From NCBI GenBank assembly GCA_016206825.1, contig JACQQY010000113.1:1-35860 (forward strand): a stretch of 35,860 nt of DNA, written 5' to 3'. This stretch comes from Candidatus Omnitrophota bacterium (GTDB lineage: Bacteria; Omnitrophota; Gorgyraeia; 2-02-FULL-51-18). Within the stretch, counting starts at the first letter, position 1, and the number at the start of each line of letters is the position of its first letter. Made by a program: the position numbers and the translations under genes. The notes beneath the pieces were generated by a model. That model ran no database searches. It saw only the letters and a list, made by a program, of their open reading frames with translations, and was not told the DNA's origin. Below are positions 1 to 35,860 of the stretch, one piece after another.

Positions 1-1
1 C

Positions 2-2428
2 AAGGCGCACATAGGTTTTGTCAAACTTGCTCCTGACACCAGACAAAGCTTCGGCATTCACAGTTTCCTTTTCATGGAATGACTTTATCGCTTCCTCAAA
101 AAAGCCCGCCTCGGTCTCAAAATCGTTCACGGTCTTAACGGTTTCCGCCGTCACCATTCCCACAAGCCCAAGCTGGCGGATGAGGCTTTGAACGACTTCC
201 AACTTGTCTTTCTCGGTCACGGCGGCTCTCGCCTTCCGCAGTTCCGCAAGCCTACTCTCAACGCGGCTGTAAAGAAGCTGGATCTTGTCTCTTTGTTCTA
301 TGGGCGCTTTGGTAAGTTCCTTAGACTCCGCTTTCTCCTTCGCCTCGCGGAAGATCTTCAAAGCCTCTTCGCCCTTTACTATCTCTTTTCTGATTTGGAC
401 CTCTTTTCCGTCAACAAAGACGGCCGTAACGAGAAAGCTTTCCCCGTTGACATTGAAATGAAATAAAAGTTGGTCTTTTCCAGCGTAAACAACCTCCATG
501 GTGTCCGCCACGGCTCCGCCGAGGAGGTAAGAGCGGGCGGCGAGAGAACTTTCCCCCTCCGCTTCCCCCGCCCCCCGCCCCTCCCACAAGGGGAGGGGAG
601 CAATGGAGGAAGCAATTCCTCCCCCCTTGGGACCAGTTCCTCCCCCCTTGTGGGGGAGGTTAGGAGAGGGGGAACCACTTACCTCCTTATATCTTTTCCC
701 ATACAACTCCCTCGCCCGTGCCACTTCCCTCTGCATTCTCTCATTCTTCTCCGCGTCATTCTCATAAGGCGTCTTTTCAATCGCTTTAAACGCCACCTGG
801 GCGAAGAAATGTGCGGTCATCTCGAGTTTTGTCCGCAGGACTTCTTCCGACTCGGCAAACTTCCGGAAGGACGCCTCGGAGTTGGTGATGAGCGTGAGGT
901 AGGGGCGCTTCGCCTTTTTATTGAAGCGCGGAAGAATGACGATATAAGACGTGTGGTTGCCCTTCAAAAGCTCCGTGATGCCTTTGGAGTGAAAGCCGCC
1001 GGTGACGAGGCAAGCGGTCGTTTGGCCGTTTTCCCTCATCTGCTTGACGGTATTGTTGAGGAGAGCCTCATTCCTCTTCTCGGCGGAGTCGTAGAACCGG
1101 ATGGATTCGGGGATGTCGCGGAAGATGGCTTCCAGCTCTCCCCCCTCCCACCAAAACACGCCATATCTCTTACCCTTCTCCTCCAGAAACTTCTTGAACG
1201 TCTCCAACTTAAACTCATCTCGATGCTGGCGATAATAAGCCAACCCGCCGCTTGAGAGCTTCACTTCGAAAAGATCGCGGATCACCTGCGCCTGGCGGAC
1301 CAACTGGTGGAGCTCGCGCTCCTCCTTGCTGCGGAAAAGCCTCTCACGGATTTTCTCCTCGAGCTGGAGGACCTCGTCCTTTAAAGCATCGATGTCGATG
1401 GATTCATAAAGCGTCATGTAGTCGGTGTAGCGGACAAGATGGGGATAGGCGGAAAGGTCGACGCCTTCCGAACGGGCGAGGTCCAAAAGGTAGGAAGAAA
1501 AAGCGCCTTGGGAAATTTTGCCGAGCTTATATGCGACGCTTTCGGCCACAAGCGTCTCAAGCTTTTCCCGCGGGAGAGCTTTGCTCAAGCTTTCCAAAAG
1601 CGCCTCCCGCTCGCGGTTGGCCTTTTCAAAATCGATTCCTTTCTCCGCCGCAATGGAGCCAAGGAGACTGCCGATGTTCGCATACGACGCGTAAGGAATG
1701 CGGTATTTGTCGGCGAAACCGGAGATGATTTTCCAGCGTTCGCTGAACTTGATCCCGTCGTTGTTATTGGAAACGCCGTTTTGATTAAGCTCCCTCAGCT
1801 CCTCCGAGTAAACGGCCTTCTCAAAACGCTCCAAGGCGGCAAGGAGCTTTTCGATCCGCGAGAAATTCTCCTTTTTCTTCTCCAAATTCCGCTTAAAATC
1901 CCTCAGGTTCTCCTCATAAAGCTCGTTGTCGTCCATCCCGTAGACCGCGACTTTGCCGCTCGTCATCGCGGAGAGAAACTCGCCCGCGGAGAGCTTGCCC
2001 GCCTGCATCAAGTAATTGGCGGTATTCCGTTTCATGTCCTCATAAGGGAAAGCCGCAAGCAAAGACGTGTCGATGGGGCCTTCCATTCCCTCAATGCCGA
2101 TGGTTTTGACGTTGTAATTGGCGATCAGGTTCTCAAGGATATGGACAATGGATTCCTGGGCGTTGAAATTGTCGTGGATGTCTTTGACGTTGATGATGGT
2201 TTCTCTACTGCTGGTTTGGTTGGCTTCTTTCACAAGGCCGATATTCTTAGGGACGGAAAAGGAGCGGAGATCCACCTGCGAGGGGGCGCTTAAATCCACA
2301 ACCCCAAACGCCGCCTCTTGGCACAAAAAGGCCGTCGTCACCGCCAACGAAACAAAACGCAAAACGAAGCGCTTCCGGCTTCGTTGGGTTGTTCGAAGCT
2401 TAAGTTGTAAGCCAACACCGTCTCTCAT
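2..2428 (-). CDS. Signal-peptide-bearing protein with an EreA/ChaN/TraB/TIKI-like N-terminal domain, 3'-partial (at least 809 aa); possibly another large protein
   Basis: Manual translation from ATG at 2428 gives MRDGVGLQLKLRTTQRSRKRFVLRFVSLAVTTAFLCQEAAFG..., with no stop down to position 2. It is probably absent from the track because it has no stop in the window. Motifs: NVKDIHDNFNAQ (His 2174-2176), IGIEG (Glu 2090-2092), VYGMDDNELY, FYDSAEKRN (RN 1070-1075), LVTGGFHSKG (GGFH 989-1000), SYIVILP. Confidence 0.93.
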   Translation of the reverse strand, partial: MRDGVGLQLKLRTTQRSRKRFVLRFVSLAVTTAFLCQEAAFGVVDLSAPSQVDLRSFSVPKNIGLVKEANQTSSRETIINVKDIHDNFNAQESIVHILENLIANYNVKTIGIEGMEGPIDTSLLAAFPYEDMKRNTANYLMQAGKLSAGEFLSAMTSGKVAVYGMDDNELYEENLRDFKRNLEKKKENFSRIEKLLAALERFEKAVYSEELRELNQNGVSNNNDGIKFSERWKIISGFADKYRIPYASYANIGSLLGSIAAEKGIDFEKANREREALLESLSKALPREKLETLVAESVAYKLGKISQGAFSSYLLDLARSEGVDLSAYPHLVRYTDYMTLYESIDIDALKDEVLQLEEKIRERLFRSKEERELHQLVRQAQVIRDLFEVKLSSGGLAYYRQHRDEFKLETFKKFLEEKGKRYGVFWWEGGELEAIFRDIPESIRFYDSAEKRNEALLNNTVKQMRENGQTTACLVTGGFHSKGITELLKGNHTSYIVILPRFNKKAKRPYLTLITNSEASFRKFAESEEVLRTKLEMTAHFFAQVAFKAIEKTPYENDAEKNERMQREVARARELYGKRYKEVSGSPSPNLPHKGGGTGPKGGGIASSIAPLPLWEGRGAGEAEGESSLAARSYLLGGAVADTMEVVYAGKDQLLFHFNVNGESFLVTAVFVDGKEVQIRKEIVKGEEALKIFREAKEKAESKELTKAPIEQRDKIQLLYSRVESRLAELRKARAAVTEKDKLEVVQSLIRQLGLVGMVTAETVKTVNDFETEAGFFEEAIKSFHEKETVNAEALSGVRSKFDKTYVRL
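564..673 (-). repeat. GC-rich REP-doublet-like palindromic element, copy A, in frame within CDS 2..2428
   Basis: The reverse complement of 635-673 matches 2448-2486 at 38/39 nt, and that of 567-599 matches 2519-2551 at 30/33 nt. Each arm is a hairpin (CTCCCCC..GGGGGAG; CCCCTCCC..GGGAGGGG). It translates as SPSPNLPHKGGGTGPKGGGIASSIAPLPLWEGRGAG. Confidence 0.88.
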
Positions 2429-2431
2429 GTT

Positions 2432-2448
2432 ACCTCATCCACCTCTTT
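2432..2448 (-). promoter_or_regulatory. Shine-Dalgarno candidate(s) for the gene starting at 2428
   Basis: The minus strand reads AAAGAGGTGGATGAGGTAAC-ATG, with GAGGTG 11 nt and GAGGT 3 nt upstream of the ATG. Confidence 0.6.
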
Positions 2449-2551
2449 CCCCCTCTCCTAACCTCCCCCACGAGGGGGGAGGAACTAACCCAGAAACCCA
2501 ACCATTCCCAACCACTATTCCCCTCCCTTTATGGGAGGGGCGGGGGGAGGG
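2448..2551 (+). repeat. GC-rich REP-doublet-like palindromic element, copy B, intergenic
   Basis: Two hairpin arms in inverted orientation are separated by a 32-nt A/C-rich spacer. The element fills most of the 145-nt gap between the two genes and is inverted relative to copy A. Confidence 0.88.
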
Positions 2552-2573
2552 TGATCTACCTCACTAACCCCTA

Positions 2574-5500
2574 TTAATAATGTATATCCTCCTCCGCCGC
2601 TTCTTCAAAGAGTTTGTCGATGTCCCCTTGGACAGTCTTATTCTGCATGGCGAAGGTCACTTTGCCCTGGTGGGAGGCGATCTCTTTTTGGATGCCTTCT
2701 TTCATTAAGGAAACCTTATCACCGAGCATGGCGGGCAGGACTTCCGCCAGCATGGTCTGGATAGCCGCGCGTTGAACAACCACGACCCCCTGCTCCACGG
2801 CAAAGCGGATACCTTCTCGATTCCGGTCGTGGGTGATAAACCTCATATTCTGCGGCGCGATGCCCCTTGCCTTGGTCATGTCGGTTAGGAGGTTATTGAC
2901 TTCGTCTTTGCTTTCCATCTTGGCGCTGCTGACATAGAGGACATTCCGTCCAGCGAGGGTATTTACCCTGTCGGCAATGCGGCTCAGATTATTTGCCATG
3001 TCTTGCGACTGAGACATGCCTTGATCAACCACAATGGCTTTTGGGGTGACGATATCCCCTTTATATTCTTCCCGAATGAGTCGAAGTTGTCTATTGAACT
3101 GATGGATGGCGTCTTTCGCGGCTTGCTGAGTAGGAGCGGTCGTTAATCCACTGTCCAAAGCGGCTGTCGCTTGCGCGATGGAGTGATCAACGACGGCTGT
3201 AAGAACGGCTGTTTCAACTAGAGTTTTTATCGTCTCATCAGCAATACTTTGAATCCGCCCCTCCGCCTCCTTCGTGTTGGTGATTTCACCCGTGCTCAGT
3301 GAGAAGTCAAGCACAACAGGCTTGTCCAATTCCACCATTGCCGCTGTGGCAAGGTCTTTCACTTCAAGAATAGAGATGCTTGCCAACTTACCTGTTGTAG
3401 GATCCACCTGAGAAGTAAACGTCATCATCCCATCGGCAGAAGTCACCTGAATAGCCACTCCCTTTTCCGCAAACCGCCCGGCCAAACCGAGGAAGGAGGA
3501 GGCATCAGCCACAACAACGTCTCCCACCATTTGATTGATCATCTTGAGTGCGCCCTCAACGTTCGTTTGATCAAGTCCGACGAGTATATCCGCCGGCAAA
3601 ATAACCCCCTCTTCTTCAACCGGGGCGGCAAAACCCAAAAGAAGTGTAACGGGTGTCTTAATGGAAACGGTTTCTCCCAAGTCAGTGGCGACCGTTCCTC
3701 CAAAAGTGATGGAGGTTAGGGTCCCATCTGTAACCGAAGAAGTCATCTCAAGGCCGTTAGCCATAACCAATGTGACACCGGTTCTTGTGACGCCTCCCAC
3801 TTCTCTAAGAAGATTCATGATCCCCGCCGCATCCCCGGCGCTTTGGATCTTACTGGCGGCGTTTATCAGCCTGTCCATTCCCACCGTCACCTCTTCACTG
3901 GTTCCTTCAATAGTCACAGGGGCCTTGAACGAAAAGGGCTTACCCGAAGCCGTTACGACACCGCCGGACAACGAGAGAGAAAGCTTTCCTTCCGAGAAAT
4001 TGACTGTGAGCTCAACACTATTTTTTAACAGACCCGTGACAGATACCCCCAACTCCGCCGAAACGGTTTGTAAGAGGTTAAGAGCCTGGGCGGTGTTCTC
4101 GGTCTTAGATGTTTCGACGATAGCCTGCTCTGCCTTTAATCCTGCCTCGTGGGATTTGGCGTGGAGATCACCAATCATCTTCGATTTGGTCGTATCTTTA
4201 GCAGATTTGTCGATCCAATCTCGGATGGCTTCTCGGGTATTCTGGACACTCAAATCCTGTTTTAAGTCCCTGTTCATGAGTTCATTAGCCTCGGCCATGA
4301 GGTGTTTCACCTCCACCGCCTCATGCTGGGCAAGGGCCTCTAGGGCCGCCTCCTTAGAAACTCCTTTCTCAGCCACAAGCCTTTGCGTATCGATCTCGCC
4401 AATATAAACTTTATCCTTCGTTCTCGCCGCATGGCTGAACTCTTCGCCTTTCACAACGACAATTTCCCTGCCATTCACAATCCTCCCGGTGGACTCCACG
4501 CGGCCTTCGGCATAAGCCGTTGCGATCTTCTCATTCATCTCAGCGTGAGTATACTTGTCCCCTCTTGAACCGATGCCTGCCAAAGCTTCTCGTTCCACTT
4601 TCTGCCCAACTCCTTCCACAATCCTCGCCCCCGCTTCTTTCTCAGCCCCTTCCCTTAGCACGGCCCCGGACTTCCACACATAATTTTCAAAGCCGCGGGC
4701 CAGTAACATCACAAAGAGATTACGCGTCGTTGAGCGGATGGCGGCAAAGCCTTTTTGTTCGATCACCTTATTGAAGGCAGCCCTTGCATCTTCGGCGTTC
4801 TTACTCCGCCAAACCTCGCCAAGCTTGTCGGTCACTTCCACGCCTTTTTGGGCGGCAAATTGAACGAGGCTTTCTCTTGAGAATCCTCCTGAGGTGATTT
4901 GTCTCAAATCCGTCAGAGACAATTGGCTTAGGGCTTCATCGGCCACAAAACCGGACAAGGCCGCCAAACTAAGCTCGAGATTGGCCAACTCGCCCAAACT
5001 CATCGTCGAGTTGAAGTGACTCAGGATAAGTTCCTGATTCTGAACGGACAATCCCTCCACTCCCAAGGCGTTCATAAGAACCTTCAGGTCCTCGACAGGC
5101 GTGTTGGCGGCGTTCATTCCTTGCAGTATCTGCATAGCTTCCACAATAGGCCTCATCTGACCCAGCTTCGCCATGGCGGTCTCATGACTATCTTGTTCGG
5201 TGGGTGTATTCACCGCCACCAGCGCCGCATTCACCGCCGCCGGCGAGGCGCTCCAGTTCCAATCCAGGCCCGCCATTACTCTTTCGGCCTTAGCTTCCAT
5301 AGCCTGGACACCGTCAATCTTGTTGTTGTGGCCTTCGAGAGCTTCTCTCACGAAATATTCCAAGCTCCCCTCCACGGCTTTCTCCGAACCTTCAAATTCC
5401 TTCGAACCTGTCTTCAAAATTTGCCTCATATCAGCCAGTTCTTTATTCGTCGCCCTTAGATCGGTGATGTCCAAGAAATGATGAACGTCTGCCTCCGCTC

Positions 5501-8500
5501 TTCGCTGTTGTTTTTCCACAACCACACCGACACGCTTGGCCTGCTGGATCATGGCGGAGGAGGTGTTGACATCTCCGGTAGTGTACAGCACTTTTTTGAA
5601 ATCGCTCCGCATCTTATCTGCCGTTTGAATAAAGCCGTGCTTACCCACCCCAAAGATGTTGGAACCTGTAACCAGTTCCGCAATCACATGCACTTTGCCG
5701 CCGAACTCGGTTTGTTTCTTACCTTTAACCGCTTCGCCAAACTTCCCCGCATAGACGTTCGGGTTGTCGTAAACGACAACTTCCAACACCTTGCCGCTGG
5801 TATTTCCCGCCCTATAGATCGTTACGCCCTTCCCTTTAGAAACTGAAATCTTCCCACCGGTTCCTGCAAACTCCTTGGCGGCCGCATCGGCTTTCTCATG
5901 AGCCATGTCCCGGGTCGTAGCCGCAACCACGACCAGCTCATCAGACTTCCTATCCTTCGTTGCCTGCCGGATAACGTGTTGAGACAAAAACTTCAACATA
6001 GATGCGTGGCCGTCGAAGACGTGCCATTTGCCGGTGTCGTGGAATTTGCTCGTGCCCAGATCGTAAACCGCGGCGTTCATCATCCGGAGCGTCTGCTTAG
6101 CGCCCTCGATGGTTCCGCTCAATGCAACAAAGATGTCCCTGCCTGTCACGGAACCTTTGCTTAAAACGGTAAGAGCATCAAAGATGCCCACTCCCTTGGC
6201 GCTTGAAGTGCTGAATGAATTGTAAGCTCTCTTTATATTTGCGCCGGCACGAAAAGCAGCGGCAATAGCCTTGAAAGGATCTCCCAGGTGAGTCTTCTCC
6301 ATGGTTTGCCCGGCAAGGTCCTTCAAATCCACTCTCCCGCCCTTGCCGGTTGAGATTCCGCCTGCTTGTCCAACCTTGGTCGTAAGAATATCAACGGCTC
6401 GACTGACATAAGTTTTTAACAAGGTCTCTGCCATTTCCCGTCCGCCCAATTGGGTGATGAGCGCCGCGTTCTCTGGGGACAGTATCTTTTGAATCAAATT
6501 CTCAGCGGCGGGCTTATCCATCTGCATTTCCCGATTGGCGTCATATCCAAAAAGCTCTCTGTTTGTCCTGAACAATTCTCTTATTTGTCCCGATGTTTTC
6601 TCCAAAAGCCTGGTAAACGCATTGGCTGTTGGCTTATCGGTTTTATCCAGCTTCGTGTAGGCATCTTGCAGCGCCCCCATTGTCAGACGAGTGGTTTGGA
6701 AAACGGCTTCCGCTTCATCCACGGTAACCAGGGAGAACCCTTCGAGAAGCTTCTCGTTTGTGTGTTTGATTTCTAAAAGCGTTCTTGCGTCCAAGACAAA
6801 AACCCCGCCTTTATCCCCCTTGGCGGACATCTGGCCGGCATTTTCAATCACATGAATCCCGCTCCCATTCTCCATTAAAAATTTCTCAAGGGCGGCGTAG
6901 GTTTTATTGTTGGTATTTGAATCCTTGTTAACGTTCTGAGGGGTATCCATCAAAATCATCAGTTTCGTGGATCCGATGTCTCTGCCTTTCGCTTTCGCAT
7001 AGAGCAAGAACGCCAATTGCAAGGTCCAAATGGGAATAGTCTTTCCACCGCCTGCAGGGACAGCGATCATTAACATTCCACCAGGACCGGAGGCCAAACC
7101 GGCGTTTGAGAGAGCATAAAGCAAGCCGGAAGCCAGGGCCTTACGCTGATCGCCGCCAAGAGGATTTTCACCCTCTTGCCTGCCTCGCTCTATCGCTTGT
7201 CTCATGGCGGAAACGACTTCGCCCAACGGTCCTTGAAGCGCTTTCCCTGTCTCCACGGCCTCCGCAATCTCATTCACCTGATTTTCAACTTCCCTTTCCA
7301 TTTGACGATACTTCTCCGCCTGCCGGCTTACTTTTTCCGGCGTGATGGACTGGGCCAATTCACTGGTGCCTGTTCTGGCAAGTGTTCTCTCGGTAAAGCT
7401 GAAATCCTTCATCGTATTTTCCATAACGGCCGCCCTTCCATCGCGAGAAAGCTTGCTCAAAACATCTCCTGACTTTGCATCCACTCTTGTCTCATAGACC
7501 CTTATGTACAACTTCCCCAATTCAATCTTATAGAGCAGTGTTTCCCTGCCTAACTCTGTTTTCTCAACCTCGGTAAGGTTGGTCTTGCCCAATTCCTTCG
7601 CCTTTGCCTCACCCGCTTGAAGGGCAATTTGATTCATCCTGGCTCCGTCTCCCTGAGTTATATCGCTCAATCGCGCTTGTGCCTCTTGATGAATTCCTTG
7701 AGCGGCCTGCTTGACTAATGGAGATTCTCTCAACCTTTGTTCTCTAAGCGCCCTCCGCTCGGCGATTCCCTGCTGCAGTTTCCCGGCAGGAGACCACGCC
7801 TGCGGCATCATGAAAAGACCGATCCAGCCCAAGGCACCGATTTCAGACTGGGACAGCCCTGCGCCTTCCTCTTTCAAACCCTTCGGCGGGGCGGCATAGG
7901 TCAACAAAGCATGCAGACCCGTCACAAATCCTGCCATTTGAACGTTGCCCACATACCACCATCCACTCGTTAATTGCTTCACCAGGCTCTGCTGGGCTTC
8001 TCTCCCAGCCGTAGGCGATCCTAATATTCTCACCATCGGTCCCATCCAGAGACCTTGCATCGGACCTTGGATCATACCGGTCACCAAAGTATTTAAAGTA
8101 ATCTTCTGTCCGCCCGCCTCAAATCTTCCGGCAACGAGCCATGTCCAGCCTCCTTCCGCCAGAGTAAACAAGGGCGATACCACAATCCACTCCACACCCC
8201 CCCTGGCGCTTGCCATAAAGAGTGGATTGTTAATGGCAAAGCGCTGTATAGAGGTCATAGGAGCAAGCCCCGCCCGCACTCTCATGACATTCAATCTCTC
8301 AAAAGAAATCCCGCCCCCTCTCAAAACACGGTCGAGCTTTCCTGCCTGATTAAAGCTCCAAACCCGATGACCAATGGTTTGAGCATGACTGATGCCGATC
8401 GCAGAACCCCCGTATCCGGCAACCAACCCCCAAACAAAACCCTGCCCAAAGCTTCTCCCAATGTCCACCCAGTTACGAACGTTTCCACGGAGGAAGTAAT

Positions 8501-11500
8501 CGATCGCCACGTTGCCAACACCAACGACTGCCGCGCCTCCGACGTACTGGGCGCCCACCTTGAGTCTCGGAACCCCTGTAGCCAATCCGCTTCCCCATTT
8601 TAACGCCAAACCAAACCCAAATCCCTTCAAGAAAGTATCCCAACCCACCTTTTCAAAAAGCCCCTTGCCTTGAAGAAGATTAGACCCAACCTGCCAGCCA
8701 ATATTCCCGAACGCTCCCAAAAATCCCATCGTGGCATAACCCGTCAACGGATTGGCAAAGACACTCCCAACTCCCTTCGTTCCCAAAAGACCCTTTTCAA
8801 AGCTGAGGATGGTTTTGCCCGTTGCCGTAACCAACTTAAACCCATTCAGAATCCCATTCGCAACGGCGAATCCGCCCTGCAAGGAGGCTCCCCAGAAGCC
8901 GTTGTTAATCGCTCCGCCTATCGCCTGAGCCCAGTTGATTTCCTTGCCCTGATACCAAGACATCCCAACGTTGGTTCCCAGGGAAATGCCGCCCCACAAT
9001 TCTGCCCAAAGCAACGTTGCCGTTCCACCTGTCAAAGCGACACTGACGACAATGCCCGTGATGCCTATAACAGCCTTTGTCTGCAGCCACAAACCGGAAT
9101 CCGTAAAGAGACTCTCGCCCCCTGCCGCATGAAACCACCATTTGTCGTATAAGCTTTGCGCCAAATAAGCTTCCCTGCCGGATTGTACCTCGAAGGATCT
9201 CGTCAATCCCTTTAAGGCGCCGGGAGCGGTTTTCTCCATAGCCACCAGCTTATTGACGAGATCTTCTCCCTTCAAATCCCAGAGACTCGACCGATTCGAC
9301 AAATCTTCAACCACGAAGCGATTGAAACTATCCTGCATGAGATAGTCGCCGGCCGAAGGCAGATCGATCGACGCGACGATCCTCTCCGCTTGATGCTGAA
9401 GCGACAATTCCCGCATGGTCGCTTCGACGGCGTTAAACCTTCCGCTCTCCAACTCGTACGTAAACTGGTCAAACAACGTTTTCATCTGGGTTGACTTGTC
9501 GCCCTTATAGTCGCTTTCCACTTTTTGTCCATAAATTTCATGGGCTTTGGATACGGCGAGAAGCCCCATCTCCCCGCGCCTAATATCCAAAACCTCCGGA
9601 CCCACGCGCTGGATGGATTGCACATCGGTATAAACAAACTGCCCGCTCCCCGTGACTTCCGAATTGCCAACACGCAGAGTCTGAACCTGTTCACCCACAT
9701 CGAATGTCTGATTGGCCAAAGCCGCAAAGCGGCCCTCACGAATCGAAATACTCCCCTCGCCAAAAAATTGCTTGCCGTCTTTGTCTTTTACCACCTGGAT
9801 GGAAAAATCCTCGACCAACCCTTTCTTTTCACCGCCAGGCGCGCCCATCTCCTTCCAGCCCTGGACCCTGTCTCCCATTTCCAGAAGAACGTAACCTCTG
9901 TTATGCAACGCACCGGACTTCAAGAACAACGAATCTTTCCCAAGCTCCACCTCGTTCGTCGTGAGCGTGACCCCTCTCTCCAAATCAAGCTTGCTTCCCT
10001 GAACGTTGAAGAAACCCCCTTGAGTCAACGTAAGCGCTAAAACCCCGGAAACGGTAAATTGCTTGCCGCCTGCGGTGAAGATCATTGGCTTATCGCCCAT
10101 TTCCAACCGGAGTTGAAGCAAACCATCCTCGCCTTTCGCTAAAGCGGCCGTCCGACCAAACAAGACCGCGGTAAGCTTCTGATCGCCCAGTTCCTTCCCA
10201 TCAAACCCAAAAATTTTCGTTAGAGGCTGTTTACCGGTGAGATCCGTGACCTGCTTGGCCAAGAAAGTCCCCTTATCGTCGAACAAACTGGAAGAAACGT
10301 TCCTTGCCTTTCCATCCTTCCCAAAAATGGTATCCGAAACGTTATGGCCGTCGATGACGGACGAAATAGAAACCCCTTTCGATTCGTATGCCAAGCGCAG
10401 GGTCGTGTCAACGGTTCCGGCGTATTCTCTCAAGGTTGATTTCAAAGATTCTATCCCGGAAGCTTGGAGGACGAGATTCTGAAGACCCTGCGCAACAGGA
10501 ACCTTATCCAAATCCAACCGGCTGACGTCCGCCGAAAGCCCGATTTTTTGTCCGTCCTTCAGCAAAGCGGGCATCGAAAAAATGACGACCAGATTCGCAT
10601 CCACGGAAAGAACTCCGTTCCCAAAACCCCAGGAGATCTTCTGGATCCGCTCGCTTTTGTAGCTGTCCAATACCCCATGGGTGAATTCTCCTTTAGGACT
10701 CCACATCCCTTTCATGGCCTGCTTCATCTGCTCGGCAGTCAGATCCTTCCCCAACACGTCGCGGACATCGGAAGCGATGGAAATAGCCGGGTTCGTGTTG
10801 TCTTTTTCAAACATAATGTCCACCGACGCCTGGCGGATCGTCTCACCAACCCTTTGCCCAACAACCATATTCGTGACACCCGCCGGTGTGTAGGACCCTA
10901 CCTTTCCCTTTGAAACTTCCAAGTCCGCGCCCTGCCCTATACCCATAAACTCGGCCCACCAGACTCCCCTCAAAGGACCGCCGGAATAGTTTGCCCTGTG
11001 TCCTTTTAAATCCTGCGCTTCGCCTTGGGTAATCATATAAGTGGTGAATGAATCCTTATTCCCCAGGGTAAACTCCACACTGCCGACACCTGACAGCTTC
11101 AGAAATTTCCCTTCTTCAACCTCAAGCCCTCCAATGGAAACCTCCCCGCCTCCTCTGTGTGCCTCATAGCTGTAGAGCATCGTCGTGCCGGGGATCACGC
11201 GCAGCTTATACCCATCGGTCAAAACATCCGTCAAAGACTGCAGCGCCTCCGATTCGCTTCCGACTCGACCCTGCAGGAAACCGATCAGGGTTCGCGCATT
11301 CTCCTCTGAAATCGGAGCCAAGGCATCCGCTTTTGTCTTAAACAGAACTCTTATAGGCTTGTCGGCTCCAAGAGTTTGATTCACGGCTTTGATGCCCGCT
11401 ATTTCGGCTTCTTTACCCGCCATTACATTGATCACAAAGCTCTTCGTCTCAAATTGAACGCCAAATCCCATGGCGCTGACCTTTTGAGCAGCTTCTTTAT

Positions 11501-14500
11501 AATTGTCATCTGTGGCGCCGCCTGCGATTTTTCCTATTGCCGCCATTTGGGTCAGTTTGGCTTCATCAACCTTTCCATCCTTGCCGAGAAGCTGTACGGA
11601 TTTCCCGTCCTTATCCCGTATCGGCACAAAGAAATCAAGCGGCTGGCCGCCGCTTCCGACAGCCTTCTGGGCCATAACCGAGATCGATTCGAGTTGCCGG
11701 TCCTTCATGACAAACTGAAGGATTGTCCCCTCGACAGTTTCAAACGAAGCGGTGAAGCTGGGAACGCTCAACATGGCCAGAAGGACGTCGCCAGGTTTGG
11801 AAACCTTGGAAGCGCGCAGGACGTCCGCAAAAACCGGAACGGAATTCTTCAAGGAATTGAGCGCCCCAATATCCAACCGTTCGCCCTCGCCGAACAACCT
11901 ATCCATCCCTCCGACAAGGCGCGCAAAAGTCATCGCATCGACTTCCTTGCCAAGCCCTAAAAGCTGGAAGGCTCCGTTCAGCTCTGCGCGGAAGTCCATG
12001 ACGGCCTTGGCATTACCAGGAACTGCCAACATGCCGTTTATCCTCGCAGAGAAGCTGTCCATTTTCGTGTGATCCAAGAGCAAATAACCGTTCGCATCTT
12101 TTACAAAATTGCCGGCCTTATCCCTCTTCAAAAACTCCGTCATGCCGCCGGTGGATACCAGAGAAACAAGCTGTGAAAGACCGACCCCCTGCGCGGACGG
12201 ATCAGCCGATTTCGCAAAATCATCGATGGCCTTCTGTAAACCATCCAGATCCCTATCCACTTTTACGTTGACAGGAACGGCGGAGACGACGCCTCCAAGA
12301 GTAAAGTCCGAGGCGGTCTTGCCGATGACAATCTCAATCCCGCCCCCCGTGGTCCGGTTCACGGTAAGGCCGCTTAAATCCTTCAAAGGCACAACAAGCT
12401 CAAAGAGTTTCGTAACGTTCTCGACGTTGTGATTCAAAATCCCCAGGTCCGCCAAATAGACGGCATCTGTCCCGGCCTTCTTCTCCGCCCGCCCCAGCTC
12501 TCCCTTCATCCCGGAGGCAAACGCCGCCGCTTCTTTCAAATATTCCTTCGCCCTCCCAAGGTCCTTCGCCTCAAGCGCGCTGACGGCCTGGTCATACAAA
12601 TAATTCACTGTGCCCCCGGTTCTCTTCTGCTGTTCGACGATGAGCACCGCCTCCGCCGAGAAACCGCGGACGTCAAATTTGCCGCCGACCCACTGACCCT
12701 CCCTGCCCCACAGCTTCGTGAAGGAACCGGCGCCCTCAAGCTTCGCTGTCCCGCTCGCATCGACCATCAGAAACTTAACGGTAACGCCATCCAACGTTCG
12801 CCCTTCTCCCAAGGCCTGCGAATATCTTTCAAATAAACTCTGCTTAAGATCGCCGCGAACGCTGAGTTCAATAAACTCCTTAGTGCCTCGATCGATCAAA
12901 GCCACGTGGGGTTCTTGCAATCCATCCACATACACCACATCCCATTGGAGCCCAAAGCTGCCCGCGATTCTCGCCGCCAAGGCATGGGTGCCAACACAAT
13001 TCAAGCCTTCCGATTCCCTGTCCAAACCGCCGGGCTTCAACGCAATATTTTGCAGGATGAGAGTCTTGATGAAATTACCCATTTCCGCTTTGCCAATGTC
13101 GGTTCGAAGACGGGCGACGTCTGTATCCTTGCTTTCATCAATCCTTTTGGCAAGAGCCTGCCACGGATCAGCGCTCTTTATCTCCGTATCCGTCATGGAA
13201 AGGATCGCCTTTTGGATGGAGGGCGGGACCCCGTCTGGAGTCTTACCGTCTTTTAGTTGAGCGTGGAGAGCCGCCAATACTTCATTCATGGTGCTCCCAA
13301 GCTTTGCAAGCTCGGACGGCAAAGACCTAAGACCAAAAGGAACGGCGGCTGAAAGAATGCGCCCTTCGGCGTCAAACCTAAAGGTTCCCCGCGTCTCGGC
13401 AATGGTCCCGCTCACGGCGATGTGATCAACGGCAATTCCTAAGGTTTTCGCCATATCGAGGATGGCGGTTTGTGCCGCATTGGCATCCGGGAAGTCCTTG
13501 GCAACTTCCACGTCCGTCAACCGCCCTTGAGGATCAAAAGCGAAAACAGCCCTCGTTTCCGGACCAAAGGTGCCTTCCACAACGACGGGGCCGTTGGCGT
13601 CCTTTCTGCTCACGAACGCCAAGAAAAGCTGGGTCGCATCCACCATCACCTGTTTATCCAAAGGCATGCCCTGATTGGAAGTTCCGAGCGCCTTGAATAA
13701 ATTCTCAAAAGATCCCGATGAAGCCGCCTCACCCATGCCAAGATAAATCGCTCCTCTTGCGCTGGAATCCTTGGCGCCCAGTAAAATGCTGAAAAGCTCC
13801 GTCGCGCCGATCTGAACCTTTTGACCAAGACGGGCGTTAACGGCGCCTATCTTGCTTAAGGCGCCGATAAAGCTCTTATCTTCGCCCAAGGTGATTTGAT
13901 CAATTTTGCCGTAAATCTCTAACCTTGCCGAGGCATCCTTGGCGCCGAGGAGCTTAATAAAGAGTTCCGTGCCGCCTAACTCAACTTGGTCCGTGCGGCC
14001 TGCAGCTTTCAACGCATTATTGAGAGATTCAATCCGTTCCAAACTATGACCGAATCGCATAGACTCTGTCTTGATCTCCCCAATCTTGGAGTAAATCTCT
14101 TTCCTTTCACCGGCATTTTTCATCCCAAGCAGAATAGTCAACAGTTCTGTTGCGCCGATCTTGATCTGGCCGTGAGTTGCTTGAATGTCACGGAGAGAAG
14201 AAGCAAATTGAGAGCTTTCGGTGGTGGTAATCTCGGTGAGCCTTGTATAGATATCTCTTCGCGCATCGCCATCCTTAGCGCCTAAGAGGAAGATAAAGAA
14301 TTCCGTGGCCCCAATCTTGATAGTGTCTTTGATGCCCGCTTTGGCGATAAGAACGTTGAGAGTTTGGATATCTTCGAACGCAGTCACAAAATTCTGTTCT
14401 TTGAATAAAACTTCCCCAAACGCAATTTGTGAGATCCTGCCGTAGAGTTCTTGCCTTGCATCACCATTCTTCATGCCTAAAAGGGCGGTGAAGAGCTCCG

Positions 14501-17500
14501 TCGCTCCAAATTTGACTTGGTCCTTGATGCCGGCGTTGGCAAGCTGAGAATTCAAGGTTTGGATGTGGCTTGAAGAATCGACTATTTGATTCTTCTCAGT
14601 GGTCGTAATCCACCTAATATTGGTGTACACAGTCCCCCTTACACCAGCATCTTTCGCGCCTAATAAGAGGATGAACAATCCGGTGGCATCCATTTGGACC
14701 TGATCCTTGATACCTGCCTTGACAAGGTCAGCGTTGAGGTCTTGGATGCCGCGCAAGGAAGCTTCGAACTCGTTCTTTTCGTTTGTGGTAATCTCGCTAA
14801 TCTTCTGGTAGAGAGCCTGTCTTGCCTCACCGCCTTCCGCTCGGATGAGAAGACCCAGTAGTTCCGCTTCTCCCATTTTCACTTTATCCTCAATGCCAGC
14901 GGCCGTAAGCCTGCCGTTCAATTGGCCGATGCCAGCCAAAGCCTTGTCGACTTGTTGGCTTTCATTCGTGAGGGCTTGGACAAGCGCCTGGAGCTTGCTC
15001 GTCTCAAAACTTCCCATGATCCTTCCGGTGGCCGTCTCCATCACCACCGTAAACTCCGTCGCGCTGACAGGGACGTTGAAGATGACGCTCGCCAGGCTTC
15101 GCAGGAACGCCTGCTGGGCGGGGTCGGTCGTGGTTCCATAATTTACGCGCATGGCCTGCGAAACAAACCCTTCTCTCACAAACTTCTCTTCCCCACCCGC
15201 CTCGTCGAGGCTCACCACGAGAGCCTGTTGGGCGTTGGCCGCCGCGCCAAAGACGCCCTGCTTGGTCACAAGGATTTGTTGGCCTTCCCTAAGGATACGG
15301 CCTTCTTGAGGGAGGACGTTCAGGAGCTCCTTCGTGACTCCCATGGCCACTCCCATTTTCACGCCTTCCTCATTTTGGATGATTTGAATAGTGTCTGCCA
15401 GCAAACTTGGAGGAACGGGAAGCTCTACTCCCATGAGGTTGACGATAAAGCCCTTGAAGAAGGCCGCGGCTTCGGCGGTTACTCCTTTAAACTGGAACCG
15501 CAGGCCTTGCGCCGTTCCCAATTCGCCGCCGGCGAGCGTAAAGCGCTCTCGTCCGCCGCTGAAAAGTCCACTGCCCAGAGCCGCCGGAGGCGCGCCGCCC
15601 AGCCCGCCCTGCAGGCGATAAAGCTCGACTCCCTGTTCTCCGGCTTTCACGAAAATTTCCTGGCCTTCCGCGAGACCCGTTTGCTTCGCCAAGCGGTTAT
15701 CGATGCTGAACGTGAAACCGACCTGCTCGCCGAACCGGTTCAAGCCCTGCTGGAATTTACCCGACAAAATGGCCAAGGCCGAGAGACCCGTGAAGGAGCC
15801 CACGAGACCGGCGACGGCGAGCTTCGTGCTCTCATCGAGATCCGCGGCAAACTCCACCAGATAATTCCTGGCCAGATCCACTCCGAGATTCTTTACAGCC
15901 TCATTCTTAATGGCTTCCACGCCTTGGTCTTTGATGGCAAGAAGGCGGTTATTCTGCGCATCGAAGGCTTGGATGAGTCCCCCCTCCTGCTGAATGAAGA
16001 TTTCCTCTCCGGCTTTCACGTTACCGGCCTTTACCAAAAACCCAATCTGCCCTCCGGCCTGATTCGTAACCACTCCAAAGCCGATGGGCGCCGCAAACAA
16101 TCTCTGCGCGAGGAGCTTATAAGAAGCTTCCTGCTCCGGCGTCACCCCTTTTTGGAAAATCCGAAGCTGAGCTTCGCTCACGGTTCCTTTCACCCCTGCT
16201 CTTTCAAAAGCCCGCCGAACCTCTTGGATTTCAAAAAGCGCTTTGCCTCCCTCACTGAGCACTCTTTGCCTTTCCACGTCCACGAGAACAATCTGGCCCT
16301 TGTAGGCCCCCGTCGTGAAGCGCTCAACCTCCCCTTTTAGGTTGGTGAAGGCCGTCAGATTGGAAAGAATCTGCCCTTGGGCGTTGTAAGCCCGCAAAGT
16401 GGAGCTAAGGCCGGATAAGCTCCTCAAAACGTTCAAGGTGGCCGCATCCAGTCCGCTCTTCTCCCCTTCCTTGGTAACCGCGGCGACGACACCGCGAAGC
16501 ACGGCGATTCCCTGCGCGTTTCCTTTCACTTTTTCCTCATGAAACTCCGGAGCAATCAGCGGGGTGCCCTTGGCGTTCTCAATCTCCCCGGTTCGATCAT
16601 TGCGGAAGAAAGCCTGTCCCGAAACGAGAAGAAGAGACTGAATGCCAGGCTGAAGGCTGATCGCCACGGGCTGAAGTTGATTCGCCGTTGCAAACGAACC
16701 CAAAAGACCGGACAACTTCTCACGATCCAGCACGCTCTCCAAGCTCCCGCGCAAGGACAATTGACCATTAATCCTAAGCGAAAAACCGCCGCCCTCCCCA
16801 AGGAGAAAAAGCGCTTCAGAACCCTTCGCGGTACGAAAAGCCCTGCCGAGAATCTGCTCACCCTGAACCGCGCCCGTCTTATCCGTCACCACGCGGCCGC
16901 CTTGATCTACCCTGCCGCCCACAAGCTCAACGTCGAAGACATCCCTGCCTTCTTTGTCCGTTGTCGGAAAATGCCGCAGGCCCACGACCAGTTTTCCCAT
17001 AAACTCAAAGGCCACCCGTATCTGCCGCCCGGCCCGCAATTTTACCTCTATCGTTTCTCCTCCTCTGCTTTTCAACTCCGCATCCAAGACTTGAGACGTC
17101 AACCTATACCGGTCTTCTTTTTTCTCCACAAGGGTACGGCGGCGGCTCGTCGTACGCCCTTCTTTATCTTGAGTAAGCTCAAGCAGAGCAAAACCTTCCT
17201 TCGACCTGAAACCTAAAATCGCGGTCCCCGCTTCGGGGGCTTCCCTCCCCTGCCTTAGAGCTTCTTTCACCTCTTTATCGCTGACGACATGAACGGAAAA
17301 TTCGACGATCTCCCCCTTTAACCCTTCCACCGCCTTCAGCCCCTCCGTCTCCGCGATGATCCGCTTGGCGATGTCGGAGAACTGGACGGCCTTCGCCAAG
17401 AAGAGGGCCCTGCCAAGATCCTTGGTTCCCATCAAGCCTTCGATGAAACTCTTCGAAGCCCTGAAGCTCTTGGACGTGACAAGGCTGTAATTGTCCTGGA

Positions 17501-20500
17501 GCCACTTCCATTGCTTGCCGATACTTTGGGATTTGCTCTCCAAGTCTTCCATGGTGATATCGAAGGTTTCTTGATAAGTCTGCTCAGCGGCGCCCCTCTT
17601 TTTGGCATCCTGGTTCTCGAGGCTTCCCACCATGAGCTTTTCGATTTCCTCCACTATTTTCTTCATCGTATCGGAGTAAGTATCAGGACCTATCAAATCC
17701 TTCGGAGAAATGCTGCTATCTCCAATTTGGATAGGACCTGCGACGGAAGGATCACTGCCGGAAAGAATCTTCGTGAGCCTCGCGCCCTCATCCGCCGTTT
17801 GGGCCACCGGCCGAATGAGATCATAAAAGATGCCTTTTTGGAGCGGTTTGGGTTGGCGCTTAGGCGCGGCCGCCGCTCGAACGGTAGCGTCAAACCTTTT
17901 GGTTGTGAGCTTTCGGATGACGTTGCCCTGGCGGTCCTTGAAGGTCGTGGTCGTTTCAAGAACGCCTCCTTTCATGGGATCTTTCGGATCCACGAGGCTC
18001 GTTTTTTGCTCTATTTCCTCCTGCCCGCCCGACAGGAAAAGGGCGGCGCGTTCGGCGACAATATGCTTTTCGACAATGGCGTTATCCTTGGCTTGCTCAA
18101 GCCGCTTGAGAAGGGCTTCGTGGGTTTTCTCTATTTCTTCCTTTTGCCTTTTGGAGTTGTCTTCGACCGCTTTTCTCTGTTCGGCCAGCCTCGCCAAAGA
18201 GGCTCTTGCGCTCCCGGTGCCCTGGCCATAGGCCTCGTTCAGCACCTCCTTTGCACGATTGACGATCGTCTTGAGCGCCGGAACAAGACCCGTCGTATCC
18301 ACGGCGTTGGCTGCTTTCCAAAGATTCTCAAGCTGCTCCAGACCTTTTTCCAACACAGTAATCAGAACGGTGTTAAATTTCTTGACCCCCTGAAGGTCGA
18401 TGAGCTCCGTCACAACCGACGCCAGTTCCCATCCCCACTGGTATTGCTTCATCACGGCTTCGTACGAGCGGAAGAAGGTCCGCAGCATGGGAACAAGCTG
18501 CTGCGCGAGCAGACCGCGCACAATCTCCGCTTCCTGCCCATTAAGATCTTGAAGCGCCTTGCCTTTTGCCTCTTCCGTCTCGGAGAGCATCTTGTCTTTC
18601 AACTGGTCAAGCTCCTGCTTGCGCCGCTCGAACCTTTTCTCCTCCGCTTCCACCAAACCATTCAAAATCTGCGCAATCGTCTCCGGAAGAGCCCCCAGCA
18701 CGGGGTCATAAAACTCCTCAAGCCGCCTGAACAACTTGAGGTTCAATTGAGCATACCGATCGCCTATTTCTCCTTTGGCTCTTAACTCCTCAATCGTCAC
18801 CTGATCCTGGGCGGAAACTTTCGCGTACGTCGCCGAAGGATCGGTTGCCGTCCTATGAAGAATCCGATTTGAAGTGCCCAGCCCAAGCGGATCGCTGGAC
18901 AAAAGGTCAAAAAGGGCTTTCTCCTTTTCATCCTCCGAATTGTACACGACGACGTTGAAGCCTTTATTCTTGGAATAAAAATCGAGCCAGTACGCCGAAT
19001 TGGGGTATTGGGGCAGTTTGGCGTTAGGATCCTGATCGGTGTAACTGCCAATAAACGGTTTGGCGGTTCCCAGCAACCCACCGATATAGGACTTATAGGC
19101 CTGTGTGGAGTTCCAGGAGCTCCAATAAGGAGTTCCTGAAGAAGAATTCAGGTAAACGACCCCCGGGAAATCAGACCCCTTGTATCCATTTAAAGACGCT
19201 CCAAATTCTCCTCTGAGCGAGGCATCTGCAGTTTCACCCCACTTTATGCCCGTTCCTCCTCCCACGTCGCTGTAGGCTTTCCAGCTAAGAGACAATATTT
19301 TCCCATCGCCAAGATCCTCCGTGGAACCCTGCCGCGGCTGGCCGGTGTAATAAGGGGCGTAGGTGTTTACAAAGTCCTCTTGCGCCGATGTCATGTATTC
19401 ATAAAAAGTACTCGTCACCCATAAGGGGAAAATCGGCGCTTGCCAATCCGCAATCCCACCGGGGTACCCGCCATACGCCGGAACAGTGGGGTAGTAATCG
19501 ACCGTATCGATTAACCGATTCATAACGTATTGATTTCCGGCTACGTACTGCTCGACGATGCCGGACAATGCTTGGGGAAGTCCGGAGTCGTAAGAGGGGT
19601 ACGTGGCGCCCGTGATGGCGCCCGGCGAAAAAACGAGCCCTAACGTTTTAGTTCCCAAATCGCCGATATCCCCTCCAAAGGAAGGATTAAGAGCCCCGTG
19701 GTAGATGCCTCCGCCCGGACGGTGCTGATCGTCCCCCGTCCACGAAGAAGGCTCATCGAAGAGATAATCAAGAATATGACTTTGATAAGACTCCTTATCG
19801 ACCCGGCCCAGGTAATCAGGTGGGCCAAGCTTATTCACAAACGGCATGTTGTCGGGATCAAGGGTCTTTAATACTTCATCGATCGAAAAGGATAAGAATG
19901 CCCGATCCAAATCCCGGCCCAGCCAATCCGGCATCTCCTTGAAATCCGTTTTACTGCCGGTGCCTTCTTCGGTTAAAAGCCCTGCCGAACCAAGAGACCC
20001 GTCTCCTACTTTCTTCTCTGCCTCGAGACGCTCCTTCACTTCCGCCGCGTTTTTGGCCACTTCATACACCGTTTTCGACATCTCTTCTCCCAGCTCTTCA
20101 AGGCCCTCCCGCGTATCCTTTTGAATCTCATAGCTCTTTGAAAGCTCACCGGAGGAAGCGTCAACGATGCCTTTATAAGCCTCCGCGATAGTCTGGAAAA
20201 CCTCCGAAACGTCCGGCAATCCCTGCGCGATGGCCTCGACGTACTTCTTGACAGGTTCAACGTCGAAGTTAAGCTTGTACTTCACGGTAAGGGTTCCATC
20301 CGCTGACTCCGAGCTGACGGTCGCCTTTGCCCAATCCACAAGGGCAGCATCCTCGAACGTGCTTTCGGCCGCTTTAAATTGTTGAAACCTCTCTTTGATT
20401 GTGCCCACGGCCTCGGACCATTTCCTTCTGATCTCGCTCATTTGCTCGGTTATTTTCTCCTTCACGCTCCGTAAGGAGAGAAGGGTGTAAGCCACCGTGG

Positions 20501-23500
20501 CTCTTACGGATTCCCGCAACGCTTCAAGAAATCCTTTCGGACCTAAAAACTTATCCAGTTCTTTGATGGACCGATCCAAGGAAGCTTTGACGGCTGTTGA
20601 GACGTCCTCCGGCAAAAGATCCACAAAACCCGCGCCCAAAACTTCCTGCAGGTTCTCCTTGGCCGACCGGGCTCTCTCAAGCTGGCGGTCCACCTCTTCA
20701 TCCCACCACGAACGAGTAACCGCTCCCGGCACAAAAACATCATCCTCGCTGTAGCCGCCCTGCGCCCGTTGCCACCACGGGTCGTTTTCAAAACCTGCCC
20801 CGCCAAAGAAAGAATCCATGTAGTACCGGTTCGTGAGGTAAGGGGAAGATCTGGGGCCCTCCTCACGGCTTTGCTTAATGGGGCCTTCAAATCCCTCTAT
20901 TTTGCCAATCCCCTCCACCACGAGATCCTCCGGACCGATAAAAAGGCCGCGCAACGCCTCGTCCCGCCCTTCCATCTCTTTCTCCAATTTTGTCTGCGCT
21001 CTTTGAAGGTTCTTTAGACTGTCAGACTCCGTGTCGTCCACGGCGTCCAAAATATTCAACCATAAATCATCCCAATTCCCATTGTAGCTGTCACTGTAGG
21101 CGTGGCGGGCGGCTTTCCAATGCCTGCGGTAACTTCCTCCCAGATTTGTCAGGAAATCAGTCCCCGTAAGGTTGTAACCGATGCCAGCAGCCCTGGCGAC
21201 CATCTCATCGATCTTGGGTTGGAGATAACCTGCGCCTGCGGAACTCGTGCCGGAGGAATCCGTGATGGAACCGAAAGCTTGAAACACAAAGGTATCGTTC
21301 CACCTGCCCTTAAACGCATCCAGCATGGCACCGCTCTTATTCTTGAAATTTTCAAGAGCCGCGTTGGCCGTCTTGAAAAGCTCTCCCTTTTGGAGTTGGC
21401 TTGCCATCGCGGTCACGTAGCTCTTGCTGAGCTCTTTAAACTGCGTCCAAGAATCCGCCAGGTTTTTGCCGCTTGCTTCGTTAAATTTCCTCAGCTCGTT
21501 CTTGAAGCCGTCCTTGAAGTTGTTCAGAAGGGCCCACTTTCCATCCACGGCCAGTTTCTTCACGTAGAAGTAATCGTTCAAAGCGGCGTTCATTTCCCGC
21601 AAAGCGCTTTGGATGCCGCCCTGCCAGACGGGGTATTTCTTGTCCAGCTTGAGATTGAGCGCATTGATGAAGTCGGAAAGCTCAGTCCCGCGGATCTGCC
21701 GGAGAAGGCCGTTATCGAGAATAAAACCGTAACGCGCCTCCCAGAAGGATGCAATCTTTCCGGAAGGATCGTACTCGATAACCGCCGTCGCGTCGGCCGA
21801 GCTTTCCAAATCCACGCCGACGGCATACTTGGCGAGAAGCTCCCTGCTCTCCTTGGTGTAAACCGTCACGCGGATACTCCCATCTTCCAAATATTCGATT
21901 TTCTTATCGAAATTCTCGAAGGATCCCTTCCCGCCTCCCCCGCCCCCTCCTTCTAGATTCTCAATGGCATACAAGAGCCGACCCGTCGTGTCACCCAACA
22001 CCTTCGGATTCCGGCCGTAAAACGTTCTTCTCGTCCACTCTCCAACCTCATTCACCGTCTCGGCCATCATCGTGATCTCTTCCTGCTTCACCGTAGAAGG
22101 ATCACGCCCCGTCCAACGGACTCTCTTCCCGGTGGCCGGGTCCGTCGTAAACCCGTATTTCTCCGCCTCTCCGCTTGAAATAAAGGCATGGAACCACCTG
22201 CCGCCGGAGCCGAGAACCGCTTTGGCCTGATCAACCGTAAGCTCGGCGCCGGTTACGGGCTTTGAAGCCGCCAAAATGTTCCCATCCCAAATCCCGGTGA
22301 AATAGCTTCTCGTGCTCGTCTTCAACTGCCCTTCTTCCAGGAGAGTGACGACATCGTCATCGCTTATCTCCTTCACCACGACATAGTGGTCCGGCCCGAT
22401 GTGAGCGATGACGGGATTGCCGGCCTGGACGAACCGCTTCAGCTCATCAAAATCCACCCGATAGCCAAAGAAGCTCTTCTGAGTTTCAGCCTCCGCCGCT
22501 TCTTTCATCGCCTGAAGCGAAATAGTAAGATCCCCTGTCGTCGTCTCCGAGATAACCCCGCTTTGAATGTCTTTGGTGATTGCCTGAACGGCCGTCGACA
22601 CCAGGTTCGGAATCAAGCCGTTTGCGCCGTTGATCAAAAGGGATAAGGCGCCAAAGGCGCTGGCGCCGAAGTGCTTCGATTGATTTTTAAGCCAGGTGAG
22701 AATGCCCTGAACCATGCTCTCGGTAAGAGCCCCTCCGCTCAACCACGTCTGGTACTGCGTAACGTAATCGGCGCCGAAGTATTGTGAATACTCATCGGGA
22801 TTGTTGATAAAAAGCGTGATGTAGTACACGAAGGAGCCTTCCCCCTCGGTTTGAGGGGTCGCCTCGCCTTTCAAAAGCCTTTTGCCTTGCTCCGGATCGA
22901 CCTGAAAGTAATACAGGTATTCCCTAACCCAATTCGGAGCGGGCGCCGGCTGACCAAACGGAAGACCGATCCGTTCGGTAAGCCACTTCTCCACCCCGCT
23001 GATAATCGCCTCCCTCGTCGCCGCATCGAGCGTCTGTTCCCCGCCAAAGACAAGACTGCCTGAAAGGGCTATATCCTTTCCTTCGGGAATCCTGGCAATG
23101 AAGTGGAGACTCGGATCGTCCACAATTTCCTGGGCAAGATCTCCTAAAGTAAGAGACTTCGGATCGAGCGGATCTGTTTCCTTCATCAAGCGCGTCGTCT
23201 CGCCCAAAAGAACCTTCACTCCGCCGACGGTGACAAAAGGCGCCGCCGAACCGAAGAAATCAATGGGTTTGGTTTCGGGAATCACACGAGCGCTTACCAC
23301 CACTTGACTGGCCACCCACCTTCCTTCAACCTTCTCAGCCGTGATATCCACCAACACCAGCGGCTTTTTCTCCGTAAGGGTGATTCTCGTGGCAACGCCG
23401 TTCTCCGCCGTGACCTTGGCATAGATTTCATTTCCCAGAAGGGCGCTGTCTTCAAAAAAGCGGGCAAAACCCTCTTGGCTGACCGCCGAACCGTCCAGAC

Positions 23501-26500
23501 CTGTGATCTGAGTATCCGCCGTCACCTGGTACGTCACCCCTTTTACGGTGATGGTCTCAAGGGACATCCGGCCGTCTGCGTCCTTGCCCGTTTCAAGGGT
23601 GTTCACCAAGTAATCCGGATTGTTATGGAGCCAGTCATAAAGTTCCTGAAGGGTAAGAATTGTTTCGCCTCCCGTCTTGACAATGGCACGCGACAGGTCG
23701 ACGGCTTCACCCTTCACCTGAAGGGACTGCCCAGCAGCATCGAGGCTCTGAAGCTTTCCGTTAAAGCGCTCAAAGAAGGTCGTCGTCAGCTCTATTTTTT
23801 CCACCTCCCATGGACGAGTACGAGAAAGAGCGGCCTTGGCATAAGTAGGGATTCCATTCGCCGCGTTCTTCGCAAAAAGACGCTTCATCTCTTCCCAAGT
23901 CAAGATGACCCCCAAAGAATCTTTAATGACAAGCGAAGAGGAACGTGTGACCGAAACGCCCCCTAGGGTCAAAGCGTCAGCAACCGTATCTAATCCTGCC
24001 ACTCCACGGATCAACTGAGGCTGGGCCGTTGAAAGCTGAACCTCTCTGTTGTCATGGCGGGAACGAAGCTGAAGTTCCAGCGCCTTCCAACCGGTATCGG
24101 TTTCAATCAACTTGACTCTGGCGTTTGTCTCAAGTGACAGCTCCGAGTCAAGGAAAAGGGTGTTCGAAACCTGCTCAGCCGTCAGGAGAGAGCCGGCCGG
24201 ATCCGTCATCTTAAACCCATTGGCTAATGGATACTCCACCCCTCCCACTTTGACCTTGCCGCCAACTACATCCACTGCGTCCAGATTGTGACTTTCCGAC
24301 CGGGTATGCAAAGACTCCGTTAACACGTCGATGGTTTGAGCTTCGTATGTTCCATCCCGCAACATCATCCCGGTGACGTTGACAAGCGTCGGAATGGAAC
24401 GTGCTTGATTTTCGGAGCGAATTTGCTCAAGCCGTGCCCCGCCGATCGCAGCGCCCAAGCTGTCCCTGATAACCGCGGATGAAGTGACGGTGAAATCCAC
24501 GCCATTGATCCGAATCGAACGAAGCTCACCGTTGACGAGCGTGGCGCTTTGAAGCTCATCTTTCATTTGCGTCTTACCCGAAATATCCGCGGCGACTTTG
24601 ATGGTCTTGGCAACCGCTTGGCCGGAAACCATCTCAAAATGAACGTCAAAATAAAGCCCGGAGCTTCGATTCATCAGGGTTCGAAGCTGCTGGGCGCTTA
24701 CAAGGGTGAGATTCGCGTCAAAAATGGCGGTGGAACTATTGACAACGGCGGTGACGCCGTTCACCGTGACGGCGCCAGCGCTTGGATCCTGGGCATCCCA
24801 GGAAAAAGCGATCTCCTCCGGCTTCACCCCCGTCCAAGAGCGTCCTTCCGGAATCAAAACGCCCTCCGCTCCAAGACTCATGGCATCCGCGCGCCAGAGA
24901 ACGGAACGGACCTCATTTTGAACGAAGGCATCCGTTGAAACAAACCCATCGGGCAATCCGGCGGCCGGTTTTTCCAGATGATAAGCGGCATCGGCTGGAA
25001 TTACTTCGACGTCATCAAAGAAGGCCGGCGCCCCTAAGTTGGAAGTACCGAGCGCGATCTCGCCGACGCTATAGGCGGCATTCGTCACATTGAGAAACTG
25101 GGCGGTATTGCCATCCAAATAGACTCGGATATTGTCCCCGTTGGCGTCTACTTTCAAGGTGTGCCACGCTGAAGGATCAAAACCGGAGAGGGACGTAAAA
25201 CCCAACTGATTGCCCAGATTGCCGCTTTTCACTTCATAGAGCAGGAGATAAATTCCGCTTTCACTGCTTGTGCCCACGCGAACGGCATACCCGTCATTGC
25301 GGCTGTTCAATCGGAAATAAAGCTGGAGGTACTCATATAAGTTCCTCTTAAACTTGAACTTGGTTTGAATCGTGCCGTTCACGATCGTCTTACCGTCCAA
25401 GAAGGACAAATGGTCACCACCTAAGGTGGACTGGCGGTAAGCCATGTTCCCCGTTCCATCATCCACCACCTCCCAATTGCCTCCGTCAATTCTGGGGGTG
25501 AAGGGAACTGCGGTGGGCTTGGGGGAAAAGCTCTCGCTCCAATAAATTTCTTTTGCCGGAGCGGGACTGCCCTGTAGTGTTCCATCTTTCCCGTTGCCGG
25601 ACAAATCCTTACCGGTGCCGTCGTCGAAAGAATAATAAGCCAAAAGCCCTTCCTCATTCCCCTGGAGCTTGGTATTCATAACGCTTTGGATCTGAGAGGT
25701 TGTGAGGGCTTGGCCAAAGACGGCCGCTTCATCGATCGTGCCCATGGCACGGCCATAACTTAATTGTCCTTCTCCCCCTATCGCCGCCAGATCCTTTGTG
25801 ACCTGACGATTGAGAAGATTACCAACGGGATTTCCATCCATATAGAACTGAGTCTTTCCCCCGGAACCAACCGCCGCTACATGATGCCAGCCGCTTGACA
25901 AAGAACGAACGGAGTAGCCGCTGTCGACGGCGTTGTAAGGATAATAGGTATAACCGTTCATCGAATCCAAAATCGCCAGCGTCCCATCGGACCTCACCAC
26001 AAAGTGAGAATCGGAAGGTCCGCTGGAGCTTCTGAAGAGCGCGTTGTAAGAATAAGAGCTCTCAAGAGCGGGAAGCGGAAACTTCACCCATGCCATGATC
26101 GTCCGGTCGCCGTTCATGTTGATGGGCGGGATTGTCATCGTATCGGCCGTCGACGCGAACCGCATGGCATCGCTGTAGATTGCCACTTTTTTGATCAGGA
26201 CTTCATCCAGCCAAGCGTTGCCGTTCGCCGCAGCGGTGTCCGTCGTCTGTGTCCGGTCGTAAACCCACCGCAAGGTGTATTTGCCCTTCGGCAGATTCAG
26301 CGTGCTCCTCAGCCAACCATTGCTTGCCCCGGCAATCGATGCCGCTTCCTTCTCGTCGATGTAAAGTTTGAGAGCATCAGTCGCCTGCGAATCGATTCTC
26401 CAACTAAACTCCAACATGCCGGCGTCATCGAGCTCCGTCGTGGTTTGAAAAAAGGAACTCTGACCGCCTCTTGTGGCTCCCGCCTGCGCGGCAAAACCAC

Positions 26501-29500
26501 CTTGTCCATAAGCGAGAGAGTTCTGCGTTTTCCAGGCACCATCGCCCCCTGTCAGGAACCTTACTTGGGAGGGAGTGACGGAAACGATTGGGATCGCTTT
26601 ATCCTGAATCGCCGTCGTTCCACCTTGCAAGACTCCGTCATTTCCGGTGGTGGTCAGGTCTTTCGCCGAGCCGTCGTCGAAAGAATAATAAGTCACCAGA
26701 CCATTCTCACTCCCTTGGAGCTTGGTGGTCATCAGGGCTTTGACTTCATCAGCCGTGAGGGCGCGGTTATAAATGGCCGTCTCATCGATGGCTCCATTAA
26801 AGTATCCCGTGTTGTCGCCCTTTTGCCCTATAAAGAGATCTCCAAGCTGTGTATTGACGCCGAAAGAAATGGGATAACTGTTAATCTGCGCCCCGTCCAA
26901 ATAGATCTTTACGTTCGATCCCTCAAGGGTAACGGCCAAGTGATACCATCGGTTCAGGTCTGAAGAAGGAAGGCCGGCAGAAACGGAATAATAACCTCCA
27001 AAGCTTGAGACGATCTGGTTGTAATAGTTGTCAACGTAAACTCCCCAGAAATTGCTAAGAGCGGACGGCCCATAACCAAAGAGCCAATTTTGGCCGCTGG
27101 AATAGGAACCTGCTTTGTCCAATCGGAACCACGCCGCGAACGTTCTGGAAGAACCGCCGAGCGGTAAATTGGCTGGGTTTGTTACCTTGGCAAAATCATC
27201 CGTTCCATCGAACTTAAGCGCGGTTCCTTGAGGCTGTGATTTTACTTGAATTTCATCTACCCAAGCTTGACTGCTCGGCTCCCCAAAAACTGTCTTGGTC
27301 CGGTCAAACACCCAGCGAAGGGTATGAGCTCCTTTTGATAGTTTCAGCATTCCCTTTACCCAGCCGCTGCTCCCGGAAAGAGGCGAGATCGCATCCTGAG
27401 CGAGATTCCCATCGACGTAGAGGCGAAGCTTATCCGTGGCAAGGGCATCTATCTTCCATTGAAACTCCAAGAATCCATCCCCCTCCAGATTCACTTTCCT
27501 TTCCAAATAAGAACTGGTGCCCGCCAAGGTATCACCCGCCTGGAGGGCAAAGCCTCCCGCATCGTAAGCGGAGGTGTTTTGATTCTGCCAGGACGGATTT
27601 AAAGCGCTCACCACGGCAAAAGAAGAATCTCGGACAACCGTTCTTTGACTAACGGCCACTGCGCCTGCCGAGAGTGTCCCGTCATACTTGACGGCGTCTG
27701 TCGAAAGATCCCTGGCCGTGCCGTCGTCAAAAGAATAGTAAGCCAAAAGCCCCGTTTCATCGCCCTGAAGTTGTTGATTCTTATAGGCTTGGATGTCCGT
27801 TGAGGAAAGAGTCCTGTCAAACAGAGCCGCTTCATCGATGGTTCCAATATTTTGACTGCCCAAACCGCCGTTGCCTATCACCTCCAAATCCCGAGTCACT
27901 TGCGTGAAAGCCGTGCCCACGGCATTTCCATCAACATAAATGGTGGTTACCCCTCCAGAGATCGCCGCCGCCACCTGATGCCAGCCGCTGCTTAGAGACC
28001 CGATGTTGTACCATGAGTTGTAGAAGGAAAAACCGTTAAAGACCCCCAGATAGTTATCGGAGGAAATGACAAGATGGCTATAACCAGCCGCCTTGGAACT
28101 GAACAAAGTGCGATAACCCCCTGTGGAAGGAAGCGGGAACTTGACCCATGCCATGAGGGTGCGGTCACCGCTCATATTGATGGGCGGAACGGTCACCATG
28201 GCGTTTGTTGCGCCAAGGCTTAAACCATCTCCATAGGGTTGATCTTTTTGAATCTTCACCTCATCCACCCAAGCGTTGTTGTTGGCAGGGCCGGCGCTGA
28301 CGGAACTGCGCTTATAAACCCACCGCAAAGTATGAGCGCCTGCCGAAAGAGCATGGCTTTTTCCTGTCCAACCGCCGCTATTTCCGCTGACGGAAGCTAC
28401 AGGGGTATCCAGGTCATCCACGTAAAGCAAAAGTTCATCCCCCGGATCGGAATTCACCATCCAGTTAAAGCTCAAGGTGGAAGTCTGACCGACATAGACG
28501 GTCCTCTGAAGATAAGAGTTCTGACCGGCGCTGATTGTTCCCGCTTGAGCCGCCACCCCTCCTTGATCGAAAGCGGTTGTATTTTGATTCGCCCAGACCG
28601 CGTCTCCGCCGCTGGTGTAGGGAGCGGGGATCATGGTTCCCGTGGTGTAGTCCACGGAAGCAAATCCATCGTAGAAAAACGTCTTCTCATCCAATGGGAC
28701 AAGGCCTCCTTGCACGGTCCCCTTCACTCCACTCACCAAGTCAACCGCCGAGCCGTCGTCGAAAGAATAATAAGCGGCAAGACCGACTTCGCTGCTTGAA
28801 GGCCGGGTATCCATCAAACTTTGGATCTCGCCTGCGGTGAGAGGACGATTATAGACGGCCAATTCATCCAATTTCCCTCTGAAATAACCGGCATCGCCTC
28901 TCCCGATCAACGCCGGCAAGGTGCTGGAAACAGCGGAAGCATATAACGCATCCGTTTCATTCACGAACTGGCCGTTTTGATACCATCTCAGCTTTTTATT
29001 CTCCAGATCGCGGACAACAGCCAGGTGTGTCCAGGCGTTTCTGGCAAGAGAGGCACTCATCTTAAAACTCTGATAAGGATAATTATTCCCTCCTCCCGTG
29101 CCATAAGAATAAGAGACGCTCCCGTCCGTGTTGAGATAAATAGTGCCTTCGCCGCCATAGGCTTTGGAGAAAAGGTTGCTTGAGGAGGCAAAATCACTGG
29201 GATTCACCCATAAGGCAATAGTTTGACTTCCGGTGATCTGCAGGGAAGCAGGACTGCCCAAATCAACATAGTCATTGGTTCCGTCGAAACTCAAAGCCTT
29301 CCCGTAAGAAGCGGCTTTCTCGATCTTGATTTCGTCCACCCAGGCATTGCTGCTTGGTGGAGATCCCTGAGGCGTCTGGGTCCTGTCATAAACCCACTTC
29401 AAAGTGTGGGCGCCTGCGGAAAGAACCATCTTGGCATTGGTCCAGTCGGTGTTGCCGGAAATTAGGGGAACTTGGGTGGGCACTTCACTTCCATCCACAT

Positions 29501-32500
29501 AGAGCCGCAGCTTATCCGTGGAGTTCCCGTCGACTTTCCATTGGAACGTCAAGGCTCCGCTTTCTGCCAGTTCCACAACCTTCTCAAAATAAGAGCTGGA
29601 CCCGGCATCCGTGTTCCCCGCCTGCATACCGGCGCCTGCAGGATCATAGGACACTCCATCCTGAACCGCCCAGCTATCTGTCACATACCCGCCAGAGACG
29701 TTCAAAACCGTATCGGCCAAATACCCAAAGTCGATCTTCTTGGAAGTCTTGTCTTCCAAAAGAAGCAGTTCGTCGATCCATCCTGCGTCCTGACCCACAA
29801 GCCCCGTGTCCCCGCCGTCTTTCGTATAGACCCAACGCAAGGTGTAGGCCCCCTCGCCCAAGTCCCTTGTCACCCTTTGCCAATCCGCTTCGCCGCTGAT
29901 CACGCTGGTGTCATCGATCACAACCCCGTCTTTTAAGATTTCGAACTTGAACAAGTCTTTCCCCTGCTCCGAAGAGACCTTCCAATTAAACGCCACTGTC
30001 GCCTTGTCGGAGTTCACGCGGATGTCTTTGGTAATCACCGAGCTCTGGTTGTGGGATACCTTCCCGGTCTGCAGGGCATACGCCTTCACAAAACTGCCGG
30101 CAAGATTAGTGGCTTTACCGGCCTGATTGTTGGAGTCAAAGAGATTGGCCAACTCCTCCAAAGTATAGTATTTCCCGGCGGCGTCTTTGATCGTCTTGGA
30201 GCTGGTGACCAGAAGTGTTTCCCCATTCAACGTGACCGTTCCATCCTGAACAAGGACCCTCTGAACTGCTCCGCTAATGGAGCTCGTGGCTCGATCGGTA
30301 ATTTCATGCTGAGTTTCCGCAAGGATCCTCGCGGCCCGCCACGTATTGCCGACTTTCATGGCGGTTACCTTTACGGTCACGGGAACATCCGCCGGCACAA
30401 TGGATTGAAAGTCGCCGGACAATAAACCTTTAAGGCCTCCGACAGACCGGTACTCAAAGGTATTGGGCGGCGTCTGAAACTCGCTCCGCACACCTTCTCG
30501 TATCACACCGTACCGGTGGTCCTTATACCTGATTTCCACCTCCGTAAAGAAACCATCCGTCTCGGTGTCGTTGCCTACAACAACGTTCATACCGTTGACC
30601 GTCATCTGGGTGATCTTCTTCACATAAGAATCGTCGGCATCATCCACAAACTGGATATCCTGCGCCTTCACCGCAGAGCTGGTGAACGTGTCCGCCTTGT
30701 TCAAGATGCTCGTCACCCTGATCTTTTCCGCAACCCACTCTCCGGCTTCATCTTTCTTCACTCGAACGGACAAAAGGAGCTGTCCTTTGTTCGAAAGCGC
30801 CGCCAAATCACTCAAACCGCCTTGTAAAAGGCTGCCCGATGAATCCTCCACTAGAGTCTGCCCATCCACCTTAACGCTTTGTCCGCCGATGCCGACCACG
30901 CCCAAAGTGGAATCGATGGAACTGGGTGGACCGCTGAATTCATCGCCGAGGGGAAAAGCAGGCGTCATCTTAAGCTCTTCCGCCTTCCAAGCGTCCCCAA
31001 CTTTTACCAATTGAACCGACACCAGAGCATCCGCCGGCAGGTCTTGTAAACTCAAAGGATCCCCGGCCGCATTCCTCATAACGGTGCTTGAATCCACCTG
31101 AAACTGCATCCCGTCCGCCAAGGTGATCGTTCCCTTCGTCGAATCCGTTTCATCGATCGTCTTGACACTGACCGCGGCGGCACGCCTAAGGACGGTGTCG
31201 ATGCGTGTTAACACTTTCAGGCGTGACAAAACCAAATCGCCCGAAGAGGAAAGAACAACGCTTGCATCCACTCCGGTTGTAATTCCCATCAACCGATGAT
31301 AAGAGAAAATACCGGATAACTGGGCAAGGCTCAATGGATTGCCGCCCGTATCGCCAAGGATGCTCGTGTCTTTGACCTGGATATCCTTTCCGTTGATCTT
31401 TAGAGTGCCGACGGCGGGAGCTTGGGTGATTGTCACACCTTCCAAATTACCGGTAAAGGCGGCCTGTCCCTGGGCATCGGAAATAAGGTTGATTTGTTGA
31501 AGAACCCACTCACCGCTTATCCTTCTGACTTCCAGTGCGACAAACGTGCCGACACCGCCGGCTTTATTTCCCTCCCATAAGGCACTGAAAGCGGACTGGC
31601 TCATCGTTACCCCGTTTACGTCTTTGATCACCGTGCCATCCTGCAATTTCATGATTTGACCCGCAAATAAGATGGAACGACCGACGGCGTCTAAATTCTG
31701 AAGCGCCCCCGTAAGGCGCGTGGCAGCAATGTCAGGCTCCTCTGCCGTCAAAAGAACCTGTTGAGCTTCCCAGCCCGAAGCAGACTTAAGAGCCACGAGC
31801 TTGACCGTTGCAAAAATCCCTTGATCTTCAAAAGCTTGGCGGATGGCCTCCAACCGAGCCGTCTTCTCTGCGGCCGTTCCTGAGATCACATTGCCTTTCG
31901 CATCCTTCACAATCGTGGTATCAACGATTTTGATATCATGATCGGCGAAACGAACCGTGTCCGCACCCACGCCTTGTAAAATCCCCGTAAGAACACTAAG
32001 ACCCGAAGGATTGTAGAGATTGTCGACTGCTCCCTTTACCTCTCTCACAGGAGCGGCGACCACGTCTATTCGATCTGCTTTCCATGAGCCATCTTGCAGT
32101 TGAGCGGCAGTTACCTTAAGGTACGTGTCGGCGGGGTTGGCATCATAAATTTCTTTGAGCCTGCTTGCGGTGATAACAGCTCCCACGCCGTCGTAAATCA
32201 AAGTGCTGCTATCGATCTTCACGCTGTTAGAACCGAGCCTCACCGAACCAGCGCTATTGGGATCGAGCTCAATACCCAACAAAGCGCTGGTGAGAGTGGA
32301 GGCAGCCTCTTCAGCAAGGGCAAGAACAGCGCCGTTCGGAAAAGTCAACGTGCCGCCATCGGCAAGCGCAACGGTCCCGTCGCCCGGCAGCACGACAGCG
32401 CCTCCGGCAAGTAAAGTGGCTTCTTCGTTGTCAGACAGTTGGACAGTCCCGCCAACGCCAATGTTAAGAGTTTCACCCTTCACAACGACCGTGCCGCCAT

Positions 32501-35500
32501 TGGGCAACGTGAATACTCCGCCACCTGTTAAGGAAACGGTTCCTTTCCCCGAAAGGTTGACCGTAGCAGCTCCCTTCAAAACAGCCCGCTCCCCGGTAAG
32601 TAAATTCAAAGTTCCGCCGGCCGCTACGCCGATAAACTTATCGCGCGGAGGTTGAATGATCGTGTTGCTTGAAAAGCTTAACGAGCCATCGTTGATGAGA
32701 GTGATGGTGCCGCGACCGGGCAATGCCACCCTCCCGCCGGACTTAAGGGTGATCTGTGCGCCCTTCGGCGCGTTCACGGTCCCGCCCGCCGCGACGGTAA
32801 TCGTCTGGCCATTCGCGGAAATAACCGTACCGCCATCCGGCAAAGTGAGGTTCCCTCCCTCGGCCAGTGAAATGGCGGCATCCCCTGCGACATTCACCGT
32901 GCCTCCGTTGGGCAAAGTCGTGGCCGTACCTGAAGGCATGGGAAGCTGTGCCCCTTCCGGCATCTCGAGGGTGCTTCCGCTGGGTACCGCAAAGTAAGTG
33001 TATCGTTGAGAAAGCCCCCATACTTTCTCCTGAATCCACTCATAAACCTCTTTGAGCCTCATTTCTTTGTCAAAAATCTGCTCACGGAGTTTGAAATTGC
33101 CTGCTTTCCCAACGGCCTTCGCGTTGATAAGGGCATTCGTATTGGGATCCCTCGTATACTCGTAGTCATAGACCACGCGGGCGGGATAGTAGTAAGTTTG
33201 ACTGCCTACCTTGTAATCTTGGATTTCATCCTGCTCTATTTTGAGAAGAGTCCCATTCAAGTCATAGTGGGAGACTGAGCTGAGAACGTCCGTTTGCTGA
33301 CTGATGGGGATCCCGTAGATTCCTTTGGGTACGTAATGCTGGTATTGGGTCACTCCGGAACTGCCGACCGTCATCGCCGTCTCTCCATATTTGTCGAGGA
33401 TGGTCACTGAATCAAACGTGGAGGGATCTCCCCGCCTCGCGCTGCGCATAATCAGCGTTCTGAATTTCAACCGGGAATCAGGATAGCCGGGATCGACGAT
33501 CTCTTCATAGTTGTAGTACACCCAAAGGCCGTTTGGCTGGATCAGGAAAGAAACGCGGGACTCACCAAACTCGTTTTCTTCATAATAGCTCTTCGTGACC
33601 TTTAATTTATCCGCCTTTTTCGGAACAAACTTATCCGCATTTGAAATAAATGAGGATACGAAATCCTCAACCTTGGTTGTAGGTGGATCCGTTCGAAGCG
33701 GCTGGGTACTTGTTTCCTCCATTTCGTCAAACTGCATGGTGTAGAAAAGATCGCCCGATTCGTCATACCGATAGTAAGTAACGGAACTTCTTCCGCTTGT
33801 CACGTAGTCGACGCGTGCTTCTTGATAAAGATCCTTCTCATACACGGTCACCGTTTCGTTCGACTCAGGCACAAAAGTCGCGCCGTCATACTTCGCCACC
33901 GTGCTGGTGTAGCGCGTTCGCACAAGCGTGTCGGACGGATCGTATGCGTAAGTGGTAAGAGTGCCCCGGTAGTCGGTGGTATAGGTGGTTTGCGTTTCGT
34001 AGAATGGGTTCAGACCGAAGTAAGTGGTGAACCCATTGCCCTCCACCTCGATGCGGGTGAGAGAATCATCGATGTTTTCTTGAGAAGAATCCTCCTGCAT
34101 GACGCCGTTGGCATCCACTTTCCAGAATGACGAGTCATAGCGATACCTCTGCTCCACGCCCTTCCGGTCGGTGACGGTTTCGATTTTTTCTTCCCCGAAC
34201 TCGCCCGTGAAAACGGTGTCGCTGATTTTCCTGGCATTCGTGAGATTGATTCCCGTGGAGGTGACCATGGCGCCAAAGGTGGTCTCCTGCCTGCGCAAGG
34301 CATCCACGTCGCTCGCCTGAGAGGCCCGCTTGTCGCCCTCATAGAAGGAAACGGCCGCGTTTCGGAGCGCGCCGTTCGCTTTGTAGCTTGCCGTGTAGTC
34401 CATCTTTTCCGCGCCTTCCACGCCGGCATAATAAGTCGCGGATTTCACGCTGAGACCCGTAACGTCCCCCGATCCCTCCGCGCCCAATCGATAGGCCGTG
34501 GCGGCATGCAAAGCGCCGGTCGCGTCATATTCATAAAGGGCCGTCTCAAACACCACGCCGCTCCGCAGATACGTCTGGGTATAAGAAATTTTCTCTTCAC
34601 CGGCTTCTTCTCCCCGATAATAGGCAAATTGTCTCTTGGCTCCATCGATCCTCGTCTCCGTTCGAATGAGCCAATCGTCCGGCTGGGCGGAAGCGGCGCG
34701 CGCGTTCCCTTTGTAGAAATAAAGCTGTTCCGAAAGCACGACTTCCGAACCCGCCCGGCCGCGGTAATTGAGCGTCCGGTCGCGCCTTTCTTCTCTCGCG
34801 CCGCCCTTATAGAAAGTTTCGGACAAAAGCTTATTGGTGGTGAAACGGCTCGTCGGGGTGACGCTTGCGACGTCGGCCACCGCCCCCTTGAAGGTTCTAT
34901 CCTGAACGAGCGCATCTTCCGTAGAAGCGTCCTTGGCGCGGACCGCCGTATTATTCGGCCCTTGATAGAAATTAACGCCGACCGTCCGAATGCGCGCGCC
35001 GTCATTGGCGTAGCTATAGGCATAATCAGCCACCTCGTCTCCCTTGCCGAGGTGGGTGTCGAAGAAAGTGCTCGACCGGCGGTTGGCCGCTGCAAGGGAG
35101 CCAATACTGGATGTGCGATGACTATCCGAACGAACAAGAGCCTCCTCACCCTCGGCGCCGCCTGCGCGGATAACCGTGTTGTTGGGGCCTTGGTAGTAAT
35201 TGACGCTGACGGTCCGAACGGTAGCGCCGTCGCTGGAATAGGCATAGGTATAATCCGCGACTTCCTCCCCTTTGCCAAGATGAACGGCAAAGAAGGTGGA
35301 AGACCGCCGGTTCGCCGTTGCCACAAGGTTAATCGCCTTAGCGCGGTGGGTGTCGGAGCGAAGCAGAGCGTCTTCAGCGGACGCCTCACCTGCGCGCACA
35401 ACTGCACCGGCAGCCGGCCCTTCATAATAGCTGACACCTACGGTCCTAACCGCCACCCCATCCTTGGCGTAGTTGTAGGTGTAGTCGGCTATCTCGTCTC

Positions 35501-35858
35501 CGCGTCCCAGATGAGCGTCGAAGAAAGTGCTGGAGCGGCGGTTGGTGAAATTTGTGGAATCCACCTCATCAATCGAGGCGGCCTTGTGAGTGTCGGAACG
35601 AACGAGAGCTTCATCGGCAAAAACGTCCTTGGCCCTTATGGGGTTCTGTGCGCCCTGATAGTAGTTCACGGTAACGTTCTTCACACGGGACCCATCGCTC
35701 TCGTAGTTATACATATAATCGGCCGTCTCATCGCCTTTGTCTCCCACGAAGAAAGTGGAAGAGCGGCGGTTGGAAGTGACTGCCTCGCCGAGGCTCTTGG
35801 CTTTGTGAGTGTCGGTTCGGACCAAGGGGTCATCGGCTGTGGCTTTGTCCGCCCTTAC
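2574..35858 (-). CDS. Giant multidomain surface/secreted protein, at least 11,094 aa, 5'-partial (adhesin repeats, LamG lectins, C39-like, transglutaminase-like, membrane segment, SecA-like ATPase)
   Basis: Single stop-free frame in the ORF track (2574..35825). Reading upstream of 35825, the frame continues VRADKATADDPL to the window edge without a stop and matches the repeat consensus VRAxxAxxEDAL, so the real start is outside the window. The gene ends in tandem stops TAA TAG (2574-2576, 2571-2573). Confidence 0.97.
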   Translation of the reverse strand, partial: VRADKATADDPLVRTDTHKAKSLGEAVTSNRRSSTFFVGDKGDETADYMYNYESDGSRVKNVTVNYYQGAQNPIRAKDVFADEALVRSDTHKAASIDEVDSTNFTNRRSSTFFDAHLGRGDEIADYTYNYAKDGVAVRTVGVSYYEGPAAGAVVRAGEASAEDALLRSDTHRAKAINLVATANRRSSTFFAVHLGKGEEVADYTYAYSSDGATVRTVSVNYYQGPNNTVIRAGGAEGEEALVRSDSHRTSSIGSLAAANRRSSTFFDTHLGKGDEVADYAYSYANDGARIRTVGVNFYQGPNNTAVRAKDASTEDALVQDRTFKGAVADVASVTPTSRFTTNKLLSETFYKGGAREERRDRTLNYRGRAGSEVVLSEQLYFYKGNARAASAQPDDWLIRTETRIDGAKRQFAYYRGEEAGEEKISYTQTYLRSGVVFETALYEYDATGALHAATAYRLGAEGSGDVTGLSVKSATYYAGVEGAEKMDYTASYKANGALRNAAVSFYEGDKRASQASDVDALRRQETTFGAMVTSTGINLTNARKISDTVFTGEFGEEKIETVTDRKGVEQRYRYDSSFWKVDANGVMQEDSSQENIDDSLTRIEVEGNGFTTYFGLNPFYETQTTYTTDYRGTLTTYAYDPSDTLVRTRYTSTVAKYDGATFVPESNETVTVYEKDLYQEARVDYVTSGRSSVTYYRYDESGDLFYTMQFDEMEETSTQPLRTDPPTTKVEDFVSSFISNADKFVPKKADKLKVTKSYYEENEFGESRVSFLIQPNGLWVYYNYEEIVDPGYPDSRLKFRTLIMRSARRGDPSTFDSVTILDKYGETAMTVGSSGVTQYQHYVPKGIYGIPISQQTDVLSSVSHYDLNGTLLKIEQDEIQDYKVGSQTYYYPARVVYDYEYTRDPNTNALINAKAVGKAGNFKLREQIFDKEMRLKEVYEWIQEKVWGLSQRYTYFAVPSGSTLEMPEGAQLPMPSGTATTLPNGGTVNVAGDAAISLAEGGNLTLPDGGTVISANGQTITVAAGGTVNAPKGAQITLKSGGRVALPGRGTITLINDGSLSFSSNTIIQPPRDKFIGVAAGGTLNLLTGERAVLKGAATVNLSGKGTVSLTGGGVFTLPNGGTVVVKGETLNIGVGGTVQLSDNEEATLLAGGAVVLPGDGTVALADGGTLTFPNGAVLALAEEAASTLTSALLGIELDPNSAGSVRLGSNSVKIDSSTLIYDGVGAVITASRLKEIYDANPADTYLKVTAAQLQDGSWKADRIDVVAAPVREVKGAVDNLYNPSGLSVLTGILQGVGADTVRFADHDIKIVDTTIVKDAKGNVISGTAAEKTARLEAIRQAFEDQGIFATVKLVALKSASGWEAQQVLLTAEEPDIAATRLTGALQNLDAVGRSILFAGQIMKLQDGTVIKDVNGVTMSQSAFSALWEGNKAGGVGTFVALEVRRISGEWVLQQINLISDAQGQAAFTGNLEGVTITQAPAVGTLKINGKDIQVKDTSILGDTGGNPLSLAQLSGIFSYHRLMGITTGVDASVVLSSSGDLVLSRLKVLTRIDTVLRRAAAVSVKTIDETDSTKGTITLADGMQFQVDSSTVMRNAAGDPLSLQDLPADALVSVQLVKVGDAWKAEELKMTPAFPLGDEFSGPPSSIDSTLGVVGIGGQSVKVDGQTLVEDSSGSLLQGGLSDLAALSNKGQLLLSVRVKKDEAGEWVAEKIRVTSILNKADTFTSSAVKAQDIQFVDDADDSYVKKITQMTVNGMNVVVGNDTETDGFFTEVEIRYKDHRYGVIREGVRSEFQTPPNTFEYRSVGGLKGLLSGDFQSIVPADVPVTVKVTAMKVGNTWRAARILAETQHEITDRATSSISGAVQRVLVQDGTVTLNGETLLVTSSKTIKDAAGKYYTLEELANLFDSNNQAGKATNLAGSFVKAYALQTGKVSHNQSSVITKDIRVNSDKATVAFNWKVSSEQGKDLFKFEILKDGVVIDDTSVISGEADWQRVTRDLGEGAYTLRWVYTKDGGDTGLVGQDAGWIDELLLLEDKTSKKIDFGYLADTVLNVSGGYVTDSWAVQDGVSYDPAGAGMQAGNTDAGSSSYFEKVVELAESGALTFQWKVDGNSTDKLRLYVDGSEVPTQVPLISGNTDWTNAKMVLSAGAHTLKWVYDRTQTPQGSPPSSNAWVDEIKIEKAASYGKALSFDGTNDYVDLGSPASLQITGSQTIALWVNPSDFASSSNLFSKAYGGEGTIYLNTDGSVSYSYGTGGGNNYPYQSFKMSASLARNAWTHLAVVRDLENKKLRWYQNGQFVNETDALYASAVSSTLPALIGRGDAGYFRGKLDELAVYNRPLTAGEIQSLMDTRPSSSEVGLAAYYSFDDGSAVDLVSGVKGTVQGGLVPLDEKTFFYDGFASVDYTTGTMIPAPYTSGGDAVWANQNTTAFDQGGVAAQAGTISAGQNSYLQRTVYVGQTSTLSFNWMVNSDPGDELLLYVDDLDTPVASVSGNSGGWTGKSHALSAGAHTLRWVYKRSSVSAGPANNNAWVDEVKIQKDQPYGDGLSLGATNAMVTVPPINMSGDRTLMAWVKFPLPSTGGYRTLFSSKAAGYSHLVISSDNYLGVFNGFSFYNSWYNIGSLSSGWHQVAAAISGGVTTIYVDGNAVGTAFTQVTRDLEVIGNGGLGSQNIGTIDEAALFDRTLSSTDIQAYKNQQLQGDETGLLAYYSFDDGTARDLSTDAVKYDGTLSAGAVAVSQRTVVRDSSFAVVSALNPSWQNQNTSAYDAGGFALQAGDTLAGTSSYLERKVNLEGDGFLEFQWKIDALATDKLRLYVDGNLAQDAISPLSGSSGWVKGMLKLSKGAHTLRWVFDRTKTVFGEPSSQAWVDEIQVKSQPQGTALKFDGTDDFAKVTNPANLPLGGSSRTFAAWFRLDKAGSYSSGQNWLFGYGPSALSNFWGVYVDNYYNQIVSSFGGYYSVSAGLPSSDLNRWYHLAVTLEGSNVKIYLDGAQINSYPISFGVNTQLGDLFIGQKGDNTGYFNGAIDETAIYNRALTADEVKALMTTKLQGSENGLVTYYSFDDGSAKDLTTTGNDGVLQGGTTAIQDKAIPIVSVTPSQVRFLTGGDGAWKTQNSLAYGQGGFAAQAGATRGGQSSFFQTTTELDDAGMLEFSWRIDSQATDALKLYIDEKEAASIAGASNGWLRSTLNLPKGKYTLRWVYDRTQTTDTAAANGNAWLDEVLIKKVAIYSDAMRFASTADTMTIPPINMNGDRTIMAWVKFPLPALESSYSYNALFRSSSGPSDSHFVVRSDGTLAILDSMNGYTYYPYNAVDSGYSVRSLSSGWHHVAAVGSGGKTQFYMDGNPVGNLLNRQVTKDLAAIGGEGQLSYGRAMGTIDEAAVFGQALTTSQIQSVMNTKLQGNEEGLLAYYSFDDGTGKDLSGNGKDGTLQGSPAPAKEIYWSESFSPKPTAVPFTPRIDGGNWEVVDDGTGNMAYRQSTLGGDHLSFLDGKTIVNGTIQTKFKFKRNLYEYLQLYFRLNSRNDGYAVRVGTSSESGIYLLLYEVKSGNLGNQLGFTSLSGFDPSAWHTLKVDANGDNIRVYLDGNTAQFLNVTNAAYSVGEIALGTSNLGAPAFFDDVEVIPADAAYHLEKPAAGLPDGFVSTDAFVQNEVRSVLWRADAMSLGAEGVLIPEGRSWTGVKPEEIAFSWDAQDPSAGAVTVNGVTAVVNSSTAIFDANLTLVSAQQLRTLMNRSSGLYFDVHFEMVSGQAVAKTIKVAADISGKTQMKDELQSATLVNGELRSIRINGVDFTVTSSAVIRDSLGAAIGGARLEQIRSENQARSIPTLVNVTGMMLRDGTYEAQTIDVLTESLHTRSESHNLDAVDVVGGKVKVGGVEYPLANGFKMTDPAGSLLTAEQVSNTLFLDSELSLETNARVKLIETDTGWKALELQLRSRHDNREVQLSTAQPQLIRGVAGLDTVADALTLGGVSVTRSSSLVIKDSLGVILTWEEMKRLFAKNAANGIPTYAKAALSRTRPWEVEKIELTTTFFERFNGKLQSLDAAGQSLQVKGEAVDLSRAIVKTGGETILTLQELYDWLHNNPDYLVNTLETGKDADGRMSLETITVKGVTYQVTADTQITGLDGSAVSQEGFARFFEDSALLGNEIYAKVTAENGVATRITLTEKKPLVLVDITAEKVEGRWVASQVVVSARVIPETKPIDFFGSAAPFVTVGGVKVLLGETTRLMKETDPLDPKSLTLGDLAQEIVDDPSLHFIARIPEGKDIALSGSLVFGGEQTLDAATREAIISGVEKWLTERIGLPFGQPAPAPNWVREYLYYFQVDPEQGKRLLKGEATPQTEGEGSFVYYITLFINNPDEYSQYFGADYVTQYQTWLSGGALTESMVQGILTWLKNQSKHFGASAFGALSLLINGANGLIPNLVSTAVQAITKDIQSGVISETTTGDLTISLQAMKEAAEAETQKSFFGYRVDFDELKRFVQAGNPVIAHIGPDHYVVVKEISDDDVVTLLEEGQLKTSTRSYFTGIWDGNILAASKPVTGAELTVDQAKAVLGSGGRWFHAFISSGEAEKYGFTTDPATGKRVRWTGRDPSTVKQEEITMMAETVNEVGEWTRRTFYGRNPKVLGDTTGRLLYAIENLEGGGGGGGKGSFENFDKKIEYLEDGSIRVTVYTKESRELLAKYAVGVDLESSADATAVIEYDPSGKIASFWEARYGFILDNGLLRQIRGTELSDFINALNLKLDKKYPVWQGGIQSALREMNAALNDYFYVKKLAVDGKWALLNNFKDGFKNELRKFNEASGKNLADSWTQFKELSKSYVTAMASQLQKGELFKTANAALENFKNKSGAMLDAFKGRWNDTFVFQAFGSITDSSGTSSAGAGYLQPKIDEMVARAAGIGYNLTGTDFLTNLGGSYRRHWKAARHAYSDSYNGNWDDLWLNILDAVDDTESDSLKNLQRAQTKLEKEMEGRDEALRGLFIGPEDLVVEGIGKIEGFEGPIKQSREEGPRSSPYLTNRYYMDSFFGGAGFENDPWWQRAQGGYSEDDVFVPGAVTRSWWDEEVDRQLERARSAKENLQEVLGAGFVDLLPEDVSTAVKASLDRSIKELDKFLGPKGFLEALRESVRATVAYTLLSLRSVKEKITEQMSEIRRKWSEAVGTIKERFQQFKAAESTFEDAALVDWAKATVSSESADGTLTVKYKLNFDVEPVKKYVEAIAQGLPDVSEVFQTIAEAYKGIVDASSGELSKSYEIQKDTREGLEELGEEMSKTVYEVAKNAAEVKERLEAEKKVGDGSLGSAGLLTEEGTGSKTDFKEMPDWLGRDLDRAFLSFSIDEVLKTLDPDNMPFVNKLGPPDYLGRVDKESYQSHILDYLFDEPSSWTGDDQHRPGGGIYHGALNPSFGGDIGDLGTKTLGLVFSPGAITGATYPSYDSGLPQALSGIVEQYVAGNQYVMNRLIDTVDYYPTVPAYGGYPGGIADWQAPIFPLWVTSTFYEYMTSAQEDFVNTYAPYYTGQPRQGSTEDLGDGKILSLSWKAYSDVGGGTGIKWGETADASLRGEFGASLNGYKGSDFPGVVYLNSSSGTPYWSSWNSTQAYKSYIGGLLGTAKPFIGSYTDQDPNAKLPQYPNSAYWLDFYSKNKGFNVVVYNSEDEKEKALFDLLSSDPLGLGTSNRILHRTATDPSATYAKVSAQDQVTIEELRAKGEIGDRYAQLNLKLFRRLEEFYDPVLGALPETIAQILNGLVEAEEKRFERRKQELDQLKDKMLSETEEAKGKALQDLNGQEAEIVRGLLAQQLVPMLRTFFRSYEAVMKQYQWGWELASVVTELIDLQGVKKFNTVLITVLEKGLEQLENLWKAANAVDTTGLVPALKTIVNRAKEVLNEAYGQGTGSARASLARLAEQRKAVEDNSKRQKEEIEKTHEALLKRLEQAKDNAIVEKHIVAERAALFLSGGQEEIEQKTSLVDPKDPMKGGVLETTTTFKDRQGNVIRKLTTKRFDATVRAAAAPKRQPKPLQKGIFYDLIRPVAQTADEGARLTKILSGSDPSVAGPIQIGDSSISPKDLIGPDTYSDTMKKIVEEIEKLMVGSLENQDAKKRGAAEQTYQETFDITMEDLESKSQSIGKQWKWLQDNYSLVTSKSFRASKSFIEGLMGTKDLGRALFLAKAVQFSDIAKRIIAETEGLKAVEGLKGEIVEFSVHVVSDKEVKEALRQGREAPEAGTAILGFRSKEGFALLELTQDKEGRTTSRRRTLVEKKEDRYRLTSQVLDAELKSRGGETIEVKLRAGRQIRVAFEFMGKLVVGLRHFPTTDKEGRDVFDVELVGGRVDQGGRVVTDKTGAVQGEQILGRAFRTAKGSEALFLLGEGGGFSLRINGQLSLRGSLESVLDREKLSGLLGSFATANQLQPVAISLQPGIQSLLLVSGQAFFRNDRTGEIENAKGTPLIAPEFHEEKVKGNAQGIAVLRGVVAAVTKEGEKSGLDAATLNVLRSLSGLSSTLRAYNAQGQILSNLTAFTNLKGEVERFTTGAYKGQIVLVDVERQRVLSEGGKALFEIQEVRRAFERAGVKGTVSEAQLRIFQKGVTPEQEASYKLLAQRLFAAPIGFGVVTNQAGGQIGFLVKAGNVKAGEEIFIQQEGGLIQAFDAQNNRLLAIKDQGVEAIKNEAVKNLGVDLARNYLVEFAADLDESTKLAVAGLVGSFTGLSALAILSGKFQQGLNRFGEQVGFTFSIDNRLAKQTGLAEGQEIFVKAGEQGVELYRLQGGLGGAPPAALGSGLFSGGRERFTLAGGELGTAQGLRFQFKGVTAEAAAFFKGFIVNLMGVELPVPPSLLADTIQIIQNEEGVKMGVAMGVTKELLNVLPQEGRILREGQQILVTKQGVFGAAANAQQALVVSLDEAGGEEKFVREGFVSQAMRVNYGTTTDPAQQAFLRSLASVIFNVPVSATEFTVVMETATGRIMGSFETSKLQALVQALTNESQQVDKALAGIGQLNGRLTAAGIEDKVKMGEAELLGLLIRAEGGEARQALYQKISEITTNEKNEFEASLRGIQDLNADLVKAGIKDQVQMDATGLFILLLGAKDAGVRGTVYTNIRWITTTEKNQIVDSSSHIQTLNSQLANAGIKDQVKFGATELFTALLGMKNGDARQELYGRISQIAFGEVLFKEQNFVTAFEDIQTLNVLIAKAGIKDTIKIGATEFFIFLLGAKDGDARRDIYTRLTEITTTESSQFASSLRDIQATHGQIKIGATELLTILLGMKNAGERKEIYSKIGEIKTESMRFGHSLERIESLNNALKAAGRTDQVELGGTELFIKLLGAKDASARLEIYGKIDQITLGEDKSFIGALSKIGAVNARLGQKVQIGATELFSILLGAKDSSARGAIYLGMGEAASSGSFENLFKALGTSNQGMPLDKQVMVDATQLFLAFVSRKDANGPVVVEGTFGPETRAVFAFDPQGRLTDVEVAKDFPDANAAQTAILDMAKTLGIAVDHIAVSGTIAETRGTFRFDAEGRILSAAVPFGLRSLPSELAKLGSTMNEVLAALHAQLKDGKTPDGVPPSIQKAILSMTDTEIKSADPWQALAKRIDESKDTDVARLRTDIGKAEMGNFIKTLILQNIALKPGGLDRESEGLNCVGTHALAARIAGSFGLQWDVVYVDGLQEPHVALIDRGTKEFIELSVRGDLKQSLFERYSQALGEGRTLDGVTVKFLMVDASGTAKLEGAGSFTKLWGREGQWVGGKFDVRGFSAEAVLIVEQQKRTGGTVNYLYDQAVSALEAKDLGRAKEYLKEAAAFASGMKGELGRAEKKAGTDAVYLADLGILNHNVENVTKLFELVVPLKDLSGLTVNRTTGGGIEIVIGKTASDFTLGGVVSAVPVNVKVDRDLDGLQKAIDDFAKSADPSAQGVGLSQLVSLVSTGGMTEFLKRDKAGNFVKDANGYLLLDHTKMDSFSARINGMLAVPGNAKAVMDFRAELNGAFQLLGLGKEVDAMTFARLVGGMDRLFGEGERLDIGALNSLKNSVPVFADVLRASKVSKPGDVLLAMLSVPSFTASFETVEGTILQFVMKDRQLESISVMAQKAVGSGGQPLDFFVPIRDKDGKSVQLLGKDGKVDEAKLTQMAAIGKIAGGATDDNYKEAAQKVSAMGFGVQFETKSFVINVMAGKEAEIAGIKAVNQTLGADKPIRVLFKTKADALAPISEENARTLIGFLQGRVGSESEALQSLTDVLTDGYKLRVIPGTTMLYSYEAHRGGGEVSIGGLEVEEGKFLKLSGVGSVEFTLGNKDSFTTYMITQGEAQDLKGHRANYSGGPLRGVWWAEFMGIGQGADLEVSKGKVGSYTPAGVTNMVVGQRVGETIRQASVDIMFEKDNTNPAISIASDVRDVLGKDLTAEQMKQAMKGMWSPKGEFTHGVLDSYKSERIQKISWGFGNGVLSVDANLVVIFSMPALLKDGQKIGLSADVSRLDLDKVPVAQGLQNLVLQASGIESLKSTLREYAGTVDTTLRLAYESKGVSISSVIDGHNVSDTIFGKDGKARNVSSSLFDDKGTFLAKQVTDLTGKQPLTKIFGFDGKELGDQKLTAVLFGRTAALAKGEDGLLQLRLEMGDKPMIFTAGGKQFTVSGVLALTLTQGGFFNVQGSKLDLERGVTLTTNEVELGKDSLFLKSGALHNRGYVLLEMGDRVQGWKEMGAPGGEKKGLVEDFSIQVVKDKDGKQFFGEGSISIREGRFAALANQTFDVGEQVQTLRVGNSEVTGSGQFVYTDVQSIQRVGPEVLDIRRGEMGLLAVSKAHEIYGQKVESDYKGDKSTQMKTLFDQFTYELESGRFNAVEATMRELSLQHQAERIVASIDLPSAGDYLMQDSFNRFVVEDLSNRSSLWDLKGEDLVNKLVAMEKTAPGALKGLTRSFEVQSGREAYLAQSLYDKWWFHAAGGESLFTDSGLWLQTKAVIGITGIVVSVALTGGTATLLWAELWGGISLGTNVGMSWYQGKEINWAQAIGGAINNGFWGASLQGGFAVANGILNGFKLVTATGKTILSFEKGLLGTKGVGSVFANPLTGYATMGFLGAFGNIGWQVGSNLLQGKGLFEKVGWDTFLKGFGFGLALKWGSGLATGVPRLKVGAQYVGGAAVVGVGNVAIDYFLRGNVRNWVDIGRSFGQGFVWGLVAGYGGSAIGISHAQTIGHRVWSFNQAGKLDRVLRGGGISFERLNVMRVRAGLAPMTSIQRFAINNPLFMASARGGVEWIVVSPLFTLAEGGWTWLVAGRFEAGGQKITLNTLVTGMIQGPMQGLWMGPMVRILGSPTAGREAQQSLVKQLTSGWWYVGNVQMAGFVTGLHALLTYAAPPKGLKEEGAGLSQSEIGALGWIGLFMMPQAWSPAGKLQQGIAERRALREQRLRESPLVKQAAQGIHQEAQARLSDITQGDGARMNQIALQAGEAKAKELGKTNLTEVEKTELGRETLLYKIELGKLYIRVYETRVDAKSGDVLSKLSRDGRAAVMENTMKDFSFTERTLARTGTSELAQSITPEKVSRQAEKYRQMEREVENQVNEIAEAVETGKALQGPLGEVVSAMRQAIERGRQEGENPLGGDQRKALASGLLYALSNAGLASGPGGMLMIAVPAGGGKTIPIWTLQLAFLLYAKAKGRDIGSTKLMILMDTPQNVNKDSNTNNKTYAALEKFLMENGSGIHVIENAGQMSAKGDKGGVFVLDARTLLEIKHTNEKLLEGFSLVTVDEAEAVFQTTRLTMGALQDAYTKLDKTDKPTANAFTRLLEKTSGQIRELFRTNRELFGYDANREMQMDKPAAENLIQKILSPENAALITQLGGREMAETLLKTYVSRAVDILTTKVGQAGGISTGKGGRVDLKDLAGQTMEKTHLGDPFKAIAAAFRAGANIKRAYNSFSTSSAKGVGIFDALTVLSKGSVTGRDIFVALSGTIEGAKQTLRMMNAAVYDLGTSKFHDTGKWHVFDGHASMLKFLSQHVIRQATKDRKSDELVVVAATTRDMAHEKADAAAKEFAGTGGKISVSKGKGVTIYRAGNTSGKVLEVVVYDNPNVYAGKFGEAVKGKKQTEFGGKVHVIAELVTGSNIFGVGKHGFIQTADKMRSDFKKVLYTTGDVNTSSAMIQQAKRVGVVVEKQQRRAEADVHHFLDITDLRATNKELADMRQILKTGSKEFEGSEKAVEGSLEYFVREALEGHNNKIDGVQAMEAKAERVMAGLDWNWSASPAAVNAALVAVNTPTEQDSHETAMAKLGQMRPIVEAMQILQGMNAANTPVEDLKVLMNALGVEGLSVQNQELILSHFNSTMSLGELANLELSLAALSGFVADEALSQLSLTDLRQITSGGFSRESLVQFAAQKGVEVTDKLGEVWRSKNAEDARAAFNKVIEQKGFAAIRSTTRNLFVMLLARGFENYVWKSGAVLREGAEKEAGARIVEGVGQKVEREALAGIGSRGDKYTHAEMNEKIATAYAEGRVESTGRIVNGREIVVVKGEEFSHAARTKDKVYIGEIDTQRLVAEKGVSKEAALEALAQHEAVEVKHLMAEANELMNRDLKQDLSVQNTREAIRDWIDKSAKDTTKSKMIGDLHAKSHEAGLKAEQAIVETSKTENTAQALNLLQTVSAELGVSVTGLLKNSVELTVNFSEGKLSLSLSGGVVTASGKPFSFKAPVTIEGTSEEVTVGMDRLINAASKIQSAGDAAGIMNLLREVGGVTRTGVTLVMANGLEMTSSVTDGTLTSITFGGTVATDLGETVSIKTPVTLLLGFAAPVEEEGVILPADILVGLDQTNVEGALKMINQMVGDVVVADASSFLGLAGRFAEKGVAIQVTSADGMMTFTSQVDPTTGKLASISILEVKDLATAAMVELDKPVVLDFSLSTGEITNTKEAEGRIQSIADETIKTLVETAVLTAVVDHSIAQATAALDSGLTTAPTQQAAKDAIHQFNRQLRLIREEYKGDIVTPKAIVVDQGMSQSQDMANNLSRIADRVNTLAGRNVLYVSSAKMESKDEVNNLLTDMTKARGIAPQNMRFITHDRNREGIRFAVEQGVVVVQRAAIQTMLAEVLPAMLGDKVSLMKEGIQKEIASHQGKVTFAMQNKTVQGDIDKLFEEAAEEDIHY
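3300..4090 (-). repeat. Three degenerate alpha/beta repeats near the C-terminus
   Basis: LNLLQTV...GVSVT...EGKLS...FKAPVTI; MNLLREV...GVTLV...DGTLTSI...IKTPVTL; LGLAGRF...GVAIQV...TGKLASI...LDKPVVL. Confidence 0.6.
4140..4440 (-). other. Zincin-like module with HExxE
   Basis: FSHAARTKDKVYIG strands, an ALAQHEAVE helix (HEAVE 4311-4325) and a distal LHAKSHEAG helix. Confidence 0.4.
5460..7160 (-). other. SecA-like superfamily-2 ATPase domain, degenerate
   Basis: Motif I VPAGGGKT (7038-7061), motif II VTVDEAE (DEAE 6708-6719), motif III ALSGT (LSGT 6111-6122), motif V-like TGSNIF (about 5655-5672), motif VI-like QQAKRVG (5526-5546), then HFLDITD, which resembles SecA FYLSLED. Confidence 0.7.
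7800..9080 (-). other. Gly-rich multi-helix hydrophobic (membrane-inserting) segment
   Basis: AVIGITGIVVSVALTGGTATLLWAELWGGISLG, MGFLGAFGNIGW, FLKGFGFGLAL, VGGAAVVGVG, FGQGFVWGLVAG, WIVVSPLFTLA, GFVTGLHALL, IGALGWIGLFMM. Confidence 0.75.
12860..13100 (-). other. Transglutaminase-like (papain-fold) domain with a Cys-His-Glu triad
   Basis: GLNCVGTHALAARIAGSFGL (Cys 12996-12998), VVYV...PHVALID (His 12906-12908), FIELS (Glu 12867-12869). A TPR-like helix pair YLYDQAVSALEAKDLGRAKEYLKEAA follows at about 12520-12605. Confidence 0.68.
13600..14930 (-). repeat. About 7.5 tandem ~51-65-aa helical repeats (IQ.LN..L..AGIKDQVKIGATELF..LLGAKD...R..IY.KI..IT..E)
   Basis: Cores read from the translation: GEAELL, DATGLF, GATELF, GATEFF, GATELL, GGTELF, GATELF, DATQLF. 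Confidence 0.88.
22270..22700 (-). other. Peptidase C39-like domain with Ser at the expected catalytic Cys position
   Basis: HFGASAFGAL (Ser codon AGC 22659-22661), ISLQAMKEAA, GYRVDFDEL, PVIAHIGPDHYVVV (His 22386-22388), FTGIWDGNIL. The order and spacing follow the C39 pattern. Confidence 0.7.
23100..24902 (-). repeat. DUF5666-like repeats, second array (about 6-7 units)
   Basis: Same pattern as the first array, with terminal strands WRADAM, AVAKTI, YEAQTI, WKALEL, WEVEKI, VATRI, WVASQV. Confidence 0.6.
24903..30083 (-). other. Lectin cassette: 5 jelly-roll (carbohydrate-binding-like) domains alternating with 4 LamG/ConA-like domains, then 1 DUF1080-like ConA domain
   Basis: Jelly-roll signature F.W.VD...D.L.LYVD...SG..W....L..G.(H/Y)TL(R/K)WVY...(A/G)W(V/I/L)DE occurs 5 times. 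LamG signature (FDGT.D, W.HLAV, Y.DG, IDE.A.(Y/F)...L, GL.AYYSFDDG) occurs 4 times at about 28705-29303, 27660-28233, 26620-27228 and 25570-26172. The last domain has WHTLKV..G.NIRVYLDG...GEIALG...FDDVEV at about 24990-25550. Confidence 0.8.
30084..32290 (-). repeat. DUF5666-like beta-barrel repeats, first array (about 7 complete plus 1 split)
   Basis: Recurring pattern G.(V/L)..(V/L)D...G.I...G....V...T.I.D..G..L.L..L...V.....W.A..I, with terminal strands WKADRI, WEAQQV, WVLQQI, LVLSRL, WKAEEL, WVAEKI, WRAARI. Confidence 0.65.
32320..32985 (-). repeat. Gly-rich octad-repeat beta-solenoid-like segment, internally duplicated
   Basis: GSTLEMPE/GAQLPMPS/GTATTLPN/GGTVNVAG/DAAISLAE/GGNLTLPD shows an 8-aa period. 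Two ~110-aa halves align with each other. Confidence 0.7.
33000..34170 (-). other. YD/RHS-like beta-hairpin region of the giant protein
   Basis: TTYAYDPSDTLVRT, YYRYDESGDLFYT, HYDLNGTLLKIE and IFDKEMRLKEV are YD-x-x-G-x-L-like motifs. Confidence 0.5.
34170..35858 (-). repeat. Tandem ~76-aa protein repeats (LVRSDTH...NRRSSTFF...GKGDEVADYxYxY..DG..VRTV.V.YYQG)
   Basis: The FF codons of NRRSSTFF lie at 35748, 35520, 35289 and 35061 (periods of 76, 77, 76 aa). About 4 degenerate copies follow, retaining GxE(K/R)xxY and YY/FY. Confidence 0.9.
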
Positions 35859-35860
35859 CC

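Follow-up and report, generated by a model that had tools for sequence, protein, structure and literature searches.

A giant protein encoded on the minus strand of the analysed window (the whole contig, 35,860 nucleotides) was found to carry, near its C-terminus, an ATPase whose predicted fold and language-model features point to SecA, preceded by a glycine-rich, charge-poor module that presumably sits in the membrane. The somewhat favoured reading is that of a dedicated motor for handling polypeptides, anchored in the membrane and laid out like SecA, very diverged but catalytically intact, which would aid the export or assembly of giant proteins.

Organization of the giant open reading frame

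The frame spans 2574..35858 on the minus strand (11,094 residues; stop codon 2574-2576), and its 5′ end lies off the contig because the window is the whole contig; residue 1 corresponds to the codon beginning at 35858. Within the N-terminal stretch of 7,900 residues, Pfam identified four Laminin_G_3 domains, 3keto-disac_hyd, a C39-like peptidase and DUF5666. The greater part of the 8,900 residues ahead of the motor carries lectin-like and adhesin-like domains and probably lies outside the cell. No Pfam family was found in the last 3,208 residues. The presumed membrane module (residues 8929-9359; 7782..9074, minus strand) is followed by a hydrophilic linker (~185 residues, 9360-9544; 7227..7781, minus strand), whose sole family match was PepSY at a non-significant E of 0.07, and by the two-lobed ATPase recognized from its predicted fold (9545-10200; 5259..7226, minus strand). 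The first-pass annotation had placed the ATPase just C-terminal to the glycine-rich region; the order was correct, with the linker lying in between. An 894-residue C-terminal tail without Pfam family completes the protein (2577..5258, minus strand), and homology with relatives stops at about residue 10260-10360. The downstream gene (2..2428, minus strand; 809 residues, then off the contig) encodes a protein whose start resembles a signal anchor and which has a conserved head module (~530 residues) that also occurs on other giant proteins.

Motifs and conservation of the ATPase

The SF2 motifs previously listed in order within 5460-9080 (Walker A, DEAE, SGT, TGSN and QQAKR) were all confirmed. 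On the minus strand, Walker A or motif I reads AGGGKT (residues 9602-9607; 7038..7055), the K9606 codon lying exactly at 7041-7043, Walker B or motif II reads DEAE (9714-9717; 6708..6719) and motif III LSGT (9913-9916; 6111..6122), with an insert of ~190 residues between the latter two (9724-9912; 6123..6689). The second, NBD2-like RecA-like lobe (9917-10165; 5364..6110, minus strand) holds LVTGSN as motif V (10062-10067; 5658..5675), QQAKRVG as motif VI (10105-10111; 5526..5546) and R10120 within QQRRA (5499-5501), all on that strand, and is followed by a long helix (10166-10199; 5262..5363, minus strand), which is helix 627-660 of the structural model.

The long gap claimed between DEAE and SGT was present, measuring 196 residues instead of the 200 given. 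The corresponding distance between motifs II and III is 170 residues in the genome's own SecA, and Walker A and Walker B are 112 residues apart in the motor vs 104 in that SecA; motif order and spacing are thus similar to those of canonical SecA/SecA2. DEAD-box, DinG/XPD and FANCM helicases of superfamily 2 share the two RecA-like lobes and motifs I, II, III, V and VI, whereas DEAD-box/DEAH enzymes have only about 30 residues between motifs II and III. XPD/DinG enzymes, too, carry an inserted domain between these motifs. This shared position counts in favour of an ordinary SF2 enzyme acting on nucleic acid, a helicase or a translocase of the DinG/XPD, FANCM or DEAD-box kind, embedded in the giant protein, its insert being an Arch-like accessory domain and not one that binds preproteins, an explanation which, on all the evidence given below, is regarded as improbable.

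Conservation was counted in 22-23 non-redundant relatives, which share an overall identity of only 25-32%. G9605 and K9606 were kept in 22/22, D9714 and E9715 in 23/23 (the fourth motif II residue being E in 17/23), G9915 of motif III in 22/23 and T9916 in 23/23, N10067, Q10105, R10109 and R10120 in 23/23 each, and D10182 in the long helix in 22/22. The motifs are not due to chance, since they are invariant in relatives and since the piece folds with a pLDDT of 85.5 and a pTM of 0.82 in the AlphaFold2 model.

Loss of hydrolysis, offered by the first-pass annotation as one outcome, would leave a degenerate nucleotide-binding switch. Such a switch would fit a motif II that reads DEAE, not DEVD or DEAD, a motif V with TGSN vs AGRGTD in the genome's own SecA, the Arg of the latter being absent, and a QQAKRVG with one Arg vs three in QLRGRSGRQG of SecA. 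The earlier statement that motif VI lacks the second Arg holds inside the heptad, but an invariant Arg, R10120, sits 11 residues past R10109, beyond QQAKRVG; unlike in canonical SecA, motif VI is split by an insertion. As the catalytic Lys, the Asp-Glu pair, the Gln and both Arg residues (K9606, D9714, E9715, Q10105, R10109 and R10120) are invariant at such low identity, lost hydrolysis is unlikely and the switch is considered highly improbable. Judged from the alignment, the catalytic set appears intact, and its invariance is the pattern expected for an active site under selection.

Sequence searches

The HMM comparison proposed at the outset came out negative: Pfam and NCBIfam searches with the motor pieces gave no match to SecA_DEAD, SecA_PP_bind, DEAD or ResIII (Pfam at E ≤ 1 and E ≤ 10), and 0/11 members of the motor family matched SecA_DEAD, DEAD, Helicase_C or ResIII at E ≤ 1. 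Scans of the genome at E ≤ 10 with PF07517 returned contigs C113 (432 bits) and C95 (19 bits), the motor's contig being absent, and those with PF01043 found canonical SecA alone. In profile–profile alignment by hhalign, the motor reached a probability of 4.8% with 23 canonical SecA sequences, of 1.5% with 8 SecA domains of the giant type and of 0.75% with the SecA of its own genome, whereas the positive control, giant-type vs canonical SecA, reached 100% (E = 1e-75). An alternative motor–SecA alignment that was in register and colinear had a probability of 1.2%, and when the insert profile was compared with an alignment of the SecA preprotein cross-linking domain (PPXD), 5/40 column shuffles scored as high. 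SecA_SW, the Pfam model for the wing domain and two-helix finger, had no match among the last 3,208 residues of the giant protein. The motor is too diverged for sequence methods to see SecA.

This missing sequence link is compatible with an ordinary helicase, as is the lone hint from the PDB sequence-profile search, in which the best match was the Walker A of XPB/Rad25 at E = 0.21. The absence of helicase Pfam families from all 11 members speaks against it.

Predicted fold

The suggested comparison of an AlphaFold model with SecA was borne out. Foldseek searches against the PDB returned, among the matches listed, only SecA or SecA2 at ranks 1 to 24 (E 1.3e-12 to 1.5e-7), the best being 6itc_A (E 1.3e-12, TM 0.54 across ~700 columns); the first non-SecA match among those listed was DinG at rank 25 (E 1.5e-7), about 5 orders behind the best. 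Model residues 3-660 aligned to chain residues 55-607 of 6itc_A, and the long helix (627-660) fell opposite the beginning of the helical scaffold of SecA. In the model, the insert separating motifs II and III showed mixed alpha/beta secondary structure; it is tentatively equated with the SecA preprotein cross-linking domain.

With VIA-align, the motor model scored Z 22.6 against SecA (390 aligned, rmsd 3.5), and Z 22.5 and 19.7 against SecY-bound SecA, with 513 and 507 of 661 residues aligned, respectively. Helicases (DinG, FANCM, DEAD-box) aligned over about 330-365 residues at Z 16-20, with DinG at Z 20.0 (348 aligned) and DbpA at Z 19.6 (333 aligned). A Foldseek-independent search of 48,161 chains placed a SecA motor on top (Z 19.9), the tool scoring FANCM (Z 18.9, 344 aligned) as a tie. 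In units of Z the lead of SecA over other SF2 enzymes is therefore small (22.6 vs 20.0 by VIA-align), from which it follows that most of the structural signal is the common RecA core; DinG, FANCM and DbpA all lie within 1-3 Z units of SecA, as would be expected of a plain helicase, and a viral structure library likewise matched the motor to generic helicases. Structural alignments with SecA had an identity of only about 10-13%.

The extent of the alignment argues for SecA. About 150-180 extra model residues align to SecA only, not to helicases, whose alignments end near 365 residues, and only the closed, SecY-bound form of SecA reaches 507-513. Language-model features agree: among named ESM-Atlas clusters, SecA_DEAD/SecA_PP_bind came first, with a score of 0.91, 186 features in common and a recognition value of 2691, and SecA_DEAD was carried by 8/9 of the ESM-Atlas rows shown. 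An ordinary helicase is also at odds with the constant attachment of the motor to a conserved, charge-poor module in giant proteins of the surface type. The earlier assignment as SecA-like is thus upheld by fold and by language-model features, not by sequence methods, and on these two predictive lines the motor is supported as SecA-like rather than as an ordinary helicase.

Glycine-rich module and genomic context

The region upstream of the linker had been described as a Gly-rich membrane bundle. Its glycine richness was verified (18.2% in residues 8900-9360 vs 10.3% across the whole giant protein), and residues 8929-9359 contain nine stretches, each 17-36 residues long, that lack charged residues; the membrane bundle itself is less certain, as only two segments (8922-8954 and 9101-9119) passed a Kyte–Doolittle mean of 1.4 and the AlphaFold2 model, all-helical, was unreliable (pLDDT 48.6). 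We infer that the module is embedded in the membrane. Its conserved core covers residues 9059-9383 (7710-8684, minus strand). A coupling in cis of the motor to its own channel had further been suggested: the pairing of module and motor proved to be conserved, whereas nothing spoke for a channel, given that model and a probability of 0.1% in hhalign against 17 SecY sequences from relatives.

A homologous module was located upstream of the motor in 7/10 fetched relatives, and it occurs in five further database proteins (P0005, P0006, P0007, P0011 and P0012; E 5e-85 to 2e-16). The cassette of module and motor is rare, being present in 11/401 genomes of the class. All motor matches lay in open frames of 997-11,094 residues, the full-length ones in frames of at least 2,063. 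Module and motor are a conserved pair in very long proteins of small-genome bacteria. At other loci, the genome under study encodes SecA and SecY of the normal kind, scoring 432 and 377 bits, respectively. Relatives possess Pfam-visible SecA_DEAD domains in other giant frames (53-160 bits), and two of their genomes, G014 and G041, contain both types of motor, the Pfam-visible SecA and the diverged one. In the complete relative from genome G020, the motor lies between two regions of low charge.

Comparison with published giant-protein SecA domains

SecA-related domains of giant Omnitrophota proteins have already been published (West-Roberts et al. 2023, bioRxiv 10.1101/2023.11.21.568195). According to that preprint, they were detected by two Pfam models, SecA_DEAD and SecA_PP_bind, and follow transmembrane anchors near the C-terminus, and export is the favoured reading for these proteins. 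The general arrangement is already known from giant proteins of tiny predatory bacteria. Both kinds of domain occur in giant surface-type proteins of small-genome bacteria; here, too, the charge-poor module (8929-9359) precedes the ATPase (9545-10200) near the C-terminus of the 11,094-residue frame. Pfam recognizes no scaffold or wing domain in either type, both types coexist with a normal SecA and SecY encoded at other places in the genome, and the C39-like and DUF1080-type domains of the giant protein recur in the 'Dockerin-type' class of the preprint.

The differences lie in the motor and in its companion. The published domains form an HMM-recognizable SecA_DEAD clade, whereas the diverged motor is invisible to those models; domains of the published type match canonical SecA at 100% by hhalign, the diverged motor matching them at 1.5%. 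The glycine-rich module accompanies the diverged motor and was found in 0/6 stretches upstream of Pfam-visible giant-protein SecA domains. Canonical SecA/SecA2, the best structural match, shares the predicted order of lobe 1, inserted domain, lobe 2 and long helix. Unlike the giant protein, in which Pfam detected neither a wing domain, nor a two-helix finger, nor a C-terminal zinc tail, canonical SecA has these parts; it is also soluble, while the motor is covalently tethered to a presumed membrane module.

Proposed function

In the favoured reading, residues 9545-10200 would form two RecA-like lobes with a ~190-residue domain inserted in lobe 1, where SecA has its cross-linking domain, and a scaffold-like long helix after lobe 2. 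The ATPase must be cytoplasmic, because it needs ATP; this location is deduced, as is a role of the motor in protein translocation. The ~185-residue linker would tie the ATPase to the membrane-embedded glycine-rich module.

A SecA fold that hydrolyses ATP without translocating protein, as a membrane-anchored mechano-chemical or regulatory unit, is a less likely alternative, though not a negligible one. Such a unit might act by pulling, remodelling or gating, either on the giant protein or on its membrane module, or it might control processing. Conservation of both the catalytic residues and the module–motor cassette would suit it, and Pfam detected neither the wing domain nor the two-helix finger with which SecA acts on SecY; the low-charge flanks in the G020 relative would fit a motor that forms a cytoplasmic loop within a large membrane machine, and translation reaches the motor only after the part that would need export. 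Yet the nearest structural and feature matches are all translocases, the reading favoured in the preprint (10.1101/2023.11.21.568195) for related giant proteins is export, and positive evidence for any specific alternative activity was not obtained.

The motor follows 8,900 presumably exported residues and is therefore translated last, an awkward position for exporting its own chain.

On the preferred reading of a polypeptide-handling motor, the cassette would assist the export or assembly of a giant protein, be it the chain to which it belongs or the one encoded by the neighbouring gene, and it would work alongside the ordinary SecA and SecYEG of the cell. The cassette is distinct from the Pfam-visible SecA domains published for giant proteins of Omnitrophota.

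The giant open frame and its N-terminal part

The window, which is the whole of contig C93 from an assembly of 1.29 Mb (84% complete), is nearly filled by a single minus-strand open frame (2574–35858; 11,094 residues), whose start lies beyond the contig end. Residues are numbered from the first codon at 35858, so that the region 5460–9080, singled out in the first-pass annotation, corresponds to residues 8927–10133. Within the first 7,900 residues, Pfam recognized four Laminin_G_3 domains, a 3-keto-disaccharide hydrolase (DUF1080-type), a DUF5666 domain and, midway along the giant protein, a borderline Peptidase_C39 (22260–22520, minus strand; residues 4447–4533; E = 1.5e-4, with 22.0 bits being exactly the cut-off), while the C-terminal 3,208 residues matched no Pfam family. 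Six or more consecutive glycines start at residue 4637, about 100 residues past the C39 match (21930–21950; residues 4637–4643).

Two groups of protein repeats were located on the same strand: four repeats of about 76 residues with the motif RRSSTFF at the truncated N-terminal end (35061–35768; residues 31–266), which matched no Pfam family at E ≤ 0.01, and five repeats of about 55–65 residues with a GATELF-type motif (13788–14507; residues 7118–7357), likewise with no family match. By eye, the RRSSTFF repeats have a YD/RHS-type look. At the DNA level, no tandem repeats were reported by Tandem Repeats Finder. Two strong hydrophobic segments lie on the minus strand far upstream of the glycine-rich module described below (15759–15824, residues 6679–6700, Kyte-Doolittle 2.0; 10557–10619, residues 8414–8434, Kyte-Doolittle 1.8), and because of them the giant protein may cross the membrane more than once, with an N-terminal part that is not necessarily all outside.

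Motifs, relatives and conservation of the motor

The ATPase near the C-terminal end of the frame, hereafter the motor (residues 9545–10200), carries all motifs named in the first-pass annotation, in the order given there: AGGGKT (residues 9602–9607), with the Walker A lysine codon at 7041–7043 as proposed, DEAE (9714–9717), LSGT (9913–9916), LVTGSN (10062–10067) and QQAKRVG (10105–10111). The long gap between DEAE and SGT was also found, measuring 196 residues instead of the 200 initially counted.

HMMER was run in full against 1.84 billion representative proteins and recovered no more than 14 relatives of the ATPase piece (E 6e-61 to 9e-10), of which twelve have 2,162–7,655 residues and two are fragments. 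Within the same class, 10 of 61 close-relative genomes and 11 of 401 sampled genomes carried the family, and all full-length matches were within open frames of 2,063–11,094 residues. Conservation was assessed on an alignment of 11 sequences (A1; 25–32% identical) and then on 25 non-redundant members. The Walker A lysine was kept in 22/22 and the Walker B Asp-Glu in 23/23 of these, as were the motif III threonine, N10067, Q10105, R10109 and a second arginine, R10120, 11 residues past R10109 (23/23 each). The aligned sequences indicate an active site that is intact, of SF2 type and under selection. A nucleotide-binding switch that has lost hydrolysis, offered earlier as one reading of this domain, is unlikely, because the catalytic residues are invariant across these 22–23 members.

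Sequence comparison with SecA

The ATPase piece, the membrane piece and the product of the downstream gene gave nothing significant in Pfam or NCBIfam. None of the 11 family members matched the SecA_DEAD, DEAD or ResIII models, so that the HMM comparison proposed as a check for SecA ancestry came out negative. Phmmer against PDB sequences gave no match at E ≤ 10, and the A1 profile against the PDB returned Walker A noise alone. Scans of the same genome with Pfam SecA_DEAD and SecA_PP_bind found its normal SecA (contig C113) and did not match the present contig. Hhalign of A1 was negative against the SecA of the same genome and reached 4.8% against 23 canonical SecA sequences and 1.5% against 8 SecA domains taken from giant proteins of relatives; as a positive control, the latter domains were compared with canonical SecA and aligned with a probability of 100% (E = 1e-75), and the test therefore works.

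With alternative alignments allowed, hhalign yielded an in-register, colinear alignment with SecA, pairing Walker B with the stem, GxxM..GD with the TGRxM..DGL region, SGT with MTGTA, TGSN with AGRGTD, and QQAKR...RRA with QLRGR..GRQG; since its probability was 1.2%, it was not counted as evidence. The insert alone, compared with an alignment of the SecA cross-linking domain, was equalled by 5 of 40 block-shuffled column sets in global and in local mode each, and other SecA windows scored equally high.

Predicted fold and language-model features

AlphaFold2 on A1 gave a confident model of the motor (pLDDT 85.5, pTM 0.82). Among the Foldseek matches listed against the PDB, ranks 1–24 were all SecA or SecA2 (E 1.3e-12 to 1.5e-7), followed by DinG and by DEAD-box and RIG-I-like helicases. 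VIA-align Z scores were 22.6–20.2 for SecA, 20.0 for DinG and about 19–19.6 for DEAD-box enzymes, and a Foldseek-independent structure search also placed the SecA motor on top (Z 19.9), though within one Z unit of FANCM (18.9). A viral structure library returned generic helicases. XPD and DinG carry an Arch insertion.

The motor shares two RecA lobes with the helicases (DinG, DEAD-box, FANCM), and these lobes are all that was covered by the helicase alignments (about 330–365 residues each), whereas SecY-bound SecA aligned further over the motor (6itc_A, 513, and 3dl8_A, 507 of 661 residues; model residues 3–660 against chain residues 55–607). In the suggested AlphaFold superposition, SecA was the best match. 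In protein-language-model features, the best named cluster was SecA_DEAD/SecA_PP_bind (0.91; 186 shared features), and SecA_DEAD was named in 8 of the 9 cluster rows shown. The proposal that the ATPase is SecA-like rather than a helicase is hence supported by the predicted fold and by the language-model features, but by none of the sequence methods, which gave no signal. On the modeled structure, the motor would be built on the SecA plan, with an inserted domain in the place that the cross-linking domain takes in SecA and, past lobe 2, a scaffold-like helix, and would have diverged beyond sequence recognition; this reading is held below certainty because the Z margins are small.

The glycine-rich module and the cassette

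Glycine enrichment upstream of the motor was confirmed (18.2% in residues 8900–9360, compared to 10.3% in the whole protein). The segment contains nine charge-free stretches of 17–36 residues, and only two stretches have classical transmembrane hydrophobicity. The motor lies C-terminal to it, and the linker between the two is hydrophilic and about 185 residues long.

The charge-poor segment, delimited as a module (residues 8929–9359), has homologs upstream of the motor in 7 of the 10 relatives with fetched DNA and in five further database proteins (E 5e-85 to 2e-16), always 150–500 residues N-terminal to the motor. It was not found in the stretches (1,100–1,200 residues each) upstream of six SecA_DEAD-bearing domains of the type visible to Pfam in giant proteins (0/6). 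The two types also differ in that the Pfam-visible domains match canonical SecA by hhalign, and the motor of the window matches neither. From the homology in relatives and the 0/6 result, module and motor are a single conserved unit, here called the cassette, distinct from the published type.

The module, which may be an anchor or a channel, had no similarity to SecY at the profile level (hhalign, 0.1%). An AlphaFold2 model of the module from 8 sequences was all-helical and unreliable (pLDDT 48.6). In the Atlas, its nearest clusters hold unnamed proteins from Bacillota, about 180 residues in length (0.93; recognition just 1667), followed by the pre-toxin families DUF637 (0.87) and PT-TG (0.86); these likenesses are at best composition-based leads. 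A complex prediction for motor (A1 residues 30–661) and module core (residues 170–490 of the module alignment, A2), run without controls, scored 0.18 (mark 0.32) and counts neither for nor against a complex.

One complete relative has 3,709 residues (L095; G020:C1:1526000–1545000, frame 4668–15794, minus strand), in which no Pfam family and no obvious signal peptide were found. It starts with tandem repeats of about 60 residues, and its motor (2251–3085) is flanked by long low-charge regions (800–2000 and 3100–3709).

The downstream gene and the hairpin element

A further gene on the minus strand (2–2428; 809 residues, then off the contig) begins 145 bp past the giant gene (gap 2429–2573) with a signal-anchor-like start. 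Its first approximately 530 residues form a head module that giant open frames carry in multiple copies: each of the 10 relatives searched had 5–24 matches, and the genome of the window had 17 such places, with frame lengths reaching 14,048 residues. The best-matching copies, 38–46% identical, lie directly downstream of a cassette-bearing giant gene on the same strand, an arrangement found in 5 of 10 other genomes (G014, G020, G033, G358 and G080). The head module also starts frames with Pfam-visible SecA_DEAD (G041:C17, G014:C4). Neither this module nor the downstream gene matched anything in Pfam, NCBIfam or the PDB sequences.

The gap between both giant genes holds a G+C-rich element, some 110 nt long and made up of two hairpins (2447–2554), of which a reverse-complement copy lies inside the downstream gene (563–674; 40 nt at 98%, 43 nt at 84%), so that the head module has one copy on either side. 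A 38-nt hairpin unit had 15 matches on 10 contigs of the same genome, including both window copies, and several copies directly follow other head-module copies (C91, C80). The element resembles REP-like repeats or recombination sites.

Relation to known giant-protein SecA domains and possible role

One preprint reports that divergent SecA_DEAD and preprotein-binding domains, lacking scaffold and wing, are present in the majority of giant proteins from Omnitrophota; it also describes transmembrane anchors near the C-terminus with SecA-related domains after them, normal Sec genes in the same genomes, and self-export as a likely role (West-Roberts et al. 2023, 10.1101/2023.11.21.568195). In a second one, the long proteins of Omnitrophota include an architecture cluster with PF07517 that numbers 20 proteins (2026 preprint, 10.64898/2026.06.07.730766). 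The giant frames, the small genomes and the giant proteins with SecA_DEAD suggest that the organism of the window is Omnitrophota-like as well. The general kind of arrangement is therefore already known, and the present motor family may already be among the domain tables or structure-only annotations of the two preprints. New here are a family hidden from Pfam-based surveys, its specific membrane partner and its fully conserved active site. Both types occur in different giant frames of one genome, namely G014 (cryptic motor in C8, 3,086 residues; Pfam-visible domain in C4, 11,243 residues) and likewise G041 (cryptic motor in C4, Pfam-visible SecA_DEAD in C17), each besides a normal SecA. Giant-protein-borne SecA-like ATPases thus comprise at least two lineages, at times within the same genome.

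The favored reading makes the cassette a polypeptide-handling motor dedicated to giant proteins, in which the motor would be in the cytoplasm, the module would be membrane-embedded and the lectin-rich first 8,900 residues would lie outside the cell. Normal SecA and SecY are encoded elsewhere in the genome. A difficulty for this reading is that the motor is made last, after the part needing export; its substrate may therefore be other copies or the product of the next gene. That module and cryptic SecA-like motor form a self-contained, SecYEG-independent translocon at the giant-protein tail, dedicated to threading giant proteins, possibly the next one in the operon, is considered improbable.

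With about 1,300 residues in total, of which the soluble ATPase makes up about 650, the cassette is compact and therefore lends itself to expression, ATPase assays and structure determination. The question at stake is how bacteria with genomes of 1–2 Mb export and anchor proteins of at least 10,000 residues, for which the published lead is a SecA-related domain recognized by Pfam in most giant proteins. Because the present family is invisible to sequence methods, Pfam-based surveys under-count such motors.

Follow-up and report, generated by a model that had tools for sequence, protein, structure and literature searches.

The closest described systems are the C39 bacteriocin-leader peptidase domains of PCAT/AMS exporters, such as LahT150 (6mpz), PCAT1 (4ry2 and 6v9z) and ComA (3k8u), which are covered by the family PF03412. 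A further comparison is offered by the C39-like domain (CLD) of HlyB (3zua), a part of an ABC transporter that has the C39 fold without the catalytic Cys, carries Tyr, not Ser, at that position, and has substrate binding as its established function. In peptidases with a papain fold, a Cys-to-Ser exchange as a rule destroys activity, and naturally occurring Ser forms, for example SERA5 of Plasmodium, are debated. In eukaryotic surface proteins, juxtamembrane autoproteolysis is performed by GAIN and SEA modules. C39 peptidases recognize their substrates by Gly at −2, Gly, Ala or Ser at −1 and hydrophobic residues at −4 and −12, and the catalytic residues of LahT150 are the nucleophile Cys27 and His101/Asp117 (PMC6363468). 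Releasing peptidases of polymorphic toxins comprise HINT, ZU5, caspase-like and papain-like Tox-PL1 domains (Zhang et al., 2012; PMC3482391); the C39-related Tox-PLC39 is listed there as a toxin and not as a releasing domain, and the accessible text of that paper has no cis double-glycine site and 0 occurrences of "double-glycine." Giant Omnitrophota proteins reach 10,000 to over 80,000 aa, and it is an open question whether they exist as a single chain or as pieces; C39 domains have already been published from such proteins, and the authors suggested that they possibly cut the giants, stating that the cleavage points are unknown, with 0 occurrences of "double-glycine" in the accessible text (West-Roberts et al., 2023; bioRxiv 10.1101/2023.11.21.568195).

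In this study, we analyzed a window of 35,860 nucleotides, the whole of one contig (C93) of a Candidatus Omnitrophota genome, which carries a single giant ORF on the minus strand (2574..35858; 11,094 codons). The ORF is 5′-open as the contig stops there, its sole stop codon stands at its end, and the protein of the window lacks its N-terminus. We propose, with a probability of roughly one half, that this protein contains a self-processing C39 module that would cut its own chain after Ser4551 and free 6,543 residues, in line with the C-terminal part of about 6,540 aa predicted in the preliminary description. That description had also placed the site at the boundary between a beta-rich adhesin half and a helical/enzymatic half; in partial agreement with the former, Pfam found four Laminin_G_3 stretches within the first 4000 aa. 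Residues 4001–8000 gave the C39 match and only two sub-cut-off matches (DUF5666 and XylR_N), the last 3,094 aa gave no Pfam domain, and nothing was found downstream of the C39 domain at E ≤ 0.01 except that XylR_N match (17.5 bits, cut-off 23). ABC transporter domains were absent from all 11,094 aa (Pfam, E ≤ 0.01), so that the giant does not have the PCAT/AMS exporter architecture; NCBIfam assigned 0 families to a 1309-aa piece of it, and no toxin/immunity pair was identified here.

The domain occupies aa 4372–4533 (22260..22745, minus strand). Pfam matched PF03412 to aa 4447–4533 narrowly, at 23.5 bits with the cut-off at 22 (27.8 bits in a six-frame search of the genome), and the match spans profile positions 45/46–130 of 133, leaving the Cys-bearing N-terminal third unaligned by HMMER. 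The structure predicted by AF2, which like the complex predictions below was run on a custom alignment of 38 rows, reached pLDDT 88.1 and pTM 0.83. Superposition of this model on the best chains of LahT150, PCAT1 and ComA gave VIA Z scores of 13.3–13.8 at rmsd 2.1–2.5 Å over 118–121 residues, for instance 13.8 and 2.4 Å over 121 residues for LahT150 (6mpz_B) and 13.5 and 2.1 Å over 119 residues for ComA (3k8u). The HlyB CLD (3zua; Z 12.3, rmsd 4.2 Å, 128 aligned) and the HlyB-type CLD 7sgr (Z 11.7, rmsd 2.2 Å, 117 aligned) were also matched, and Foldseek, which reached probability 1.00, returned PCAT1, LahT150, ComA and the HlyB CLD. A phmmer search of PDB sequences with the single 341-aa segment found nothing relevant, its 1 match being a histidine kinase at E 1.1, so a family profile was needed, and this reached PCAT1 at E 2.4e-7. 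On the predicted model, the segment is a C39/papain-fold domain whose papain-like alpha+beta fold superposes on solved C39 domains. These solved domains cover aa 4395–4533 and stop at model residues 171–172, upstream of the motif described below; the two N-terminal helices are family-specific.

The catalytic Cys of C39 is replaced by Ser4400 (AGC; 22659..22661, minus strand), as the preliminary description had supposed, and this Ser lies at the N-terminal end of a helix (model residues 38–52). Alignment of the family with 7 canonical Cys-type C39 domains by hhalign (probability 98.7%, E 1.6e-16) set this S over the C of 'CGP.AL', and in the structural superposition Ser4400 likewise falls at the catalytic Cys; the structural alignment ranges begin 5 residues ahead of that Cys in each target (model 34.. 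against LahT150 22..), and the placement supposes that these first 5 aligned residues are ungapped. His4491 (CAC; 22386..22388, minus strand), whose retention had also been remarked, takes the place of the catalytic His where a beta strand begins and is conserved in 124 of 126 homologous segments. The acid expected about 16 residues further on is present as Glu4508 rather than Asp (GAA; 22335..22337, minus strand), 17 residues past the His, in a column with D in 62 and E in 60 of the 126 segments (122 in total), and the His-to-acid gap is 16–18 residues in 124 of 127 rows. Gln4393 (22680..22682, minus strand), 7 residues before the nucleophile, is a candidate for the oxyanion-hole Gln by analogy with C39 and papain; its column has Q in 62 and R in 29 of 126. 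The distance from nucleophile to His is 91 residues here and 74 in LahT150, roughly 15–20 residues more.

The nucleophile column itself reads S in 91, C in 33 and other residues in 2 of the 126 segments. On a FastTree tree built with those columns removed, at least 4 interchanges between S and C were counted, against 25–32 changes in the five shuffles listed from 200 label shuffles, and two Cys clusters have the Ser-type context 'FG.CA'. All three triad columns are kept, which would not be expected of a dead domain.

Six residues downstream of the fold, behind the linker PVTGAE (aa 4534–4539; 22242..22259, minus strand) that leads on from its last strand, starts the double-glycine-type motif LTVDQAKAVLGS (aa 4540–4551; 22206..22241, minus strand), with L at −12, T at −11, Q at −8, A at −7, V at −4, G at −2 and S at −1. 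Residues 4539–4553 read ELTVDQAKAVLGSGG (window 22244..22200), and the stretch 22206–22244 singled out in the preliminary description corresponds exactly to ELTVDQAKAVLGS. The residues of the double-glycine rule are in place (Gly4550 at −2, Ser4551 at −1, Val4548 at −4 and Leu4540 at −12). In place of the usual Glu (−8) and Leu (−7) stand Gln4544 and Ala4545, the same two deviations as first noted, and they count against self-processing. The motif is also not the leader of a small, separately encoded exported peptide; it is internal, at aa 4540–4551 of at least 11,094, and shares its chain with the peptidase-like domain. By register with canonical G-G/A/S sites, the scissile bond would be Ser4551|Gly4552 (22203..22208, minus strand).

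A loose regular expression matched the giant 2 times, against a mean of 0.32 and a maximum of 2 in 200 shuffles, so a single sequence remains within chance, and the significance of the motif rests on its in-register conservation across homologues. The second match, VTPSQVRFLTGG at aa 3094, was rejected as a site, being no more than chance would give and lying away from any C39 domain. Among the 126 segments, the motif is conserved as well as the triad residues are: −12 is L, I, M or V in 123, −11 is S, T or N in 99, −8 is E or Q in 87 (E 56, Q 31), −4 is I, V or L in 119, −3 is R or K in 98, −2 is G in 121 and −1 is A or S in 111; position −7 is A in 53 and L or M in just 28 (L 18, M 10). A strict version of the motif occurs in 107 segments, namely 86 of the 91 Ser-type and 21 of the 33 Cys-type ones. 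The motif was likewise present in same-phylum genomes sampled independently, and three loci retrieved there were ordinary Ser-type copies with a transmembrane stretch behind the motif. Canonical Cys-type C39 domains in two same-phylum ORFs of 2082 and 1628 aa (L003 and L007) are followed by ...YDELVSIKGG, a textbook E-L-x-x-I-x-G-G form that hhalign sets in register with VDQAKAVLGS, and Cys-type copies in giant ORFs carry the motif in 9 of 12 cases.

The distance from the invariant Gly (W-x-G) of the fold to Gly −2 is 23–24 residues in 77 of 109 motif-bearing rows (range 22–44), and this tight spacing fits an intramolecular geometric constraint. An AlphaFold model, also suggested at the outset, presents the motif as ordered and integral to the domain: pLDDT is 98 and 96 across model residues 171–190 (96–98 over the motif) and 63 right after G-S, and these confidence values are the basis on which docking in the substrate mode is proposed. 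In a complex prediction of the domain with a 43-residue peptide, ipSAE was 0.47 (runs 0.47, 0.34 and 0.47; best control 0.00) with at least 48% of contacts shared between runs and a partner pLDDT of at least 50; in calibration, 58 of 80 solved complexes passed the mark used, as did 2 of 110 mismatched pairs, and the range at or below 0.60 includes only 7 of those 80 solved complexes yet both passing mismatches, while solved C39–leader complexes exist and the pass may therefore come from memorized structures. The prediction gives weak support to docking of the motif on the domain. Of the three outcomes named in the preliminary description as refuting its idea, namely a Ser off the catalytic Cys, a motif lost after the domain in homologues and a motif that does not dock, none was observed. 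Homology to most relatives stops at the predicted scissile bond, and only the closest homologues share the following segment of about 85 residues (aa 4552–4636; 21951..22205, minus strand), which ends in a run of 7 Gly (21930–21950); the alignments of two of them (P0003 and P0005) extend into it, reaching positions 334 and 324 of the query. A search for genes naturally split at the motif gave no case, as 0 of 126 segments end exactly at P1, and the short C-terminal remainders (29–61 aa) look like contig truncations.

Among autoprocessing, processing in trans and a binding latch, our data lean toward autoprocessing. The module would be a self-contained derivative of the C39 bacteriocin-leader peptidase, with its own recognition sequence about 6 residues after the fold on the same chain. 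The amphipathic part of the motif (L−12 and V−4) may lie in the leader-binding groove, with Gly4550–Ser4551 at the narrow entrance of the active site, and the Ser4551|Gly4552 bond would thereby come to lie beside the Ser4400–His4491–Glu4508 triad. One cut within the chain would then yield two parts, an N-terminal one rich in lectin domains (at least 4,551 aa, with the peptidase) and a C-terminal one of 6,543 aa. Slightly more tentatively than the self-processing reading as such, we suggest that the papain/C39 fold serves here as a one-shot serine autoprotease (Ser-His-Asp/Glu) that cleaves itself behind the double-glycine motif built into it.

Instead of cutting, a dead Ser-type domain might hold the motif permanently as a pseudo-substrate, which would make a rigid joint between the two halves, or one that is mechanically or chemically releasable. 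This reading, drawn by analogy and in our view unlikely, would account for the Ser in place of Cys, for the HlyB-type CLDs among the structural matches (Z 11.7–12.3) and for a motif that the model shows as ordered within the domain; moreover, small residues at −2 and −1 are needed for binding as for cutting, and position −7 is relaxed. The inactive C39-like domain of HlyB retains its His, and conservation of the His alone therefore proves little. However, a domain that only binds has no need of the residues that are kept here, with S or C at the nucleophile in 124 of 126 segments and His and acid at over 96%. The repeated exchange of S and C and the existence of Cys-type relatives with the same cis motif also argue against a permanent latch.

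The motif may also be a site for another, Cys-type C39, with the Ser domain merely presenting or protecting it. This enzyme could sit in the N-terminal part that the assembled protein lacks, on a different giant protein or in a PCAT-type exporter. In the closest homologue (P0002; 5504 aa), a Cys-type copy that has a motif of its own stands at the N-terminus and a Ser-type copy is internal. Many giant ORFs of the phylum open with a TM helix and then a Cys-type C39, and the window protein lacks its N-terminus; the two-copy homologue and this missing N-terminus count against self-processing. On the other hand, a six-frame search of the whole 84%-complete genome with the family HMM found two family copies only (on C93 and C64), and together with PF03412 it found no canonical active Cys-type C39 in the assembled sequence. 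The other giant-gene fragments of the genome (C37, C46 and C61) contain no C39, and BLASTP at E ≤ 1e-5 finds nothing in them that resembles the giant. A lone Ser-type copy, with a Cys-type copy undetected, occurs in 104 of 151 proteins, although many homologues are contig fragments, so that the absence of a Cys copy alongside the Ser copy is a lower bound; in most cases the Ser domain would thus have to act by itself. A motif docked on its own domain would furthermore be shielded from other enzymes, and cleavage in trans has no need of a fixed linker length. We regard cleavage by a second enzyme as improbable.

It is very improbable that the resemblance to double-glycine leaders is coincidental and the segment a plain C-terminal helix of the domain family, as the chance-level match of the loose expression and the deviations at −7 and −8 in the giant might suggest, since five positions that define recognition by C39 proteases are conserved at 69–98%, canonical Cys-type relatives show the textbook motif in the same register, and the motif lies outside the common fold, beyond the end of solved C39 domains.

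Compared with the C39 domains of PCAT/AMS systems, the self-processing module proposed here shares the fold, the positions of nucleophile, His and acid, and the kind of recognition motif, with G-G/A/S after hydrophobic −4 and −12. It differs from them in its Ser, in its two extra N-terminal helices, in having no fusion to an ABC transporter and in a substrate motif that lies in cis, and it differs from their substrates in position −7, which is non-hydrophobic in most family members. Like the HlyB CLD, it is a C39 fold without the catalytic Cys; unlike in that domain, the residue in place of Cys is always Ser, which exchanges with Cys, and a cognate motif lies in cis outside any transporter context. 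With the releasing peptidases of polymorphic toxins it shares an internal peptidase upstream of a C-terminal part to be released, and in one homologue (P0012) the C39/motif module occurs together with RHS repeats and Laminin_G_3. The likeness to GAIN and SEA lies in position, as a hydrophobic, membrane-like stretch directly follows the predicted cut in 78 of 126 homologues; this stretch is absent from the window protein, and the folds and chemistry of GAIN and SEA are unrelated to the C39 module.

The location of the domain in an 11,094-aa ORF agrees with its distribution in the phylum, where PF03412 matches were found in 61 of 151 genomes, many of them in frames of 10,000–45,000 aa and, in a one-contig genome, in one frame of 39,687 aa. 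A search for related loci with the single protein found no relative in the genome_contigs set. The kind of host and the domain family are those already published for giant Omnitrophota proteins, and the accessible text of that report does not mention the cis motif, the Ser form or the internal juxtamembrane position (West-Roberts et al., 2023). Our literature search, mainly of open-access articles, found no paper on a cis double-glycine site after C39 or on a Ser-type C39.

The module gives an exact predicted site, after G-[A/S] and 23–24 residues beyond the invariant Gly of the fold, which recurs in about 200 large proteins. Should the Ser form be inactive, it would represent a new kind of pseudo-enzyme/pseudo-substrate joint; should it be active, it would be a natural switch of the nucleophile from Cys to Ser within the papain fold and could be developed into a compact self-cleaving tag. 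If the reading as a serine autoprotease is true, the repeated Cys/Ser exchange would mean that the two nucleophiles are interchangeable in the papain/C39 fold, and the giant proteins of Omnitrophota would gain their first predictable cleavage rule. Most members of the family would then be juxtamembrane self-shedding devices that follow, in bacteria, the logic of GAIN and SEA.

Our analysis revealed that the giant protein carries a C39 domain with Ser at the nucleophile position and, directly behind it, a conserved double-glycine-type motif. The giant ORF (2574..35858, minus strand) comprises 11,094 codons and fills almost the entire window, which is all of the 35,860-base contig C93 of a genome of 1.29 Mb in 120 contigs (84% complete). 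Since the frame is open at its 5' end, the N-terminus of the protein is missing. The sizes that giant ORFs attain in relatives suggest Omnitrophota as the phylum. Pfam annotations assigned four Laminin_G_3 stretches (E 6.3e-79) and weaker lectin-like matches to the first 4,000 aa and a single Peptidase_C39 match to aa 4447-4533; the ∼6,500 aa after the C39 domain gave no Pfam match at E<=0.01 except one sub-cut-off XylR_N. A second gene on the minus strand (2-2428, start at 2428, 146 bases past the giant's stop codon) encodes at least 809 aa, with a sub-cut-off DUF3376 match alone in Pfam (15.7 bits vs. a cut-off of 25). Pieces of giant genes were also present on contigs C37 (1-6742, minus), C46 (whole, minus) and C61 (2-9964, plus), fetched as loci L034-L036. 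The C37 piece is an N-terminus with a transmembrane helix resembling the head of other giant ORFs and has no C39, while C46 and C61 are consecutive pieces of one gene, because the C61 frame opens with the sequence that closes the C46 frame. BLASTP found no similarity at E<=1e-5 between these pieces and the window protein.

The preliminary description had reported a double-glycine motif after a C39-like fold in which Cys is replaced by Ser and the His is retained, and all three features were recovered. The motif reads ELTVDQAKAVLGS followed by GG (aa 4539-4553, window 22244..22200), with the predicted cut after S4551; the serine is S4400 (codon AGC, 22659-22661), the histidine is H4491, and E4508, 17 residues further on, takes the third position of the triad. 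The PF03412 match was marginal (23.5 bits vs. a cut-off of 22; 27.8 bits in the genome search) and spanned just the two thirds of the model that bear the His, therefore the identity of the serine required separate proof by two routes. First, when the family alignment (127 rows) was compared by hhalign with seven canonical Cys-type C39 domains of same-phylum genomes (probability 98.7%, E 1.6e-16), S4400 fell opposite the Cys in the 'CGP.AL' signature. Second, an AlphaFold2 model built from a 38-row alignment (pLDDT 88.1, pTM 0.83), in which S4400 (residue 39) heads a helix, matched LahT150 (6mpz_B; Z 13.8, rmsd 2.4 Å over 121 residues), ComA (3k8u; Z 13.5) and PCAT1 chains (Z 13.3-13.7). All structural alignments begin at model residue 34, five residues ahead of the catalytic Cys of the target (residue 22 in LahT150), which puts the serine on that Cys presuming that the first five positions are gapless; the nucleophile of LahT150 is Cys27 according to PMC6363468. 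Because the solved C39 folds stop at model residue 171-172 and the motif occupies residues 179-190, the motif lies beyond the common fold as an extra element.

A search with aa 4300-4640 against 1.84 billion representative proteins returned 202 homologues at E<=1e-3 (67 at E<=1e-10), almost all of 1,000-7,000 aa, and the alignments ended mostly at query position 252-260, that is, at the G-S. Re-scanning the best 150 of the 202 proteins gave 167 domain rows, of which 126 (119 proteins) spanning query 100-225 were kept and 41 dropped. The Cys-versus-Ser comparison proposed in the preliminary description could thus be made: the nucleophile column held S in 91, C in 33 and other residues in 2 segments, with His in 124/126 and D or E (62 and 60) at the acid. 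Within the motif, L/I/M/V occurred at -12 in 123/126, S/T/N at -11 in 99, E/Q at -8 in 87, I/V/L at -4 in 119, R/K at -3 in 98 and G at -2 in 121, while -1 was A in 70 and S in 41. Conservation behind the C39 domain was thereby established, the strict form being present in 86/91 Ser-type and 21/33 Cys-type segments. The distance to the fold is nearly constant as well (23 or 24 residues from the invariant Gly of W-x-G to the Gly at -2 in 77/109 motif-bearing rows, none below 22). By its residues, the motif follows the recognition rule published for the C39 protease family (PMC6363468). The simplest interpretation is that the domain binds this tail of its own, as a substrate or a pseudo-substrate.

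In the AlphaFold2 model the tail is confident up to the G-S (pLDDT 98 and 96) and drops to 63 straight after, with residues -10 to -5 in a short helix and -3/-2 extended. Complex prediction of the domain with a 43-residue peptide gave an ipSAE of 0.47 (runs 0.47, 0.34, 0.47) against 0.00 for the best control, which is weak support: of 80 solved complexes, 58 reached the ipSAE mark, as did 2 of 110 mismatches, but passes at 0.60 or below came from just 7 of those 80 and from both mismatches that passed. At least 48% of contacts agreed between runs, and the partner pLDDT was at least 50. Because solved C39-leader complexes exist, the predictor may have learned this result from them.

We estimate a probability of roughly 0.5 that the C39 module cuts its own chain after S4551. 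Cutting is favored because the nucleophile column is confined to S or C, because over 96% of segments retain the His and the acid, and because S and C were exchanged at least four times, as against 25-32 in five of 200 label shuffles, on a quick FastTree tree of moderate trust from which the nucleophile and motif columns had been left out. The Ser-type context 'FG.CA' in two Cys clusters points the same way, as do 104 of 151 proteins (among the matches listed) with a lone Ser-type copy, where no Cys-type copy was detected that could do the work. On the other side, enzymes of the papain fold usually lose activity when Cys is exchanged for Ser, and the natural Ser forms are a matter of debate; the inactive HlyB domain likewise keeps its His; and position -7 is relaxed. 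These points disfavor cutting, and we regard a Ser-type domain acting as a non-cleaving latch as possible, if rather unlikely. Cleavage of the site by another C39 seems improbable, and the assembled 84% of the genome yielded no Cys-type C39. This reading matters especially for the window protein, because its N-terminus is missing and its best homologue, P0002, has an N-terminal Cys-type copy besides an internal Ser-type copy. Mere coincidence is very improbable. A loose motif regex matched twice in the giant (mean 0.32, maximum 2 in 200 shuffles), so that the motif is not beyond chance in the single sequence, but its weight comes from the relatives. The second match, VTPSQVRFLTGG (aa 3094-3105, window 26541-26576, minus strand), is without C39 context, lies within chance expectation and was rejected.

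Self-cleavage after S4551 would release a C-terminal part of 6,543 residues, in agreement with the ∼6,540 aa first proposed; it contains only three hydrophobic windows (aa 6679-6700, 8415-8434 and 8929-8951). A hydrophobic, membrane-like stretch starts within 30 residues after P1 in 78/126 homologues, typically as G-A or G-S before FF, with mostly 780-1,080 aa remaining; one of them, P0012, carries RHS repeats, Laminin_G_3 and an Ig-like domain upstream. In such homologues the cut would leave a C-terminal part embedded in the membrane and detach from it a large part that is apparently extracellular. This pattern is not shared by the window protein or its four best matches: in the former, G-G-R-W-F opens a soluble segment of ∼85 residues, conserved in the closest homologues only (P0003, P0005) and ending in seven glycines (21930-21950, minus strand, aa 4637-4643), 85 residues past the predicted cut.

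Compared with known systems, the domain is homologous to C39 leader peptidases and predicted to work alike, but those have a catalytic Cys and an ABC-transporter fusion, both absent here. Double-glycine leader peptides are N-terminal, separately encoded and carry Glu-8/Leu-7, none of which holds for the window motif. The occurrence of C39 domains in giant proteins of Omnitrophota was already published, together with the suggestion that they might cut these proteins (West-Roberts et al., 2023, 10.1101/2023.11.21.568195); the accessible text of that preprint states the cleavage points to be unknown and does not mention a double-glycine site. Nor does a 2026 preprint with a PF03412 architecture cluster of 24 proteins, and the accessible part of Zhang et al. 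(2012; PMC3482391) lists a C39-related domain as a toxin domain only. No description of a cis double-glycine site or Ser-type C39 was found in the literature within reach, supplements and most subscription journals lying beyond it.

PF03412 was present in 61/151 same-phylum genomes, often within frames of 10,000-45,000 codons, and 20/30 fetched loci exceeded 60 bits with the family HMM: 8 Ser-type, all with the motif, and 12 Cys-type, 9 with it (e.g., ...SQAKAVLGSG, ...SKKIIGG). Two ORFs of 2082 and 1628 aa (loci L003 and L007) carry a canonical Cys-type C39 and then ...YDELVSIKGG, a textbook E(-8)L(-7)xxI(-4)xGG that hhalign set in register with the VDQAKAVLGS of the giant; three additional loci, which belong to another class of this phylum, carry Ser-type copies with ...VRGA before FF. 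The window genome holds a second family copy (contig C64, bases 1-2805, plus strand; locus L033), whose nucleophile is lost at the contig start. It reads ...NHYLVIQ...DPGAG..., then a near-perfect double-glycine motif, LSTEETQTIRGA followed by FFFFLIPAIIGAL (FFFF... after the predicted cut), a Gly-rich hydrophobic region of ∼300 aa and a C-terminal part of ∼500 aa without Pfam match. In eight Ser-type homologues (P0034, P0042, P0049, P0054, P0070, P0071, P0076, P0088), an insertion of ∼60-430 residues parts the nucleophile helix from the His strand, and the G-A/S motif still stands behind the second half. Four tandem proteins (P0041, P0128, P0130, P0144) have a degenerate first copy (I/G at the nucleophile, not read in P0144; N/M at the His; 'GT' at the motif) and, ∼250-320 residues on, an intact Cys-type copy with 'GA' read in 3/4.

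In six multi-copy Cys-type proteins (P0006, P0010, P0018, P0023, P0043, P0082), the motif accompanies the first copy and is absent from later ones, as if one copy alone had a cis substrate. Cys-type copies in the fetched loci mostly lie ∼60 residues past the transmembrane helix that is conserved at the N-terminus of giant ORFs, a position given by West-Roberts et al. (bioRxiv 10.1101/2023.11.21.568195). Nine loci (L020, L011, L010, L024, L023, L015, L027, L019, L022) show this conserved N-terminus, with basic residues and then the helix ('FKAWIR.VAF....F.PEQ..'), followed ∼60 residues on by a Cys-type C39 and, in 8/9 (no clear one in L019), by the motif. An N-terminal Cys-type C39 with such a motif would allow a giant protein to release itself by cleavage from the helix that anchors it in the membrane.
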